DNA from: an uncultured Candidatus Saccharibacteria bacterium
Lineage (GTDB): Bacteria; Patescibacteriota; Minisyncoccia; Phycocordibacterales; PALSA-1337
Length of the DNA: 63,722 nt
Assembly: GCA_964358005.1 (NCBI GenBank)
Contig: CAYHNH010000005.1
Coordinates: 1 to 63,722 of the forward strand
Direction: 5' to 3'
Shown: positions 1 to 63,722 of the stretch, piece after piece
How the letters are laid out: every line of letters starts with the position of its first letter
Numbering within the stretch: the stretch's first letter is position 1
Position numbers and translations under genes: made by a program
Notes under the pieces: generated by a model
Told to the model about the DNA's origin: nothing
Seen by the model: the letters and a program-made list of their open reading frames with translations, nothing else
Database searches by the model: none

Positions 1-48
1 CGTAACAAGGCACGGGTAGCGGAAGCTGCTCGTGGAATATTTCAAAGA
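1..48 (+). rRNA. 16S rRNA 3' terminus (partial: helix 45 plus tail)
   Basis: CGTAACAAGG matches the conserved 1492 region of SSU rRNA. Positions 11-34 form a helix-45-like hairpin, CACGGGTAGC-GGAA-GCTGCTCGTG, with two G-U pairs. The tail GGAAUAUUUCAAAG follows. Only ~48 nt are visible and the exact 3' end is unknown. Confidence 0.55.
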
Positions 49-258
49 ATCAACCGCTTTTCAGGCTTCGGCCTGTCTAGCTTATAGTCGATATGTCCTC
101 TCAAGGGACATGGGTGATCGCTCTACAATCATAAATGTGAGCGCTTAACCGGGAACGAATCCCGGTACCACATGGGAGATCTCAATTGAATCTCTCATGG
201 GCGAACGGAACAAAATAGAGTGCGCTAATAGGAAAGCCGAAGGGCTTGTCGCCAAAAG
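49..258 (+). ncRNA. Highly structured RNA segment downstream of the 16S end (3' trailer or unknown ncRNA)
   Basis: Consecutive hairpins: 63-76 (UUCG loop), 93-111, 149-165, 171-199 (10 bp), 235-246 (GAAG loop). Enclosing helix AGCGC 140-144 / GCGCT 222-226. No credible ORF; ends at an intrinsic terminator. Confidence 0.35.
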
Positions 259-281
259 ACCGCCGTAACTGGCGGTTTTTT
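259..281 (+). terminator. Rho-independent terminator
   Basis: ACCGCC-GTAACT-GGCGGT hairpin followed by a T run (76-81 of this line, i.e. 276-281). Confidence 0.7.
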
Positions 282-388
282 GCTGTATTGACAATGTGGT
301 ATATTTCATGATATCATTGATGACAGTCAGATTCCGATGCCATTGGCATCGTTTTCCTCCAGCTCTGTAACCCTCAAAGCTTCCAGCT

Positions 389-610
389 ATGAACTCTATG
401 TTCAGCGGTGAAGGATTGGTCGAGATCCCTCCACGGCCTAGGCCGGTCAAGCGGATGTCCCAGAAGGCGAGGCTCGTGTTGATCTTCGCCGTCTCGCTCG
501 CAGGTTCCTGGACGCTTCTTGGCGTTCCGAACTTCCTGGACTTCCTGATGGACCGCACGGTGTATCCCCAGTGGCCGTTCGACTACTGGTGGATGTGGAT
601 GATGAAGTGA
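389..610 (+). CDS. Small hydrophobic Trp-rich protein (start uncertain: 389 or 455)
   Basis: GC3-rich codon pattern like neighbouring genes. One predicted TM (LVLIFAVSLAGSWTLLGV). C-terminus PQWPFDYWWMWMMK. Followed by a hairpin at 626-652. No family recognised. Confidence 0.4.
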   Translation: MNSMFSGEGLVEIPPRPRPVKRMSQKARLVLIFAVSLAGSWTLLGVPNFLDFLMDRTVYPQWPFDYWWMWMMK

Positions 611-625
611 CCGATCCGTTCGACA

Positions 626-656
626 GGGCGCCGACTTAAAAAACCGGCGCCCTTTC
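626..656 (+). terminator. Terminator-like hairpin
   Basis: GGGCGCCG (626-633) / CGGCGCCC (645-652), then TTTCATGTTT. The T run is short. Confidence 0.45.
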
Positions 657-697
657 ATGTTTCCGGCAATTACCTTATAGTTGTAGCGTCCCTCTAT

Positions 698-779
698 GGG
701 CACGTGGCGGAATTGGTATACGCGTACGGCTCAGAACCGTATGTCGCAAGACTTGGGAGTTCGAGTCTCCCCGTGCCCA
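698..779 (+). tRNA. tRNA-Leu (anticodon CAG)
   Basis: Manual cloverleaf: acceptor GGGCACG/CGTGCCC, anticodon stem TACGG/CCGTA with loop CTCAGAA, long variable arm GTC-GCAA-GAC, T arm GGGAG-TTCGAGT-CTCCC, discriminator A. Closely parallels E. coli tRNA-Leu(CAG). CCA not encoded. Confidence 0.9.
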
Positions 780-784
780 CCGCG

Positions 785-1507
785 ATGAAAAAATTAGAGA
801 CAGTCACTTTGCTTGGAATAGATTGCGTCGACATAGACCGCCTCATCCTGGCGGCCGATATATGCATGGAGCAGTTCGAGTTCGCCGAGGTCAAGCTGCT
901 GACCTCTCTGCCTTCCGAGGACAAGCGCGTCGTGCCGATCGAGCCGATAAGCTCCATAGAGGCTTATTCGAAGTTCTGTATCGCGGATCTCAATAAGTAC
1001 GTGGACACTCCGCATGTCCTGCTTTTTCAGTATGATGGCTTCATATTGAACCCTGCGGCTTGGTCACGCGGATTCCTGGACTATGACTACATAGGCGCGC
1101 CATGGATCTTCTCGGACTGGTCGGTGAAGAAGTTCGATATGCCGACCGAATGCCTGGGGAAGAAGGTCGTGGGTAACGGTGGATTCTCGCTTCGGAGCAA
1201 GAAGTTGTTGTCGCTTTGCGAGAAGCTCGATGGGGAGGGGGCTTTCGAGAGCTATCACCCAGAGGATATGATCATCTGCTACTGGAAAAGGGAGCTGCTC
1301 GAAAGGGCAGGGATGAAGTTCCCGTCCTTCGAGGTGGCCCGCCAGTTCAGCTATGAGGGCAAGGATGGCATAGATAACAAGTGGAATGGGCAGTTCGGTT
1401 TCCACGGCTTCCGATGGACCGATGTGAGCAACTGGACAAAGGATCATCTGGAGTATGTGGTCAGCATGAAAGAGGGGACTTTGCGGAAGCTGCCGGCGCC
1501 GCTTTGA
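785..1507 (+). CDS. DUF5672-like protein (glycan-related, unknown function)
   Basis: The ORF in the track starts at 704, inside the tRNA, so the ATG at 785 (MKKLETVTLLGIDC) was chosen. The GNGGFSLRS motif and overall pattern resemble DUF5672 family members (from memory). Confidence 0.8.
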   Translation: MKKLETVTLLGIDCVDIDRLILAADICMEQFEFAEVKLLTSLPSEDKRVVPIEPISSIEAYSKFCIADLNKYVDTPHVLLFQYDGFILNPAAWSRGFLDYDYIGAPWIFSDWSVKKFDMPTECLGKKVVGNGGFSLRSKKLLSLCEKLDGEGAFESYHPEDMIICYWKRELLERAGMKFPSFEVARQFSYEGKDGIDNKWNGQFGFHGFRWTDVSNWTKDHLEYVVSMKEGTLRKLPAPL

Positions 1508-1569
1508 TTTTTAGCGGTTTTTTTGCTAGTTTTACCCATGCGCTCATATCTTCGCTTCGCTCGATATCC

Positions 1570-1642
1570 GCGCGCATAGCTCAGTTGGTAGAGCACACCA
1601 CTGATACTGGTGGGGTCCCAGGTTCGAATCCTGGTGCGCGCA
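1570..1642 (+). tRNA. tRNA-Ile (anticodon GAT)
   Basis: 73-nt cloverleaf: GCGCGCA/TGCGCGC acceptor, D arm GCTC-AGTTGGTA-GAGC, anticodon loop CTGATAC, T arm CCAGG-TTCGAAT-CCTGG. CCA not encoded. Confidence 0.92.
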
Positions 1643-1694
1643 CAGCAGAATATTTTGCTATTATTAAGGCGACTTAACATACATAAAAATCATC

Positions 1695-2243
1695 ATGACC
1701 CTCTACATCATCCTCGGTATCGTAGTCCTCGTCCTCATCTGGCTCGCGGCTTCGTACAACGGCTTCGTTCGTCTCATAAACATGGCCAAGGAGGCTTGGT
1801 CGGACATAGATGTGCAGTTGAAGAGGCGATATGACCTCATACCGAACCTCGTGAATACCGTGAAGGGCTATGCTACGCATGAGTCGTCGGCTTTCGAGAA
1901 TGTCACTCGAGCTCGCGCCGCGGCTATGGGCGCCCAGTCCATCGAGGAGAAGGGCAAGGCCGAGAACATGCTCTCGGGCGCGCTCAAGTCCATATTCGCT
2001 CTGGCCGAGGCATATCCGGAATTGAAGGCTAATCAAAACTTCCTGTCGCTCCAGTCCGAGCTCGCCGGCACCGAGGACAAGATCCAGGCCTCGCGCCGCT
2101 TCTATAACGGCAATGTCCGCGACCTCAACACTAAGGTCGAATCTTTCCCCTCCAATATCGTCGCCCGGATGTTCAATTTCGCCAAGAAGGAATTCTTCGT
2201 TGCCGATGAGGCCGAGAAGAAGGCTGTAGAGGTGAAGTTCTAG
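1695..2243 (+). CDS. lemA: LemA family membrane protein
   Basis: N-terminal TM followed by YNGFVRL...[20 protein letters not shown], the typical LemA signature. Confidence 0.9.
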
Positions 2244-2245
2244 GC

Positions 2246-4048
2246 ATGAATAAAAGGCTGGCCATACTCGCGGCCCTGTTCGTCCTCGCGCCTTTTGGCG
2301 TGCAGGCGCAGTCAGGCGAGATCATAAGGTCATTCAGCTCGGACGTCATAGTAAAAAGCGATGCCTCTATAGATGTGAACGAGACCATCGTCTATGATTT
2401 TGGTACAGCCTCTAGGCACGGCATATATAGGGACATACCCATAGACTATAAGACTAGTTCCGGCAAAAGATTGCGCCTCGACCTCGCTCAAATAACTGTC
2501 CAGGATGAGGAAGCTCGGGCATACATGTTCAGCACATCTCTAAGCGGCGGCGTGAGGAGAATAAAGATCGGTGATCCTGAGACTGATGTCACTGGCGTTC
2601 ATACTTACATAATACGTTACGGCGTCTCTCGCGCGGTCGGCTTTTTCGATGATCACGACGAGATATATTGGAATGCGACTGGCAATGAATGGCAAGTGCC
2701 GATACTCAAAGCCGAAGCCCGTGTCACCGTGCCTTATTCAGCGCCTACGGCTGAAGATTTCGAAAAGAACGTAAGCATAGCCTGCTACGCCGGTACCCGT
2801 GGCTCGACTCAAGCTTGTAGTTCCATCCAGCTCACTGGTCTAGACCGTGTGGGAGTTTATTTCAGCCATGAGGGCTTGAAGGCGAATGAGGGTCTGACCG
2901 TCGCGGTCGGTTTCCCGAAGGGTAACGTCGTGCCGCCAACTGCTTCGGACGTCGCTGCGGGCTCATTCAGGGACGTCATCTCCTCCGGCTGGTGGCTCTT
3001 CATCCTGCCGGTCATAGTGTTCATCTGGAGGTTCAGAAAATGGAGGAGGGAAGGCCGTGACCCGAAAGGGACGGGTGTCATCGTCGCACAGTATGAAGCT
3101 CCGGATGGCCTGACTCCTATGCAGACGAGGTTCGTGCTGTCGCAGGATTTCGGGAGCTCGCTCTCGGCAGACATAGTCCACTTGGCTACGAAGGGCTATT
3201 TGAAGATAGCCAAGATAAAGACTGAGGGCATTCTGGGGTTTGGCGGCGACGAGGATTATAGGCTGACCGCGCTCAAGAACGACGGGAATCTTCCGGAACA
3301 CCAGCAGGCGCTTTTTGACTACCTGTTCGCGACCGGAGCTGGCGGTTACGTGGACCTTATGGATTTGAAGAACAAGTTCTATACGAAGGCTGCGCTGGTC
3401 CAGGAGAAAGCCGTCGAGAGCCTAGTGGTCCAGGAATATTTCCCGAAGCCGTCAAAGGGTCCTCTAACCACAGGACTTATAAGTGGCAAGCTCACGTCGC
3501 GCAAGGCCGCGGCCGTGACTGGGGGCATCGTTGTGGCAATCTTTGGTTCGATATGGGGCACCCCGTGGGTCATGGCCGTGTCAGGTCAGGAATCAGGCCT
3601 GAGTTTTGTCATCGCCTGGATCTTGTCTGTAGCCATCTGGAGCATATTCTCGATCATCATGCCGCGCCTCACAGAGAAGGGCGTAGCCGCAAAAGAGCAT
3701 ATACAAGGTTTCAAGCTATATCTGTCTGTAGCCGAGAAGGATCGCATCAATTTCCATAATGCGCCGGCCAGGGATCCCCAGACTTTCGAGAAGTTCTTGC
3801 CATACGCTATGGCTCTGGGAGTTGAGAAGGAGTGGGGCAAGGTCTTCCAGGGTATAGATATACAACCCTCATGGTACAGCGACCCTTCGATGGGAAGCTT
3901 CCATGCTGCGGTGTTCGCAATGAACATGTCGAGCTTCGCCGCGGCTAGCGCTTCGGACCTTTCGTCTGCTCCCGGTTCGCATAGCGGCTCAGGTGGAGGT
4001 GGATTCTCAGGCGGTGGGGGAGGTGGGGGGGGTGGAGGAAGTTGGTGA
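2246..4048 (+). CDS. DUF2207-like membrane protein with C-terminal poly-Gly tail
   Basis: Signal peptide, extracytoplasmic N-domain, several TMs, C-terminal [20 protein letters not shown]. It sits immediately after lemA, the usual LemA-DUF2207 pairing. Confidence 0.85.
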
Positions 4049-4068
4049 AAAATGCTACAATCTCGGCC

Positions 4069-5025
4069 ATGAATAACAAAACTACACCGAAGGATTTTTT
4101 CCTTCATCTGGGCGCCACTATCGCGCTCTACGCCGCCGCAGTCGCTCTTATAAACCTCTCCTTTAGCGTCATAAACTATCTGCGCCCGGATGCTTTGGCA
4201 TCATATTTCTATGCGGGCTCGATCGCCTGGCCGATCTCGATGCTCATTGTGCTTATCCCGACCCTCTACATCCTGGAATTGCTGCTCGTACGCGATATCA
4301 GACGCACGCCTGAGAAGAAAGATCTCTGGATACGCAGGTGGCGCATATATCTCACTTTGTTCCTCTCCGGGGCTACTATCATCGGCGATGTCATAGTCCT
4401 CATAAATACGTACCTATCTGGTGAGATAAGCTCGAGGTTCGTCTACAAGGTCCTGGCGCTCCTCGTGGTCTGCGGCCTGATATTCGCTTACTATCTCCTG
4501 GCTCGCATGATAACGGAGGAAAAGGGCCGCGCCGCTAGGAAGACTGTCGCTGCTATCGGGCTCATCGCCGTCATCGCGGCTATCGTCGGAGGGTTCGTCA
4601 TCGTTGGCTCGCCAGGTAAGCAGCGCGCTCTGCGCTTCGACAACCAGCGCACGAGCGACCTTCAAAATGTGCAATGGCAGGTCATCAACTATTGGCAGCG
4701 CAAAGAGGCTATGCCCGCCAATCTCGCCGATACCTCGGACTCCATATCCGGCTATGTCATCCCGAACGACCCGGAGACTGGCCAGCCCTATGAATACTCC
4801 GTCACCGGCAGGACTTCCTTCGAGCTCTGTGCGACCTTCGCTCTGCCTTCGCAGGACACCAGGGGCCGCGGCGCTTACTATGGCGGAGGCATGGGAGGAG
4901 ACTACGCTTCCGATGTGCCATACCCAGGCCCTTCGCAGGACATTTGGAAGCATGGGGTGGGCCGCACTTGCTTTAAGAAGACGATTGACCCAGACCAGTT
5001 CCCACCTACCCCCAAGAGATATTAA
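4069..5025 (+). CDS. DUF5671-like polytopic membrane protein
   Basis: MNNKTTPKDFFLHLGATIALY plus 4-5 TMs resembles the DUF5671 N-terminus. ATG 4069 is preferred over the TTG at 4042. Confidence 0.7.
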   Translation: MNNKTTPKDFFLHLGATIALYAAAVALINLSFSVINYLRPDALASYFYAGSIAWPISMLIVLIPTLYILELLLVRDIRRTPEKKDLWIRRWRIYLTLFLSGATIIGDVIVLINTYLSGEISSRFVYKVLALLVVCGLIFAYYLLARMITEEKGRAARKTVAAIGLIAVIAAIVGGFVIVGSPGKQRALRFDNQRTSDLQNVQWQVINYWQRKEAMPANLADTSDSISGYVIPNDPETGQPYEYSVTGRTSFELCATFALPSQDTRGRGAYYGGGMGGDYASDVPYPGPSQDIWKHGVGRTCFKKTIDPDQFPPTPKRY

Positions 5026-5043
5026 GAGCAACGATAAAATAAA

Positions 5044-6459
5044 ATGAACCTCGGAAAAAAGACCAAGATAGTCTGTACGATAGGGCCGGTGACCAGTAGC
5101 GAAGCCAAGCTCACGGAGCTCGTGCACGCCGGCATGAATGTCATGCGCCTAAATTTTTCGCACGGCGACTTCGCCGAGCACCAGGAGCGCGTGGATAATC
5201 TCCGTGCAGTCATGAAGAAGACCGGCAAGGTGGTGGCTATAATGCAGGACCTTTGCGGACCGAAGATACGCGTCGGTGAATTCAGGGAAGGGAAGATCGT
5301 GCTCAAGGAGGGTCAGACTTTTACCCTTACGACAGACGAGATCATCGGCAACGAAGAGCGAGTTCACATCAATTATCCGCTGTTACCTAGGGAGGTAAAG
5401 GCCGGTGGTTTCATCATGATAGATGATGGCTCGAAGAAGCTCCAGATCACGGAGATAAAGGGCAATGACATCATCACCAAAGTCATCGTCGGCGGTGACC
5501 TCAAGAACAAGCGGGGCGTCAACCTTCCTGGTGCCAATCTGTCCCTTTCTGCGCTTACGGACAAAGATAAGGCTGACCTAGCCTTCGGTTTCAAGAATCA
5601 GGTGGATTTCGTGGCCATTTCATTCGTGCGCCGCGTCTCTGACGTGCTCGAACTGCGGGAGATAATGGACAAGGCCGGATCTAAGGCTCAGATCATCGCC
5701 AAGATAGAGACTCCCGAGGCAGTGGATAATATAGACGCCATCCTAAGCGCAGTCGACGGCCTGATGGTCGCCCGCGGCGATCTGGCCACCGAGATACCTG
5801 CCGAGGAGGTTCCCATGGTCCAGAAATCCCTCATTTGGAAGTGCAACGTGGTCGGCAAGCCGGTCATCACGGCCACGCAGATGCTCCAGTCCATGATCAA
5901 TGTGGCCACCCCGACCCGCGCGGAGGTCTCGGACATAGCCAACGCCATCATAGACGGCACGGACGCGGTCATGCTCTCGGAGGAGACCACTCTCGGAAAA
6001 TATCCGGTGGAGGCGGTCAAGATGATGGCTCGCATCGCGGCTCGCATCGAAGGGGAGATATATACCAGGGATACTATCGCGGAATATTCGGAGTCGCATG
6101 GAGTCACCGACGTAGTCTCGCAGTCCGCTGTGCGCGCCTCTCACAGCATCGGCGCCAAGCTCATAGTCGCCCTCACGAGGAGCGGTTCTACTGCTAGGAT
6201 GATAGCCCGTTACAGGCCGGCTGAGCGCATACTCGCTCTCTCAGACAAGCCGGAGAATGCCCACAAGCTGGCTTTGTCATTCGGTTGCTATCCGATGGTC
6301 GTGCCGACCTTGAAGACTGTGGCTGAAATCATGGATACGGTCAGGAAGATAACCTTCGACAACGAGCTTGTGAAGAAAGGCGACAAGGTCGTCATCGTCG
6401 CCGGCATGCCGTTCGGCGAATCCTCGGAGACGAATTTCATATTAGTGGAGACGTTGTAG
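5044..6459 (+). CDS. pyk: Pyruvate kinase
   Basis: TKIVCTIGP, MNVMRLNFSHG, MVARGDL and other canonical PK motifs; 471 aa. Confidence 0.95.
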   Translation: MNLGKKTKIVCTIGPVTSSEAKLTELVHAGMNVMRLNFSHGDFAEHQERVDNLRAVMKKTGKVVAIMQDLCGPKIRVGEFREGKIVLKEGQTFTLTTDEIIGNEERVHINYPLLPREVKAGGFIMIDDGSKKLQITEIKGNDIITKVIVGGDLKNKRGVNLPGANLSLSALTDKDKADLAFGFKNQVDFVAISFVRRVSDVLELREIMDKAGSKAQIIAKIETPEAVDNIDAILSAVDGLMVARGDLATEIPAEEVPMVQKSLIWKCNVVGKPVITATQMLQSMINVATPTRAEVSDIANAIIDGTDAVMLSEETTLGKYPVEAVKMMARIAARIEGEIYTRDTIAEYSESHGVTDVVSQSAVRASHSIGAKLIVALTRSGSTARMIARYRPAERILALSDKPENAHKLALSFGCYPMVVPTLKTVAEIMDTVRKITFDNELVKKGDKVVIVAGMPFGESSETNFILVETL

Positions 6460-6463
6460 GAGG

Positions 6464-6573
6464 CAAGAAGAGCAGACCGGGATGAGGAGACATTGCGAGC
6501 GCGACTGGCGCGAGCACTAGGAATTTCGCAGCAGCGAAATATCCGTGTCTCCGAATCCGGTTTGCTCTTCTTG
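6464..6573 (+). repeat. 110-nt inverted-repeat structured element
   Basis: 17-nt arms CAAGAAGAGCAGACCGG (6464-6480) / CCGGTTTGCTCTTCTTG (6557-6573), complementary with one G-U. Inner hairpin GGAATTTCGC-AGCA-GCGAAATATCC. Confidence 0.6.
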
Positions 6574-6596
6574 ACTTATTGATTCGGTGATATAAT
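6571..6596 (+). promoter_or_regulatory. Promoter of radC (extended -10)
   Basis: TTGACT (6571-6576), then TGaTATAAT with TATAAT at 6591-6596. The ATG at 6603 lies 6 nt after the -10. The 14-nt spacer is short, so the extended -10 is probably the key element. Confidence 0.55.
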
Positions 6597-6602
6597 CCCC
6601 GC

Positions 6603-7340
6603 ATGCAGAAGAGCATGTACGTCATTCGTGACCATTCGCTGATTCTCGACCGTTCATCGGCTCGTGAGTATGTTTACACGATCCATGATCTGCCACCGGA
6701 CGAGAAGCCCCGCGAGAAGCTCCTGGCCAAAGGCCCGGAGGCTTTATCCGTGCGCGAGCTGACGACTCTGCTGCTTGTGACCGGCACGACCAAGGAGAGC
6801 GTGCTCGAGATGACCGATCGCATCGTCCGCGATTATGGCGAGAAGAACATTTTCGCCGAGCGGGATGCCGCTAAGCTCTCGCGCGACCTGGATATTCCCA
6901 TAGTGAAGGCCTGCCAGATAGTCGCTGCTGGGGAGCTAGGGAAAAGGCACTATGACAAGACCGAGACTGGCTTTACGACCATACGCAATGCCAAGGACGT
7001 CTTCGACTATCTCTCTGACATGCGCAATCTGCCCAAGGAGCACATGAGAGGCCTGTATCTGAACAGCCACGGCCGCATCATTAGGGATGAGGTCATATCC
7101 ATCGGCACTATAAACGCCAATATCATACATCCGCGAGAGGTGTTCCATCCGGCCATAGCGTCCAATGCGGCCGCAGTCGTCATCGCTCACAACCATCCTT
7201 CCGGCGAAGCCACGCCTTCAGCCGAGGATATCGAGATCACTAAACAGCTTGCCGCGGCGGGGAAGATCCTCGGCATCGCTTTGCTTGACCACGTCATCAT
7301 CACCAAAGACGCTTATACGAGCGTGAACGCCAGTTATTAG
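6603..7340 (+). CDS. radC: RadC-like JAB domain protein
   Basis: C-terminal HNHPSGEATPSAEDIEITK (JAMM motif) and helix-hairpin-helix-like N-domain. Confidence 0.9.
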   Translation: MQKSMYVIRDHSLILDRSSAREYVYTIHDLPPDEKPREKLLAKGPEALSVRELTTLLLVTGTTKESVLEMTDRIVRDYGEKNIFAERDAAKLSRDLDIPIVKACQIVAAGELGKRHYDKTETGFTTIRNAKDVFDYLSDMRNLPKEHMRGLYLNSHGRIIRDEVISIGTINANIIHPREVFHPAIASNAAAVVIAHNHPSGEATPSAEDIEITKQLAAAGKILGIALLDHVIITKDAYTSVNASY

Positions 7341-7655
7341 ATGAATAAAGATTATGCTTTCGTCTCCCCCTCTCTCGAGGGTGTTTTGAGCCATGATTCG
7401 TTGCTTTATGAGGGCATCCGCAGGCCGACCGATATTCTCCGCGCCCTAGATGGGCCGGCAGCCGGCGGCAAGAAGCGCAAGGATCCGCATCGTGACAAGC
7501 TATTGGAACAGTATTTCTACGACCTTTATGGGGTATTCATGAAGAAGCTCTCGGCCTTCGTCCTCGAGCCCTCGGCAACCTCGAGCGAAACGGTGAGGTT
7601 GCAGGCCATGCTCCAGGAGATGATAAAGATAAAGGCCCTTATGTCCAAATCTTGA
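7341..7655 (+). CDS. Hypothetical protein
   Basis: ATG directly abuts the radC stop. Coding-like codon usage; no family recognised. Confidence 0.5.
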   Translation: MNKDYAFVSPSLEGVLSHDSLLYEGIRRPTDILRALDGPAAGGKKRKDPHRDKLLEQYFYDLYGVFMKKLSAFVLEPSATSSETVRLQAMLQEMIKIKALMSKS

Positions 7656-7679
7656 ATAACCCCGCAGAAAACGTATACT
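7652..7679 (+). promoter_or_regulatory. Promoter of murD-like gene
   Basis: TTGAAT (7652-7657), 16-nt spacer, TATACT (7674-7679). The ATG at 7686 lies 6 nt downstream. Confidence 0.5.
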
Positions 7680-7685
7680 GTGCCC

Positions 7686-8990
7686 ATGCGGGTACGCGAC
7701 TATTTCCTGGGAAAGCGGATAGCGGTGATCGGCATAGGCCCTCACGGCGAGATGCTTTCCGACATAAAGTTCCTGGTCAAGGCCAATGCTCTCGTCTCGG
7801 TCTATGACCTGAGGAGTGAAGGCCGGCTAGCGGAGCATCTGTCCTCGCTCCGTTCTTTCGGCCTGGCTAATCAAGTGCTGGGCTCGGTGCCATCGGAGGA
7901 TCTCATGGACATGGATCTCATCATCTTGTCGCATGAATATCCCAGGGACTCCTCATTCCTCTCGGAAGCCAAGAAGCACGGGATAGAGATAGAATACCCC
8001 GAGACCCTTTTCCTCAAGCTCGCGCCGCCAGTCACTGTCGTAGGGGTGATGGGCGCCTGTGGCAAATCGACCGTGGTATCGATGCTCGCTCCTCTCCTCG
8101 CTTCAGCCTGCGCCAAGGATGGAGCCCAGAGCAGCTTTGTCGTCGATCCGGAGCTCGAGGATGGCATCCTGGCCAATCTCAGGAAGATGCAGAGCGGCGA
8201 TATAGTGGTCATGCGCATAGCGGCCAAGATGATGCCTGAGATCAGCGCCCTGCGCTGGAGCCCCCAGGTGGCAGTTTTCACCTCTATACCGGCCGATCTA
8301 TCCTTCGAGATCATCTCTCATCAGACCTACAACAACTACGTCATCGGCAATGACCGCGTGATCGATGCTGTCCGGGCTTCCGGATTCCAGTCGAAGGCCA
8401 AGATGCTCCGCACCAAATCGAGCATCATACCGGACCATTGGCTGCCGAATGCCCGTACCCCGTTCGACAATGAGAACGCAGCCTTGGCCTTGGAGGCCGC
8501 CAGGATATTCAAGGTCTCTGACGAAGCGGCTGAGCCGGCCTTCTATTCGTGGAAGCCGCTCAAAGGACACATGGAGCTCATAAAAAAAGTCCGGAATGTC
8601 GAGTTCATCAATGATTCCTCGTCTACCACGCCGACGGCGGCCATACAGAGCATGTCATCGGTATCCAAAGACAGGGATGTCGTGCTCATATTTGGCGGGG
8701 CCGACCATGGGGCGGATTTCAGGAATTTCTATCCGGCAGTCAAGGAGTATGCCCACACTGCGATCTCGATCCCCGGAAGCGGCACTCTGCGCGAGAGACA
8801 GACTATCTCCAGGATGGAGGGAGTGAGCTTCCTGTCAGCGCCTTCACTGGAAGAAGCTGTCAGGCTGGCTTTGGACAATGCGCGCAAGGGCGACAAGGTT
8901 CTGTTCAGCCCGGCTTTCGAGGCAGCTGGCATCGACGCATCCAAAAGGGAGCGTGGAGAGAGGTTTGTGAGAGCCGTGAGGGCGTTGTAG
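7686..8990 (+). CDS. murD: UDP-N-acetylmuramoylalanine--D-glutamate ligase (MurD-like)
   Basis: Rossmann N-domain IAVIGIGPHG, P-loop GVMGACGKSTV, and NDSSSTTPTAA...IFGGADHGADF, typical of MurD. Confidence 0.8.
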   Translation: MRVRDYFLGKRIAVIGIGPHGEMLSDIKFLVKANALVSVYDLRSEGRLAEHLSSLRSFGLANQVLGSVPSEDLMDMDLIILSHEYPRDSSFLSEAKKHGIEIEYPETLFLKLAPPVTVVGVMGACGKSTVVSMLAPLLASACAKDGAQSSFVVDPELEDGILANLRKMQSGDIVVMRIAAKMMPEISALRWSPQVAVFTSIPADLSFEIISHQTYNNYVIGNDRVIDAVRASGFQSKAKMLRTKSSIIPDHWLPNARTPFDNENAALALEAARIFKVSDEAAEPAFYSWKPLKGHMELIKKVRNVEFINDSSSTTPTAAIQSMSSVSKDRDVVLIFGGADHGADFRNFYPAVKEYAHTAISIPGSGTLRERQTISRMEGVSFLSAPSLEEAVRLALDNARKGDKVLFSPAFEAAGIDASKRERGERFVRAVRAL

Positions 8991-8994
8991 GACG

Positions 8995-9852
8995 CTACTC
9001 CCCACAAATCATGCATACGATCGGTCCTTTGAATTCCCAGCCGAGAGCGGCGGCTTTCATGACGCCTGCCACTGACAGGGCGCTGTTGGTGGATATGTCT
9101 AGGTCGGTATGTTTGAAGACCAAATCTCGAGCGGCCTCGATCTCGTCGTTAGTCACGGTCCAGCCGCGGCCACCGGACTTCTTCAGGAGTGGGATCAGGG
9201 CCGGTTTGCGATGGCCGACAAGATCTGATATCGCATCGGCGATCGAACGCTCGTCAGGGCCGTCGTAGGACTCGAAGGCATCGGCCAGTGGATGGCAGGA
9301 TGAGGTCTGCACTATGTGAGTTTGGAAGCTTTGGGCCAGTGCCTGGGCTGTGGTGCCGGATGACGTGCCCATGAAAATAGCCGCGTCTTTAAGCTTGGCC
9401 AGTTCATCAGTCAGGGCTTGGTAACCGATCAAAGCCGCATCGTCTATGGATTGACGCAAGCTTCTTACGCCGTCATTGGCAGCCTGAGTGACAGCCTGGA
9501 TAGGCCGCTCTTTTACCAGCACTCGAATGTGATCATCGGCCAATTCCTTCAGTCGTTCTGCCTTGTGTGGTGCGGCATTGAGACCGATATATACGTCTAG
9601 CTCTGTAAAGCCGTCCTTCTTTTCCGCATTTAATTCGCGCACATAGAGCGCCGCCGCCAGCCCAGCATTACCGGAGGAGGAGATGGCGAAATTCCGGTCG
9701 CCTTTGGCGAGATAGTGGTCGATCATCACTGGTATCGAACGGCCTTTGTGCGAGCCGTAGGGGTGCATATCCTCCCGTTTGAAATATAGGTCAGAAACGC
9801 CGATAGCTCGAGCGAGAGCGTCGTATTTTTCGAGCGGAGTGAGCGCTGTCAT
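8995..9852 (-). CDS. Fold-type II PLP-dependent enzyme (threonine synthase/cysteine synthase-like)
   Basis: The GSHKGRS lysine motif, SSGNAG glycine loop and GTSSGTTAQ are consistent with the PALP family. Confidence 0.75.
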   Translation of the reverse strand: MTALTPLEKYDALARAIGVSDLYFKREDMHPYGSHKGRSIPVMIDHYLAKGDRNFAISSSGNAGLAAALYVRELNAEKKDGFTELDVYIGLNAAPHKAERLKELADDHIRVLVKERPIQAVTQAANDGVRSLRQSIDDAALIGYQALTDELAKLKDAAIFMGTSSGTTAQALAQSFQTHIVQTSSCHPLADAFESYDGPDERSIADAISDLVGHRKPALIPLLKKSGGRGWTVTNDEIEAARDLVFKHTDLDISTNSALSVAGVMKAAALGWEFKGPIVCMICGE

Positions 9853-9910
9853 ATCGTTGCTATACTAGCTCAAATTGGATATCATTGAAAGACGGCATGA
9901 GCCGTACCAT

Positions 9911-10105
9911 ATGATCCAAAAGAATTCTGAAATATCTAACTCAAAATGCATCTGTCCTGAATGCAAGAATGCAGTCGACCTCTCGCGCTATCCAAACCTG
10001 ACTGGTAGCATGGTCATCGAGTGCAATCATTGCGGCATGACGCTCCTCGTGAAGGAGATAGTGAACGGGGATGTGAAGACTGCTATCGTTGACGAAGGGA
10101 AGTGA
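9911..10105 (+). CDS. LysW-like zinc-ribbon protein
   Basis: CPECKN...ECNHCGMTLLV: two CxxC pairs followed by a short acidic tail (VDEGK). Alternative TTG start at 9875. Confidence 0.5.
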   Translation: MIQKNSEISNSKCICPECKNAVDLSRYPNLTGSMVIECNHCGMTLLVKEIVNGDVKTAIVDEGK

Positions 10106-11486
10106 TCGTCTGCTCTATCATTCCGCGGAATCCGTGGGAGCCTAGGAAGACTATGACATCGCCTTTTACTCTGCCTAGGGCCAGGAATCTTACAAGGTCC
10201 TCATCAACGTCTATATAGTGTACGTCTTTATGATCCTCGCCGATGGTGGCCGCTAGCTCGTCGCCCTCAAAGGCCTTTTCCGGATTTGCGGGATCGACTT
10301 TGAGCTTGGAGAGACGGGGTATGACCACAGTGTCGGCGTTTATAAAAGCATCTTTATATGAAGGCTTGGATTGCGGAGTCCTGTTGCCGATATTCGGCTC
10401 ATATACGGCGGTGACGAGCCCGGTATAGATAGAACGGATGTTTTCCAATACTGATTTGGCTTTTTCTGCGGAGTGAGCGAGGTCATCGATGATGGTCACA
10501 TCTCCTTCGAGCCTCTTTTCCATTCGGCGCTTGAGGCCGCTGAACGAGGCGATGCCGCTCAATATCTTTTCGGGTGCGATACCAGCCTTGTGGGCCATGG
10601 CGAAACAGCCGGTGATATTTTCGACATTATAAACCCCGAGGAGGGGGCTCTTTACATGATATGTATTCTTGCTATTTACGATATCGAATCCGAGACCTTC
10701 TGGTGTCTGCTTTACGTTCTCGTATCGGTAGTCGGCCTTCACGGCCTTGCCATAGCTGGTGAACTTCTTCTTGGACCTGGCGAGGAGTTTCGGCAGAGTC
10801 TCGGTGTCGATGCAGGCTACTATAATGCCGTCTGCTGGTACCATGGCAAAGAGTTTGGTAAAGGCCTCGAAATACTCCTTCTCGGTCGGATAGAGATCGG
10901 CATGGTCCCATTTGACGGCGGTGAGCAGGAGATGTTTGGGCTTGTAGTGGAAGAATTTGGCCTGTTTGTCCCACTTGGCGGTCGAGTATTCATCGCCTTC
11001 CACTATGGACCATGGACTGTCGTCTATCACTGCCGCCGGAGAGCCGTCCTGCACGATGCCGCCAGTCATGTACGACGGTTTGAGTCCGGCATCCACGAAT
11101 ATGCGGGCCAAGAGGGCGGATGAGGTCGTCTTGCCGTATGTGCCAGAGACTACGATAGATTCGGGTTTTACCAACTGGTCGCCTATGGCCTCCGGGTATG
11201 ACTTAAATGGGATATTTTTTTCCTTCACATACAAGAATTCTGGGTTCTGGGAACTGACTGCATTGCCGACAATGACGAGATCCGGCGCGCCTTCCCCTGT
11301 GATTTTTTCGGGATGCCAGCCGGAGTAATAGGGGATGCCGAGTGCGGTGAGCTGGGTCGAGACAGGAGGGAAAAAACCCGCATCACTGCCGGTGACCTTG
11401 TGGCCCTTCTTCCATAGGGCAGTGGCGATGGCGCTCATTGCCACGCCGCATATGCCTATGAAGTGGATCTTTTTGGGTTCATTCAT
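10083..11486 (-). CDS. mpl: Mur ligase, Mpl/MurC family (UDP-MurNAc:tripeptide or L-Ala ligase)
   Basis: IHFIGICGVAMSAIA, VIVGNAVSSQNPE (Mpl-like GNA motif), P-loop GTYGKTT. Confidence 0.75.
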   Translation of the reverse strand: MNEPKKIHFIGICGVAMSAIATALWKKGHKVTGSDAGFFPPVSTQLTALGIPYYSGWHPEKITGEGAPDLVIVGNAVSSQNPEFLYVKEKNIPFKSYPEAIGDQLVKPESIVVSGTYGKTTSSALLARIFVDAGLKPSYMTGGIVQDGSPAAVIDDSPWSIVEGDEYSTAKWDKQAKFFHYKPKHLLLTAVKWDHADLYPTEKEYFEAFTKLFAMVPADGIIVACIDTETLPKLLARSKKKFTSYGKAVKADYRYENVKQTPEGLGFDIVNSKNTYHVKSPLLGVYNVENITGCFAMAHKAGIAPEKILSGIASFSGLKRRMEKRLEGDVTIIDDLAHSAEKAKSVLENIRSIYTGLVTAVYEPNIGNRTPQSKPSYKDAFINADTVVIPRLSKLKVDPANPEKAFEGDELAATIGEDHKDVHYIDVDEDLVRFLALGRVKGDVIVFLGSHGFRGMIEQTITSLRQR

Positions 11487-11901
11487 GATGGTATTTCTCG
11501 TTCTTCAATATGGTGAAGGCCCTATATAGCTGTTCTAAGAATATAACGCGTACTAGGTCATGTGGGAAGGTCATCTTCGACAAGGAAATGTTGCTGTCTG
11601 ATAGTGCCTTTATCTCTGGCGTAAAACCGAACGGTCCGCCTATCACGAAGGCAACATTGTTCGCTCCCTGGCGCATCTGGTTATCTATGAATCCGGCGAA
11701 TTCTTTTGATGACATAGTCTTGCCGATCTCTTCCAAGAGGCAGATGCGCTCATACTTTGCCAGAGTTTTTTCCAATTTATCTTCTGAAGTCGCCACTAGT
11801 TCGAATGATGAATAATGAGAAAGGCGTTTTACGTATTCATTCATGAGCGATTCTACCTCGCGCGACTGTGTTTCACCGACGACTACGAGAGCGATCTTCA
11901 T
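11479..11901 (-). CDS. rlmH: 23S rRNA (pseudouridine1915-N3)-methyltransferase RlmH
   Basis: SPOUT fold pattern: FVIGGPFGF, MTFPHDLVRVIFLEQLYRA, C-terminal YH. Confidence 0.9.
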   Translation of the reverse strand: MKIALVVVGETQSREVESLMNEYVKRLSHYSSFELVATSEDKLEKTLAKYERICLLEEIGKTMSSKEFAGFIDNQMRQGANNVAFVIGGPFGFTPEIKALSDSNISLSKMTFPHDLVRVIFLEQLYRAFTILKNEKYHHE

Positions 11902-12566
11902 TTGAGCAAAGCTTTAACTGCTTCAAGGTCAGTTTGCCATTTGCCGGTGCTGTCCGGGCCGCCATCGAACCATTCGAGGCCGCTGAATTGGAGCTTGTAG
12001 GTGTCGACCGGTCTTTGAAGGGAGCCTAGGTAAATATATTTGAGGCCCTGTTGTTTTGCGTATTCGACGGCGCGTATCATCATGCCCAAGCCCATGTCTT
12101 TCGGGGCGGTATTGAGGTCGTAGAACGGATAGGAATAGTGCAGTATGGTCGGGCTTTTGAAGCATATGGCATATCCTATGGGTCGTTCGCTGTGAGAGTA
12201 TGTGAGTAGAGCATTGAAGTTGCTCGCGGCCGCATCAGTTAGTATCTCCTTCACCTTTTGGGCGCTCATGATGCCTGGCTCGAATTTCGTATCGTAAAAA
12301 TCTTTAGCCAGTTTGCCCAATGACCAGTTATATTCCTCGCGAAGGGGAAGAGACGCGGCAATAAGTTCTAGACCTTCTGTTTTTTTGAGCACGCGCCTAT
12401 TCTCGCTCGACAGTTCGAACTTAGACAGGTCTATGCGGCAGAGCCTGGTCTGCTGCATCACGCCCTTGCCTAGACGGGTGAAGACATAGCCACGGTCATA
12501 CATGGCAGTGATGGCAGTGTCCGAATGATCCGTTATGGTCCTCTCATCCCAGTGCAGATAGGCCAT
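11898..12566 (-). CDS. Arginyl/leucyl-tRNA--protein transferase-like (ATE_C/Bpt family) protein
   Basis: GYVFTR...RIDLSKFELSSENRRVLKK and KYIYLGSLQRPVDTYKLQF parallel the Bpt/ATE motifs (GFRRSG...SRSQRR; YLGY...NYK.RF). The ATG at 12566 is 1 nt after the mraY stop and is preferred to 12593. Confidence 0.65.
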   Translation of the reverse strand: MAYLHWDERTITDHSDTAITAMYDRGYVFTRLGKGVMQQTRLCRIDLSKFELSSENRRVLKKTEGLELIAASLPLREEYNWSLGKLAKDFYDTKFEPGIMSAQKVKEILTDAAASNFNALLTYSHSERPIGYAICFKSPTILHYSYPFYDLNTAPKDMGLGMMIRAVEYAKQQGLKYIYLGSLQRPVDTYKLQFSGLEWFDGGPDSTGKWQTDLEAVKALLK

Positions 12567-12567
12567 A

Positions 12568-13695
12568 TTAGTGGAGAGCCAGCCAGAAGCCAAAGACGAC
12601 GAACATGAAGTGCAGGATCCAGAATCTCATGACGGTCTTCTCCTCGCTCCAGCCGATGAGCTCGAAATGGTGGTGGATAGGCGCCATCTTGAAGACCTTC
12701 CGGCCAAAGAAATAGCGCGATATGACCTGTATGACGACAGTGATAGCTTCGACATAGAACATAAATCCTAGGAAGAACAGCGTCCCTATCTCTCCGATGG
12801 CCATGGCATTCACGGCAAGGAGAGCACCGAGGCCCAATGATCCCACATCGCCCATGATGAAACGGGCCGGTTTGATATTGAAATACGTATAGGCCGCTAA
12901 TGCGCCAACGGTGATCGCGTTGAGTATGGCTATCTCGCCAAATCCGTTGATCCAGGAGAGCAGGGTCAGAGCCCCGAAGGTTATGATGAGCATGCCGCCG
13001 GCTAAGCCATCCATTCCGTCAGCGATGTTCACTGCATTTGCTGTGAACATGACTACGAAGACGATGATAGGAACGATGAACCAGCCGGCGTTCCAGGTCA
13101 GGCCGAACGGGAAGTAGACGAAATGCCAGGCTGGGCCGAGCTTGTCATATATCCAGTAGGCAGTTATGGCTCCGGCTATGAATTGGAGCAGGAGCTTCTC
13201 GTGCACGAATATGCCACGGCTAGTCCTCGATCCGAACCAGACGGACATCCTCTTGAATACAGTCCACGGCAGGGTGGCGATATACCAGAGCCGCATCTTC
13301 CATTCTTTATGGACTCTGATGAGGGCGAGCGTGTGCCCAAGCTTGCGCGAGCGCCGTTCCGCGCCGTAGACGTTCATGATGTCGTCGAGCGCGCCGAGGA
13401 CGGCAGATATGAGCATCACGCCTATCGGCACCCAGGTGAAACTGCGCGACCAATCTAGCAGATAGGTGATAATGGCCACTGTCGCAACGACCAAGAGACC
13501 TCCCATGACCGGAGTGGTGGCCTTGTAAGCATGAGAGCCCAGGTTGGCAAGCTCGACTTTCGAGCCCTTTATTATCTTGAAATGGAAGAGGAAGCGGATG
13601 AGGAGTGGCGCTAAGAGAAAGGCAAAGACTGCGCCAAGCAGGGTAAAGCCCAAGATATAAGCCAAATCGGCCGTTCCCTGGAGAAACGTTATCAT
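12568..13695 (-). CDS. mraY: Phospho-N-acetylmuramoyl-pentapeptide transferase
   Basis: DDxxNVYG, NAVNIADGMDGLA, MGDVGSLGLGA, APIHHHFEL motifs. Confidence 0.95.
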   Translation of the reverse strand: MITFLQGTADLAYILGFTLLGAVFAFLLAPLLIRFLFHFKIIKGSKVELANLGSHAYKATTPVMGGLLVVATVAIITYLLDWSRSFTWVPIGVMLISAVLGALDDIMNVYGAERRSRKLGHTLALIRVHKEWKMRLWYIATLPWTVFKRMSVWFGSRTSRGIFVHEKLLLQFIAGAITAYWIYDKLGPAWHFVYFPFGLTWNAGWFIVPIIVFVVMFTANAVNIADGMDGLAGGMLIITFGALTLLSWINGFGEIAILNAITVGALAAYTYFNIKPARFIMGDVGSLGLGALLAVNAMAIGEIGTLFFLGFMFYVEAITVVIQVISRYFFGRKVFKMAPIHHHFELIGWSEEKTVMRFWILHFMFVVFGFWLALH

Positions 13696-13713
13696 TCTGT
13701 GAAGAATATCACG

Positions 13714-14502
13714 CTAAGAGAGCCACTTCAATCTGCGTAACTCCGTCGTGGAGGCGAGCGCCCGCTCGAATATCCTCTTGGCTTTGTCTGGACTTCCGCT
13801 CTCGGACCATAATTGTTTCGTGAGCGCCTCGCCGGCATAGGCTATATCGATCTTGCCTTGCTTCACGCCGCTGCCATAAAGGCCGTCCTCGGGGTAGGCT
13901 ATCGCGTGCGCGTAGGATAAGGATTTTGTTTCTCCGCTCTCTTGCACTACCTCAGTGATGACGATGATGTGATTGCGCTCGGCGCGCTCGCTTGCGTCGC
14001 CGGAGTCAATCATCGTTATGATATCGCCAGCCTGGGCATTTTTCAGGGCGATAATGCGGCTGTTCATGTCGCTCGCAAAAGCTCTGACGTCACAGTTCTG
14101 CGCCGGGCGCAGATATGAGAACATCTTGGCTACTGGGTTCTTGCCTTTCAGGAAAGTCATCCTGCGGTTTATATGGCCATGTCCCCTAGCTCGGTTCTCT
14201 GAATCTAGGACGTAGTAAGCGAAGCCCGAGCAATCGATGCCTAGGTTGTTGTCGACTAAGATCTTCTTCAGAGCCTCGTCGCTGAGACTGTCTTTGGCTA
14301 CGTGTCCCTTCACGAGGATTATCTCAAGCTCTTCCAGAATGTCCTTCGGGCTGCCTTTGCCTACGCGAGCGCGCTCGCCGCCTCTAGCGCGACCGATCTT
14401 GTTATTGAAATAGGGTATGCCCGTCCTGGCATTGCCGATGCGAAAATCGATATATGAGCCGATCATCCTGTCCGCGTCTGTTGATAGTTTGTTCTTGTCC
14501 AT
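13714..14502 (-). CDS. NlpC/P60-like (C40) putative peptidase
   Basis: GIDCSGFAYYVL (catalytic Cys motif) and a later GDIITM...NHIIVITEV (His). Assignment is tentative. Confidence 0.5.
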   Translation of the reverse strand: MDKNKLSTDADRMIGSYIDFRIGNARTGIPYFNNKIGRARGGERARVGKGSPKDILEELEIILVKGHVAKDSLSDEALKKILVDNNLGIDCSGFAYYVLDSENRARGHGHINRRMTFLKGKNPVAKMFSYLRPAQNCDVRAFASDMNSRIIALKNAQAGDIITMIDSGDASERAERNHIIVITEVVQESGETKSLSYAHAIAYPEDGLYGSGVKQGKIDIAYAGEALTKQLWSESGSPDKAKRIFERALASTTELRRLKWLS

Positions 14503-14515
14503 AATCCTTCTAAAT

Positions 14516-15748
14516 CTACCTTAAATATACATTCTCTGCTATACGCTTACCCTGGTCATTGAAAGTCCCATGTCCGGCCATGATGCTCTTCTTTGATTGG
14601 ATGCGGATAAGGTCGCTGTTCATCGTATGGTTCTCGTAGGGGATGGCTGTGAATCCGTCTAGTTCGAGTGCGGCCACGGCGCTCGCGGGTACCGAACGCG
14701 CGCTCTGCGTCACACGCTGGATGATCTGCGCGCCATCTTCTATCTCGATCAAGCTCGATACGGGCCTGCCCATGAGCGCCGCTATGTGGGCCTCGAATGT
14801 AGTCATACCTAGAGCTCCTTCGGCTCGCCTAGCGCGCTGAAGCTCTGATTCGAAAGGAGCGGAAGCAGGCTGTCGGGCATTGATCTCTATCAGAAAGAAT
14901 TTTCCTGTGGATGACTCTTTTATGATATCTATGCCGAAAAGGCCTCGCCAAAAATCTTTCTGCATTTTCGTGCCTATCTCCATGGCCATGGCTTTGATCG
15001 CGGCCCTGTCCTCGGCAGTCAGCATGGTTCTCACCGCGCCCCAGTCATTGCCTATAGTCGAGAAGGCGCTCTCCGTGAAAGGGGGGAGCCCCGTTATCTG
15101 GTAGCTAGGCGAGCTCACCAAGATCTTGTCAGGCGACGCGATGACATTGACCGTGAATGACGGGCCATCTACATAGTCTGTGAGCCGGCTCACACGATGA
15201 GGGAACCTTGACTGCAGTGTGGAAAGGTCCTGCTCGAATCTTATTAGGACGGTTCCGCCTCCTGTGTGCCCATGTGCCCACTGCAGAATGAAAGGCTGAT
15301 TCTGCCACTTTATATCCTTGGTCAGGGCTATCCTGTGCGGGGGGAGATATCGACTAAGTTCGCCGAGCCATGCGATCTGGGATATTTTGTTCTCTATCTT
15401 CTCACCAGATGCGGCAACGGGATTTATGAGGGTCCAGCCTCTTTCGTGGGCGATGGGCTCTATGCGCTCTGTATTCTTGAATACGAGTATGTATGGCTTC
15501 GCACCTGATTCTTTTGTAATGCGGGCTACGAGATCCTCTGATGCTTTGCTTCTAATCAGCTCTCCGGTGCTGGCAGAATCCTCGGTCATGCTATCCACGA
15601 GGATGACGTTATCCGGATGCTGTTTAGCTATGGATTCTCCGTAAAGGGTGCGGTTGGAGACTATGAAATAGCCCTGGCCGGGAGCCATGCCGAGTGCTCG
15701 GTCTATATCGCGCGTTATATATACTATGGTCTCTTTACCTTGGGACAT
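14516..15748 (-). CDS. ATP-grasp domain protein
   Basis: C-terminal GLFGIDIIKE...KFFLIEINARQPAS is an ATP-grasp signature. The N-terminal domain is unassigned. Confidence 0.7.
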   Translation of the reverse strand: MSQGKETIVYITRDIDRALGMAPGQGYFIVSNRTLYGESIAKQHPDNVILVDSMTEDSASTGELIRSKASEDLVARITKESGAKPYILVFKNTERIEPIAHERGWTLINPVAASGEKIENKISQIAWLGELSRYLPPHRIALTKDIKWQNQPFILQWAHGHTGGGTVLIRFEQDLSTLQSRFPHRVSRLTDYVDGPSFTVNVIASPDKILVSSPSYQITGLPPFTESAFSTIGNDWGAVRTMLTAEDRAAIKAMAMEIGTKMQKDFWRGLFGIDIIKESSTGKFFLIEINARQPASAPFESELQRARRAEGALGMTTFEAHIAALMGRPVSSLIEIEDGAQIIQRVTQSARSVPASAVAALELDGFTAIPYENHTMNSDLIRIQSKKSIMAGHGTFNDQGKRIAENVYLR

Positions 15749-15767
15749 GCTCGAAGTCTATTACAGT

Positions 15768-15796
15768 TTGACGCCAATCTCAAACGGGGGTATTGT
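15768..15796 (+). promoter_or_regulatory. Promoter of rsmI
   Basis: TTGACG (15768-15773), 17-nt spacer, TATTGT (15791-15796). The ATG at 15804 lies 7 nt downstream. Confidence 0.6.
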
Positions 15797-15803
15797 GCCC
15801 TGA

Positions 15804-16526
15804 ATGGCCACTCTATTCGTGATCGGGACTCCGATAGGCAACATGGAAGATATAACCCTGCGCGCGCTCAAGGCTCTTTCTTCAGTCGATACGATACTTT
15901 GCGAGGATACCAGGACGACCAAGAAGCTCCTCGCCCGTCATGGCATAAGCAGGCCGACTCTCTCATACCATGCTCACTCCAAGGTATCCAGAACCGATGA
16001 CATTATGGCGATGCTACGCGCGGGCAAGGACCTCGCTCTGGTCTCTGATGCGGGAACTCCAGGCATATCCGACCCGGGGGCAGAGCTAGTGGCGCGTGTA
16101 CGTGGAGCTATGGCCGCTGACATATCCGACGGCAAAGTGAAGATAGAATCCGTGCCAGGACCGTCAGCGCTCGCGGCCGCTCTTTCCATCGCCGGCGTGC
16201 CGTGCGCCTCCTTTGTCTTTTTAGGATTCCTGCCACACAAGAAGGGTAGAGAGACTCTGTTTAGGGAGATAGCAGCTTCGGAGAGGACGATGATCTTCTA
16301 CGAATCGCCTCACAGGATACTCAAGACTCTCGAATCGCTCAAGGAGCATACGGCTCACGAAGGCTCGAAGCCGAAGCTGGTGACAATCTGCCGAGAGCTC
16401 ACCAAGATATTCGAGGAAGTGGTTTCGGGCTCGCCAGCCGATGTCCTGGATCGTTTCGAAAAAAAGCTGGAGGCAGTGCGCGGGGAGTTCGTGGTCATTG
16501 TGAGCGATGCTCGGTCTAAGCTATAA
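15804..16526 (+). CDS. rsmI: 16S rRNA (cytidine1402-2'-O)-methyltransferase RsmI
   Basis: LFVIGTPIGNMEDITLRALKAL...ILCEDTR, tetrapyrrole-methylase fold. Confidence 0.9.
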   Translation: MATLFVIGTPIGNMEDITLRALKALSSVDTILCEDTRTTKKLLARHGISRPTLSYHAHSKVSRTDDIMAMLRAGKDLALVSDAGTPGISDPGAELVARVRGAMAADISDGKVKIESVPGPSALAAALSIAGVPCASFVFLGFLPHKKGRETLFREIAASERTMIFYESPHRILKTLESLKEHTAHEGSKPKLVTICRELTKIFEEVVSGSPADVLDRFEKKLEAVRGEFVVIVSDARSKL

Positions 16527-16538
16527 TCAAATCATCCC

Positions 16539-16811
16539 ATGTCAAAGCGTCAGGTACTCATGATAATAGGCGTCTGGGTCATATTGATCCTCCAGCTGGG
16601 CTTTCCCGATAGCTGGGACCGCTTCCTTCTGGTCCTGACCGGGCTCATCATTATATTTATGGCGTATCGCATGAAGGCGGAGTTAGGTTCTACTGATTCG
16701 CCGAGGAATGAGCGCCCATATGTCGATCATCACAGTCTGTCCGATAACGATAAGAGGGAGGATAGGCTGGCCGATAATAATCCGCCCTCACAGCCGGGCA
16801 CGGTCTCATGA
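16539..16811 (+). CDS. Small two-TM membrane protein
   Basis: Two hydrophobic helices and a charged tail; stop overlaps the next start (ATGA). Confidence 0.5.
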   Translation: MSKRQVLMIIGVWVILILQLGFPDSWDRFLLVLTGLIIIFMAYRMKAELGSTDSPRNERPYVDHHSLSDNDKREDRLADNNPPSQPGTVS

Positions 16812-17974
16812 GTCTGTGGCAGGAATTGAATACGGCCGGTAGGGCCGTGGCTATAGGGCTTTTGGCTGGTATCGCGGTTTTGATATCGAGCTTAGTGCTA
16901 TATATCCTGCCGAGCTCCCACATCGCCTATTCTGATCAGGGTGCGGCCGTCCTTGAAACGGGCGCTTTTACAGCCCCCAGCCCTCGGCCGCCCGTAATAC
17001 GCAAAAAGACTCCGGAGGCGGTCAAGGGAATATATATGACAGCCTGCATTGCCGGCACGCCTTCTTTGCGCGGTCGTATCCTCGAAACGATAAAAGGGAC
17101 AGGGATAAATAGCATAGTCATAGATATCAAAGACTACACTGGCACTCTGGTCTATGATTTTCCCGGTGTTCGTGGGCCGAGGGGTAGGGGTTGTCGGATC
17201 GTAGACCTGCCTAGTTTCATCGCAGACCTGCACAAGAAGGATATATATGCCATAGCCAGAGTTACGGTGTTCCAGGATCCGCTGTATGCGGACGCACATC
17301 CGGCGTTGGCAGTACAGAGCGCCGCCAATCCGGGGAAGCCGTGGGTAGATAGGAATGGTCTTGCCTACATAGATCCAAACTCTAGGGACTTTTGGGATTA
17401 CATCACGTCAATAGCGAAAGGCGCATACGAGATAGGTTTCGATGAGATAAATTTCGATTACATAAGATTCCCATCTGATGGAGATACGGAGGACATGATG
17501 TTCAATATGCCGTCCGGCCTGTCTCGTGTGGACGTGATGACTGAATTCTTCGGCTATCTGGACTCCGAGCTACGTCCATCGGGTATCGTGACTTCCGCCG
17601 ACATCTTCGGCCAGACGACGGTTAACCGCGATGATATGGGTATTGGGCAGGTTTTGGAGAGCGTCCTACCTTACTTTGATTATGTTGCGCCCATGAATTA
17701 TCCCTCGCACTACATAAGCGGCTTCATGGGATACGACAATCCAGCTAGCAAACCATACGAGATCATAAAGGGCACAATGGTCACCGCCGTCGAGAGGACT
17801 TTGGCCGCTTCGTCGTCCATAGACAAGCTCCGGCCCTGGCTGCAGGCTTTCGATATGGGTGCCGATTACACTCCGGAGATGGTCCACGCACAGGTAAGGG
17901 GCGTGCATGACGCTGGTCTGGACAGCTGGATGCTCTGGGATGCCGCGAATAGGTACAAGAGAGAGGCACTCTAG
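16808..17974 (+). CDS. Putative TIM-barrel glycoside hydrolase (DUF4015/GHL-like)
   Basis: KGIYMT...INSIVIDIKDYTG...FDEINFDYIRFPSDG matches my recollection of the DUF4015 family. Confidence 0.7.
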   Translation: MSLWQELNTAGRAVAIGLLAGIAVLISSLVLYILPSSHIAYSDQGAAVLETGAFTAPSPRPPVIRKKTPEAVKGIYMTACIAGTPSLRGRILETIKGTGINSIVIDIKDYTGTLVYDFPGVRGPRGRGCRIVDLPSFIADLHKKDIYAIARVTVFQDPLYADAHPALAVQSAANPGKPWVDRNGLAYIDPNSRDFWDYITSIAKGAYEIGFDEINFDYIRFPSDGDTEDMMFNMPSGLSRVDVMTEFFGYLDSELRPSGIVTSADIFGQTTVNRDDMGIGQVLESVLPYFDYVAPMNYPSHYISGFMGYDNPASKPYEIIKGTMVTAVERTLAASSSIDKLRPWLQAFDMGADYTPEMVHAQVRGVHDAGLDSWMLWDAANRYKREAL

Positions 17975-18151
17975 CTCTTGCCAAGTGGATTAAAAGTGGT
18001 AGTATTTCATTCCGGTGTTACTCCTCGTGTTCTTTCGCAACTTCTCGAAGCAGTTCGAGCTTCTTTTGTCGGAGCAAAGATTTTGACAAGGGAATGGTCA
18101 AGCAGTTTGACAGATGTTTAGGAACATCGGACAAGCGCCACCAAAAAACAA

Positions 18152-18682
18152 ATGAGCCATAAGCTCGTTGTCGGAGGAGCCCCAGCTCCAGTCGTGCAAG
18201 TTCCAGCGTCCGCCTTTACGGGCGAGAAAGCTGTCGGCGGTCAAGCGGTCGACCGAAACAAAAAGATCGATGATATCCTGGCGACCAGGAAACCCCAGCA
18301 CATCAAAACGGCATCGCTCGCTGATATCCTCGGGTTTAACCCCAGGAAGAGCGCCCCGCCGGTCAGTTCAACCGATCCGCTCGATGGCTTGAGCCAGGAG
18401 GAATTTAACCGGTATCACGCGATGCCGTTTGAAGATGCCCTCGCCCTCGACGCTCCTCATTATGAGGTCTGGATCGCCGTTATGAAGCTGTCCCGGCGCG
18501 ACCAGCTCGAAGATTGGCAGTGGAAACTACGCGATGCCCATTCGCACGGTCATCGGCAGCAGGTCGAGCACCGTGTGCACACGGCCAATCAGTTCGGGCT
18601 CAGCTGTGTCGGCGACCGGGAAACCCCAGTTGAGCCTTCGCCGCTCTTGACCCGCATGCTTCCCGGCATGGCGATGGTCTGA
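18152..18682 (+). CDS. Hypothetical protein
   Basis: 176-aa ORF closed by a strong terminator at 18713-18746. No family recognised. Confidence 0.5.
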   Translation: MSHKLVVGGAPAPVVQVPASAFTGEKAVGGQAVDRNKKIDDILATRKPQHIKTASLADILGFNPRKSAPPVSSTDPLDGLSQEEFNRYHAMPFEDALALDAPHYEVWIAVMKLSRRDQLEDWQWKLRDAHSHGHRQQVEHRVHTANQFGLSCVGDRETPVEPSPLLTRMLPGMAMV

Positions 18683-18712
18683 ACCAAGCATTCCAAAACG
18701 TTTTGCAAACCC

Positions 18713-18746
18713 AACCCAGCGTACGAGCGCTGGGTTGATATTTTTT
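18713..18746 (+). terminator. Rho-independent terminator
   Basis: AACCCAGCG-TACGAG-CGCTGGGTT followed by GATATTTTTT. Confidence 0.65.
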
Positions 18747-18839
18747 ATGGTATATGAGGCATATATCGACTGCGCTCGGACCAAAGCTGATTGCAGGCAT
18801 TCGCTTTTGTCCTCGCTTGTCGCTATAATTTACCCGAAT

Positions 18840-20738
18840 ATGAACGATGATCGAGTTACATACTTCGCCGAAACTGACGCCAGGAATAAGCGCATAAAAT
18901 TCGGCATCAAGGCCAAAGACCGCACCAAGCATGTCTATGTCATAGGCAAGACAGGCATGGGCAAATCCACCCTGCTCGAGAATATGGCCGTGCAGGATAT
19001 CGCCAACGGCGACGGCATGGCCTTCATCGATCCCCACGGCAAGACGGCCGATCTCCTCCTAGAATATGTTCCAAAAGAGCGCATAAACGACGTCATATAC
19101 ATAGCGCCTTTTGACACTGAATTCCCGATTTCATTCAACGTCCTCGAGAGCGTCGACCCGCAAAAGAGGCACCTTGTCGTGTCCGGCCTCATGAGCACCT
19201 TCAAGAAGATCTGGGTGGATGCCTGGTCGGCGCGTATGGAATATATCCTGACCAATACTCTCTTGGCCCTCCTCGAATACCCAGGTTCGACGCTCCTCGG
19301 CGTGAATAGGATGCTTTCCGACAAGGACTACCGCAAAGAAGTGGTGTCAAAGATATCAGACCCGTCGGTCAAGTCATTCTGGGTCAAGGAGTTCGCTGGC
19401 TACACTGAGCGCATGGCCGCCGAGGCTGTTCCGGCCATTCAGAACAAGGTCGGTCAGTTCACCGCCAATCCGCTGATCAGGAATATGATCGGCCAGCCAG
19501 TCTCCTCCTTCGATTTCCGTGAAGCCATGGATCGCCGCAAGATCATCATCATCAACTTGTCGAAGGGAAAGATCGGTGACGAGAACATGAAGCTCCTAGG
19601 TGGCCTCTTGGTCACCAAGATATATCTAGCGGCCATGTCACGCGCCGACGTCCCCGACCGAGTCATGAAAATGCTGCCGAACTTCTATCTCTACGTCGAC
19701 GAGTTCCAGAACTTCGCCAACGCTTCGTTCGCCGATATCCTCTCCGAAGCCCGCAAATACAAGCTCAATCTGACCATAGCTCACCAATATGTCGAACAGA
19801 TGGACGAGCTCGTGCGCCCGGCTGTATTCGGCAACGTGGGTACGATGATCGCTTTCCGCGTCGGGGCCACTGACGCCGAGATGCTGGAGAAGGAATTCTC
19901 GCCCCAGTTCGTCATCGAGGATCTGGTCAACCTCGGCTTTGCTCAGATATATCTGAAGCTCATGATAGACGGTCTGACTTCGCAACCATTTTCTGCAAGG
20001 ACGATGAGCCCCATACCTCATCCGGAAGTTTCGTACATGCAGGACATCATCGCCGCTTCGCGGAGACAATTCGCCAAACCGCGTGCCGGGGTAGAAGTGG
20101 AGATAGTCAAATTCCATGAGCCCACACCAAAGTCTGTTCCTCAACCTGTCGCGAAGCCTGCTGCTTCGATAGTGTCAGCTGCTCAATCGGCCCAAGCTGC
20201 CCCAACGGTTTCGCCAACCAAGCCACCCACCCAGGCTCCTCCACCGATTGTGAGACCGATACCGCCGGCTCCCGTAACTCCTCCGACCGCGCCGACAGTG
20301 CCTGCGGCACCTCTACCGCCAAAAGCTCTGCAACCAACCCCGACTGTTCAGCCTGTTCAGGCCAGCAAGCCTGCCGAATCGGCACCCGTTTTCTCCATGA
20401 GAAAGACCGCTCAGCCAGCTACGCCCACGAAACCTGTTTTGAAACCTGTTTCTCTCGCGGAACTAGGGGCTAAGCCGGCTCCAAAGATCGATCCGAAAGT
20501 CCCGAACCAGAGGAATGTCGATGACCTCAAGAACGCTCTGGCGGCAGCCCTAGGCAGCAGCGCGAAGCCGACCGCTCCTGCGGCATCTGCTACGGCTTCA
20601 TCTGCAGTCAAGCCGCCTGTTAGCGCTTCTCCCGCTGGTCTTCCAGCACAACCACCAAAGGAACCAGTCAAGATTGTCCCGGTCTCCCAAAAAGAGGTGC
20701 CCGAGGACGTCCTTAAGAAGGTGTTGAAAGTAGACTAA
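18840..20738 (+). CDS. VirD4/TraD-like (T4SS coupling-type, DUF87-like) P-loop ATPase with ~230-aa Pro/Ala-rich tail
   Basis: Walker A VIGKTGMGKSTLL and Walker B FYLYVDEFQNF. The ATG at 18840 follows TATAAT (18824-18829). C-terminal low-complexity PAPT repeats. Confidence 0.7.
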   Translation: MNDDRVTYFAETDARNKRIKFGIKAKDRTKHVYVIGKTGMGKSTLLENMAVQDIANGDGMAFIDPHGKTADLLLEYVPKERINDVIYIAPFDTEFPISFNVLESVDPQKRHLVVSGLMSTFKKIWVDAWSARMEYILTNTLLALLEYPGSTLLGVNRMLSDKDYRKEVVSKISDPSVKSFWVKEFAGYTERMAAEAVPAIQNKVGQFTANPLIRNMIGQPVSSFDFREAMDRRKIIIINLSKGKIGDENMKLLGGLLVTKIYLAAMSRADVPDRVMKMLPNFYLYVDEFQNFANASFADILSEARKYKLNLTIAHQYVEQMDELVRPAVFGNVGTMIAFRVGATDAEMLEKEFSPQFVIEDLVNLGFAQIYLKLMIDGLTSQPFSARTMSPIPHPEVSYMQDIIAASRRQFAKPRAGVEVEIVKFHEPTPKSVPQPVAKPAASIVSAAQSAQAAPTVSPTKPPTQAPPPIVRPIPPAPVTPPTAPTVPAAPLPPKALQPTPTVQPVQASKPAESAPVFSMRKTAQPATPTKPVLKPVSLAELGAKPAPKIDPKVPNQRNVDDLKNALAAALGSSAKPTAPAASATASSAVKPPVSASPAGLPAQPPKEPVKIVPVSQKEVPEDVLKKVLKVD

Positions 20739-20740
20739 GG

Positions 20741-21931
20741 ATGTGGAAGGATGACCCTATGAAGCCCAGACGTATCCTCATATTTTCGCTCTCGTATTTC
20801 CCGCACTTCGTCGGTGGGGCGGAAATAGCCATAAAAGAGACCACGGACCGCATTCCAGCCTCGGACATGGAGTTCGTGATGGTCACTCTTGGGGACGGAT
20901 CTTCTCCTAAGGAACAGAGATTAGGCAATGTCCTAGTACATCGGATATTCAAGTCTTCTGACTGGTCTCAGAAGCTGCTTTTTCCATTTGCTGCTTACCT
21001 CAAGGCGAAGAAGCTGAACAAGCAATATAGTTTCGACGCGGTCTGGTCCATGATGGCGAGTTACGCCGGATTTGCTGGCTTCCTCTTCAAGCGTGCCAAT
21101 CCGCGCGTGCCATTCATATTGAGCGTGCAGGAAGGCGACAACTTCGAACGGCGCCAGGGGATATTCCACATCCCTTATACTTGGATATTCAAAAGCCCGG
21201 ACCGCATCCAGGCCATCTCGAACTATCTGGCGGAATGGGCCAGGGACATGGGTGCGACCTGCCCGATAGAGGTAGTTCCCAATGCCGTAGATTTTAAGCA
21301 CTTCTCCAAAACGATCGAGCCTGAGGCCGCAGACTCTCTGAAGGCAAGCTTGTGCAAGAGAGAGGGGGATGTGTTTCTCGTTACTACCTCCAGACTGGTT
21401 GCCAAGAATGCAGTCGGCGACATCATAGATTCCCTCCAATATCTTCCGAAGAACATAAAGCTCTTAGTACTCGGTGCGGGTCCGCTTGAAACAGCTTTGA
21501 AACAGCAGTCCCTAAAACTCGGATTGAATTATACCGACGAGCCGCCTATCACCCCAGGCAATCGCGTCCACTTCCTCGGCTATATTTCCCATGCCGCCAT
21601 GCCGCCGTACTTAGCTGTGTCGGATATATTCGTCAGGCCGTCCCTATCGGAAGGCCTGGGTATATCTTTCCTGGAGGCCATGGCTGCCGGCTTGCCGGTC
21701 ATAGCTACCAGTGTGGGTGGCATACCTGACTTCCTCAAGGAAGGCGAAACGGGATTGTTCTGCGAGGCAGAGAATCCAAAGAGCATAGCTCAGAAGGTAG
21801 AAAAATATCTCAAGGACGCTGAGTCGCGCGAATACATCAGGAAGAAAGCCAGGGCGATGGTCAAGGAGAATTATCAGTGGGAGAAAATAGTCGGCGACAT
21901 GTCGCGTATATTCAGATCAGTAAAACGATGA
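20741..21931 (+). CDS. Glycosyltransferase family 4
   Basis: GT-B pattern with the EX7E region SEGLGISFLEAMAAGLPVIAT. Confidence 0.85.
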   Translation: MWKDDPMKPRRILIFSLSYFPHFVGGAEIAIKETTDRIPASDMEFVMVTLGDGSSPKEQRLGNVLVHRIFKSSDWSQKLLFPFAAYLKAKKLNKQYSFDAVWSMMASYAGFAGFLFKRANPRVPFILSVQEGDNFERRQGIFHIPYTWIFKSPDRIQAISNYLAEWARDMGATCPIEVVPNAVDFKHFSKTIEPEAADSLKASLCKREGDVFLVTTSRLVAKNAVGDIIDSLQYLPKNIKLLVLGAGPLETALKQQSLKLGLNYTDEPPITPGNRVHFLGYISHAAMPPYLAVSDIFVRPSLSEGLGISFLEAMAAGLPVIATSVGGIPDFLKEGETGLFCEAENPKSIAQKVEKYLKDAESREYIRKKARAMVKENYQWEKIVGDMSRIFRSVKR

Positions 21932-22926
21932 AAAAGCTTCTTTCTATAAGCATAGACCGGTCGATCTGGAGCGAGGGCAGCGCTGTGCGAGAGCGGATGC
22001 GCGAGCTCTCCAAGGGCTGGGATGAAGTCCACATCATCGTCGCGTCTGACAGCACATATACCGAGACTGTCATAGGAGACAACGTATGGGTCTATCCGAC
22101 TAGATCCAAGGTGAAGGCCTTCTATCCTATCGATGCTAGGAAACTCGGCCGGTTCATAATAAGGCGCCGCGGCATAACGCAGATCACCTGTCAGGATCCT
22201 TTTCTGACTGCGATAGCAGGGGTCGGCCTGAAGAAGGAGTTCGGTCTGCCTCTCGAGCTTCAGGTGCATACGGACGTCGGGAGCCCAAATTATCCCTACA
22301 CGATAGGCAATAAGATACGCAAGGCTTTGGCGCTCTCGTACCTGCCGCAGGCTGATACTATACGCGTGGTCTCGGGGAGGATAAGGGACTATTTGGTCAG
22401 TCGGCTCGGGATAGACGGATCAAAGATAACCGTGAGGCCTATCGCTGTCGATGTCATGAAGATCAAGAATGCTGTCGTCACAGTCGATCTGCACAGGAAA
22501 TACCCACAGTTCGATAAAATCGTCCTCATGGCTTCTAGGCTCACGGCAGAGAAGAATATCAGCTTGGCTCTGACTGCTTGGACTGAAGTCCAGCGAAACT
22601 GTCCTGGGGCAGGCCTGGTCATAGTCGGCAATGGCCCAAAGGAGAAGGCTTTGAAAAGCATGGCAGAGAAGCTCGGTATCGGAAAGTCTGTCGCCTTCGA
22701 GGGCTGGGCAGATCAGGGGACACTGGTTTCATACTACAAGACCGCGGATCTTTTCCTGAATACATCGCTCTTCGAGGGATATGGTATGACGCTGGTAGAA
22801 GCGAAAGCCGCCGCCCTGAGAACGGTCTCCACGGATGTTGGAATAGCTAGAGAAATAGGGGCGACGATCGTCGATATGAATGCAGGCTCGGTCGCTCTTG
22901 GTATTAAAGCCGCGCTTGGGGTATAG
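21928..22926 (+). CDS. Glycosyltransferase family 4
   Basis: ATGA overlap with the upstream stop (MKKLLSISID start). FEGYGMTLVEAKAAAL motif. Confidence 0.85.
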   Translation: MKKLLSISIDRSIWSEGSAVRERMRELSKGWDEVHIIVASDSTYTETVIGDNVWVYPTRSKVKAFYPIDARKLGRFIIRRRGITQITCQDPFLTAIAGVGLKKEFGLPLELQVHTDVGSPNYPYTIGNKIRKALALSYLPQADTIRVVSGRIRDYLVSRLGIDGSKITVRPIAVDVMKIKNAVVTVDLHRKYPQFDKIVLMASRLTAEKNISLALTAWTEVQRNCPGAGLVIVGNGPKEKALKSMAEKLGIGKSVAFEGWADQGTLVSYYKTADLFLNTSLFEGYGMTLVEAKAAALRTVSTDVGIAREIGATIVDMNAGSVALGIKAALGV

Positions 22927-22935
22927 TTAATCCTC

Positions 22936-24450
22936 ATGAAAATACTCGTCTCGACGGGCATATATCCGCCTGACATAGGAGGACCGGCGACATATTCAGA
23001 ACTGCTGTTCCGGGAACTGCCAAAGAGAGGGGTAGAAGTCGACGTCCAGACCTTCGGCAGCGTGCGCCGTATGCCGAAGGTGTTGAGACACATAGTCTTT
23101 TTTGTCCGGGTCCTATGGCACGGCCGTGCTTCCGATGTAATATTCGCCCAAGATACGGTTTCGGTGGGACTGCCTTCTCTTCTGGCCTCTCTCCTCCTCG
23201 GCAAGCAATTTATGGTCCGAATACCGGGGGATTACGCCTGGGAGCAGTCTGTTCAGCGGTTCGGGGTTACCGATACTATCGATGACTTCCAGAAGAGGCG
23301 CCATGGCATGAGGACCGAATTATTGAAAAAGATCCAGGCTTTCGTGGTCGGCCAGGCGGATCAAGCTATCGCCCCCAGCAAATATTTTGCCGATCTTGTT
23401 CGGGGTTGGGTAGATGATGCTTCCAAGGTCTTGCATATATACAACGGGGTAGACCTGGACGCCCTCGGTGGGGCCGAGGCGAGTTCACACAAACCAAAAA
23501 CGATAATAAGCGCTGGTAGGCTAGTGCCCTGGAAAGGTTTTGACATGCTCATCCGCGCCATGGCCAAGCTTCCTGGCTGGCATCTTTCTATAGCGGGTGA
23601 TGGCCCAGAGATGGCACATTTGAGGTCGCTCATCTCGAAGGACAAGCTGGAGGACCGCGTCACGATGCTGGGCACGATAGAGAAGCCGAAGCTTCGCAGG
23701 CTGATATCGGAGTCAGAAGTGTTCGCACTGAATACGTCCTTTGAGAGCTTCTCTTTTCAGATAGTCGAGGCCATGGCGATCGGTACGCCAGTGGTCTCAA
23801 CCAAAGTAGGCAATATCGCGGAGATAGTCGATGATGGACAGAGCGGCTTATTGATCCAGCCGGACGACGAGGAGGGATTCATCGCGGCAGTGATGCGGAT
23901 ATCGGCCGATGGCGAGTTGCGTGAGAGGCTAGCGTCGGAAGGCAGGAAGAAAGCCGCGGGATTCTCCATTGGATCCACTATAGATAAGCTTATTGCAGTG
24001 CTCGATGGACTTACGGAGAGACCGCCAGAGCACCGCAAGCGCAAGGTTCTCATCGCCAAGATAGCACGGTACCTGTTCTCCGGCGGTGTATCGGCCTTTA
24101 CGGACATACTCCTTCTTTACATATTCACGGACCTGCTCCATATATGGTATCTGACTGCCTCCATCCTGGCCTTCCTGTTCGCTTTCATAGTCAGCTTCTC
24201 CCTGCAGAAATTCTTCACTTTTCAGGATCACAGCAGGGAGGGCATGCATGGCCAGGCGGCGATATATTTCCTGGTGTCTGGTGCCAATCTGCTCATCAAT
24301 ACGGCGCTCATATATCTGTTCGTCCAATACGGGGGATTCCACTACATCGTCGCACAGATCGTCACCAGCATCATGATCGCCATAGAAAGCTTTATAATAT
24401 ATGGTACGTTTATCTTTAAGAAGCAGCTTGGGGACCCGTCAAGAACATGA
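22936..24450 (+). CDS. GT4 glycosyltransferase fused to a GtrA-like 4-TM domain
   Basis: N-terminal part is GT4 (FESFSFQIVEAMAIGTPVVST). The C-terminal ~130 aa, YLFSGGVSAFTDILLLYIF...SFSLQKFFTFQD, match the GtrA family pattern. Confidence 0.85.
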   Translation: MKILVSTGIYPPDIGGPATYSELLFRELPKRGVEVDVQTFGSVRRMPKVLRHIVFFVRVLWHGRASDVIFAQDTVSVGLPSLLASLLLGKQFMVRIPGDYAWEQSVQRFGVTDTIDDFQKRRHGMRTELLKKIQAFVVGQADQAIAPSKYFADLVRGWVDDASKVLHIYNGVDLDALGGAEASSHKPKTIISAGRLVPWKGFDMLIRAMAKLPGWHLSIAGDGPEMAHLRSLISKDKLEDRVTMLGTIEKPKLRRLISESEVFALNTSFESFSFQIVEAMAIGTPVVSTKVGNIAEIVDDGQSGLLIQPDDEEGFIAAVMRISADGELRERLASEGRKKAAGFSIGSTIDKLIAVLDGLTERPPEHRKRKVLIAKIARYLFSGGVSAFTDILLLYIFTDLLHIWYLTASILAFLFAFIVSFSLQKFFTFQDHSREGMHGQAAIYFLVSGANLLINTALIYLFVQYGGFHYIVAQIVTSIMIAIESFIIYGTFIFKKQLGDPSRT

Positions 24451-25478
24451 GATTACTAGTGATAACACAAAAGATCGACCGCTCGGACACTGTCCTCGGC
24501 TTTGTGCATAGCTGGGTCGAGGAATTCTCGAAGCGGCTTACGGCGGTCGTGGTGGTCTGTCTGCAGAAGGGAGATTATGATCTACCAGGCAACGTCGCGG
24601 TGCTCTCCCTCGGAAAAGAAAAGTGGAGGAACACCCTCAAGTATGTCTTCCTGCTCTTCTATTTCTCCATACGATATTTCAACCGCTATGATGCGATATT
24701 GGTGCACATGAACCAGGAGTATGTCCTGGCCGCTGGCTGGCTCTGGAAGCTTTTGGGGAAACGAATATACATGTGGCGCAACCATTATGCGGGCAGTCTG
24801 TTGACTGACATCTCCTCGATATTCTGCACCAAGATATTCTGCACGTCGCACTACTCATATACTGCCAAGTTCAAGAAGACTGTATTCATGCCTGTCGGCA
24901 TAGACACTGATACATTCAGGCCTGACCCTTCCGTCAAGCGCGCACGAGGATCGATACTTTCCCTAGGGAGGATAGCCACGTCCAAGAATATCCATACTCT
25001 CATACAGGCTATGGGGATCCTGCGCGACAGGAAAGTGGCCTTTACTGGTTCGATCTATGGCAATGCCAAGGCAGGGGATGAAAGCTACGAGACATCTTTG
25101 CGCGAACAAGCAGATCGCGTCGGTCTAGGAGGCCAGGTCAAGTTCTATGGTGGCGTGCCTAACACGGCCACGGTCCCTGTGTATTCCGCGCATCAGATAT
25201 TCGTCAACTTGAGCCCGAACGGCATGTATGACAAGACGATATTCGAGGCTATGGCCTGCGGCTGTTTCGTCTTCGCCTCGAACGACGATCTCCGCGACAA
25301 GATAGACCCGGCGTTCTCGTTTGTCTATAACGATGCGGCCGACCTGGCGCGCAAGCTGGAAGCTTTCGTGGAGATGAGCCCCGAGGAGCAGAACAAAAAA
25401 GCGGCCAACATATCAGAGATAGTGAAAAGCCATAGCTTGTCCAAACTTGCAGACAAACTCGTAGGCGAAATAAGATGA
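24447..25478 (+). CDS. Glycosyltransferase (GT4-like)
   Basis: C-terminal GT-B half with YDKTIFEAMACGCFVFAS; ATGA overlap with the upstream gene. Confidence 0.8.
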   Translation: MRLLVITQKIDRSDTVLGFVHSWVEEFSKRLTAVVVVCLQKGDYDLPGNVAVLSLGKEKWRNTLKYVFLLFYFSIRYFNRYDAILVHMNQEYVLAAGWLWKLLGKRIYMWRNHYAGSLLTDISSIFCTKIFCTSHYSYTAKFKKTVFMPVGIDTDTFRPDPSVKRARGSILSLGRIATSKNIHTLIQAMGILRDRKVAFTGSIYGNAKAGDESYETSLREQADRVGLGGQVKFYGGVPNTATVPVYSAHQIFVNLSPNGMYDKTIFEAMACGCFVFASNDDLRDKIDPAFSFVYNDAADLARKLEAFVEMSPEEQNKKAANISEIVKSHSLSKLADKLVGEIR

Positions 25479-27145
25479 AAGCCGTCCTCGCCACTATATT
25501 GATAGCCGCTGTATTCCTCGTGCCCAGGATTTCGGGTATCAGCCTTCCTTACCATCAGGATGAATGGAAGAACGTGTCGACCTCCGAGACGATGGAGGGC
25601 GCGGGAGCGTTCTTTGCTCATCCACCGCTGATGCAGATGATATTCGTGGCTGCCGACAATGTTTTTGGGCATGAATATTTCCGGGTGCTGCCGTTGCTAT
25701 TCGGCGTAGCCGCCGCTATCCTGTTGTATTTCGTGGCGCGCAAGAGGGGAGGCCGGCCTGTGGCGATCTGGTCGGTTGTGCTTTTCTCAGTTTGTTTCTA
25801 TAACATATTCGGATCATTGCAACCCGATGTCGACGGCGCCATCCTGCCGTTCTTCTTCCTTTTGGCCGTGTTCGCTTATGACAGGATCAATGAGGATATG
25901 GTTCTAAATGGCGATGCTTCTACCAAACGCAATTTCCTGATACTGCTCCTCATGTCTTCCGTCCTTGCCGGTCTGCTTATCAAACTGAGCTTTGTGCTTG
26001 TCGTCGCGGCCATATTCATCGATCACCTGTGTGAGCATAGGCAAAAAAATCCCCCAAGGGTCCTAGGCAGCGCTCTGGGCGTATCGGTGGCTCTCGCGGC
26101 CATATATATCGGCCTGCTTTACCTCATAGAAGCTGTATACCCATCTTTCAGCATATCCTTCATGCTAGGGCATGCCAATCAGTACGCTTCCAACGGAGGT
26201 CGAGGCTGGATGCAAATAGCGGTCCAAACCCTTAAGGCTATATATTATCTTTCACCCTTGCTGACTTTGCCGCTTCTGTGGCTTTCGAAGGAGACCTTCA
26301 AAAGAACCAGGATATTCGTGTTGTATATCATCTTTGGTTCGGTCTTTTATTTGGCTGTGTTCGATTTCTCGCAGGGAGCATTGGATAAGTATCTGATGTT
26401 CGTTATCGTGCCGCTTTGCATCATTGTCGGGGATATCCTGGCGTCGGTCTTCTCCAGAAAACCCTATAACAAATACGTTATAGGCATCTTGGCAGTGGCC
26501 ATATCTGTCGGTCTCACCATGCTGAATCTTCTGCCACAGATCGTAGTCGGTCTTCATCCGAAAACTGAATGGTTCTCGAATGTGCTTCATGGAAATTGGA
26601 ATATACTGACGCCATTCACCGGAGGCTCTGGTCCGATAGGCTTTTATGTCTCATTTCTTTTTATTGCGGCTTCATTCATCGTTGTGAGCGTCGTGGCAGT
26701 GGCGGGTAAACTAAGGCCTGACTGGCGGGCTTCTGCCGCGATACTCATCGTGATCATCGGCCTTGCCTATAACGGCATTTTTGCGGAAGAGCTGCTATAT
26801 GGCAGGATAAATGGCAGTGCCCCTGCTGTCCTGCATGACCTGACCGCATACATAAGGTCTTCTTCGGACATAAAAGAGGTCATTACCTACAACGATATCG
26901 GCGCGAGGGAGCTTGGACCCAAGTACGCTGGACGCTTCTATGCCGCACCACAGTTCGAAGAGGTTCATCGTCAAAAGTTCGCTAAATTCAATGGATATTA
27001 TATGATTGTGGACATTCCCCACTTATATGAAACCGGCTTTTACTCACAGTTTTTCAAGAGATGCCATGATGATCATTCCGCCCAGTCATCCAAGATCGCT
27101 GGACACGTCTACAGATGTCCTGTTCTGGAAGAGGTACTACCATAG
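25475..27145 (+). CDS. GT-C type polytopic glycosyltransferase (PMT_2/ArnT-like)
   Basis: About 12 TMs. First loop YHQDEW acidic motif, as in the GT39/GT83 families. Confidence 0.7.
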   Translation: MKAVLATILIAAVFLVPRISGISLPYHQDEWKNVSTSETMEGAGAFFAHPPLMQMIFVAADNVFGHEYFRVLPLLFGVAAAILLYFVARKRGGRPVAIWSVVLFSVCFYNIFGSLQPDVDGAILPFFFLLAVFAYDRINEDMVLNGDASTKRNFLILLLMSSVLAGLLIKLSFVLVVAAIFIDHLCEHRQKNPPRVLGSALGVSVALAAIYIGLLYLIEAVYPSFSISFMLGHANQYASNGGRGWMQIAVQTLKAIYYLSPLLTLPLLWLSKETFKRTRIFVLYIIFGSVFYLAVFDFSQGALDKYLMFVIVPLCIIVGDILASVFSRKPYNKYVIGILAVAISVGLTMLNLLPQIVVGLHPKTEWFSNVLHGNWNILTPFTGGSGPIGFYVSFLFIAASFIVVSVVAVAGKLRPDWRASAAILIVIIGLAYNGIFAEELLYGRINGSAPAVLHDLTAYIRSSSDIKEVITYNDIGARELGPKYAGRFYAAPQFEEVHRQKFAKFNGYYMIVDIPHLYETGFYSQFFKRCHDDHSAQSSKIAGHVYRCPVLEEVLP

Positions 27146-28328
27146 CTATGTAAAGGCATTTGTAGGGCTTTTGGTGCCCACCGGCGCCGCGCCAGAGGAA
27201 TATGCAGTTATGACCGATGTGCTCGGTCATGTGCCGGATGTCGCCGAAGCGCTCCAGAAAGCCAAACAGTCCCTAAATGACGACGGACGGATCGTCATAA
27301 CCCAATACAGCACTCTCTGGGAGCCTGTGGTGCGGCTGGCGTCCCACATCGGCCTGCGCAGCGGACCAGTCGAGCAGAACTGGCTGTCGAAGCTCGATAT
27401 AAGGAATTTCGCTTATCTCACTGGTCTAGATGTAGTCAAATCCGGCACGAAGATGCTGATGCCCGTATACATCCCGGGCATCGCAGAGCTTCTCAATGTG
27501 CTCATAGCCAATATCTGGCCATTCAATCATCTGGGCATATTCAATTATTTCATTCTGCGGAAAGCCGAGCCTAGAGGTATCGCCGCTCATCCAGGCAAGA
27601 AGAATAGGCCGTCGCTATCCATCATCGTGCCGGCCAGGAATGAAGCGGGCACCATTGAGAAGATCGCCCGAGAGCTGCCAGACCTGGGCTCATTTACCGA
27701 ACTCATCTTCATCGAGGGTAATTCGACCGATAATACTTATGACGAGATAAAAAGAGTCGCAGAGTCGATGGGTGAAAAGAGGCTCATCAAGTTCGATAAG
27801 CAGGATGGCAGAGGCAAGGGCGATGCGGTCAGGAAGGGCTTCGATATGGCGACCGGCGATATCCTCGCCATATACGACGCGGATATGACCGTTCCGGCGG
27901 GCGAAGTCAGGAATTTCTATGAAGCTCTCGTAGAGAATAAAGCCGACTTCATCAATGGTTCCCGCCTAGTCTATCCGCTCGAGCAAGATTCTATGAGAGT
28001 CTTGAATTTCTTTGGTAACAAGTTCTTCAGCCTGGCGTTCAGCTGGCTCCTCGACCAGCCGCTCAAGGATACACTCTGCGGCACAAAGGTGCTCTGGCGC
28101 ACGGACTATGAGAAGATAAAGCGGAGCCGGTCATTTTTCGGCGACTTCGATCCGTTCGGCGACTTCGACCTGCTCTTCGGTGCGGCTAAGAACAACTTGA
28201 AGATAATAGACATGCCAGTGCACTACAAGCAGCGCGTCTATGGTGTTACTAACATAAGCCGATGGAAGCATGGTTGGCTCCTTCTCAGGATGACGTTCTT
28301 CGCTGCAGGTAAGTTCAAATTCATATGA
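27006..28328 (+). CDS. GT2 glycosyltransferase with degenerate N-terminal methyltransferase remnant (start uncertain: 27006/27066/27210)
   Basis: GT2 core SIIVPARNE...IEGNSTDNT...YDADMT. The N-terminal region keeps only DVLGHVPDV...DGRIVIT of a class I MTase and has no GxGxG. The ORF overlaps the upstream gene by up to 140 nt. Confidence 0.75.
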   Translation: MWTFPTYMKPAFTHSFSRDAMMIIPPSHPRSLDTSTDVLFWKRYYHSYVKAFVGLLVPTGAAPEEYAVMTDVLGHVPDVAEALQKAKQSLNDDGRIVITQYSTLWEPVVRLASHIGLRSGPVEQNWLSKLDIRNFAYLTGLDVVKSGTKMLMPVYIPGIAELLNVLIANIWPFNHLGIFNYFILRKAEPRGIAAHPGKKNRPSLSIIVPARNEAGTIEKIARELPDLGSFTELIFIEGNSTDNTYDEIKRVAESMGEKRLIKFDKQDGRGKGDAVRKGFDMATGDILAIYDADMTVPAGEVRNFYEALVENKADFINGSRLVYPLEQDSMRVLNFFGNKFFSLAFSWLLDQPLKDTLCGTKVLWRTDYEKIKRSRSFFGDFDPFGDFDLLFGAAKNNLKIIDMPVHYKQRVYGVTNISRWKHGWLLLRMTFFAAGKFKFI

Positions 28329-30100
28329 AACTCACTGTCATAGTCCCTGTATTCAACGAGTCCCGCACGATCGGACAGATAATCGACAGGATAGTCCAGG
28401 CGCCGCTCCCACCGGGATTCGAGAAAGAGATCGTCGTCGTAGACGACTTCTCGGCCGATGGCACCCGCGGCATGCTGGATGAGCTTAAACGAAAGCACAA
28501 GTTCCAGGTGATCCTCCACGAGAAGAACCGCGGCAAAGGCGCCGCGATGCGTACAGGCCTCGCTGCGGCTACGGGGGAGTTCGCAGTCATCCAGGATGCC
28601 GATCTGGAGTACGATCCAAACGAATACACGAAGCTCCTCGAGCCGCTTCTTTCTGGTCAAGCAGAGATCGTATACGGATCAAGATACATGAATAAGAAGC
28701 AGTCGGACCTGTTTTCTGTGAATTATTTTGCCAATCGGATATTGACGTTTATTTCCAATCTATTCAATGGCCAGAGGCTGACTGATATGGAGACCTGTCA
28801 CAAGATGTATACAAAGAATGCCTACACGAAGATAGCGCCGCTCCTGCGATCTGAACGCTTTGACATCGAACCGGAGATAACTTCGTCTGCGGCGCGCTGC
28901 GGTTTCAGTATCATAGAGGTACCGATCTCATACGAGCCCCGGACTGCTAGGGAAGGCAAGAAGATCAAATGGCATGACGGCATACCGGCAGTCTGGGCGA
29001 TCGCACGCTTCGGCATACGAGGCCTTTGGAGGGTCAGACAGTGGCAGGTAATGCTGATTATCAGCCTGGCCGTATTAGTCCTTCTATTCGGCGCTTTTCA
29101 AGGCCCGAATATCCTAGGCGATACCCCGACGTACGTGCAGTCCATAGAGGTGTTGAATGGGGCGCAGCCGACCGCAGATTTTATACCGAACAGGCTCTTG
29201 ACGACTTTTCTTGGGCTTGAGCTCATAAACCTGCTGTCCCACATCTTCGGTGGCATATACCCAGCTTGGTTTGTATTGAACTGCTCATTATATTTTCTTG
29301 CCTGCATATTCTTTTTTAAGATCCTATCCAGGATGCTCAAGAATGAACAAGCCGCCTATTTTGGGACGATGTTCTTGGCGGCTAACTATGGCTTCCTGAT
29401 ATTCGGCCTGAATTATCTTATGGACGTTGGGGGCTGGTCATTCTATATATTCGCGCTGTATTTCCTGTGGAGATATTCTGTATCAAAGAAAACCAGCCAC
29501 ATCCTCTGGTCCGCGGCCATGGTGGGCCTTGGCGGCTTGTTCAAGGAATACGCTTTCCTAGCAGCGCTCGCGATAGCGATGGTCCTCATACTTGAGAATG
29601 GTCAGAGGCTCGGTGCGCTTGCCAAGAAAGCGGCCTTGACTGCGTTCATAGCCCTTGTGCCGATAGTCGTGCTCTATTCCTGCGTCTACTCTTATTTTGG
29701 CTATACCTACGCAGATTGGTTCGGCTCGAATTCCGTACACTATGTCTATGCTTCCAGGATGATCGAATACATCAAGTCCTTAGGCTCGTTGGTAAATGTT
29801 CTCGCCCTCGCATTCATCGCCGGCTTGTGGGTCATATTGAGGCACTGGAGGGATGTGGGCAGGGAGGCGCGGGTATTCCTGTTCAGCTTGCTTGTCTCGA
29901 TCATACCGATATTCTTCTGGCCGGCGATCACTCAAAGGATCATGACCGTGACTATCCCGTTCATTGCTATCGTTTCCGCATTCTTTTTTAGGAGACAAAA
30001 GAATAAATGGCCGGTGTTCGCCGCTTTGCTAGCGATCTATGTCCTAGCTACATTCCTCATGGACTCTGTTGTTCTTAAGGCCGTCAATCTGCCGTTCTGA
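28325..30100 (+). CDS. GT2 (polyprenyl-phosphate sugar synthase type) fused to polytopic membrane domain
   Basis: TVIVPVFNE, VVVDDFSADGT, IQDADLEYDP, then ~360 aa with ~9 TMs. Confidence 0.8.
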   Translation: MKLTVIVPVFNESRTIGQIIDRIVQAPLPPGFEKEIVVVDDFSADGTRGMLDELKRKHKFQVILHEKNRGKGAAMRTGLAAATGEFAVIQDADLEYDPNEYTKLLEPLLSGQAEIVYGSRYMNKKQSDLFSVNYFANRILTFISNLFNGQRLTDMETCHKMYTKNAYTKIAPLLRSERFDIEPEITSSAARCGFSIIEVPISYEPRTAREGKKIKWHDGIPAVWAIARFGIRGLWRVRQWQVMLIISLAVLVLLFGAFQGPNILGDTPTYVQSIEVLNGAQPTADFIPNRLLTTFLGLELINLLSHIFGGIYPAWFVLNCSLYFLACIFFFKILSRMLKNEQAAYFGTMFLAANYGFLIFGLNYLMDVGGWSFYIFALYFLWRYSVSKKTSHILWSAAMVGLGGLFKEYAFLAALAIAMVLILENGQRLGALAKKAALTAFIALVPIVVLYSCVYSYFGYTYADWFGSNSVHYVYASRMIEYIKSLGSLVNVLALAFIAGLWVILRHWRDVGREARVFLFSLLVSIIPIFFWPAITQRIMTVTIPFIAIVSAFFFRRQKNKWPVFAALLAIYVLATFLMDSVVLKAVNLPF

Positions 30101-30150
30101 CGCCTAGATAAGCGCCTCGGCTATTAGATCGAAGAAGATCATATAATAAA

Positions 30151-32325
30151 ATGGTGAAACCAGAACTAACGATAGTCATCCCGACATACAATGAGGCCGA
30201 CCTCATAGAATCTTCGCTTATGCGTATAGGCGAGGCGCTAGGCGACATGCGCTCGCGGACGGAGATCATCATCGCTGATGACGGGAGCGATGATCTACCA
30301 GCGGTGATCGACCGGTGCCGCGGATCTTTAGGCTTCGCGGCGATCCTGGTGATGCGCAATGAGACCCCTCTGGGAAAAGGCGGATCGATAGCGCGGGCCT
30401 TCCGCGCATCAAGCGGCGTTGTCGTCGGCTTCATCGACGTTGACCTATCGGTCGCTCCGTCCTATATCCGAGAGGCGGTGCGTGAGATAAAGGAGGGGAA
30501 TGATATATGCATAGCTAAGCGTGTGGGCAATAGATTCAAGAGCGATGGGTCCCTGGCCATAAGCATAGTTGCTACCGTATTTGCATTCGTTCACAGTAGG
30601 CTGATCTTCGGCCGCAAGAGGTCATTTGCTGATACACAGTGCGGCTTTAAGTTCTTCAAGAATGCCGTAGCGCTGAGATTGTATGAAGGTCTGGTCGCTA
30701 CTGACGGTCTCACTGATCTGGAAGTGCTGTTGAAAGCCGTCAGGCTAGATTACAAGGTCGTCGAGATCGAAGTTCCTAGGAAGAATGACAGGATCGGCAA
30801 GAGGAGGATATCCTCCATTTTCGTGAGCGAGCTTTTGTCTCTATGTAGGATATTTTGTAAGCACAAGCTAGCACCGGGCATGGCATCTGTCAGACATTTC
30901 ATAGAGAAACACAGATATCTTTTTATTATTCTTTTCCTTGGCATCATAATCCAGCTCGGCACGTTCGCGACATTGAAGAGCATATCAGCCGACCAGCCCG
31001 AGTCCCTGCATCACATGTTCCCGATAATGGGAGGAGGTTTCGATTCTACCCACTACAGCACGCTACCGGACAATATCCTGGATTACGGCAATTTTTCCCT
31101 ACAGCCGGGTTCGGACGGGAACCCTGAGACCTTCCGCACCCCGGCGTACCCATTCTTCGTAGCCATGATCAAATATCTGACGGGCGGCATAGATGCTGTG
31201 CCGATATTCCAGACATTCCTTCTGGCCATCGGCGCTTACCTGGGATATTTCATATCCTTATCCGTGGCTCCTCTGCGTAGGAGGGTAGCTCTGGCCGTCG
31301 CGGCCTGCTTCATGATCGATCCTGTCTCTTTTTTCGCTACGCAATTCCTGGCTACGGAATCGCTCTACACTGTCCTCTTTTTGGCGGGCATATATTTTTT
31401 GGTCGGGAATCCACGTCCGCGGATATGGGCCTTCGCCCTGTCAGGGTTATTCTACGGGCTTAGCGCCCTCACCAGGCCGTCGGGGCTCTATACTATCGTC
31501 CCTATCGGGCTCTGGATGATCTGGCATATTTTTCGGGCCGAAAACAGGAGAGCTATGCTCATCGGCGCGGGAGTCTTCTGTCTCGCAGGCGCTATCCTGA
31601 TCGTTCCCTGGTACATAAGGAATGGAGTTAGGACCGGCGTCTATTCATTCTCTTCTCTCGAGGCCTATAACATGCTGAACTTCAACTTGCCTGTATATCT
31701 GTCGTATGAAAGCGGATACAAGCTGTCGATCGAGGATGTGCGCGCAGACATGCACAAGAAAATAGGGGGTATATCCGATGACGAACAGCTGGATCTCCGT
31801 AATAGTCCGATGATGAAGCAGGTCATCTGGAAAGAGCTAGAGCCACGCATCCTAAGCTACGGTTTCTTCCACTTGAGCAAAAGCCTAAATTTCTTCTTCA
31901 GCCCAGGCACGAAGCTCGATGCTAGCATCCTCCGCGGATTCTGGGAGCAGCAGCCGATTGAGGATTGGCACCCGCAGACAAGCTTGGTGAACAGCCTGAT
32001 CGATGGCCGGCCGAAAGATGTCCTTGCCTGGCTCGGCTCGAACAAGGTCTATTTCCCCGAGAGCCTTCTGTTAGTATGTTTGTTCCTGCTGGGCCTGTAT
32101 TGGAGCATCGCCTCCAGATCGAACAATGCTCGGCTCCTGTTCGGACTCATCCTATTCCTCGGCATCCTCACCAGCCCGATAACCAATCCCCGCTACCGCG
32201 CGCCGATAGTGCCGTTCGTGTATCTTTGTGGTTTCATGGGTGCGGCCATGCTCATCGAAAGAGCTAGACAAAAAAAGCGCCGCCTGATCTTGCCAAGCGG
32301 CGTTGCTAAGATGAGCTCCTTTTGA
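30151..32325 (+). CDS. GT2 (polyprenyl-phosphate sugar synthase type) fused to a GT-C-like polytopic domain
   Basis: TIVIPTYNE, IIADDGSDD, IDVDLS, then ~490 aa with many TMs (RTPAYPFFVA loop). Confidence 0.8.
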   Translation: MVKPELTIVIPTYNEADLIESSLMRIGEALGDMRSRTEIIIADDGSDDLPAVIDRCRGSLGFAAILVMRNETPLGKGGSIARAFRASSGVVVGFIDVDLSVAPSYIREAVREIKEGNDICIAKRVGNRFKSDGSLAISIVATVFAFVHSRLIFGRKRSFADTQCGFKFFKNAVALRLYEGLVATDGLTDLEVLLKAVRLDYKVVEIEVPRKNDRIGKRRISSIFVSELLSLCRIFCKHKLAPGMASVRHFIEKHRYLFIILFLGIIIQLGTFATLKSISADQPESLHHMFPIMGGGFDSTHYSTLPDNILDYGNFSLQPGSDGNPETFRTPAYPFFVAMIKYLTGGIDAVPIFQTFLLAIGAYLGYFISLSVAPLRRRVALAVAACFMIDPVSFFATQFLATESLYTVLFLAGIYFLVGNPRPRIWAFALSGLFYGLSALTRPSGLYTIVPIGLWMIWHIFRAENRRAMLIGAGVFCLAGAILIVPWYIRNGVRTGVYSFSSLEAYNMLNFNLPVYLSYESGYKLSIEDVRADMHKKIGGISDDEQLDLRNSPMMKQVIWKELEPRILSYGFFHLSKSLNFFFSPGTKLDASILRGFWEQQPIEDWHPQTSLVNSLIDGRPKDVLAWLGSNKVYFPESLLLVCLFLLGLYWSIASRSNNARLLFGLILFLGILTSPITNPRYRAPIVPFVYLCGFMGAAMLIERARQKKRRLILPSGVAKMSSF

Positions 32326-32334
32326 GGACCGAGC

Positions 32335-32976
32335 CTACTGTTCCCTGAGATTCGAAGGCCAAACAATGGCGGCCGCAATCACGCTCGATGTGCAAATGAC
32401 CAAAATCCACCAAGTCCCGACGTTTGCCATACAGGTAATGCAGGCAAACAAGTAGGACATCGCGAGTTCGGGCATCGATAGGGTGCTCGGGCGCAGCCAG
32501 AATGTGCGAATCCACTCGGTGTGGCCGACATCTCGGATGTATTTTTCTCGTTTCGATTGACCGATCTTTTCTCGGCCATTTGTGAAACTGAACGAATCCT
32601 GCGTGAATGGCCAGAGTGCGACAAGCCCTCCATACGGTCCGGTCATGTCGTGGATGTAGTGGCCGGCGAGACATACACCTGCGATAATCGCCCAGGGTAT
32701 ACCGCCAATCAGGAGCGCTACGGTCACCCCAGTGGGGACGGTAAGGATTGGGTAGTGGAATGGTGACCTATGGTGATCGACCTCCACACCCTTTTTGGCG
32801 AACTGGCTCGGCAGGTCGATATCCGGCGCGAGGGCCAATAATCCACCAATAAAGGGGGCGAGGTAGGACGAATCGAGCCCATACCAGAGCATGACTAGGG
32901 TGGCAACGAGTGCCCCGAAGCAGAAATCAAGGGCGGCCGCGAGGCCATTCCCGATCAGTTTGTTGACAAGGTTCAT
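32335..32976 (-). CDS. Membrane-bound metal-dependent hydrolase-like (DUF457/YdjM-like)
   Basis: PDIDLP...DHHRSPFH pattern and several TMs. The ATG at 32976 is preferred to the TTG at 32985. Minus-strand TTTACA-17-TATAAC promoter at about 33013-33041 (not counted to the base). Confidence 0.55.
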   Translation of the reverse strand: MNLVNKLIGNGLAAALDFCFGALVATLVMLWYGLDSSYLAPFIGGLLALAPDIDLPSQFAKKGVEVDHHRSPFHYPILTVPTGVTVALLIGGIPWAIIAGVCLAGHYIHDMTGPYGGLVALWPFTQDSFSFTNGREKIGQSKREKYIRDVGHTEWIRTFWLRPSTLSMPELAMSYLFACITCMANVGTWWILVICTSSVIAAAIVWPSNLREQ

Positions 32977-33028
32977 TGAAATCAAGGTTCGTTTTTGCTG
33001 TGCTGTTTTGGTTATAACATAGATACCT

Positions 33029-33208
33029 CACTCTGTAAATAGGTGAAAATTGAGTGATGGGGTTGCCTTCTTCAAAACCCGAAAAGCAATCACGGACAGC
33101 ACCTAAAAAGCATTGCCTAGTTGAATAGGCGCCACAAGGGTTCCTGGGCGACCAAATTATTTTACGACGTTAAAATGACCCTTCAGATTTTTTGAGGTTT
33201 CGAAGAAG
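33029..33208 (+). repeat. Intergenic repeat: short B-3' fragment (33029-33064) plus unit A copy 1 (33066-33208)
   Basis: Aligns by eye with 57501-57645 over ~140 nt, mostly identical with a few substitutions and 1-nt indels. 33029-33064 aligns with 36745-36776. Confidence 0.75.
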
Positions 33209-33438
33209 ATGAGCCGGGCATATGTGCAGGTGGGGGGTAATGACAGGGGCAAATAATGCGATTATATGGGACCTACACCATCTCGCTTCACTGAATATTT
33301 TTTATATACAGGAATGTACGGACGTGGTGTTATCCAAAACTGTAAATAAAAATTTTCTTGTTAGAGGAGAAGCTGTCTCCAGGGCAAGCGAACGATCAAA
33401 AGTATTTTCGTAGACAGTCTTGGGGAAGAGCTTCATGG

Positions 33439-34323
33439 TTAACCACGCCTAGCGATGATGTTCCTGAAAGCATTCTTCGGAATGCTCTGCACGAAATCCT
33501 TTATGTTCTCGATAGGCTTGACCAGCTCTTCCTCATCATCTATGACGGAGAGGGAGAAGCCTAGCGATCTCAACTGGCTCAGATACGCGACAGCCGATTC
33601 GCCGAGCTTGTTCATGCATCTCGGATAGACCTCGGAGAATATGACGAGGTTAGGGCTCCTAGCGATAGTCTTTTGCATGCCGCGCAAGGCGATGGGTTCG
33701 GCCCCCTCGATGTCTATCTTTATGATATCGAGCGCAGGGTCGCTGTAGGCGTGGAGGGCTTCATCGAGCGTTGTGGTTTTTACCGTGATCTTTCCTGTAG
33801 TGACTCCGTCCCGTCCAAATGAGTGGTGCCCCTTATTATATTTTTGTATATAAAGATCATGCTCGCCAACAGCATCTGATGCTGCAGCGGCTATGATGGT
33901 CACGTTCCTCGAACCGTTCACGGCAACGTTCTTCTCGAGGAACGATCTGTTGCGCGGCTCCGGTTCGAAAGAGAAGACCCTTCCTGCCTGGCCGACGGTT
34001 CTCGATGCGAGCAAAGAATAATAACCGATGTGCGCTCCGATGTCGGCGACCTTCATGCCTGGGCGAAGGGCCGCGAGGAAGAGACCGGTCTCAAATGACT
34101 CGAAGCCTTTGAGTGCGATTGACCCTGATACCGCGATATCCTCTCGGTCGAGGAATATAGTACTGCCGTTCGTCTCGACCTTCTCGGGTATCGATCGGCG
34201 TACGATCGCTCCGAGGATGTCGCGCAAGACGGGCACCCGGAGTGTGGAATTGTATATGAACGCAGGCGCGCCGTGCGGCAGAAGCCCGATGATCTTAGAC
34301 AGTATGTTCTTGCGTGGTATCAT
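33439..34323 (-). CDS. FkbM family methyltransferase
   Basis: VADIGAHIGYYS...IIKIDIEGAEPIALRG is characteristic of the FkbM domain. Confidence 0.85.
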   Translation of the reverse strand: MIPRKNILSKIIGLLPHGAPAFIYNSTLRVPVLRDILGAIVRRSIPEKVETNGSTIFLDREDIAVSGSIALKGFESFETGLFLAALRPGMKVADIGAHIGYYSLLASRTVGQAGRVFSFEPEPRNRSFLEKNVAVNGSRNVTIIAAAASDAVGEHDLYIQKYNKGHHSFGRDGVTTGKITVKTTTLDEALHAYSDPALDIIKIDIEGAEPIALRGMQKTIARSPNLVIFSEVYPRCMNKLGESAVAYLSQLRSLGFSLSVIDDEEELVKPIENIKDFVQSIPKNAFRNIIARRG

Positions 34324-34358
34324 GTAGTTTCACGAGTATACTACATAATCAAACCGAC

Positions 34359-36518
34359 ATGAAAGGCGCACGGAAGATCATACTCATACCCACTTACAAT
34401 GAGAAAGACAACATCCTCGGCCTGCTTTCGCGCCTGACCGCCTCGTATCCAGACACGGAAGTCTGGGTCATAGACGACAATTCTCCAGATGGTACCGGCG
34501 CCGCGGTGGAGTCTTTTGCCAAGGGAAATACATCAGTCCGGCTCATAAAAAGAGAGAAGAAGAACGGCCTAGGCGAAGCCTACAAGCACGCTTTGCGCAT
34601 CATACAGGGGATGGATGATGTCGCTCTCGTCCTCACCATGGATGCCGATGGCTCACATGATTCCGCAAGCGTCGCGGCATTATTCTCGGCCCTCGAGGAC
34701 AAGGATATGGCCATAGGCTCCAGATATGTGAAAGGCGGAGCCATAGACGGCTGGGACCGCAAGCGTTTACTCTTGAGCTCCGGAGGCAACCTGTATATCC
34801 GATTGCTCACCGGCATACCGATACGCGATTCGACGGCCGGATTTGTCGCCTACAGGAAGGCAGCTTTGGACCGGCTCGATCTGGGAAGGCTCTCTAGCGC
34901 TGGCTATTCGTATCAGATCGAGTTCAAGAACGCCATGCTCGAATCAGGCTCCTCATACACGGAGGTGCCGATAACATTCCATGAGAGGCGCATCGGGTCG
35001 TCGAAGGTGTCGTTTAAGATAGTCGCGGAGGGACTGCTCACTCCTTTCCATATATTCTTCCAGAAGATGAGGAAGCTCCGCCTACGCTCATGGATCGCCG
35101 CGGCCCTCATCCTCGCTACAGTTTTCTTTGCCTTCTTCCGGCTAACCGAGAGCCCATCGGTCTGGTATGACGAAGGCTTGTACATACAGATGGCCGATCA
35201 TATATCGCAGGGCGAGCCGTCCGGCTTCCAGACTGCGCCAGGGAAGATAGAGAACGTCTCGAAGGTGAGCGTCGGTTACCCGCTTACATATCCTATCGCG
35301 CTTCTGTTCAGGATATTCGGCTATGATATCGCGACGGCCAGGGTCTTCATGGCGGCCTGCATAATCCTCTTGGTCATATTCTCGTACCTGCTCGCCAGGC
35401 GGTCGTTCGCCGCTGGAGCGGCGCTCTTCTCCCTAGCTCTGGTGTCGATGTTCCCGCCTCTATACGGCAATGGCAAGAGCGTTCTCGGCGAAGTCCCTGG
35501 CATCCTATATCTCGTCATATCTCTGTATGCCTTGAACCGCGGCTTGAAGGGTAGCCGTTTTGCGCTCGTCCTGGCTGGCGTATTTGCCGGGCTTTCCGCC
35601 GTGACCAAGCCGATATTCATACTCATCGTGCCGGCATTCGTGATCGCACTTTTTGTCGCCAGGAAGTCTCATGGTTTGCGCGCGAAAGACATATTAGTTG
35701 CCATCATCTCTGCCGCCGCACCTGTGTTGGTCTGGATCGTGACCCAATTCGGCATGGGGGACTCATTCCGCGAGATCGTAGGTTTCTACGCCAATCCACA
35801 GCCAGGGCAGGGCATATTGGCGACATTGGGCTCAAATCTTGCGCATATATTCTCTGATTTCGGCCTGCTGTATCTGGTCATAGTCATGGCTGTCTGGATC
35901 ATATCATTCATCGTGCGCAGGAAATCGAGCCGCGCGATAGGCCTGGTTGAAGCGATGGCTTTCACATTCTCGCTCCTCATCGTGCTTGCGTACCTGCGTA
36001 CAGCAGGGTACAACCGCTATCTTTTTCCGGCACAGATGATATCGCTCATATATTTTCCCGAGGCCATATCCTGGGTCTTCAGCCGCGCGCGGGAGAAGCT
36101 TCGCCTCTCGCCACTGTTCCAGTCGACTCTTGTGCCGCTGGGCGTGCTCCTTCTCTTCGTTGCCGGTATCTACCAGCTCATGTTCAATTCCTGGGTGGCG
36201 GATTCATACAGCAGTCACAAGACGGAGTTCTGGCAAGAGTATTTTACATCGCATGATCTGCAAAATGTTTTATTCTACGATGTTCCAGAAGTGGCGATCT
36301 TTGCTCGTAACCCGGAATTCTATCAGTATATCCTCATGGCACCGGCATCAGGTATAAATGTCGGCTCGGCCAACCTGGTTGGTCTCAAGGAAGGCACCTT
36401 CGACACGGTCATCATGACGCGCTCTAAGTTCGAGGATATGGGGAAGGATGTGATGCGTCACTACCGTGAGGTCGGCGCGCCTTATAAGTATGTGATTTTG
36501 GATAGGAAGCCTCTCTAA
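34359..36518 (+). CDS. Dolichyl/polyprenyl-phosphate mannose synthase-like GT2 fused to a GT-C (PMT_2-like) domain
   Basis: ILIPTYNEKDN, VIDDNSPDGT, MDADGSHD (DPM1-like), then ~480 aa polytopic with a first-loop WYDEG motif. Confidence 0.85.
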   Translation: MKGARKIILIPTYNEKDNILGLLSRLTASYPDTEVWVIDDNSPDGTGAAVESFAKGNTSVRLIKREKKNGLGEAYKHALRIIQGMDDVALVLTMDADGSHDSASVAALFSALEDKDMAIGSRYVKGGAIDGWDRKRLLLSSGGNLYIRLLTGIPIRDSTAGFVAYRKAALDRLDLGRLSSAGYSYQIEFKNAMLESGSSYTEVPITFHERRIGSSKVSFKIVAEGLLTPFHIFFQKMRKLRLRSWIAAALILATVFFAFFRLTESPSVWYDEGLYIQMADHISQGEPSGFQTAPGKIENVSKVSVGYPLTYPIALLFRIFGYDIATARVFMAACIILLVIFSYLLARRSFAAGAALFSLALVSMFPPLYGNGKSVLGEVPGILYLVISLYALNRGLKGSRFALVLAGVFAGLSAVTKPIFILIVPAFVIALFVARKSHGLRAKDILVAIISAAAPVLVWIVTQFGMGDSFREIVGFYANPQPGQGILATLGSNLAHIFSDFGLLYLVIVMAVWIISFIVRRKSSRAIGLVEAMAFTFSLLIVLAYLRTAGYNRYLFPAQMISLIYFPEAISWVFSRAREKLRLSPLFQSTLVPLGVLLLFVAGIYQLMFNSWVADSYSSHKTEFWQEYFTSHDLQNVLFYDVPEVAIFARNPEFYQYILMAPASGINVGSANLVGLKEGTFDTVIMTRSKFEDMGKDVMRHYREVGAPYKYVILDRKPL

Positions 36519-36548
36519 AAAAGTGGTGGCAGGGCTAGTGCGTCATCC

Positions 36549-36860
36549 GGTGGGTGGCTCGGCGTGGTTTATGCGCCGGGGCCATTGCCACGTTCGCTAT
36601 CACGTACTTTTTTCATATACAATATCAGCAGGATGTTTTGTTATATGAGCTTCCTGCACGTGTATACTCCCAAAAGAGCAAGGAAGCTGCGTCCGGAACT
36701 CTGGTTCGATGCGGTAATTCTAGCTACAGCGTCACATATATCCGCTACTGTATATAAAAATTTGAGTGGTGGGGGAAACTCTCTTCCGCCGGGTCGTTGG
36801 CGGTCGCTCGATGCGCGTGGGATGGGGAGAGTGCCGGCGCGACAGCGAATCCTCCTTCAA
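36549..36860 (+). repeat. Intergenic repeat unit B copy 1
   Basis: Aligns with 57208-57510. Shared blocks: GGTGGGTGGCTCGG, TACAATATCAGCAGGATGTTTTG, GTACTCCCAAAAGAGCAAGGAAG, ACATATATCCGYTACTGTATAT. Ends CTCCTTCAA. Has an internal variable GC-rich hairpin. Confidence 0.8.
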
Positions 36861-37498
36861 CTCCTCGATTTTTTTGTAAGAAAGAAAAATCGTCGGTAGC
36901 AATCCAGCGGAGGTGTGACTTCCTTTGTGATGACAAAATGTTTACGGAGCATGTCGCGGAATGATCGGAGGCTGGTCGTCATGCCGTCTATCTCCCAGTA
37001 ATGCTGTTTCGAGACCGCGAAGCCTGGAAACCTGACTGGGAAGAGCAGGGCAAGCCGGATGAATTCGCGCTTGAGCAGGCTCCGGATGTAGGGGAATTTC
37101 AGTATGAACTCGAACCCGGTGCGCCGATGCGGTACCGATATGAGCGCGCCAGCGCGACCCACGCGCGCGATCTCGCCTAGAGCGATCGCGGCTTCCTCGA
37201 GAGGGACGTGCTCCAGGACTTCGAAGGCGCAGACGATATCGAACGAGCCGTCCTTGAAGGGCAGTGCCCGTATATCACCCACTACGTCCGGCTTGAGCTC
37301 CGAGTCGATATCCATGGTCGTGACCTGATAGATCTTCTTCAGAAAATCCGTCACCATAGCGTCTCCGACACCGATGAAAAGGACGGACTTCGGCCCCATC
37401 TCTCGGATGCCGTCTATCTGGTGGAAATAGGAGATGAATCTCTCAAGGGACGCGTACTTCCTATTCGAGTAATAGTCTTTTTGTACTTGGATTTCCAT
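36857..37498 (-). CDS. Class I SAM-dependent methyltransferase
   Basis: VLFIGVGDA...FDIVCAFEVLEHVP motifs. Confidence 0.8.
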   Translation of the reverse strand: MEIQVQKDYYSNRKYASLERFISYFHQIDGIREMGPKSVLFIGVGDAMVTDFLKKIYQVTTMDIDSELKPDVVGDIRALPFKDGSFDIVCAFEVLEHVPLEEAAIALGEIARVGRAGALISVPHRRTGFEFILKFPYIRSLLKREFIRLALLFPVRFPGFAVSKQHYWEIDGMTTSLRSFRDMLRKHFVITKEVTPPLDCYRRFFFLTKKSRS

Positions 37499-37530
37499 GT
37501 TGGTCTAGTCAGTATATACTACACATTATC

Positions 37531-38604
37531 ATGAGAATCTGCTATTTCGGCATATACGACCCGGGGTTCGGCCGAAACAAAGTGTATCTATCGGGCCTGC
37601 GAGCCCTCGGTCACGAGGTCATAGAGTGTCGGGATGATTCTCGAGGACTGCTTAAATATATCCGCTTGGCGCGTCGGCACAGGGCCATCCTGAAGGCTGG
37701 CGGCTACGAGGCCATGGTGGTCGGATATCCCGGCCACATAGTCGTGCCATTAGCCAAGGCGCTCACGAAGAAGCTGGTCGTCTTCGACGCCCTGTGCTCG
37801 CTCTATGAGGGCGAGGTCATATCGCGCGGCAAATACCGCTTTAATCCTTTCATGCGCGCCTGGGTACGCTTCATCGACGAGGCTGCCGTCAAGGCGGCCG
37901 ATGTAGTGCTAGTCGAGACCGACGCCCAGCGCGAGTTCTTCATCAAGCGGTTTAAGCTCGAGCCGGGTAGAGTCTTCAGGGCATTCACTGGCGCTGATGA
38001 GGAGGCCTTCCGCCCTGACTCGCTGGCGGCGAAGCGCGCTGCATTCACTGCGGTGTTCCGCGGCAGATTCCTGCCGGAGGCCGGGGTCAGGCACGTGATA
38101 GGTGCCGCCAAGATCCTAGAATCGCGCGGAGCCGAGGTGTTGGTCATCGGAAACGGCCACCTGGGTTCGGAGGTAAAGTACCTGATAAATAAGTCGCGCC
38201 CAGCAAATCTAGAGTGGGTCTCTGGCTATCAGCCGTTCGCCGATCTAGCCAAGCGGTCTCTGGAATGCCACGTTGCCCTCGGCCAGTTCGAGGATCACGA
38301 AAGGCTCGAGAGGACCATACCGCATAAGGCCTTCGAGGCGCTTGCCATGGGCCTGCCTTACATCACGGCCAGGGCCCGTGGTATATCGGAGATACTCACC
38401 GATGGCGAGAACTGTCTCATGGTGAATCCGGCTGACCCGGCCGATCTGGCTGCAAAGATACTGCGCCTCAAGGAGGATCCAGCGCTAGCGGCCAAGCTAG
38501 GCAAGAATGGTCGGGCGCTGTTCGAGTCTAGGTTCACCGCAAAGCGGCTGGCCCAAGACATCGTTCGCGCCATAACCTCGAGAAAGTTCCGCTTAAATAA
38601 CTGA
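37531..38604 (+). CDS. Glycosyltransferase (GT4-like)
   Basis: GT-B C-terminal half with IPHKAFEALAMGLPYITA. Confidence 0.8.
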   Translation: MRICYFGIYDPGFGRNKVYLSGLRALGHEVIECRDDSRGLLKYIRLARRHRAILKAGGYEAMVVGYPGHIVVPLAKALTKKLVVFDALCSLYEGEVISRGKYRFNPFMRAWVRFIDEAAVKAADVVLVETDAQREFFIKRFKLEPGRVFRAFTGADEEAFRPDSLAAKRAAFTAVFRGRFLPEAGVRHVIGAAKILESRGAEVLVIGNGHLGSEVKYLINKSRPANLEWVSGYQPFADLAKRSLECHVALGQFEDHERLERTIPHKAFEALAMGLPYITARARGISEILTDGENCLMVNPADPADLAAKILRLKEDPALAAKLGKNGRALFESRFTAKRLAQDIVRAITSRKFRLNN

Positions 38605-38605
38605 T

Positions 38606-39229
38606 ATGTCACACGAAAGACCATGGGATGCGTTCGCGCGGGAGAAGCTGATAAAAATTTTCAGTGAGAAATCTCTGATCATCGACATCGGCGGCGGTCT
38701 TAGGATAGATCCATCGAAGAACAATCGCTGTGGTGCCATCCACGGTTTGGACGAGCTTAGCGATATGGCGAAGAAGGTAGACTACAAGATATTGGATAAG
38801 GTGGCTGATTTCCACCCGGATATTCTCGGCGATATCCATGCTCTGCCTTTTGCAGACAATAGTATTGACGCGATCACCTGCGTCTATGTGCTAGAGCATG
38901 TGGAAGAGCCGCAGAAGGCTGTGAAGGAGATGTATAGAGTTTTGAAACCCGGCGGGTATTGCTGGATAGAAGTGCCCTTCCTTTTCTATTACCATCCTAT
39001 GGAGGGCTATTACAAGGATTTCTACCGATTCACTTACGATGGACTGGAATATCTGACTCGAGATTTTAAGCGCGTTGAGATACGCAATCACCGCGGAGCG
39101 CTGGCCACGGTAATGAACCTGCTTCCTTTATTCTCGAAAAAGACCCGTTTTTTTGAGCTCATAGACAAGCTCATAGGCAAGGAAGGCAGCCGACAAACGA
39201 GCAACTATCTGGTATTCTGCGAGAAATAG
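38606..39229 (+). CDS. Class I SAM-dependent methyltransferase
   Basis: IIDIGGG...IDAITCVYVLEHVEEPQKAVKEMYRVLKPGG. Confidence 0.85.
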   Translation: MSHERPWDAFAREKLIKIFSEKSLIIDIGGGLRIDPSKNNRCGAIHGLDELSDMAKKVDYKILDKVADFHPDILGDIHALPFADNSIDAITCVYVLEHVEEPQKAVKEMYRVLKPGGYCWIEVPFLFYYHPMEGYYKDFYRFTYDGLEYLTRDFKRVEIRNHRGALATVMNLLPLFSKKTRFFELIDKLIGKEGSRQTSNYLVFCEK

Positions 39230-40155
39230 GAGAATGTCCTCCTGATGCCCTCCTCGAATGAGATTTTTGGCTTCCAGCCGAGCTTTGCTATCTTTGTAGA
39301 GTCTACGGAGTATCTTACGTCGTGGCCGGGCCGGTCGGCCACAAGCTCGAAATAATTCCCCGGCTTGCCAGCTGCGCTCAAGACTTTCTTAGCCACCTCC
39401 AGATTGGTGAGCTCCTCGCCCGACGAGATGTTGTATATCTCGCTGTCGGCGCCCTTTTCCATGACCAGGAATATGGCGGCGCAGTTGTCCTCGACATGCG
39501 TCCATTCTCTACGATTGAGGCCGTTGCCATAGACTTTGGCTTTACGGCCGCTTTTGGCGCTCTCTAATATGCTGGGGATGAACTTTTCATTGCTTTGGCC
39601 AGGGCCGTAGTTGTTGCTGCTTCTGGTGATCCGGTACTTTATCCCGTGAGTACGTCCCCAGCCCATCACCAGCTGTTCTGCCGCTGCCTTGGTCGCTGAA
39701 TATGGATTCGACGGCTTCAGTAAATCGGTCTCCTTGAATGCGCCTTTCAGTATGTCGCCATACACTTCGTCGGTAGATATCTGCAGGAATAGCGGCTGTT
39801 TCGGTCCGTCCATACCTGCTCGTCCAGCCTTCCTCACGAGTTCCAAAAGATTGTGCACGCCGGATATGTTGCTCCTCATGAAAGCCGAGCTGTCCGCGAT
39901 CGAATTGTCCACATGCGACTCGGCGGCGAAATTCACGATAGTGCCGATGCCAGCAGGGAGCTCCTTCATGTCGGCTATATCTCCCTTGATGAATGTATAG
40001 CCATCGCGGCTGTCGAAATCCAGGTCCTTCCTGGCCGCGTAGGTCATCTTGTCGACATTCACGACCTCATAGCCCTTGTTGAGAGCCATATCGACGAAAC
40101 AGCTTCCGATGAAGCCGAGCCCGCCCGTTACCATTATCTTTTTAGGATTTTTCAT
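39205..40155 (-). CDS. rfbB: dTDP-glucose 4,6-dehydratase
   Basis: VTGGLGFIGS, FAAESHVDNS, STDEVYG, YSATKAA, RPGHDVRY. Confidence 0.93.
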   Translation of the reverse strand: MKNPKKIMVTGGLGFIGSCFVDMALNKGYEVVNVDKMTYAARKDLDFDSRDGYTFIKGDIADMKELPAGIGTIVNFAAESHVDNSIADSSAFMRSNISGVHNLLELVRKAGRAGMDGPKQPLFLQISTDEVYGDILKGAFKETDLLKPSNPYSATKAAAEQLVMGWGRTHGIKYRITRSSNNYGPGQSNEKFIPSILESAKSGRKAKVYGNGLNRREWTHVEDNCAAIFLVMEKGADSEIYNISSGEELTNLEVAKKVLSAAGKPGNYFELVADRPGHDVRYSVDSTKIAKLGWKPKISFEEGIRRTFSYFSQNTR

Positions 40156-41251
40156 AGAATGATCTTACCTGGTCGCACACGTAGAGAACCTGCTCCTCGG
40201 TCAGACTGGGATGAATAGGGAGGGAGAGGATCGTGCTGGCTCTCGCTTCGGTCGCTGGCAAGTTGTCAGCGTTATGCTCCGGGAAGCATTTTTGCTTGTG
40301 GATAGGTATCGGATAGTGTATCAGGCTATCAATCTCTTTTTCCTTGAGGAATTTTTGCAGACCGTCGCGATCCTCTGCTTTTATGACGAACAAGTGCCAT
40401 GAATGTTCAGTCCCAGGCCGGACCTCCGGCAATGAGATCTGCCGTATAGATGAGAGCTTCTTCAAATATATCGCCGCGTTCTTTCTCCGGCGTGCGATAT
40501 TATCTTTCAGGTATCCGAGCTTCACTGCCAATATGGCGGCTTGGAGCTCATCCAGCCGGCTGTTCATACCAATGAGCTCGTGTTCGTAGCGGTCCTTCTG
40601 GCCGTAATTGCGGAGGCTACGGCACTTTTGAGCCAGTCCTGCGTCATCTGTCGAGATGGCACCGGCATCGCCGAAGGCCCCGAGATTCTTGGTCGGGTAG
40701 AAGCTGAAACAGCCGGCGATACCGAATGTCCCGACATGCTTGCCCCCATAGGTGGCGCCGTGGGCTTGAGCGCAGTCCTCGATGACATGGATGCCGCGGC
40801 CTTTTGCCAGGGCTAGGATGTTTTTTACGTCAGCTGGCTGGCCGTATAGATGTACCGGCAGAATGGCGCGGGTCTTATCAGTGATCTTCTTTTCGATATC
40901 CGTAGGGTCGAGGTGGAAATATGCGTCTATATCAGCGAATACAGGAGTGGCTCCGACAGCGCGTATGGCAAGGGCGGTGGCTACGGCAGAAAGGGAGGTC
41001 GTGATGATCTGATCGCCAGCTTTGATGCCGAGCGCCATGAGGGTGAGCTGTAGGGCCTCGAGGCCATTTCCGACGCCTATGACGTACCTAGAACCTGTGT
41101 ATCTGGCAAACTGCCTCTCGAAACCCTCGAGCTCCGGCCCGAGGATATAGTGGCCCGAAGCCATGACACGGAGAGCCGCCGTCTCCAATTCTTGACGGTG
41201 CGCCTCATATTCTGTCTTGAAATCATTAAAAGGGACTTTCATCTTTTTCAT
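40142..41251 (-). CDS. DegT/DnrJ/EryC1 family sugar aminotransferase (FdtB/QdtB-like)
   Basis: CFSFYPTKNLGAFGDAGAI and the overall family pattern; sits in an operon with an FdtA-like isomerase. Confidence 0.88.
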   Translation of the reverse strand: MKKMKVPFNDFKTEYEAHRQELETAALRVMASGHYILGPELEGFERQFARYTGSRYVIGVGNGLEALQLTLMALGIKAGDQIITTSLSAVATALAIRAVGATPVFADIDAYFHLDPTDIEKKITDKTRAILPVHLYGQPADVKNILALAKGRGIHVIEDCAQAHGATYGGKHVGTFGIAGCFSFYPTKNLGAFGDAGAISTDDAGLAQKCRSLRNYGQKDRYEHELIGMNSRLDELQAAILAVKLGYLKDNIARRRKNAAIYLKKLSSIRQISLPEVRPGTEHSWHLFVIKAEDRDGLQKFLKEKEIDSLIHYPIPIHKQKCFPEHNADNLPATEARASTILSLPIHPSLTEEQVLYVCDQVRSFYEKS

Positions 41252-41646
41252 CTTATGGATTTTTTAAACTCGTCATAGTCTCGGATGTAGTCGGCCTCGT
41301 CGTAATAGCCGCTGGCCACAACTAGTATCAGGCAGTCGTTCGAGAAATTCTTCATCGAGTGCCACAGGCCTGTTCCTAGTCTGATGCCCGTGGAGGGGTC
41401 GTTCATGGAGATGGTCTGGCTTTTTTCGCCGTCGTCTAGTTCCAGATCGAACTGGCCACGCAGGCAGAAGATATATTGCTCGAGCTTTTTGTGAGCATGG
41501 TTACCCCGCACGCCTCTCGGCTTGTCGATCACATAAAATCTTTTGATGTCGAAAGGTATTTGTTTGCAGGTCTCCCCGACAAACAGATTATCTGCGGGTT
41601 GATCAAGCCGTATGATGCCAGAGTTTTTAACGCTTATTTTTTCCAT
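41248..41646 (-). CDS. dTDP-4-keto-6-deoxyhexose 3,4-ketoisomerase (FdtA/QdtA, WxcM-like cupin)
   Basis: RGVRGNHAHKKLEQYIFCLRGQFDLELDDG cupin motif; 132 aa. Confidence 0.78.
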   Translation of the reverse strand: MEKISVKNSGIIRLDQPADNLFVGETCKQIPFDIKRFYVIDKPRGVRGNHAHKKLEQYIFCLRGQFDLELDDGEKSQTISMNDPSTGIRLGTGLWHSMKNFSNDCLILVVASGYYDEADYIRDYDEFKKSIR

Positions 41647-42370
41647 TTTTCTTTTTCATGTATTCCGCAGCCGCATGCAGGCTGTCGAATGTGCCGATAT
41701 CGAACCAAGCTTTCGACAGGAAGACCGCCTTCAAGGATCGCTCCTTTATATACTTGTTATTCACGAATGTTATCTCGAATTCGCCGCGCTTGGAAGGCTT
41801 CTGGCCGATCATCTTCCTCCAGACCGTATTGTCGTAGACATAGAGCCCGGTCACCGCGAGATTGGTCTTAGGCTTGGCTGGTTTTTCGATGATGTCGAGG
41901 ACCCGACCATTCTTGTCCAATTCGGCCACACCGAAGCGCTCTGGATCAGTGACTTCTTTCAGGAATACTAGCGCGCCCTTTTTGAATCTGGCCAGATGGC
42001 CTCCGATGTCGTCTTCGAAGATATTGTCTCCGAGATGCAGGACGCAGCTGTCATCGCCTATGTAGTCTTTGGCGATATAAAGCCCGTCGGCCAGGCCTGA
42101 GGGCGAGTTCTGAATGCCGTAGACTATCTGAATCTGTTTGTTATTTCTTGTGGACTTGAAATTCTGGCCTGAACCCAGGAGGCTAACGAAGCTATCGAGG
42201 TGTGCCGGAGAAGTCACTATCATTATCCTGTCTATGCCTGCGGTGACGAGCTTCTCGATCGCATAGTAGATGACCGGCTTGTCGTATACGGGCAGGAGAT
42301 GCTTGTTCGTGGCCAGAGTGAGGGGGTAGAGCCTGGTCGCTTGGCCGCCTGCTAGGATGATTCCTTTCAT
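41627..42370 (-). CDS. rfbA: Glucose-1-phosphate thymidylyltransferase (short form)
   Basis: MKGIILAGGQATRLYPLT...NKHLLPVYDKP. Confidence 0.9.
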   Translation of the reverse strand: MKGIILAGGQATRLYPLTLATNKHLLPVYDKPVIYYAIEKLVTAGIDRIMIVTSPAHLDSFVSLLGSGQNFKSTRNNKQIQIVYGIQNSPSGLADGLYIAKDYIGDDSCVLHLGDNIFEDDIGGHLARFKKGALVFLKEVTDPERFGVAELDKNGRVLDIIEKPAKPKTNLAVTGLYVYDNTVWRKMIGQKPSKRGEFEITFVNNKYIKERSLKAVFLSKAWFDIGTFDSLHAAAEYMKKKNGKNKR

Positions 42371-43335
42371 AACCCTATATGTTGCTTGATTCGCCTCAAT
42401 ATATCAAGCGGCTCTGCACAGCCCAGAGACCAGGACGGGTCAATGCCGCGGGCTTTGTCATAGGCTGTTTGCAGGGCATCTAGGTAGGGTCCATAGATGC
42501 GTCGATCGCGCACAGTGACAGGGTAGACCTTTATCCTGCCGGTTCTCGCCATGTATATCTTGAGGCCGTGGAAGTGATAGAAGATGAGAGGCCATCGGGC
42601 GCGGTCGTACGTCTCTATGTTCCATGAGGCCACATTGGCGCCGCGGTTCTCGAGCACATGGACTCCCTTGAATCTGGTCGGCCAGTCATTGAGGTACAAC
42701 TGGTCGCCGAATTTGCCCTTGCCCGCCGAGTCCACCTCATAGCGTGCGTAGCACCATTCGATGACTCGGTCCTTCCACCAATGCAGAGCCTCGAGGGCGT
42801 TCGTGTCATTCCTGAATATCATCATGCCGACGTTGTAGATGCCGCTGGTCCTTTCGCGGTGCTTCTCAGTGGGGGAATAGTTGTGCGGGATGATGAGGAT
42901 GGAGTCGGAGGCTAGCTCGCGATAGATCTCATCCGGCGGGGCGTAGAAATATATGTCGGCGTCAATGTAGGCGATCATGTCTAGCGTCGGGTTCTTTTCG
43001 AGCAGGTAGAGGGGCAGGGCGGAGCTCCACATCCAGCAGTATTCGACGGAGGTGCGGCCGGGCTTCACAGCGGTCATCCGAGAGTCTTCTACTTCGGATA
43101 TTTTCAGGAGGTGAGTGTTCGGAAGGGAGAGCTTTGCCATCATTGCGTAGGATTCGTCGTCCATGCAAAGCATCCAAAGGGTAAAGCCGGCTGGACAGTG
43201 CCGGGCTAAGGAGGCGTGCAGAGCGATGCCCCTGGTCAGGAAGTTCTTGTCGAAAAGGGTGCAGAAATTGAGGGCAGTGCCTGTGGTGGTGCGGTTGGTG
43301 GTGCGAGCGGCGGTGCTGGAGGCCGGGGTCATCAT
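42367..43335 (-). CDS. Putative GT-A fold glycosyltransferase (GT8-like)
   Basis: FCTLFDKNFLTRGIALHASL...YIDADIYF (DxD) suggests a nucleotide-diphospho-sugar transferase fold. Family not certain. Confidence 0.55.
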   Translation of the reverse strand: MMTPASSTAARTTNRTTTGTALNFCTLFDKNFLTRGIALHASLARHCPAGFTLWMLCMDDESYAMMAKLSLPNTHLLKISEVEDSRMTAVKPGRTSVEYCWMWSSALPLYLLEKNPTLDMIAYIDADIYFYAPPDEIYRELASDSILIIPHNYSPTEKHRERTSGIYNVGMMIFRNDTNALEALHWWKDRVIEWCYARYEVDSAGKGKFGDQLYLNDWPTRFKGVHVLENRGANVASWNIETYDRARWPLIFYHFHGLKIYMARTGRIKVYPVTVRDRRIYGPYLDALQTAYDKARGIDPSWSLGCAEPLDILRRIKQHIGL

Positions 43336-43408
43336 TTGAGAATGCTAGCATATATTTTATGTGGCAAATAAGGTCGCCCAGGGGGCGTTATCCTTCGGGT
43401 ACGCCTAC

Positions 43409-43597
43409 TATTTTTATATACAGCAGATGATAAACATGTTGTTATGCAGAAAAATACTTACCTCTGTGGCCAATCGTCAACGCAGCTTTCTAGCTTGTTT
43501 GTATATCAGGAAAGATATAGAAGCCTTTAGCATGACACTTTTCTATTATTGTAAATGAAAAAAGTTGAGCTGAAGGGAAAGTGACCTCCGGCGAATC
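43409..43597 (-). repeat. Intergenic repeat unit B copy 3 (diverged, reverse orientation)
   Basis: The reverse complement of 43545-43590 matches 57246-57290 (GTCACYTTCCCTTCAGCTCAACTTTTTT-ATTTACAATA). The reverse complement of 43409-43422 is CTGTATATAAAAAT. The middle region is diverged. Confidence 0.55.
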
Positions 43598-43604
43598 TTA
43601 TTTC

Positions 43605-44330
43605 TTATTTGCCATCCTTCTTCTTTGCCAAGACCACGTTGTCCATATACAGATCTTTATTCGCTGGCAGGATGGACGCTAGCACGCTCCCCAGAATAGT
43701 GAAAGGCGAAATGATGACGATGTAGGCGATGACGCGCAGGCGATATGACCTTATCCAGCCGAGCTTCTTATGCAGGTAGCAATTTACGAGCTGGAAGGGG
43801 ACGCGCAGATCAGCCACAGTCCTCACGTGCTCGATGATCTCGAACCCATGCTTCTCTAGCAGGTGCTTCAGGCCAAATGAAGAATAGCGCGCATAATCCC
43901 AAGGCTGTTCATGCTCGTCCCAGACGAATGGCACGCTCAAGAGCATAGTACCGCCGGGCTTGGTGACACGGTGCACTTCCTCCAGGAATTCATCCGGATT
44001 GAAGACGTGCTCCAGGACCTGCGTCAGGATGACTGAATCGAACGAACCGTCGGCGAAAGGGAAATGCGAGCCGTCATACCAGGCATCGATATTCTTGAAA
44101 CGAGCGCGATTTCCCGGAGAGTCGTACTCTAGGCCGACGTATTCCGACGCCCCCTTAAATATCCTCTCATACGGTCGGTGTCCACAGCCGACATCGAGCA
44201 CTCGGCCAGTGATGCGACCCGACATCCGGACCATAGCGCGCCTCAATTCCCGGCGCACGATATAAAATGGGTTTATGAAAATCCCGAGAATGCCCGGATC
44301 GAATTGCTGGTCTTGGATGTATCTTTTCAT
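43605..44330 (-). CDS. Class I SAM-dependent methyltransferase with C-terminal TM
   Basis: VLDVGCGHRPY...FDSVILTQVLEHVFNPDEFLEEVHRVTKPGG. Confidence 0.85.
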   Translation of the reverse strand: MKRYIQDQQFDPGILGIFINPFYIVRRELRRAMVRMSGRITGRVLDVGCGHRPYERIFKGASEYVGLEYDSPGNRARFKNIDAWYDGSHFPFADGSFDSVILTQVLEHVFNPDEFLEEVHRVTKPGGTMLLSVPFVWDEHEQPWDYARYSSFGLKHLLEKHGFEIIEHVRTVADLRVPFQLVNCYLHKKLGWIRSYRLRVIAYIVIISPFTILGSVLASILPANKDLYMDNVVLAKKKDGK

Positions 44331-45139
44331 CTTTTCAATATAAGGCCTTTGAGCGCGATGCGTCCAGCGGCGCCATTATAGCTCATGCTACCGCAATCAT
44401 ATTCGCTTGCTAGCGCGTAGCCGCGCTCCTCGAAGAACCGCTTGAACAAAGCGATATTGAAGATCCTAGCGGGGTATGAGGCATCGTATATGCGTGGCGA
44501 CACTTTCTGCACTGTCATGCGGTCGGGCTCATTCCAGAATGGCGTTCGGTCGAACGCAATGCACCGGAATCCTGATCGGCAAGCCTTTTCCAGTATCGAT
44601 CTGTAGTCATCTATATATTGTATGGAGCTGGAGAACAGCAGGAATTGTGGATCCATATCTTGGAGCGCCGCCTCGATAGAAGGGAAGAACTTCAGGCTAT
44701 CGTCTTCAAAGTCCTTCTTGCCTGCGGCCACGAATCCCGGTTGTTCCACGATGTGCCAGCGGACCTCTTTGAGATGCCCGAGCTTGCCCTTATTCTGAAA
44801 ATAACTGCTTCCGAGCGAGCCACCGAAATCTACGACATGGAGCTTGCCGCCATTCTCTGCGGCTGATGACAGCAGGGCATCGAGGACCGGCTGGGAGTAC
44901 TGGACTTCATCGAAGAGCATCGAATCCCTCTCATAGACAGCCTGGCCACGCTTGACCTTGAGCAGGGCGGCACGGACTTTTTCGAGGATGGCGTCCTCGT
45001 CATAGCCCCGGGAATCGGAACGAGCCTCCGCCCAGGTCCGATAATCGCCGAAGAAGCCGTACTTCGATGGTTTGCGCAGCCTAACTAGGACTCCGGCAGG
45101 CAGCAGGCCTTTTACCCAGGTTTTAATTCTTGGAAGCAT
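44327..45139 (-). CDS. Putative methyltransferase (TIGR04325-like)
   Basis: FGDYRTWAEA...VVDFGGSLGSSYF pattern. The ATG at 45139 (MLPRIKTW) was chosen to avoid a 137-nt overlap. Confidence 0.65.
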   Translation of the reverse strand: MLPRIKTWVKGLLPAGVLVRLRKPSKYGFFGDYRTWAEARSDSRGYDEDAILEKVRAALLKVKRGQAVYERDSMLFDEVQYSQPVLDALLSSAAENGGKLHVVDFGGSLGSSYFQNKGKLGHLKEVRWHIVEQPGFVAAGKKDFEDDSLKFFPSIEAALQDMDPQFLLFSSSIQYIDDYRSILEKACRSGFRCIAFDRTPFWNEPDRMTVQKVSPRIYDASYPARIFNIALFKRFFEERGYALASEYDCGSMSYNGAAGRIALKGLILKR

Positions 45140-45884
45140 GTATGGAATTCGGCCAGTTTCCGGTGAAGGGCAGCTCTCCATCGCCAGCCCAGAAATAAAG
45201 ATTATGACGATCCGGATATATAGTTTCAAATACCGTGACCTCCTTGAAGTGAGGCTCAAGGAAGCGCATCAGGTCTTCCTTGCCCTTGAATTCATATTCG
45301 TGGTGCGATAGAGATTTGCGGCCGTCGGTCTTTTCGACGATCGTATACCCGCTGAGGATGCCGTCCTTCTTGAGCCGGAGCTTGATGTCCCTCATGAGCT
45401 TCTCTATCTCTAGCGGCGTGAAATGCTCGATGGCAGCATCCCAGACCACATTGTCAAACTGTCCTTGAGGCATGGCATCCCTGATGTCGGCCAGGATGTA
45501 TGTCACGTTAAGCGCGCGGTTCTTCCTCACGGCAGTCTCGATCGCCTTGGGATCAAAGTCGCAGGCTACGACCTGGCCTGATCTCAAGCTGTAGAAATTC
45601 CTAGCGTTGAAGCCGTCCCCGCAGGCCAGCTCTAGAACATCGCCACCCTTGAGAGCCATACTGCCGAACGCGCCCCTTTCGACCCACAGAGAGTTCCTTG
45701 TTGCTAGCCATTTATGGTACAGGTCTATCTGATGGTCGAAATGTTCCGGCTGTGGAGGGAATCCCCATTGGACATATTTCAACCTCCGATGAGCGGCCGC
45801 CACCCAGGATGAGGCGAGCGAGCACTCCAGCTGAGATAAAGGTTCTAGGATCGTCTTTGCCAGCGCTTTTAGCTTGTATCTCAT
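45123..45884 (-). CDS. Class I SAM-dependent methyltransferase
   Basis: VLELACGDGFNA...FDNVVWDAAIEHF. Confidence 0.8.
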   Translation of the reverse strand: MRYKLKALAKTILEPLSQLECSLASSWVAAAHRRLKYVQWGFPPQPEHFDHQIDLYHKWLATRNSLWVERGAFGSMALKGGDVLELACGDGFNARNFYSLRSGQVVACDFDPKAIETAVRKNRALNVTYILADIRDAMPQGQFDNVVWDAAIEHFTPLEIEKLMRDIKLRLKKDGILSGYTIVEKTDGRKSLSHHEYEFKGKEDLMRFLEPHFKEVTVFETIYPDRHNLYFWAGDGELPFTGNWPNSIHASKN

Positions 45885-46777
45885 AGTAATTTTTTAAAGG
45901 CTGATTTAGCTTTCTGCATGAAGCTAGGCCGGCGCGACCTGAAGTAATCCACGATGACCGAGCGGGCTTCCCGGCTCTCTTCGACTGGGATGCCGCCGAC
46001 CCTGATCTCTCTGTTCTCGAGCGATTCGTACTTGTAGCTAGCAGCACCCTTGTGCGTGCCACTGGAGTCTTGTCCGATGTTGTCGACCAGCGATGTTCCG
46101 GGATATAGGGTCAGCATGTCGGCTAGGAAGGCCGAGGCATGCCAGCGTATGGCCCAGGAATCGGTGAGTCCAGCCACCTGCCTCTCTAGCATGTGTGAAT
46201 AGCCGAATGAACCGTCTAGGTCGAAGCTGTGGGTCAAGTTCCGTCTGTCGAGCTCGCGTAAGAGCTTGGTGCCATCCGCCTCGAATGCATCCCAAGCTCT
46301 CTTCCAGGTGGCCCAACCCCAGCAGTCTGCGCCTTGCAGGAAAAAAGTTTCAGGCAGGGGCTTCTTCACAGGATAGATGTAGCCGTGGATGCTGGCTACT
46401 CGGGCATCGTTCTCATATCCTCTCAGGCCATCATTCATGTACTTCAGAAAATAAGGCGATGTCACGAGGTCGTCTTCTAGGATTATGGCCTTGTCATATC
46501 TTTTTAGGACAGCGGTCACGCCATTTATGATCGAGCCGGATAAGCCGGCATTGGCGGTGCCCTCGGTGATCGTGACAGACCTGAATCCGCTGATCGTTCT
46601 CAGGTATTTCCTAACCTCCACAACTTGTTCTCTCGAGGAGTCATCTTTTGGCCCGTCTGAAAATATGATCAAGTCGCTTTCTCCAGCGAGGAGGTTTTTT
46701 TGCAGGGCTTCGATAGACTTGCGCGCATGATCGAGGCGCTTGTAGGCGAAGAAGACTATGGGTGCAAGGTCATTCAT
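45881..46777 (-). CDS. Putative GT-A fold glycosyltransferase
   Basis: IVFFAYKRLDHARKSIEALQ...IILEDDLV (DxD-like), reminiscent of GNT-I/GT2-like transferases. Confidence 0.6.
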   Translation of the reverse strand: MNDLAPIVFFAYKRLDHARKSIEALQKNLLAGESDLIIFSDGPKDDSSREQVVEVRKYLRTISGFRSVTITEGTANAGLSGSIINGVTAVLKRYDKAIILEDDLVTSPYFLKYMNDGLRGYENDARVASIHGYIYPVKKPLPETFFLQGADCWGWATWKRAWDAFEADGTKLLRELDRRNLTHSFDLDGSFGYSHMLERQVAGLTDSWAIRWHASAFLADMLTLYPGTSLVDNIGQDSSGTHKGAASYKYESLENREIRVGGIPVEESREARSVIVDYFRSRRPSFMQKAKSAFKKLL

Positions 46778-48531
46778 GGGTTCAGTATAGCTGTTCTCAG
46801 CTTATTTTGAAGGCTCGTCATGGGCGCATGGCCAACCTCCGGCTCGATTCCATACATGGCCTTGTAGAGCCTGCGTAGCTCTAAATGCAGACCCGCGTCC
46901 TCTGCCTTTTGGTCGGAGCCTCGTTCGAGTATGGCCTTTATGTCGACGAGAGTATCGCCTGAAGAACGGAGCATGTTTTCTAGAGCGCCCGTGTCGATAT
47001 CCATTTTGCGTTGAGTGCCACACTCGCGTACCAAGCCTTTCTTCTTGCGCATATCTTGCAGGAAGGATCTCATTTGTTTCGGGATGGGCAATATCTTATA
47101 GATCTTCCTTAATCTGCTTTGGCCAGCAAGCGGAACCGGCGCTGTCGTGCTTAAAACAGGATCTGTCTCTCCGGCTCTTTGTCCGTCACGAAATCTCACG
47201 ATGGTCTTGCAGTAATACAAAGAGAGCCAACGATAGGTTTTGCGTATGCGCTCATATCTCCATCCATCCGATAGCGCGGCATCTATCTGGGTAAAATAAT
47301 CCGCGCGGCTGGCGGCAAGGTAGTTGATGTCTGACGGATATAGGACCAATTCGCCAGAATATATAACGACAGGCAACCCGAGCAGGCTCATCTCTACTCC
47401 CACTGACGACCATGCATTCAAGAAAACATCAGTCTCCTGTGCCAGGTCATATAGCGAGAGATCGTCGTTCGGCCAGTTCACTCGCACGTTGGCTGGCAGA
47501 TCCCGCAATTTCGCCTCGAGGGTCTTTACATGCTCTGACTTCACTGGATCGCGTTTGTTCGGGAATTCTCGCGGATGGACTCGAATCACCAGGAAGAGCT
47601 CAGGCCTTTGACGCACCCATTCTATGAGCGCCGCTACCCACTCGGTTTGAGAAGCGAACAGAAGATCGCTTGGCAGCTTCCTGGCCCCGACGTATTGAGA
47701 AGCGAACATTTCGTCGTAACTGCTCATCGTCGCGGTGATGATCTTTTGACCGCTGCTTACGCCGAAAAATCTCCGGATATCCGTGTCCTTGGCTTTTGCA
47801 GACGAATAGACGAGAAAATGTTTGGCCGTGAGTAGGGTCAAGAAATGATCTGTCACATAGCTAAGGTCCGTCGCTGGCGAAGGCGTATCCTTTACGGCTG
47901 GCCAGATCTGTTTCAGCCGCTTGAAGTACTCCATCGTATTGGTCTTGGCGATGATGAGAGTATTGTCCATGTCCGAAAGGTTGAGTCCATGATGCAGGAA
48001 GTAGGCCGGTATACCCTTGAGATCGGCGTAGCGCTCCCAGACACGATTGACAGAATACAGGGCGTTATACATCAGTATGCTGTCAGGCCGCTCTTTTTCA
48101 AGGATCCTTCGGCAAGCAAAGAATGATTCTAGGGTGCTCCTCACGTCAGCAAGGCACTTTGCCCATTCTGTTTCGCTGAAGTCTAGGTTCATCTTCTTGC
48201 TATGCAACAGCGTCTCATAGAGCGCGATCCTGCCTATGGCCACACCATCTATGGTGAGCGATTCTATCTGTTTTCTGTCGGAGGTGGTGATAATGGAATT
48301 TATTTCTCTCATGTCTTCCGCTGTGAGAATCGCACCTATGTCGTAGCCAGGCAGATCGAATTGCTTGCGCAGAGTGCGTTCGTGCATGAGCCGAGATCTG
48401 TGGCCCAAATGATAGCCTGGTGTGATGAAAAGGATTTCGTGGCCCTTTTTCTTGAGCTCATAGGCTATCGCAGCTTCAGCAAAAGCAAAATGCCATACTG
48501 AAGGGTAGGAGCAAAAGGATATTATCTTCAT
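46774..48531 (-). CDS. Large GT-B-like/capsule-biosynthesis-like protein (function unknown)
   Basis: LFLVIRVHPREFPN...FLNAWSSVGVEMSLLGLPVVI resembles the C-terminal half of KpsS/KpsC-type or other GT-B enzymes. Weak assignment. Confidence 0.45.
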   Translation of the reverse strand: MKIISFCSYPSVWHFAFAEAAIAYELKKKGHEILFITPGYHLGHRSRLMHERTLRKQFDLPGYDIGAILTAEDMREINSIITTSDRKQIESLTIDGVAIGRIALYETLLHSKKMNLDFSETEWAKCLADVRSTLESFFACRRILEKERPDSILMYNALYSVNRVWERYADLKGIPAYFLHHGLNLSDMDNTLIIAKTNTMEYFKRLKQIWPAVKDTPSPATDLSYVTDHFLTLLTAKHFLVYSSAKAKDTDIRRFFGVSSGQKIITATMSSYDEMFASQYVGARKLPSDLLFASQTEWVAALIEWVRQRPELFLVIRVHPREFPNKRDPVKSEHVKTLEAKLRDLPANVRVNWPNDDLSLYDLAQETDVFLNAWSSVGVEMSLLGLPVVIYSGELVLYPSDINYLAASRADYFTQIDAALSDGWRYERIRKTYRWLSLYYCKTIVRFRDGQRAGETDPVLSTTAPVPLAGQSRLRKIYKILPIPKQMRSFLQDMRKKKGLVRECGTQRKMDIDTGALENMLRSSGDTLVDIKAILERGSDQKAEDAGLHLELRRLYKAMYGIEPEVGHAPMTSLQNKLRTAILNP

Positions 48532-48597
48532 ATAATGCCGGAAATGATAGCATGTTTTGTCATTGTTAAACCCCCTCCGATATGATATATATCGTTC

Positions 48598-49575
48598 ATG
48601 TATAACGGCAAAACTATCCTAATAACGGGCGGAACTGGCTCATTCGGTCAAAATTTTGTCAAATTCCTGCTCCGGAATTTCAAACCAAAGAAGATAATCA
48701 TATTCAGCAGGGATGAACTGAAGCAGTTCAGGATGCAACAGGAACTTTCGGAGCATAAGACACCGATCCGCTTTTTCCTGGGCGATGTGCGCGATCTAGC
48801 CAGGCTTCGGTTGGCCTTTCAGGATGTAGATATAGTGGTCCATGCGGCCGCCCTGAAACAGGTTCCGGCTCTCGAATACAATCCCTTCGAAGCGATCCAG
48901 ACTAACGTCCTCGGTACGCAGAATGTGCTCATGGCGGCGCTCGAGCGGAAAGTCGCCAAGACGCTCCTCATATCTACCGACAAGGCTGCGGCGCCGGTCA
49001 ATCTCTATGGTGCCACGAAGATGTGCGCCGAAAAGATCATGGTCTCCGGCAATGTCTATGCGAAAGATCATGATGCCAGCTTCAGCGCAGTCCGCTATGG
49101 CAACGTTATCGGCAGCAGGGGAAGCATAGTCGAGACCATACTGAACAAGACAGACGACAGCCCTCTCACCATCACTGATCCCGACATGACCCGGTTCTGG
49201 ATAACTCTCGACCAATGCTTCGATCTAGTCACATATGCGCTTGAGAATATGATCGGCGGCGAGATCTTCATACCGAAGGTCCCTTCGATGAGGATCCCCG
49301 ACCTATTCAAGGCTCTGGCTCCCGATAGGCCAGTCAAAGTCGTCGGCATACGTCCGGGCGAGAAGGTGCACGAGATCCTCATGACCAGCGAGGAGGCGTC
49401 GAGAGCATATGACCTCGGAGACTATTATGCTGTTATCCCGCATCTGCTCGACAACGCCCTCAGGAAGAAATATTCCTCAAAGAAGCCGCTCGGCCGCAAG
49501 TTCATCTATTCCAGCGATTCAAATAAAAAATGGCTAACCCAAAAAGAAATAAAAAAGCTGTCAGCCCTGCACTAG
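48598..49575 (+). CDS. pseB: UDP-N-acetylglucosamine 4,6-dehydratase (inverting), PseB-like
   Basis: ILITGGTGSFG...IIFSRDELKQ...YGATKMCAEK, typical of PseB/FlaA1. Confidence 0.9.
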   Translation: MYNGKTILITGGTGSFGQNFVKFLLRNFKPKKIIIFSRDELKQFRMQQELSEHKTPIRFFLGDVRDLARLRLAFQDVDIVVHAAALKQVPALEYNPFEAIQTNVLGTQNVLMAALERKVAKTLLISTDKAAAPVNLYGATKMCAEKIMVSGNVYAKDHDASFSAVRYGNVIGSRGSIVETILNKTDDSPLTITDPDMTRFWITLDQCFDLVTYALENMIGGEIFIPKVPSMRIPDLFKALAPDRPVKVVGIRPGEKVHEILMTSEEASRAYDLGDYYAVIPHLLDNALRKKYSSKKPLGRKFIYSSDSNKKWLTQKEIKKLSALH

Positions 49576-50675
49576 CATCGTACGGATGCCAGAACATCGA
49601 CGGCTCGGACGAGAGCGCTGTTCTGCTCGCTTTAAGATCTGACCGGCTCACACAGGGGCCTAGAGTCGAAGAATTCGAAAAGAAGCTGGCAAGCTATTGC
49701 GGCGCTCGGCATGCAGTGGCTGTGAATAGCGGTACGGCTGCGCTCCACATCGCGTATCTGGCTGCCGGGATAGGCCGAGGCGATGAAGTCATAACGACTC
49801 CGAACACTTTCGTGGCGACATCGAACATGGCTTTGGCCGTAGGGGCCAAGCCTGTCTTTTGCGATATCAGACTAGATACTTTCAATATAAATGAAAAGAG
49901 CTTAGAGGCGCTCATCACCAAGAAGACCAAGGCGATTGTGCCGGTGGATTTTGCGGGACGGCCTTGCGACATGGACGCCATAATGAAGACGGCAAGCAGG
50001 CATGGCCTGACAGTGATCGAGGATGCCTGTCATTCTTTGGGGGCCTCCTATGGAGGGCGCAAAGTTGGGTCGCTCGCTCACATGACGGCGTTCAGCTTCC
50101 ATCCTGTGAAGCACATCACGACTGGAGAGGGCGGCGCTGTGCTCACTGACGATGACGGATTGTATGAAAAGCTCAAACGCTTCCGATCGCATGGCATCGT
50201 AAAGGATAAAGACGGCTTTAACAGCATGATCGACCTTGGCTTCAATTACAGATTGCCCGATCTCAATGCCGCCCTGGGGACAAGCCAGCTGGGCCGCCTG
50301 GATCTTTTCGTAAAAAAGAGGCGTATGCTAGTAGAGGTATATCTCAAGCATCTGAAAGGTCTCGAGGAGATCATCCTGCCGGCTGGACCAGTCCCATCTT
50401 CATCGTGGCATCTATTCGTCATCCGCCTAGTGGATCCGGGGCAGCGCGCCACGCTCGCTGCCCATCTAAAAACGGCCGGTATCGCTAGCATGATCCACTA
50501 TCCAGCCGTATACTCGCACCCATATTATAGACAGCACGGGTACGAAGGCCTGTTCCTCCCAAATGAGGAGGCCTATCAATCTTCCTGCCTGACCCTGCCG
50601 CTCCATCCGCAGATGACCGCGAGCGACGCGTCATATGCATCGTCGGTGATAAGAGAATTTTTCGAAAATGACTGA
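49530..50675 (+). CDS. pseC: UDP-4-amino-4,6-dideoxy-N-acetyl-beta-L-altrosamine transaminase, PseC-like
   Basis: YGCQNIDGSDESAVLLALRSDRLTQGPRVEEFE and FHPVKHITTGEGG. The 46-nt overlap with pseB leaves the start uncertain. Confidence 0.85.
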   Translation: MANPKRNKKAVSPALASYGCQNIDGSDESAVLLALRSDRLTQGPRVEEFEKKLASYCGARHAVAVNSGTAALHIAYLAAGIGRGDEVITTPNTFVATSNMALAVGAKPVFCDIRLDTFNINEKSLEALITKKTKAIVPVDFAGRPCDMDAIMKTASRHGLTVIEDACHSLGASYGGRKVGSLAHMTAFSFHPVKHITTGEGGAVLTDDDGLYEKLKRFRSHGIVKDKDGFNSMIDLGFNYRLPDLNAALGTSQLGRLDLFVKKRRMLVEVYLKHLKGLEEIILPAGPVPSSSWHLFVIRLVDPGQRATLAAHLKTAGIASMIHYPAVYSHPYYRQHGYEGLFLPNEEAYQSSCLTLPLHPQMTASDASYASSVIREFFEND

Positions 50676-51723
50676 CAAATTCAAAATCGGGAATAGGATC
50701 ATCGGGAAAGACAGTCCCGTTTTCATAATAGCTGAGATGTCCGGCAATCATAATCACGACTACGCGCGGGCTGTGAAGATAGTCGATGCGGCTGCCGAGG
50801 CCGGCGCCGATGCGATCAAGCTACAGACGTATACACCGGATACCATGACCATAGACAGCGATGAGGACTGGTTCAAGGTCAAGACGGACAATCTTTGGCG
50901 TGGCAAGACGCTTTATGACCTATATCGTTGGGCCAGCACTCCCTGGGAATGGCACTCCAAGCTCAAAAAGTATGCCGAGAAAAAGGGCCTGATATTCTTT
51001 TCCACTCCATTCGATGAGACTGCGGTAGATTTTCTGGAGGACCTCGGAGTCGGCTTGTACAAGGTGGCGTCCTTCGAGCTGACCGATGTGGCATTGCTCA
51101 AAAAGATCGCCAAGACCAGGAAGCCGATCATCATTTCGAGGGGCCTGGCCTCGCGCGAGGAAATCGGTCTGGCAGTCAGGACCCTGAAGTCTGGCGGCGC
51201 ACCGTCGGTAGCGGTGCTGCATTGTGTGAGCTCATACCCGGCAACTGCAGAACAGATGAATCTGGCCACGATCCCAGACCTGGCAAAGAGATTCAAGGTG
51301 ATACCAGGCCTGTCGGATCATTCGCTCGGTACGATCTCGTCGGTATCCGGTGTCGCGCTCGGCGCTAAGATCATCGAGAAGCATCTCACTCTCAAGCGAT
51401 CCGAAGGAGGCCCTGACGCGGAATTCTCGCTCGAGCCTGCCGAATTCAAGGAGCTGGTAGGCTCTATCCGTCAGGTAGAAAAGGCCATAGGTCGCCCGAA
51501 TTATGAGCTGACCCCGCGAGAGAAGCAGAATATAGTCTTTCGCCGTTCGCTGTTCGTCGTTGAGGACATAAAAAAGGGCCAGGCTTTTTCGGCAAAGAAC
51601 ATCCGTTGCATAAGACCAGGCTACGGGCTGGCGCCCAAGCATCTCGCCCGCGTCATCGGACAGCATTCTAAGTCTGTCATCAAGCGTGGCACCCCCTTAT
51701 CATGGAAGCATGTCGCCAAATAG
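50668..51723 (+). CDS. pseI: Pseudaminic acid synthase / NeuB family
   Basis: FIIAEMSGNHNHD...DAIKLQTY...SDHS... with a C-terminal SAF-like domain. Confidence 0.88.
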   Translation: MTDKFKIGNRIIGKDSPVFIIAEMSGNHNHDYARAVKIVDAAAEAGADAIKLQTYTPDTMTIDSDEDWFKVKTDNLWRGKTLYDLYRWASTPWEWHSKLKKYAEKKGLIFFSTPFDETAVDFLEDLGVGLYKVASFELTDVALLKKIAKTRKPIIISRGLASREEIGLAVRTLKSGGAPSVAVLHCVSSYPATAEQMNLATIPDLAKRFKVIPGLSDHSLGTISSVSGVALGAKIIEKHLTLKRSEGGPDAEFSLEPAEFKELVGSIRQVEKAIGRPNYELTPREKQNIVFRRSLFVVEDIKKGQAFSAKNIRCIRPGYGLAPKHLARVIGQHSKSVIKRGTPLSWKHVAK

Positions 51724-51724
51724 C

Positions 51725-52378
51725 ATGAAAAAAAAGCTCAACATAACCATATTGGCAGACAATCCCGGAAGCTGGGTCATCCCGTATGCGAAGTCGCTTA
51801 TCTCGACGCTGATGAAGGAAGGTCACACGGCCGTCCTCATCCATGACGCAAGAAAGGTCAGGAAGGGCGATCTAGCCTTTTTCTTGAGCTGCGAGAAGAT
51901 CATTCCCCAGGAAATCAGGCAGAGGAATACTCATAATCTAGTAGTACATGAGAGCGCTTTACCCAAAGGCAAGGGCTGGTCGCCGCTTACTTGGCAGATC
52001 TTGGAAGGGAAGAATCGCGTGCCGATCACGCTTTTCGAAGCCGAGGACTCGGTGGATAGCGGGGATATATATCTAAAGGGCGAGATGATCTTCCGTGGAG
52101 ATGAGCTCATAGATGAAATGCGCGCAATCCAAGGACAGAAGACTATTGAGATGATAATGGGATTCGTGAGACGATATCCGGGCATAAAAGGCACGAAACA
52201 GAAGGGTAAAGAGTCTTTTTATCCGCGACGGCGACCGGCGGATAGCGCTCTGGATACCAACAAACCATTGAAGGATCTATTCAATCAGCTCCGAGTCGCC
52301 GACAATGAGAGGTATCCGGTTTTTTTCATCCACAAAGGCAAGAGATATGTATTGAAGGTCTCAAAGCGGGCGACCTAG
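51725..52378 (+). CDS. Formyltransferase-fold protein (sugar N-formyltransferase candidate)
   Basis: HESALPKGKGWSPLTWQILEG parallels the HxSLLPxxRG motif of Fmt/PurN-type enzymes. The ATG at 51725 follows the pseI stop. Confidence 0.72.
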   Translation: MKKKLNITILADNPGSWVIPYAKSLISTLMKEGHTAVLIHDARKVRKGDLAFFLSCEKIIPQEIRQRNTHNLVVHESALPKGKGWSPLTWQILEGKNRVPITLFEAEDSVDSGDIYLKGEMIFRGDELIDEMRAIQGQKTIEMIMGFVRRYPGIKGTKQKGKESFYPRRRPADSALDTNKPLKDLFNQLRVADNERYPVFFIHKGKRYVLKVSKRAT

Positions 52379-52912
52379 GATGTCTCCCTTGGTCGAATAT
52401 CGGATTATCTTGTCTATCTCTTCCATCACTTTTAGAAAAAGATTGCACGAGGGATCCTCTGGTGCTCCCAGCACCGAATAGGCGACTGAAGGGTCCAGGA
52501 CCTTTCCGGCCGTCCTTCTTACGCGCGGCACGTAGCATACATTAGTCACGAATACTGCCTTATCAAAGCCTTTTGTCAGGGGGTCTTCCATGAAAACTTC
52601 GAACTGAGTCTTGGTATTGGCTATCCCAAATCCTCCGCAGTCCTGGAAGGACGATATCTCACTCGGTATGCCAGCCTCTTTCATCATGAGCATGGCGGCC
52701 TGTCTCTCCTCGGTCACCCCGCTAAAGATGACCGGGATGGGCGCGCCGGTCTTTTCGAGCAGGTTGGCAGCTAACTTGACGCGCGACAAGCTCTCGCCTT
52801 TCATCGGCGGCCTGTCCCCGGCTAGTATGATGAGGGCAGAGGCATCGGCGGGGAGACTGTCGACAGGTCCTTTGTATAGCCTCGAGAATTCTTCTAGGAG
52901 TTCGTTCAGCAC
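52361..52912 (-). CDS. DUF218/YdcF-like protein
   Basis: LIILAGDRP...VIFSG...NTKTQF pattern. Convergent 18-nt overlap with the upstream gene. Confidence 0.65.
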   Translation of the reverse strand: MLNELLEEFSRLYKGPVDSLPADASALIILAGDRPPMKGESLSRVKLAANLLEKTGAPIPVIFSGVTEERQAAMLMMKEAGIPSEISSFQDCGGFGIANTKTQFEVFMEDPLTKGFDKAVFVTNVCYVPRVRRTAGKVLDPSVAYSVLGAPEDPSCNLFLKVMEEIDKIIRYSTKGDILGRPL

Positions 52913-52992
52913 GTCTATACTTTATTGAACATTTGACAATATGTCAAGTTGATATAACCTATCACATATAATACTGTTCAGCAGAGATAAAG

Positions 52993-53670
52993 ATGAAAAC
53001 CAACTACATAATAGCGGCGATAAGGCCGTGGAATGAAGAGCTTTTCAAGGAGTTTTTTGGCAGGAAGCACAATTTCCATCTCATAAGCCGTCGGGAAGAT
53101 CTGACCATCGAGCGCGTAAGAAAGATCGCTCCACGATACATATTCTTCCCGCACTGGTCATGGATCATCCCGGAGGAGATATGGTCCGAATATGAGTGCG
53201 TGGTGTTCCATATGACTGACCTCCCATACGGGAGGGGCGGCAGCCCGCTCCAGAACCTGATCTCTCGAGGCCACAAAAAGACCAAGATGAGCGCCCTCAG
53301 AGTGGACGGCGGCTTGGACACGGGCCCGATCTATCTCAAACGGGCATTCTCCCTGAAAGGCGATGCTGAGGCTATATACCGGAGGGCATCGAGGATGGTC
53401 TTCAAGGATATGATCCCCCGTATCGTGAGCCGCAATCCACAGCCTAGAGCCCAAGCCGGAAAAGTTGTATCATTCAGTAGGCGGACGCCGGCGGACTCCA
53501 GGGTCACCGACGAGATGTCTCTCGAGGAGATCTACGATCTTGTCCGCATGCTCGACGCGCCGGGATACCCGAAGGCCTTCATCGAAGGGAAGGGGTGGCG
53601 CATGGAGCTCACCAAGGCTAAACGGTCGAAGAGCGGTCTGTCCCTGTCCGCTTCGATACAAAAAATATGA
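52993..53670 (+). CDS. Formyltransferase-fold protein (second copy, diverged)
   Basis: FHMTDLPYGRGGSPLQNLISRG and DGGLDTGPIY resemble the formyl_trans_N core. Confidence 0.68.
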   Translation: MKTNYIIAAIRPWNEELFKEFFGRKHNFHLISRREDLTIERVRKIAPRYIFFPHWSWIIPEEIWSEYECVVFHMTDLPYGRGGSPLQNLISRGHKKTKMSALRVDGGLDTGPIYLKRAFSLKGDAEAIYRRASRMVFKDMIPRIVSRNPQPRAQAGKVVSFSRRTPADSRVTDEMSLEEIYDLVRMLDAPGYPKAFIEGKGWRMELTKAKRSKSGLSLSASIQKI

Positions 53671-54353
53671 TTTCAGGCGCAAAAAAAATACTGGTCGTGG
53701 CTGCTCATCCTGATGATGAGGCTCTGGGCGCCGGCGGCACAATATTGAAGCATGTGGCGGAGAACGACCAGGTCTCCGTCCTTATTTTAAGTGACGGGGA
53801 ATTGTCTCGCGGCACCGGCACGTCGGCTGATGTGGAGAAGAGAAGGACCAATGCTAAGGCTGCCGCCAAACTGCTCGGCGCGAGAGACCTCTTCCTGGAA
53901 AAGCTTCCCGACAATGCGTTTGACTCTGTGCCTCTGCTCTCGATAGCCAAGATCGTCGAGACATATGTCAGCAAGATCAAGCCTGACATCATCTATACGC
54001 ATCATGGGGGTGACCTAAACGTAGATCACCGTCTGGCGTTTCAAGCTGTCATCACTGCCTGCAGGCCGCAGCCTGGCTTTTTCGTAAAGAAAATCCTGTC
54101 GTTCGAGGTACCCTCATCCACAGAATGGAATGCTGGCAACGCTCACAAGCTGTTTGCCCCAAATTTTTACAATGACATAGGCAAGACTATAGACGTCAAG
54201 ATTGAGGCCCTGCAGCCTTATAAAGACGAAATGAGAGCGTATCCTCACCCGCGTTCATTTGATGGTGTGAGGCTCCTGGCCAAATACCGCGGCATGACCG
54301 TGGGCTATGAATACGCGGAGGCGTTCGAGATAGTAAGAGAATTAAATGACTAG
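53667..54353 (+). CDS. PIG-L/LmbE family de-N-acetylase
   Basis: VVAAHPDDEALGAGGT...HHGGDLNVDH motifs. Confidence 0.85.
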   Translation: MISGAKKILVVAAHPDDEALGAGGTILKHVAENDQVSVLILSDGELSRGTGTSADVEKRRTNAKAAAKLLGARDLFLEKLPDNAFDSVPLLSIAKIVETYVSKIKPDIIYTHHGGDLNVDHRLAFQAVITACRPQPGFFVKKILSFEVPSSTEWNAGNAHKLFAPNFYNDIGKTIDVKIEALQPYKDEMRAYPHPRSFDGVRLLAKYRGMTVGYEYAEAFEIVRELND

Positions 54354-55044
54354 CGCACTGGCTGTCGTCACTGCCCGCGGTGGCAGTAAGAGGATACCTA
54401 GGAAGAATGTAAAAAGCTTTCTTGGTCAGCCGATCATAAAATATGCCATAGATGCGGCGAAGGATAGCGGCATATTCGACGAAGTGATGATATCCACTGA
54501 TGATCAGGAGATAGCGGAGATAGGCAAGTCTTTGGGAGCCGCGGTGCCATTCATGCGCTCGCCGGCTAATTCTAACGACACAGCGTCGACGGCCCCCGTC
54601 ATCCTCGAGGTGCTGGGTGAGTACAAGAAGCTGGGCCGCGAGTTCGACTATGTGTGTTGCATATATCCCACGGCAGTCTTTGTCACGGGCGATCGTTTGC
54701 GCCTGGCAAAAGGGATCATGGAGGAGAAAGCGGCTGATACCGTTTTCACTGCCGCCAGGTTCGGCCATCCGATACAGAGGGCCATAAGGCTGAGAGATGA
54801 TGGCAGTGCGGCCATGATCTCGCCAGAGATGGAGAAAGTCCGTTCACAGGATCTCGAGCCCTCATATCACGATTGCGGACAGTTCTACTTCCTGCGAGTG
54901 GACAGATTTATCGAGCAAAAGAAGCTCTTTCAGGAGCGCACTTTCATCATGGAGGTGCCGGAATCTGAGATCCAGGACATAGACAACGAGGAAGATTGGA
55001 AAATGGCAGAAGCGAAGTTCAGCTATCTGCTAAACGAGAGGAAG

Positions 55045-55050
<6 letters not shown>
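54346..55050 (+). CDS. pseF: CMP-nonulosonic acid synthetase (PseF/NeuA-type cytidylyltransferase)
   Basis: VVTARGGSKRIPRKN...ISTDD. Confidence 0.8.
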
Positions 55051-56325
<1,275 letters not shown>

Positions 56326-56340
56326 TCTATTATATTATGT

Positions 56341-57165
56341 CTATATGATGTCGGCGAAATATCTTTCCGTCTTTTTGAAATAGGTCAGGCCTATGACTAG
56401 AAGGACTACGCCAGCGATGAACGACGCCAGGATGAGGGCCCAGTTCACTGGTGTAGTGCCGAGCAGGGCGGCGCGGGCGCTCTGGATGACTCCCATCATG
56501 GGATTGAGGGCTAGGAATTTCGAATAGGCGCCAGCGATGGAGGCTGGGTATATCACAGGAGTGACGAACAGGAGGAGCTGGATGAAGAATGGCAGGGCAT
56601 AGCGGACGTCGCGGTATTTTATGTTGACCGCAGACAGCAAGAGGCCGAGGCCTATGGCCGACATGAAGGTGAGTATGAGTAGGAGCGGCAGGATGAGGAG
56701 GCCGCCGAGGTTCGGAGTATAGCCGTAGTAGATCATCATACAGATAAGGATAACGGCGGCGATGAGGAAGTCTATGAATTTGGTGAGCACTGTGGAGATG
56801 GGGAGGAGCAGGCGCGGGAAGTAGACCTTGGAGACGATGGCTTTGTTGGCGAGGAGGGAATTGCTGGTCTCACCGAGAGCGTCAGAGAAGAACTGCCAGA
56901 ATAGGAGGCCTGTATAGACGAAGATGGGATATGGGACGCCGTCTGAAGGGACACCTACGAGGGTGCCGAAGAAGAATGAGAAGACCACCATCGTGATGAA
57001 TGGTTGGAGCACTGACCACAGAACGCCGATAGCGGTCTGCTTGTAGCGGACTTTGAGGTCCCTCCAGGATAGGAAGTACAGCAGTTCGCGGTAATTCCAG
57101 AGCTCTCGCAGGTCGGAAAGGTGGAATAACCGCTTCGGGCGTATTACGGTTACGGCCGTAGACAT
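56341..57165 (-). CDS. ABC-2 type polysaccharide export permease (Wzm/TagG-like)
   Basis: LRELWNYRELLYFLSWRDLKVRYKQT plus 6 TMs. Confidence 0.88.
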   Translation of the reverse strand: MSTAVTVIRPKRLFHLSDLRELWNYRELLYFLSWRDLKVRYKQTAIGVLWSVLQPFITMVVFSFFFGTLVGVPSDGVPYPIFVYTGLLFWQFFSDALGETSNSLLANKAIVSKVYFPRLLLPISTVLTKFIDFLIAAVILICMMIYYGYTPNLGGLLILPLLLILTFMSAIGLGLLLSAVNIKYRDVRYALPFFIQLLLFVTPVIYPASIAGAYSKFLALNPMMGVIQSARAALLGTTPVNWALILASFIAGVVLLVIGLTYFKKTERYFADII

Positions 57166-57207
57166 GGCGTATATCCTAGCATTTTAGAGCTTTTTTCACC
57201 ACTTTTA

Positions 57208-57645
57208 GGTGGGTGGCTCGGTGTGGTTTGTGCGCCGTGGGGGGGGTGTCACCCTTCCTTCAGCTCAACTTTTTTTATTTACAATATCAGCAGGATGTTT
57301 TGCTATATGATGCTATATGAGTTTTTGTACGTTTGTACTCCCAAAAGAGCAAGGAAGTTACGTCAGGAACTCTAGCTTGATGTCCTGATCCTAGCCACAG
57401 CATCACATATATCCGTTACTGTATATGAAAATTCCTGTGGTGAAGGAGAGTGATCTCCCCCGGGCCTCGTTGCCGCCGGTGCCGTGGCGGCAACGGTGGT
57501 CTCCTTCAAAAACCCGAAAAGCAATCACGGACAACACCTAAAAAGCATTGTCTAGTTGAATAGGCGCCACAAGGGTTTTTGGCCGACCAAAATATTGTGC
57601 GACACGAAATGACCCCTTCAGATTTTTTGAGGTTTTGAAGGAGGA
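57208..57645 (+). repeat. Intergenic repeat, contiguous B (57208-57510) + A (57501-57645) copy
   Basis: This is the only locus where units B and A are joined. It lies upstream of, and in the same orientation as, the Wzy_C-TPR gene. Contains a G8 run (57239-57246). Confidence 0.8.
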
Positions 57646-57767
57646 ACTCCCACCAACCATTATAGGCCCGCCAGCCGCAGACCCTCTTATTTGTATGCGA
57701 TTTTTTTTACGATTTGCCTGGACGATTCTTGCAAAACGGCCGTTATATTAGTACTCTTACATCCATC

Positions 57768-59954
57768 ATGATTAAAAAGACTGCCAAATTCATATCTACT
57801 ACAGCATTATTCCTCGTCCCCTTATTCGCCCTCATAGTCGCCGATTCGTTCTTCTTCCCGTTCATAACAGGGAAGGCCTTTTACTTCCGCATTCTCGTAG
57901 AGGTCGCTTTCGCTGGCTGGCTCATCCTGGCATTTATGGACGCCAAATACAGGCCGAAGTGGACGCCTCTCACTATCGGAGTCAGCCTTTTTGCTCTCAT
58001 CACTCTCATTGCTGATCTCCTCGGCGTCAACCCGATCCGCAGCCTGTGGTCCAACTTTGAGCGCATGGAGGGCTGGATGGCCATCGTCCATCTCTGGGCG
58101 TTCTTCATCGCCGCCACTGGCATATTCGGCTCAGGGGAGGAAGGCAAGCGCATCTGGCACCGCTGGATCAACGTCCAACTAGGAGTAGCGGTGATCGTTG
58201 CCATCTACGGCATCCTCCAGCTCATGGGAAAGCTCGATATCCACCAGGGCTCGACCCGTATAGACGCCTCACTCGGTAACGCGGCGTACATGGCGGTCTA
58301 CATGCTTTGGAATACCGGCTTGGCCGCGTACATGTTCTGTGTCGCACGCGCTAAGCAGATTGGCCGCTCGGGATTCTTCCAGTGGGCATATCCGATCATC
58401 GCTATCATCTTCGGCTACGAAGTATTCCAGACTGCCACACGCGGCACGATCCTCGGCTTGATTGGCGGCATCATGCTGGCGCTCTTGCTCTACGCCATCC
58501 TTGCTAAGAATGCTTCCAAGTCCAGGCGCTGGTACGTAGTGGGTGTCATCGTGCTCATGCTCGCTCTCGGCGGCGTCTTCTGGGCCAATCGCGACGCGCA
58601 GTTCGTGAAGGATAGCGAAGTGCTATCTCGCATGGCATCCATCTCATGGTCGCAGGCACAAGGTCAGGCCCGCAACTACATCTGGCCGATGGCGGTCAAA
58701 GGCCTCGCGGAGCGCCCTATCCTCGGCTGGGGGCAGGAGAATTTCAATTATGTTTTCAATGCCAATTACGCACCGAAGATGTGGAACAACGAGCAGTGGT
58801 TCGATCGAGCCCACAGCGTCTTCCTGGACTGGATGTCGGCTTCGGGCATCGTAGGCCTTCTCGCATACTTAGCCCTGTATGTCCTATTCCTAGTGATGGT
58901 CTGGAAATCCTCGATGACCATAGGCGAGAAGAGCATCTTGACCGGCCTCATCGTGGGCTATGCAATACACAATATATTCGTGTTCGATAACATAGCGAGC
59001 TACGTCCTGTTCTTCGCGGCTTTAGCTTTTGTGAATTCATTCCGAGAAGGCCGTCCGATAAAGGCGCTAGGAGAGAAGTCCTTGTCTTCCGAAGGTATCG
59101 CCTACATCGCGGCCCCGGCCGTGCTCATAGCGCTCATCGCCGTCCTGTATGCTTACAATGTAAGGCCTATGCAGGCCAATACTAGGCTCATAAAGGCGCT
59201 TAGCGCATGCGCTACGCAAAATCCGAGCGCGGAACTATTCGAGAGCGCGCTCTCCGTCCGCGCCTATGTCGCCAGTCAGGAGATCAGGGAACAGCTCCTG
59301 GCATGTTCCAACCGCGTCCTCACCTCGGATCAGCAGACTGGCCAGGTCAAACAGGTTTTCTTCAATATCACCAAGCAGTCCATCCAGGACCAGATAGCGG
59401 CGACTCCATTCAAGGATGCCCGCATCTATGTGCTCGCAGGCTCATTCATGAATATGATCGCGCGCTTCGAGGATGCTCTACCGCTCTTGGCCCAGGCTCA
59501 CGAGCTGTCGCCGACCAAGCAGAGCGTGAACGTCGAATACGCCACGGCGCTCATCAATAACCGCAAGCCTGCCGAAGCGGTCAAGATACTGGAGGCCGAT
59601 TACGCGGTCACTCCGGAGAACGAGCATGTGAGGGATCTGTACGCTCTTGCGTTGGTCGCTAACCAGCAGGAGGCGAAGGCTAGGCAGATATTCAGCGCCG
59701 AGCCGGAGATGTTCGAGACTATGCAGATGGCGCAGGCTTATACGATAGCCAACCAGCTGGATAAGGCGATCATGGTATATAAGAAATTCCTGGAGAAGAA
59801 TCCGAACGATCTGAACGCCTCAGTGCAGCTGGCTCGCTTGCAATATACGACGGGGCAGAAGTGGGAGGCTGTGCAGACTTTCAGAGCTTTGCAGAAGGCC
59901 TATCCGCAATATAAAGACGCGATAGAGGCGGCTATCCAGGAGGCGAGCAGGTAG
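57768..59954 (+). CDS. O-antigen ligase-like (Wzy_C) polytopic protein with C-terminal TPR repeats
   Basis: About 12 TMs, a large loop with RAHSVFLDWMSASGIVGL, and a C-terminal ~250 aa TPR-like region. The ATG at 57768 is preferred to the TTG at 57714. Confidence 0.8.
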   Translation: MIKKTAKFISTTALFLVPLFALIVADSFFFPFITGKAFYFRILVEVAFAGWLILAFMDAKYRPKWTPLTIGVSLFALITLIADLLGVNPIRSLWSNFERMEGWMAIVHLWAFFIAATGIFGSGEEGKRIWHRWINVQLGVAVIVAIYGILQLMGKLDIHQGSTRIDASLGNAAYMAVYMLWNTGLAAYMFCVARAKQIGRSGFFQWAYPIIAIIFGYEVFQTATRGTILGLIGGIMLALLLYAILAKNASKSRRWYVVGVIVLMLALGGVFWANRDAQFVKDSEVLSRMASISWSQAQGQARNYIWPMAVKGLAERPILGWGQENFNYVFNANYAPKMWNNEQWFDRAHSVFLDWMSASGIVGLLAYLALYVLFLVMVWKSSMTIGEKSILTGLIVGYAIHNIFVFDNIASYVLFFAALAFVNSFREGRPIKALGEKSLSSEGIAYIAAPAVLIALIAVLYAYNVRPMQANTRLIKALSACATQNPSAELFESALSVRAYVASQEIREQLLACSNRVLTSDQQTGQVKQVFFNITKQSIQDQIAATPFKDARIYVLAGSFMNMIARFEDALPLLAQAHELSPTKQSVNVEYATALINNRKPAEAVKILEADYAVTPENEHVRDLYALALVANQQEAKARQIFSAEPEMFETMQMAQAYTIANQLDKAIMVYKKFLEKNPNDLNASVQLARLQYTTGQKWEAVQTFRALQKAYPQYKDAIEAAIQEASR

Positions 59955-59971
59955 AACCAAAGAATCCAATA

Positions 59972-60004
59972 ACGCAAAAGGCCGCCGAGGGCGGCACTTT
60001 GCGT
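59972..60004 (+). terminator. Terminator-like long hairpin
   Basis: ACGCAAA-(A)G-GCCGCC-GAG-GGCGGC-(A)C-TTTGCGT. The T run (TTTTT) comes only 7 nt later. Confidence 0.45.
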
Positions 60005-60109
60005 AGACATTTTTGGAGAGTGCCCACACTGGGTACTCACGGCCGTAGTCTAACACATTAGTAGCGTAAAATCAAGCTGCTGTGTATAATATATGAGGAT
60101 TGTACCAAG

Positions 60110-60175
60110 TGATGGCGACGGCTGTACTCACATTATATTAGACATATTATTTGGAGCTCGCACCCGTCGCCATCA
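60110..60175 (+). repeat. 12-bp perfect inverted repeat in the murB upstream region
   Basis: TGATGGCGACGG (60110-60121) / CCGTCGCCATCA (60164-60175) with a 42-nt AT-rich loop. TATAAT at 60085-60090 upstream. Confidence 0.5.
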
Positions 60176-60253
60176 GTTGGCGCAAACATGACAAAAGAGC
60201 AGGATTGCGGTATCTTTAGTGCCCGCCTGCCGGCAGGCAGGTCCCTAAAATCC

Positions 60254-61270
60254 ATGAAACTACACGAGAATGTGCCACTAGCTCAATATACGACATTCAA
60301 GATCGGCGGTCCGGCCAGATTCTTCTGCGTGGTCATGTCAGGCCCTGGCCTCATCGAGGCAGTGGCTCTAGCCCAGAAGGAGAAGAAGCGCATCCTCGTC
60401 CTGGGGGGCGGCTCGAACATACTCATATCTGATGCGGGGTTCCCAGGCGTTGTTATCAAGAATGAGATCATGGGCAAGGGCATCGTGCCTCTAGGTGATG
60501 GTAAATTCAAGCTGTCGGTCGGGGCGGGCGAGATGTGGGACGAGGTAGTCCAGACTGCGGTGGACAATGGCCTATACGGCATAGAGAATCTCTCGGCCAT
60601 ACCGGGCACTGCTGGTGCCGCTCCGGTCCAGAACATCGGAGCATATGGCTCGGAGGTAGCCGACACGGTATTGTCGGTGCGCGCTCTCGACACCAAGACC
60701 ATGAAGTACGTGGAATTTTCCAATAAGAAGTGCCATTTCGGTTACCGGGATAGCATATTCAAGCACAAGAAGGGCCGCTACATAATCATCCAGGTGGATT
60801 TCAAGCTATCGAAGAACGGCAAGGTCAACATCGGCTACAAGGATCTCAAGGAATATTTTGGCGAGCGCAAAGATCCGTCGCTTCCGGAAGTGCGCGATGC
60901 GGTCATAGACATACGTTGGAAGAAGCTGCCGGACTGGAAGATGTGGGGAACTGCCGGTTCTTTCTTCAAGAATCCGATCATATCCAAAGCGAAATATGAC
61001 AAGCTGAAGGCAGTGCACCCGAAACTGCCCGGCTATCCCGAACCTGCCGACCGCGTGAAAGTACCGCTTGGATGGATACTCGACCATATCTGTCACATCA
61101 AAGGCCACATGGCCGACAACGTCGGTTCATACGAGAATCAGGCTCTAGTCTTCGTCACCAAGCCTGGCGCCACGGCCATGCAAGTCGTCTCTCGTGCCCA
61201 GAAGCTCATGGAGATGGTGGAGCGCGAAACAGGCATCAAGATAGAGGCCGAGGTTGAGTGGGTCAATTAA
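60254..61270 (+). CDS. murB: UDP-N-acetylenolpyruvoylglucosamine reductase
   Basis: LAQYTTFKIGGPARFF...GGGSNIL...NLSAIPGTAGAAPVQNIGAYG. The ATG at 60254 fits MurB N-termini better than 60188. Confidence 0.9.
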   Translation: MKLHENVPLAQYTTFKIGGPARFFCVVMSGPGLIEAVALAQKEKKRILVLGGGSNILISDAGFPGVVIKNEIMGKGIVPLGDGKFKLSVGAGEMWDEVVQTAVDNGLYGIENLSAIPGTAGAAPVQNIGAYGSEVADTVLSVRALDTKTMKYVEFSNKKCHFGYRDSIFKHKKGRYIIIQVDFKLSKNGKVNIGYKDLKEYFGERKDPSLPEVRDAVIDIRWKKLPDWKMWGTAGSFFKNPIISKAKYDKLKAVHPKLPGYPEPADRVKVPLGWILDHICHIKGHMADNVGSYENQALVFVTKPGATAMQVVSRAQKLMEMVERETGIKIEAEVEWVN

Positions 61271-61282
61271 GCCTGATAGACT
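61254..61282 (+). promoter_or_regulatory. Promoter of ABC exporter gene (extended -10)
   Basis: TTGAGT (61254-61259), 17-nt spacer, TGaTAGACT with TAGACT at 61277-61282. The ATG at 61289 lies 6 nt downstream. Confidence 0.55.
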
Positions 61283-61288
61283 CTTGAA

Positions 61289-63046
61289 ATGAAGGATTAC
61301 CTGAAGTCACCCTTTAAGACGTTTTATTTTGCCCTATATCCATATAGGGGCAGATTTTTGGTCATAGTGACCTTGGTGATTCTCGGTAACATCTGTAGCT
61401 ATTCCATGCCTTATTTTTTGAGGCTCATAGTGGACAAAGCCACCGCAACCACTGGAGTCGTAGCCTTTTCTGAGCTGTTCCCGGTTTTTTTATTGCTAGC
61501 AGCGGCCCTCATTCTCCAAGAGCTCTTTTTCAGAACAGGACACATCATCGAGACCTATACCATACCGAACATATTCTCTCATATAACGAGTTCTCTCTAC
61601 GAAGGCCTGATCAGGCGCCCAGCATCTTACTTTGAGAACAAGTTTTCCGGAGATCTAGGAAGGCGCATAGAGCAGATACGTTCATCCGTACTGTTCTTCT
61701 GTGAATTCCCTTGGGAAGCAGGTTGGATCGCCTTATCTCTCATCATGTCGGCTCTGATCTTGAGCACGACCCATGTCTATATATTCGCGACTTTTATGGT
61801 GTGGATGATACTTTTCATAGGGACAACGATACCGCTCGTAATTTGGCACCATAAGGCTTCTGAGAAAGTGGCCTCCACACATGCGGTGTTGAGCGGAAAC
61901 ATCATAGATACGCTTGCCAATGCGTCCCTAGTCCATGTATTCGGGGGAGTGCCGTATGAGCAGCAGCATAATCAACGTGCAATATCCACCGTGGTAGAGG
62001 CAGAGCGCAAGATGCGGTGGATATTCATTCTCAACAAATTCCAGAATGGCATGAGCTTGGCAGTCCTTGGGATATCTCTCACATATGTAAGCGTGCTTCT
62101 TTTTAGCCGTGGGGAATTCAGTGTTGGTGAATTCGTGCTGGTAGCGGCGACCATCCCGTCTCTAATAGGTGTGATCTGGAGCTTCGGTGAGTTTGTCGTC
62201 CGTGTGTCCAGGAATCATGGGGAGCTATCGAATGCCGTGGCGCATCTTCGTGAGGATCAGCAACAGCTCAGTGGTGGAAAGGTTTCCAATCACTCATATG
62301 AGAGCTACCCTATAGAGTTCAAAAAAGTGATTTTCCAGTATCCGAGCACGTCTGGGCCGGTCTTTGACAGTTTTTCCTTGTTCATCAAGCAGGGAGAGAA
62401 GGTCGGCATCGTCGGAACTTCCGGTGCCGGTAAAAGCACACTAGTGAAGCTGCTTTTGAGACAGCATGAATTCAACGGGGGTGATATTTCTATCGCCGGC
62501 ATTCCGATCAGGGATTTCTGTCTGGAGGCCTTTTATAAACTCATATCATACGTGCCGCAGGATACTTCGCTTTTCCACAGGACTCTGTTCGAGAACATAA
62601 AGTACGCGAAGGTGGATGCCACAGACCAGGAAGTATTTGAAGCAAGCAGAAGGGCCAATGCAGATAGTTTCATAAAATCTTTTCCTAACGAATACGAGAC
62701 GATGGTAGGTGAAAGAGGAGTAAAATTATCTGGAGGTCAGAGGCAAAGGATAGCTCTTGCAAGGGCGATACTTAAGAATGCTCCTGTCCTGGTTCTCGAT
62801 GAGGCGACAAGCTCCCTTGATACTGAAAGCGAAACCTCGATACAGGCATCCCTGGCCAAGCTTTTCGAGGGCCGTACCGTCATCGCGATAGCGCACAGAC
62901 TTTCGACACTAAGGGCTATGGACCGCATTGTAGTTTTGGAAAATGGTATCGTCGTCGAAAGCGGCAACCCTCAGGAATTGCTGAAGGAGGAGGGGAGCAT
63001 ATTCAAGAAGATGTGGGAACAGCAGCGGGATGGATTCATCACCTGA
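61289..63046 (+). CDS. ABC exporter, fused permease/ATPase (MsbA/Type I exporter-like)
   Basis: Six TMs, then GTSGAGKSTL, LSGGQRQRIALARA, VLVLDEATSSLD. Confidence 0.9.
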   Translation: MKDYLKSPFKTFYFALYPYRGRFLVIVTLVILGNICSYSMPYFLRLIVDKATATTGVVAFSELFPVFLLLAAALILQELFFRTGHIIETYTIPNIFSHITSSLYEGLIRRPASYFENKFSGDLGRRIEQIRSSVLFFCEFPWEAGWIALSLIMSALILSTTHVYIFATFMVWMILFIGTTIPLVIWHHKASEKVASTHAVLSGNIIDTLANASLVHVFGGVPYEQQHNQRAISTVVEAERKMRWIFILNKFQNGMSLAVLGISLTYVSVLLFSRGEFSVGEFVLVAATIPSLIGVIWSFGEFVVRVSRNHGELSNAVAHLREDQQQLSGGKVSNHSYESYPIEFKKVIFQYPSTSGPVFDSFSLFIKQGEKVGIVGTSGAGKSTLVKLLLRQHEFNGGDISIAGIPIRDFCLEAFYKLISYVPQDTSLFHRTLFENIKYAKVDATDQEVFEASRRANADSFIKSFPNEYETMVGERGVKLSGGQRQRIALARAILKNAPVLVLDEATSSLDTESETSIQASLAKLFEGRTVIAIAHRLSTLRAMDRIVVLENGIVVESGNPQELLKEEGSIFKKMWEQQRDGFIT

Positions 63047-63080
63047 TTTAAGGGACCAGCCAGGAGTTTTAATCTTGCAC

Positions 63081-63209
63081 GAAGAACGGTGGCAGATGTG
63101 AGTTGAAGAACATCTCGTAGGAAATTCCTAGCAAGGAATTTCCGAGATATAGTGCGAGCTCTGCAGAGCTCGACGCGTGTTCTGAGACGCACATCTGCCA
63201 CCGTTCTTC
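63081..63209 (+). repeat. 129-nt inverted-repeat structured element upstream of secA
   Basis: 20-nt perfect arms GAAGAACGGTGGCAGATGTG (63081-63100) / CACATCTGCCACCGTTCTTC (63190-63209). Inner hairpin GGAAATTCC-TAGCAA-GGAATTTCC (63120-63143). 18-nt perfect palindrome CGAGCTCTGCAGAGCTCG (63155-63172). Confidence 0.7.
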
Positions 63210-63285
63210 CTGCGACGTGTTCATCAACCTGAAACCGCTCCCATTCTTCCTGCGGGCGCTCAAATGTGATAAAGTGCCCCTACTT

Positions 63286-63722
63286 ATGTCATTTCTGGAC
63301 AAAATCCGGGGAAAATCGACGACGCTAGGCGTGCGCGCATTCGAGCCAAATGTCGTCAAGATCAATGCCCTAGAGCCTGCCGTGAAGGCGCTTTCGGATG
63401 AGGCTTTGAAGGGAAAGACCGCTGAATTCAGGGCCAGGCTCGCCGTTGTGAAGGGAAAAGCAGGCGATGAAGAGAAAGCCGCTCTCGAGGCCATCTTGCC
63501 AGAAGCTTTCGCCGTCGTTCGCGAGGCCGCGCTGAGGACACTCGGCCAGAGGCATTTCGATGTCCAGCTCATCGGCGGCATGATATTGCACGCTGGGGGC
63601 ATAGCCGAGATGAAGACTGGGGAGGGCAAGACTCTGGTGGCGACGCTGCCGCTTTACCTCAATGCTCTGACCGGCAAGGGCGTCCAGCTCATCACGGTCA
63701 ATGACTACCTGTCACGCCGCGA
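63286..63722 (+). CDS. secA: Preprotein translocase ATPase SecA (5' partial, runs off the window)
   Basis: My own translation from ATG 63286: [10 protein letters not shown]...[57 protein letters not shown]. This is the canonical SecA N-terminus. The ORF is open-ended and absent from the supplied track. Confidence 0.93.

Follow-up and report, generated by a model that had tools for sequence, protein, structure and literature searches.

The closest described counterparts of the locus analysed here are the bacterial three-component glycosylation systems, represented by GtrA/GtrB/GtrC of Shigella phages, CsbB/GtcA/YfhO, GacI-J-K-L, PgfS/PgfM and ArnC/ArnT. In these systems a DPMS/GtrB/ArnC-like GT2 enzyme makes a polyprenyl-phosphate sugar, which a GT-C enzyme consumes outside. 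To our knowledge, the machinery of lipid-linked sugar translocation is still unproven. Fusion of a lipid-sugar synthase to a membrane protein is also known. Ppm1 of Mycobacterium tuberculosis (Rv2051c) is a polyprenyl-phosphate-mannose synthase joined to a polytopic Lnt domain, and the two parts are split as Ppm1 and Ppm2 in M. smegmatis. The Lnt domain anchors or activates the synthase, as GacJ and Rv3632 do for their synthases.

We analysed a stretch of DNA of 63,722 nucleotides (the window) from a CPR (Paceibacterota) contig. A preliminary description made from the sequence had proposed that three neighbouring genes each encode an N-terminal DPM1/ArnC/GtrB-type GT2 domain fused to a polytopic GT-C domain. 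All three are continuous reading frames, and Pfam recovers both domains in every one above gathering scores, as proposed. This architecture is far above chance, having strong E-values and being conserved in many independent assemblies. The genes, here called F1, F2 and F3, are made up as follows.

28325-30100, plus strand: F1, a 591-aa fusion of GT2 and a minimal GT-C (Pfam GT2 and PMT_2)
28325-29029, plus strand: F1 GT2 domain, approximately residues 1-235
29030-30097, plus strand: F1 GT-C domain, residues 236-591
29120-29122, plus strand: codon of the F1 first-loop Asp, D266
30151-32325, plus strand: F2, a 724-aa fusion of GT2 and GT-C (Pfam GT2 and PMT)
30151-30879, plus strand: F2 Alg5/GtrB-like GT2, residues 1-243
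30880, plus strand: start of the F2 GT-C at Met244
31042-31044, plus strand: codon of the F2 first-loop Asp, D298
34359-36518, plus strand: F3, a 719-aa fusion of a DPM1-like GT2 and an ArnT-like GT-C (Pfam GT2 and PMT_2)
34359-35072, plus strand: F3 GT2, residues 1-238
35073-36515, plus strand: F3 GT-C with a C-terminal soluble domain, residues 239-719
35169-35171, plus strand: codon of D271 in the F3 WYDEG motif

The start of F3 is placed at ATG 34359 rather than GTG 34314 because its closest homologues measure 719-720 aa. AF2 models were of high confidence for both F1 (pLDDT 94.3, pTM 0.88) and F3 (pLDDT 92.7, pTM 0.80). The GT2 domains of the three proteins are only ~25% identical to one another and their C-domains are barely alignable, and a recent tandem duplication of one fused gene was rejected on these grounds. 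The low GT2 identity suggests that each fusion may add a different sugar; since the C-domains are also very divergent, the three enzymes probably differ either in the sugar added or in the position at which they act.

PF00535 matches the N-termini of F1 (E = 1.5e-32), F2 (3.6e-20) and F3 (2.2e-28), and these domains are of the GT-A fold, with nucleotide-binding motifs in their N-terminal part and a DxD metal site (DAD in F1 and F3, DVD in F2). The motif series xIPxxNE, DDxSxDGT and DAD that had been ascribed to all three is borne out in the translations of F1 (VPVFNE, DDFSADGT, QDADLE) and F3 (IPTYNE, DDNSPDGT, MDADGS), whereas F2 deviates slightly (IPTYNE, ADDGSDD without the DGT, and IDVDLS with DVD instead of DAD). 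Their assignment to the polyprenyl-phosphate glycosyltransferases agrees with the solved structures that resemble them most: Pyrococcus furiosus DPMS is the top PDB sequence match for F1, F2 and F3 alike, followed by ArnC and GtrB. In fold searches the N-domain of the F1 model resembles ArnC, DPMS and GtrB, and that of F3 retrieves DPMS (5mlz, Foldseek 2.9e-12) as well as ArnC and GtrB. F3 also aligns with 5mlz by phmmer (5e-26) in a match that spans the GSRYVKGG..W..RK..S.G block. This acceptor-phosphate block (R...R/K...S), whose residue roles in DPM1-type enzymes have been described (PMC7185993), is aligned throughout in F3, is represented by GSRY only in F1, and reads AKR in F2.

The C-terminal parts measure 356 aa in F1 and 481 aa in both F2 and F3 and consist of TM1 and ~10-13 further hydrophobic helices; the first estimate had been 360-490 aa and 9-13 helices. 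Pfam assigns them to PMT_2 (PF13231; F1, E 2.2e-8; F3, 1e-13) and PMT (PF02366; F2, 3.5e-5). That they are GT-C domains and not mere anchors is upheld by the ArnT/STT3 fold of F3, for which Foldseek retrieves ArnT (5f15, 2.7e-8 over 584 columns, TMt 0.56) plus STT3 chains, and by profile-profile comparisons that tie the other two to it. The F1 C-profile matches the F3 C-domain in hhalign with 95% probability (E 3.4e-8) and with D266 aligned to D271, and the F2 and F3 C-profiles match with 97% probability. When sequence profiles of the C-domains were searched against PDB, those of F1 and F3 matched no GT-C structure; the F2 family alone matched one, PIG-M (23gf_B, E 1e-6). In a fold search with the full-length F1 model, the matches listed were to the GT2 domain only. 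The GT-C assignment of F1 rests on its Pfam PMT_2 match above cutoff together with the profile-profile comparison.

A first-loop D-x-x-x-Y motif is common to the three C-domains. D266 of F1, D298 of F2 and D271-E272 of F3 are mutually aligned and either invariant or at least 90% conserved, and the acidic WYDEG motif pointed out earlier in F3 occupies residues 269-273. Among fused homologues, D91, D93, D154, D266, K407 and E408 are invariant in all 36 of the F1 type, and D95, D97, D157 and D271 in all 28 of the F3 type. With the catalytic residues of each half preserved in this way, both halves look active. In every fusion the GT2 domain leads directly into TM1 through a K/R-rich junction, and an acidic first loop of 44-66 aa with 1-3 K/R follows. 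This charge pattern supports a predicted topology in which the GT-C N-terminus is cytoplasmic and the first loop is outside, which would be compatible with a cytosolic GT2 fused at the N-terminus. No fusion of a GT2 to the C-terminus of a GT-C was found in either GT-C-family survey, although genes of the F3 type are most often arranged with GT-C ahead of GT2.

It is very unlikely that the GT-C-like part has lost sugar transfer and does no more than anchor the synthase in the membrane or activate it. Such a role would suit the free GT2 relatives, which have no TM helix and hence need a membrane partner, and this synthase family is also found fused to GtrA/DPMS_TM (P0141) and LPG_synthase_TM (L085, L092). 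A pure anchor would not, however, retain invariant GT-C residues, and the first-loop Asp, the following Tyr and a basic site (K/E or TKP) are invariant in the fused members (36/36 and 28/28). The same residues are present in stand-alone GT-C homologues, where the Asp and other GT-C positions are equally invariant. Highly improbable, too, is that the GT2 domains elongate a lipid-linked or different acceptor as ordinary cytoplasmic enzymes, or are processive synthases with a TM channel (BcsA/HAS-like). The non-lipid enzymes GpgS, WrtF and RmlT do reach fold-level scores similar to those of ArnC and GtrB, and there are partial NCBIfam matches to PgaC/IcaA, with every NCBIfam match, including the equivalog scores of these GT2 domains, below its curated cutoff. 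The sequence ranking of DPMS ahead of ArnC and GtrB in all three proteins nevertheless speaks against an ordinary GT2, as does the retention in F3 of the DPM1 block, and pairing in the genome with GT-C and GtrA is what would be expected of GtrB-type enzymes. A BcsA-like synthase was rejected, as Pfam and fold search show the TM part to share homology with GT-C enzymes and not with synthase channels.

The premise that the joins are not artefacts is well founded for F1 and F3, with ~36 and ~28 full-length fused homologues from different assemblies, but not for F2, whose join is seen in this contig only. The F2 protein cluster is recorded from a single contig, and in the nearest relatives of F2 the two halves are separate, with the break exactly at the junction. 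The C-domain is 67-70% identical to stand-alone GT39 proteins of 472-474 aa that begin at the residue aligned to Met244, with MTSIRHF in P0242-P0245. The GT2 half is 57% identical to P0273, a stand-alone protein of 247 aa that terminates at the same point (...IFKKYRLSK and a stop, compared with ...IFCKHKLAPG-MASVRHF... in F2). Were the join an error of assembly or sequencing, or an accident of very recent date, the cell would contain a GT2 of ~243 aa and a GT-C starting at Met244. The internal ATG at 30880 would permit this, no close fused homologue was found, and the closest relatives of both halves are stand-alone proteins that meet at the junction. We regard such an origin as unlikely all the same. 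The frame is continuous and follows that of the orthologues as far as the last codons; the join thus requires deletion of a stop and spacer, and a frameshift was rejected. More distant fused proteins share the architecture (P0080, with 38% identity over 97% of the length; P0282; P0317; P0381), and both neighbouring genes, F1 and F3, carry a like join with ample independent support.

The arrangement is not the rarity that it had appeared to be. In surveys of fused homologues and of the GT-C families it recurs across Patescibacteria, with F1- and F3-type fusions in dozens of independent assemblies. Lineages were named for two of the eight proteins queried, fused P0317 and stand-alone P0273, and both are Patescibacteria. 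For the fused, GC-rich-looking P0263, only the GT2 half was found in other phyla, either on its own or linked to an MprF-like TM domain. Related genomes mostly encode these GT-C families as separate genes, often adjoining a TM-less GT2 of 230-250 aa and sometimes GtrA. Among species-level genomes, 6 of 81 F3-type GT-C genes are fused to GT2 and 38 of 81 have a same-strand GT2 gene within 150 nt; for the F1 type, 10 of 44 are fused, including a rare GT2-GtrA-GT-C triple fusion (L168/P0141). GtrA is also fused with GT-C in L048, P0086 and P0102, and it is adjacent in the GtrA - GT-C - GT2 operons of L031 and L033. The free GT2 partners (229-252 aa) stop at the fusion point. Fusion has been gained and lost repeatedly, with at least 11 and at least 8 state changes in NJ trees, and GT2 and GT-C subfamilies combine differently from genome to genome. 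This shuffling of partners leans against the strictly dedicated, channelled modules that had been suggested, and such modules would still need the lipid-sugar to be flipped. Because the pairings differ, a fused GT2 may feed other GT-Cs and a fused GT-C may use outside donors.

The window holds further genes that may belong to the same pathway.

22936-24450, plus strand: GT4 (GT-B) + GtrA/DPMS_TM fusion, 504 aa (Glycos_transf_1 8e-38, GtrA_DPMS_TM 3.7e-21)
~24067-24417, plus strand: GtrA domain of this protein, residues 378-494
25475-27145, plus strand: stand-alone GT-C, 556 aa, with HQDEW after TM1 (weak PMT_2, E 1.9e-4, under cutoff)
27006-28328, plus strand: methyltransferase + GT2 fusion, up to 440 aa (Pfam GT2 2.1e-21, Methyltransf_23)
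55045-57165, minus strand: Wzt (ABC ATPase with a Wzt_C glycan-binding domain) and Wzm (ABC-2 permease) (ABC_tran 8e-23, Wzt_C 1e-14, ABC2_membrane 2.7e-17)
57714-59954, plus strand: Wzy_C (O-antigen ligase-like) polytopic protein with C-terminal TPR repeats (Wzy_C 3e-18, TPR families, ~10 hydrophobic peaks)

The HQDEW motif reported for the stand-alone GT-C is present at residues 27-31. This protein matches the F3-type GT-C profile in hhalign (93.9% probability, E 1.5e-7) and has an orthologue with 47% identity in the syntenic locus L207, where the GT4-GtrA fusion also occurs. The methyltransferase-GT2 gene that follows it reproduces the common GT-C to GT2 order and probably has its true start downstream of the TTG at 27006. 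Its GT2 brings the DPMS/AglJ-like GT2 domains of the cluster to four and has AglJ as the best NCBIfam match. A Pfam scan of the window ORFs found no free GtrA gene, and the C-terminal domain of the GT4 protein is a candidate flippase because no other GtrA-family domain was detected in these ORFs. The Wzm/Wzt pair, which also lies beside GT-C and GT2 genes in L001, could be the export route for a lipid-linked glycan, a possible target for decoration by the GT-C enzymes, and the Wzy_C protein is a candidate ligase of the finished glycan. The cluster context includes GT4 enzymes, methyltransferases, and dTDP-amino-sugar and nonulosonic-acid pathways in addition to these export and ligase-like proteins.

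F1-F3 are likely to be single-chain forms of two of the three parts of a bacterial three-component extracytoplasmic glycosylation system. By homology, the cytoplasmic GT2 would load polyprenyl phosphate in the inner leaflet with a single sugar taken from a nucleotide sugar, using the DxD metal site and, in F3, additionally the DPM1-type phosphate-binding block. The lipid-sugar would then be flipped, a step outside what the fusion explains and for which the GtrA domain of the GT4 protein is the candidate. The GT-C would transfer the sugar to an external acceptor by means of the invariant Asp located where the first external loop begins. The likely acceptor is a glycan that the GT4 enzymes of the cluster build and Wzm/Wzt exports, or else a glycoprotein carrying such a glycan. 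Loss of the stop codon and spacer that separate a GT2 gene from a GT-C gene downstream could yield a working fusion. The join is topologically simple, because the TM-less free GT2 relatives have an amphipathic helix at their end and the GT-C is predicted to begin in the cytoplasm. The most likely gains would be membrane tethering, 1:1 stoichiometry, and proximity of synthase and consumer, which includes recycling of the released carrier on the spot; a sealed channel is less likely. It also seems quite unlikely that each fusion is a self-contained trans-membrane sugar relay, with the GT-C packed on the GT2 interface helix so that it guides the lipid-sugar out and the spent carrier back. If it were, a separate flippase would be unnecessary, the GtrA-containing triple fusions of relatives would represent an alternative solution to the same problem, and the fused enzymes would offer a minimal single-chain system in which to study how lipid-linked sugars are translocated.

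Fusion of two genes is a classical sign that their products cooperate physically. The occurrence of GT2-GT-C, GtrA-GT-C and GT2-GtrA-GT-C fusions beside split operons indicates that in these bacteria synthase, presumed flippase and outside transferase are assembled in one complex, something that has been hard to show for GtrABC-type systems. The fused proteins could serve as a single-chain system for structural work and reconstitution in which a lipid-linked sugar is made, flipped and used, and F1 (compact, 591 aa, with a high-confidence model) is a good candidate. With four GT-C enzymes in one window, genome-reduced CPR bacteria appear to invest heavily in surface glycan decoration, which is relevant to CPR host attachment and phage recognition.

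Compared with the three-component systems, the locus has the same two enzyme types and the same implied chemistry, and the relatives of F1-F3 are encoded by genes that lie side by side, sometimes with GtrA. The locus differs in that synthase and GT-C are part of a single chain, the synthase no longer has (or never had) TM helices of its own, the only GtrA domain detected in the scanned window ORFs is fused to a GT4, and the organism is a CPR bacterium. Ppm1 similarly has a TM-less lipid-sugar synthase bound or fused to a polytopic membrane enzyme, in fused and split forms in related species, but its partner is an acyltransferase rather than a GT-C that consumes the product, and the domain order differs. 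P. furiosus DPMS, GT2-GtrA and GT2-LPG_synthase_TM proteins include the closest solved GT2 relatives and belong to a synthase family often fused to a membrane module, which in these proteins is a 4-TM GtrA-like or MprF-flippase-like domain and not a GT-C. Relative to ArnT (5f15), PMT/GT39 and STT3, the F3 C-domain has the ArnT fold, with a TM core, a first external loop bearing the catalytic Asp and a C-terminal outside domain, and Pfam places all three C-domains in PMT/PMT_2 families; F1 and F3 nevertheless have no detectable sequence match to any solved GT-C, and the F1 GT-C is unusually small (356 aa) and has no soluble domain. In agreement with the preliminary description, a full-text literature search of incomplete coverage found no described GT2-GT-C fusion. 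F1-F3 are best read as a recurrent, uncharacterised fused variant of a well-known bacterial glycosylation system.

The preliminary description had proposed that three genes of the window each fuse a GT2 domain to a large polytopic domain. This arrangement is confirmed for all three by continuous open reading frames, Pfam matches, and hydropathy.

28325-30100, + strand: F1, 591 aa, continuous ORF; N-terminal PF00535 GT2, C-terminal PMT_2
30151-32325, + strand: F2, 724 aa, continuous ORF; N-terminal PF00535 GT2, C-terminal PMT
34359-36518, + strand: F3, 719 aa, continuous ORF; N-terminal PF00535 GT2, C-terminal PMT_2

Every Pfam domain call in these proteins exceeds its gathering score. Hydropathy indicates a common plan in which a soluble stretch of ~235-243 aa runs through a K/R-rich junction into TM1, followed by a 44-66-aa first loop that contains just 1-3 K/R and then ~10 or more helices. 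The GT2 motifs ascribed to all three proteins hold for F1 and F3 only; in F2, DDGSDD and DVD replace DDxSxDGT and DAD.

By sequence, the closest solved relative of all three GT2 domains is the P. furiosus dolichyl-phosphate mannose synthase 5mlz (E = 2.7e-25 for F3, 4.4e-16 for F1, and 8.9e-11 for F2), with ArnC and GtrB ranked next. F3 residues 7-227 align to 5mlz, including the GSRYVKGG..W..RK..S.G block that holds the acceptor phosphate in DPM1-type enzymes (PMC7185993). The top NCBIfam matches (AglJ, PgfS, ArnC, and PpgS) are lipid-phosphate sugar synthases, and every score is under the curated cutoff. Pairwise identity among the three GT2 domains is just ~25%, and they fall in different subfamilies. 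That of F3 is DPM1-like. The F2 domain has a DTQCGFK signature, and several of its relatives, one labeled dolichyl-phosphate beta-glucosyltransferase at its source, are fused to LPG_synthase_TM. Beyond the fusion family, the nearest relatives of the F1 domain are GT2-GtrA and methyltransferase-GT2 proteins from many phyla. In other phyla (among them a delta-proteobacterial MAG and an unclassified bacterium; L085 2211-4118 and L092 3846-5810), an F2-like GT2 with DTQCGFK carries LPG_synthase_TM, an MprF flippase-like module, at its N terminus, a further type of synthase-membrane-module fusion.

The C-terminal domains had been described as GT-C-like with an acidic first loop, and this assignment holds by fold match for F3 and by profile comparison for F1 and F2. 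AlphaFold2 models of full-length F3 and F1, built on alignments of 78 and 71 homologues, are confident (pLDDT 92.7 and pTM 0.80 for F3; 94.3 and 0.88 for F1). Searched against the PDB, the F3 model matches DPMS, ArnC, and GtrB with its N-domain, and ArnT 5f15 (E = 2.7e-8 over 584 aligned columns, with a target TM-score of 0.56) and STT3 subunits of oligosaccharyltransferase with its C-domain. These last two matches indicate that the modeled F3 C-domain has a GT-C fold. The 50 PDB matches listed for the F1 model are all to GT2 proteins, with no GT-C match for its C-domain among them. A profile of stand-alone F1 homologues aligns to the F3-type GT-C profile with 95% probability (E = 3.4e-8, 317 columns). 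The F2 C-domain profile aligns to it with 97% probability (E = 5.7e-11) and, in the PDB, to the GT-C enzyme GPI mannosyltransferase I (E = 1e-6). In the profile alignments, the acidic residue directly after TM1 occupies one column in F1, F2, and F3, with a Tyr four residues further on (DTPTY, DSTHY, and DEGLY, respectively); the Asp is invariant in the F1 family and at least 90% conserved in the F2 and F3 families. One relative, P0080 (897 aa, from a Logan contig of 15.9 kb), combines GT2, GT-C, and methyltransferase domains in that order. With a cytoplasmic methyltransferase at its C terminus, this protein implies a cytoplasmic end for the F2-type GT-C.

The C-domain might instead be a mere anchor for the synthase. 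This reading is disfavored because catalytic-site residues of both halves are invariant in the fused proteins: D95, D97, and D157 (GT2) and D271 (GT-C) in 28/28 members of the F3 family, and D91, D93, and D154 (GT2) and D266, K407, and E408 (GT-C) in 36/36 members of the F1 family. The GT-C residues are also identical in free homologues. Assembly artefacts are a separate concern, against which F1 and F3 have many full-length fused homologues from several assembly sources (about 36 at 34-62% identity for F1; 34-90% identity for F3, in NCBI, JGI, ENA, and Logan assemblies). F2 lacks this support, as no close fused homologue was found among the homologues searched and the nearest relatives of its halves are split. 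Free proteins of 472-474 aa share 67-70% identity with its C-half, and their starts (MTSIRHF...) align with Met244; P0273, a free GT2 of 247 aa, shares 57% identity with the GT2 half, and its end (...IFKKYRLSK*) corresponds to ...IFCKHKLAPG-MASV in F2. The F2 frame is the same as in these split relatives, so the join requires loss of a stop codon and spacer, and a frameshift origin is ruled out. More distant fused proteins share the F2 plan (P0080, at 38% identity over 97% of the length; P0282; P0381; and P0317, which carries a Patescibacteria name). On these comparisons the F2 join, though unconfirmed, is probably real.

HMMs for six domains were run on loci taken from species-representative genomes. 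Among 81 F3-type GT-C genes, 6 are fused to an N-terminal GT2, whereas a GT2 gene lies directly downstream in 33, directly upstream in 5, and is not adjacent in 37; GtrA is adjacent in 5 and fused in 1. Two loci encode the full classical three-component set consecutively, with a TM-less GT2 of 234-244 aa. Ten of 44 F1-type GT-C genes are fused and 8 have an adjacent GT2; the fused set includes one with an F2-like GT2 instead (L198) and one triple fusion.

L031, 7513-10182: GtrA - GT-C - GT2 operon
L033, 7450-10130: GtrA - GT-C - GT2 operon
L168, 4897-7041: P0141, 714 aa, GT2-GtrA-GT-C triple fusion, Pfam-confirmed

Such triple fusions place all three system components in one chain; the GtrA-fused relatives, whether triple or double (GtrA-GT-C), comprise L048 743-2572, P0086, P0102, and L168/P0141. 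Free GT2 partners (229-252 aa) lack TM segments and have an amphipathic helix at their C terminus. GT-C then GT2 is the commonest gene order in the F3-type family, but the fusions observed all carry the GT2 at the N terminus, and none of the 81 F3-type and 44 F1-type GT-C genes surveyed has it at the C terminus. This restriction fits a cytoplasmic GT-C N terminus and an outside C-terminal domain in the ArnT-like F3 type. Neighbor-joining trees of the C-domains require at least 11 changes of fused state in the F1 family and at least 8 in the F3 family, rough counts from unsupported trees. Named matches in the GT-C surveys all belong to Patescibacteria lineages (including Paceibacterota and Yonath-, Kaiser-, Uhr-, Niyogi-, Vogel-, and Zambryskibacteria), and a few records have generic labels. 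Public databases hold dozens of GT2-GT-C fusion proteins annotated only 'glycosyltransferase'.

The syntenic locus L207 (about 50-75% identity) carries a fused F3 orthologue and an unfused F1-type GT-C without an adjoining GT2; its F2-like GT2, P0273, is encoded downstream of a second F3-type GT-C. An F1-type GT2 is found 14-25 nt upstream of the F2-type GT-C in L209 and L210. One synthase subfamily therefore occurs with different GT-C families, which weakens the strict, sealed form of the proposal that each fusion is a dedicated channelled module. Such partner shuffling resembles known systems in which a single lipid-sugar pool serves several GT-C enzymes.

The fusions lie in a ~39-kb glycan locus (20.7-60 kb) that also holds five GT4 enzymes, one with a fused GtrA domain, and several methyltransferases.

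22936-24450, + strand: GT4 (GT-B fold) with C-terminal GtrA/DPMS_TM four-helix domain, 504 aa
25475-27145, + strand: free GT-C, related to F3-type GT-C (94% probability, profile alignment)
27006-28328, + strand: methyltransferase-GT2
39205-42370, - strand: dTDP-3-amino-3,6-dideoxyhexose-type pathway (RmlA-like NTP transferase, FdtA 3,4-ketoisomerase, DegT aminotransferase, 4,6-dehydratase/epimerase)
48598-55050, + strand: nonulosonic-acid (pseudaminic or legionaminic acid-like) pathway
55045-57165, - strand: Wzt ABC ATPase with Wzt_C glycan-binding domain, and Wzm permease
57714-59954, + strand: Wzy_C O-antigen ligase-like protein, 746 aa, ~10 TM helices, C-terminal TPR repeats

The GT4-GtrA fusion recurs in L207, and its GtrA domain, the presumed flippase module, is the sole one of that family detected among the window ORFs scanned. 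The longest methyltransferase-GT2 ORF overlaps the 3' end of the GT-C gene by 140 nt; translation probably begins at an ATG or GTG codon within 27066-27210, and the L207 orthologue has 418 aa. The nonulosonic-acid genes encode a PseB-like Polysacc_synt_2 dehydratase, a DegT aminotransferase, a NeuB synthase, a CMP-sugar synthetase, two formyltransferase-like proteins, and a PIG-L deacetylase. Four ORFs of 298-585 aa (42367-43335, 44327-45259, 45881-46777, and 46774-48531, all - strand) have no Pfam match or predicted TM helices and could be undescribed glycan-modifying enzymes. Wzm/Wzt and the Wzy_C protein occur here in a monoderm-type CPR bacterium; the names on the nearest homologues of the fusions suggest a Candidatus Paceibacterota (Patescibacteria/CPR) genome. 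Just upstream of the cluster, a 667-aa protein (18735-20738, + strand) has weak TrwB/TraG-type coupling-protein and HerA-like ATPase matches, and 16808-17974 encodes a DUF4015 putative glycoside hydrolase. In the simplest model, the cell would build a lipid-linked glycan in the cytoplasm and export it through Wzm/Wzt, and the four GT-C enzymes would then decorate it outside with sugars from the fused or adjoining GT2 synthases; the acceptor, sugars, and flippase of this model are putative.

The earlier interpretation is thus partly supported. It also knew of no characterized example, and we likewise found no description of a GT2-GT-C fusion in the literature searched. The main value of such fusions lies in Rosetta-stone evidence that synthase, flippase, and transferase form a complex, and in a compact experimental system. 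The closest precedents for a membrane fusion of this synthase are DPMS 5mlz, with a GtrA-like TM domain, the GT2-LPG_synthase_TM proteins, and M. tuberculosis Ppm1-Lnt; their membrane partners are not the consuming GT-C. The F1-F3 system would work in the same way as GtrABC, ArnC/ArnT, CsbB/YfhO, or GacI-L, but with synthase and transferase in one chain.
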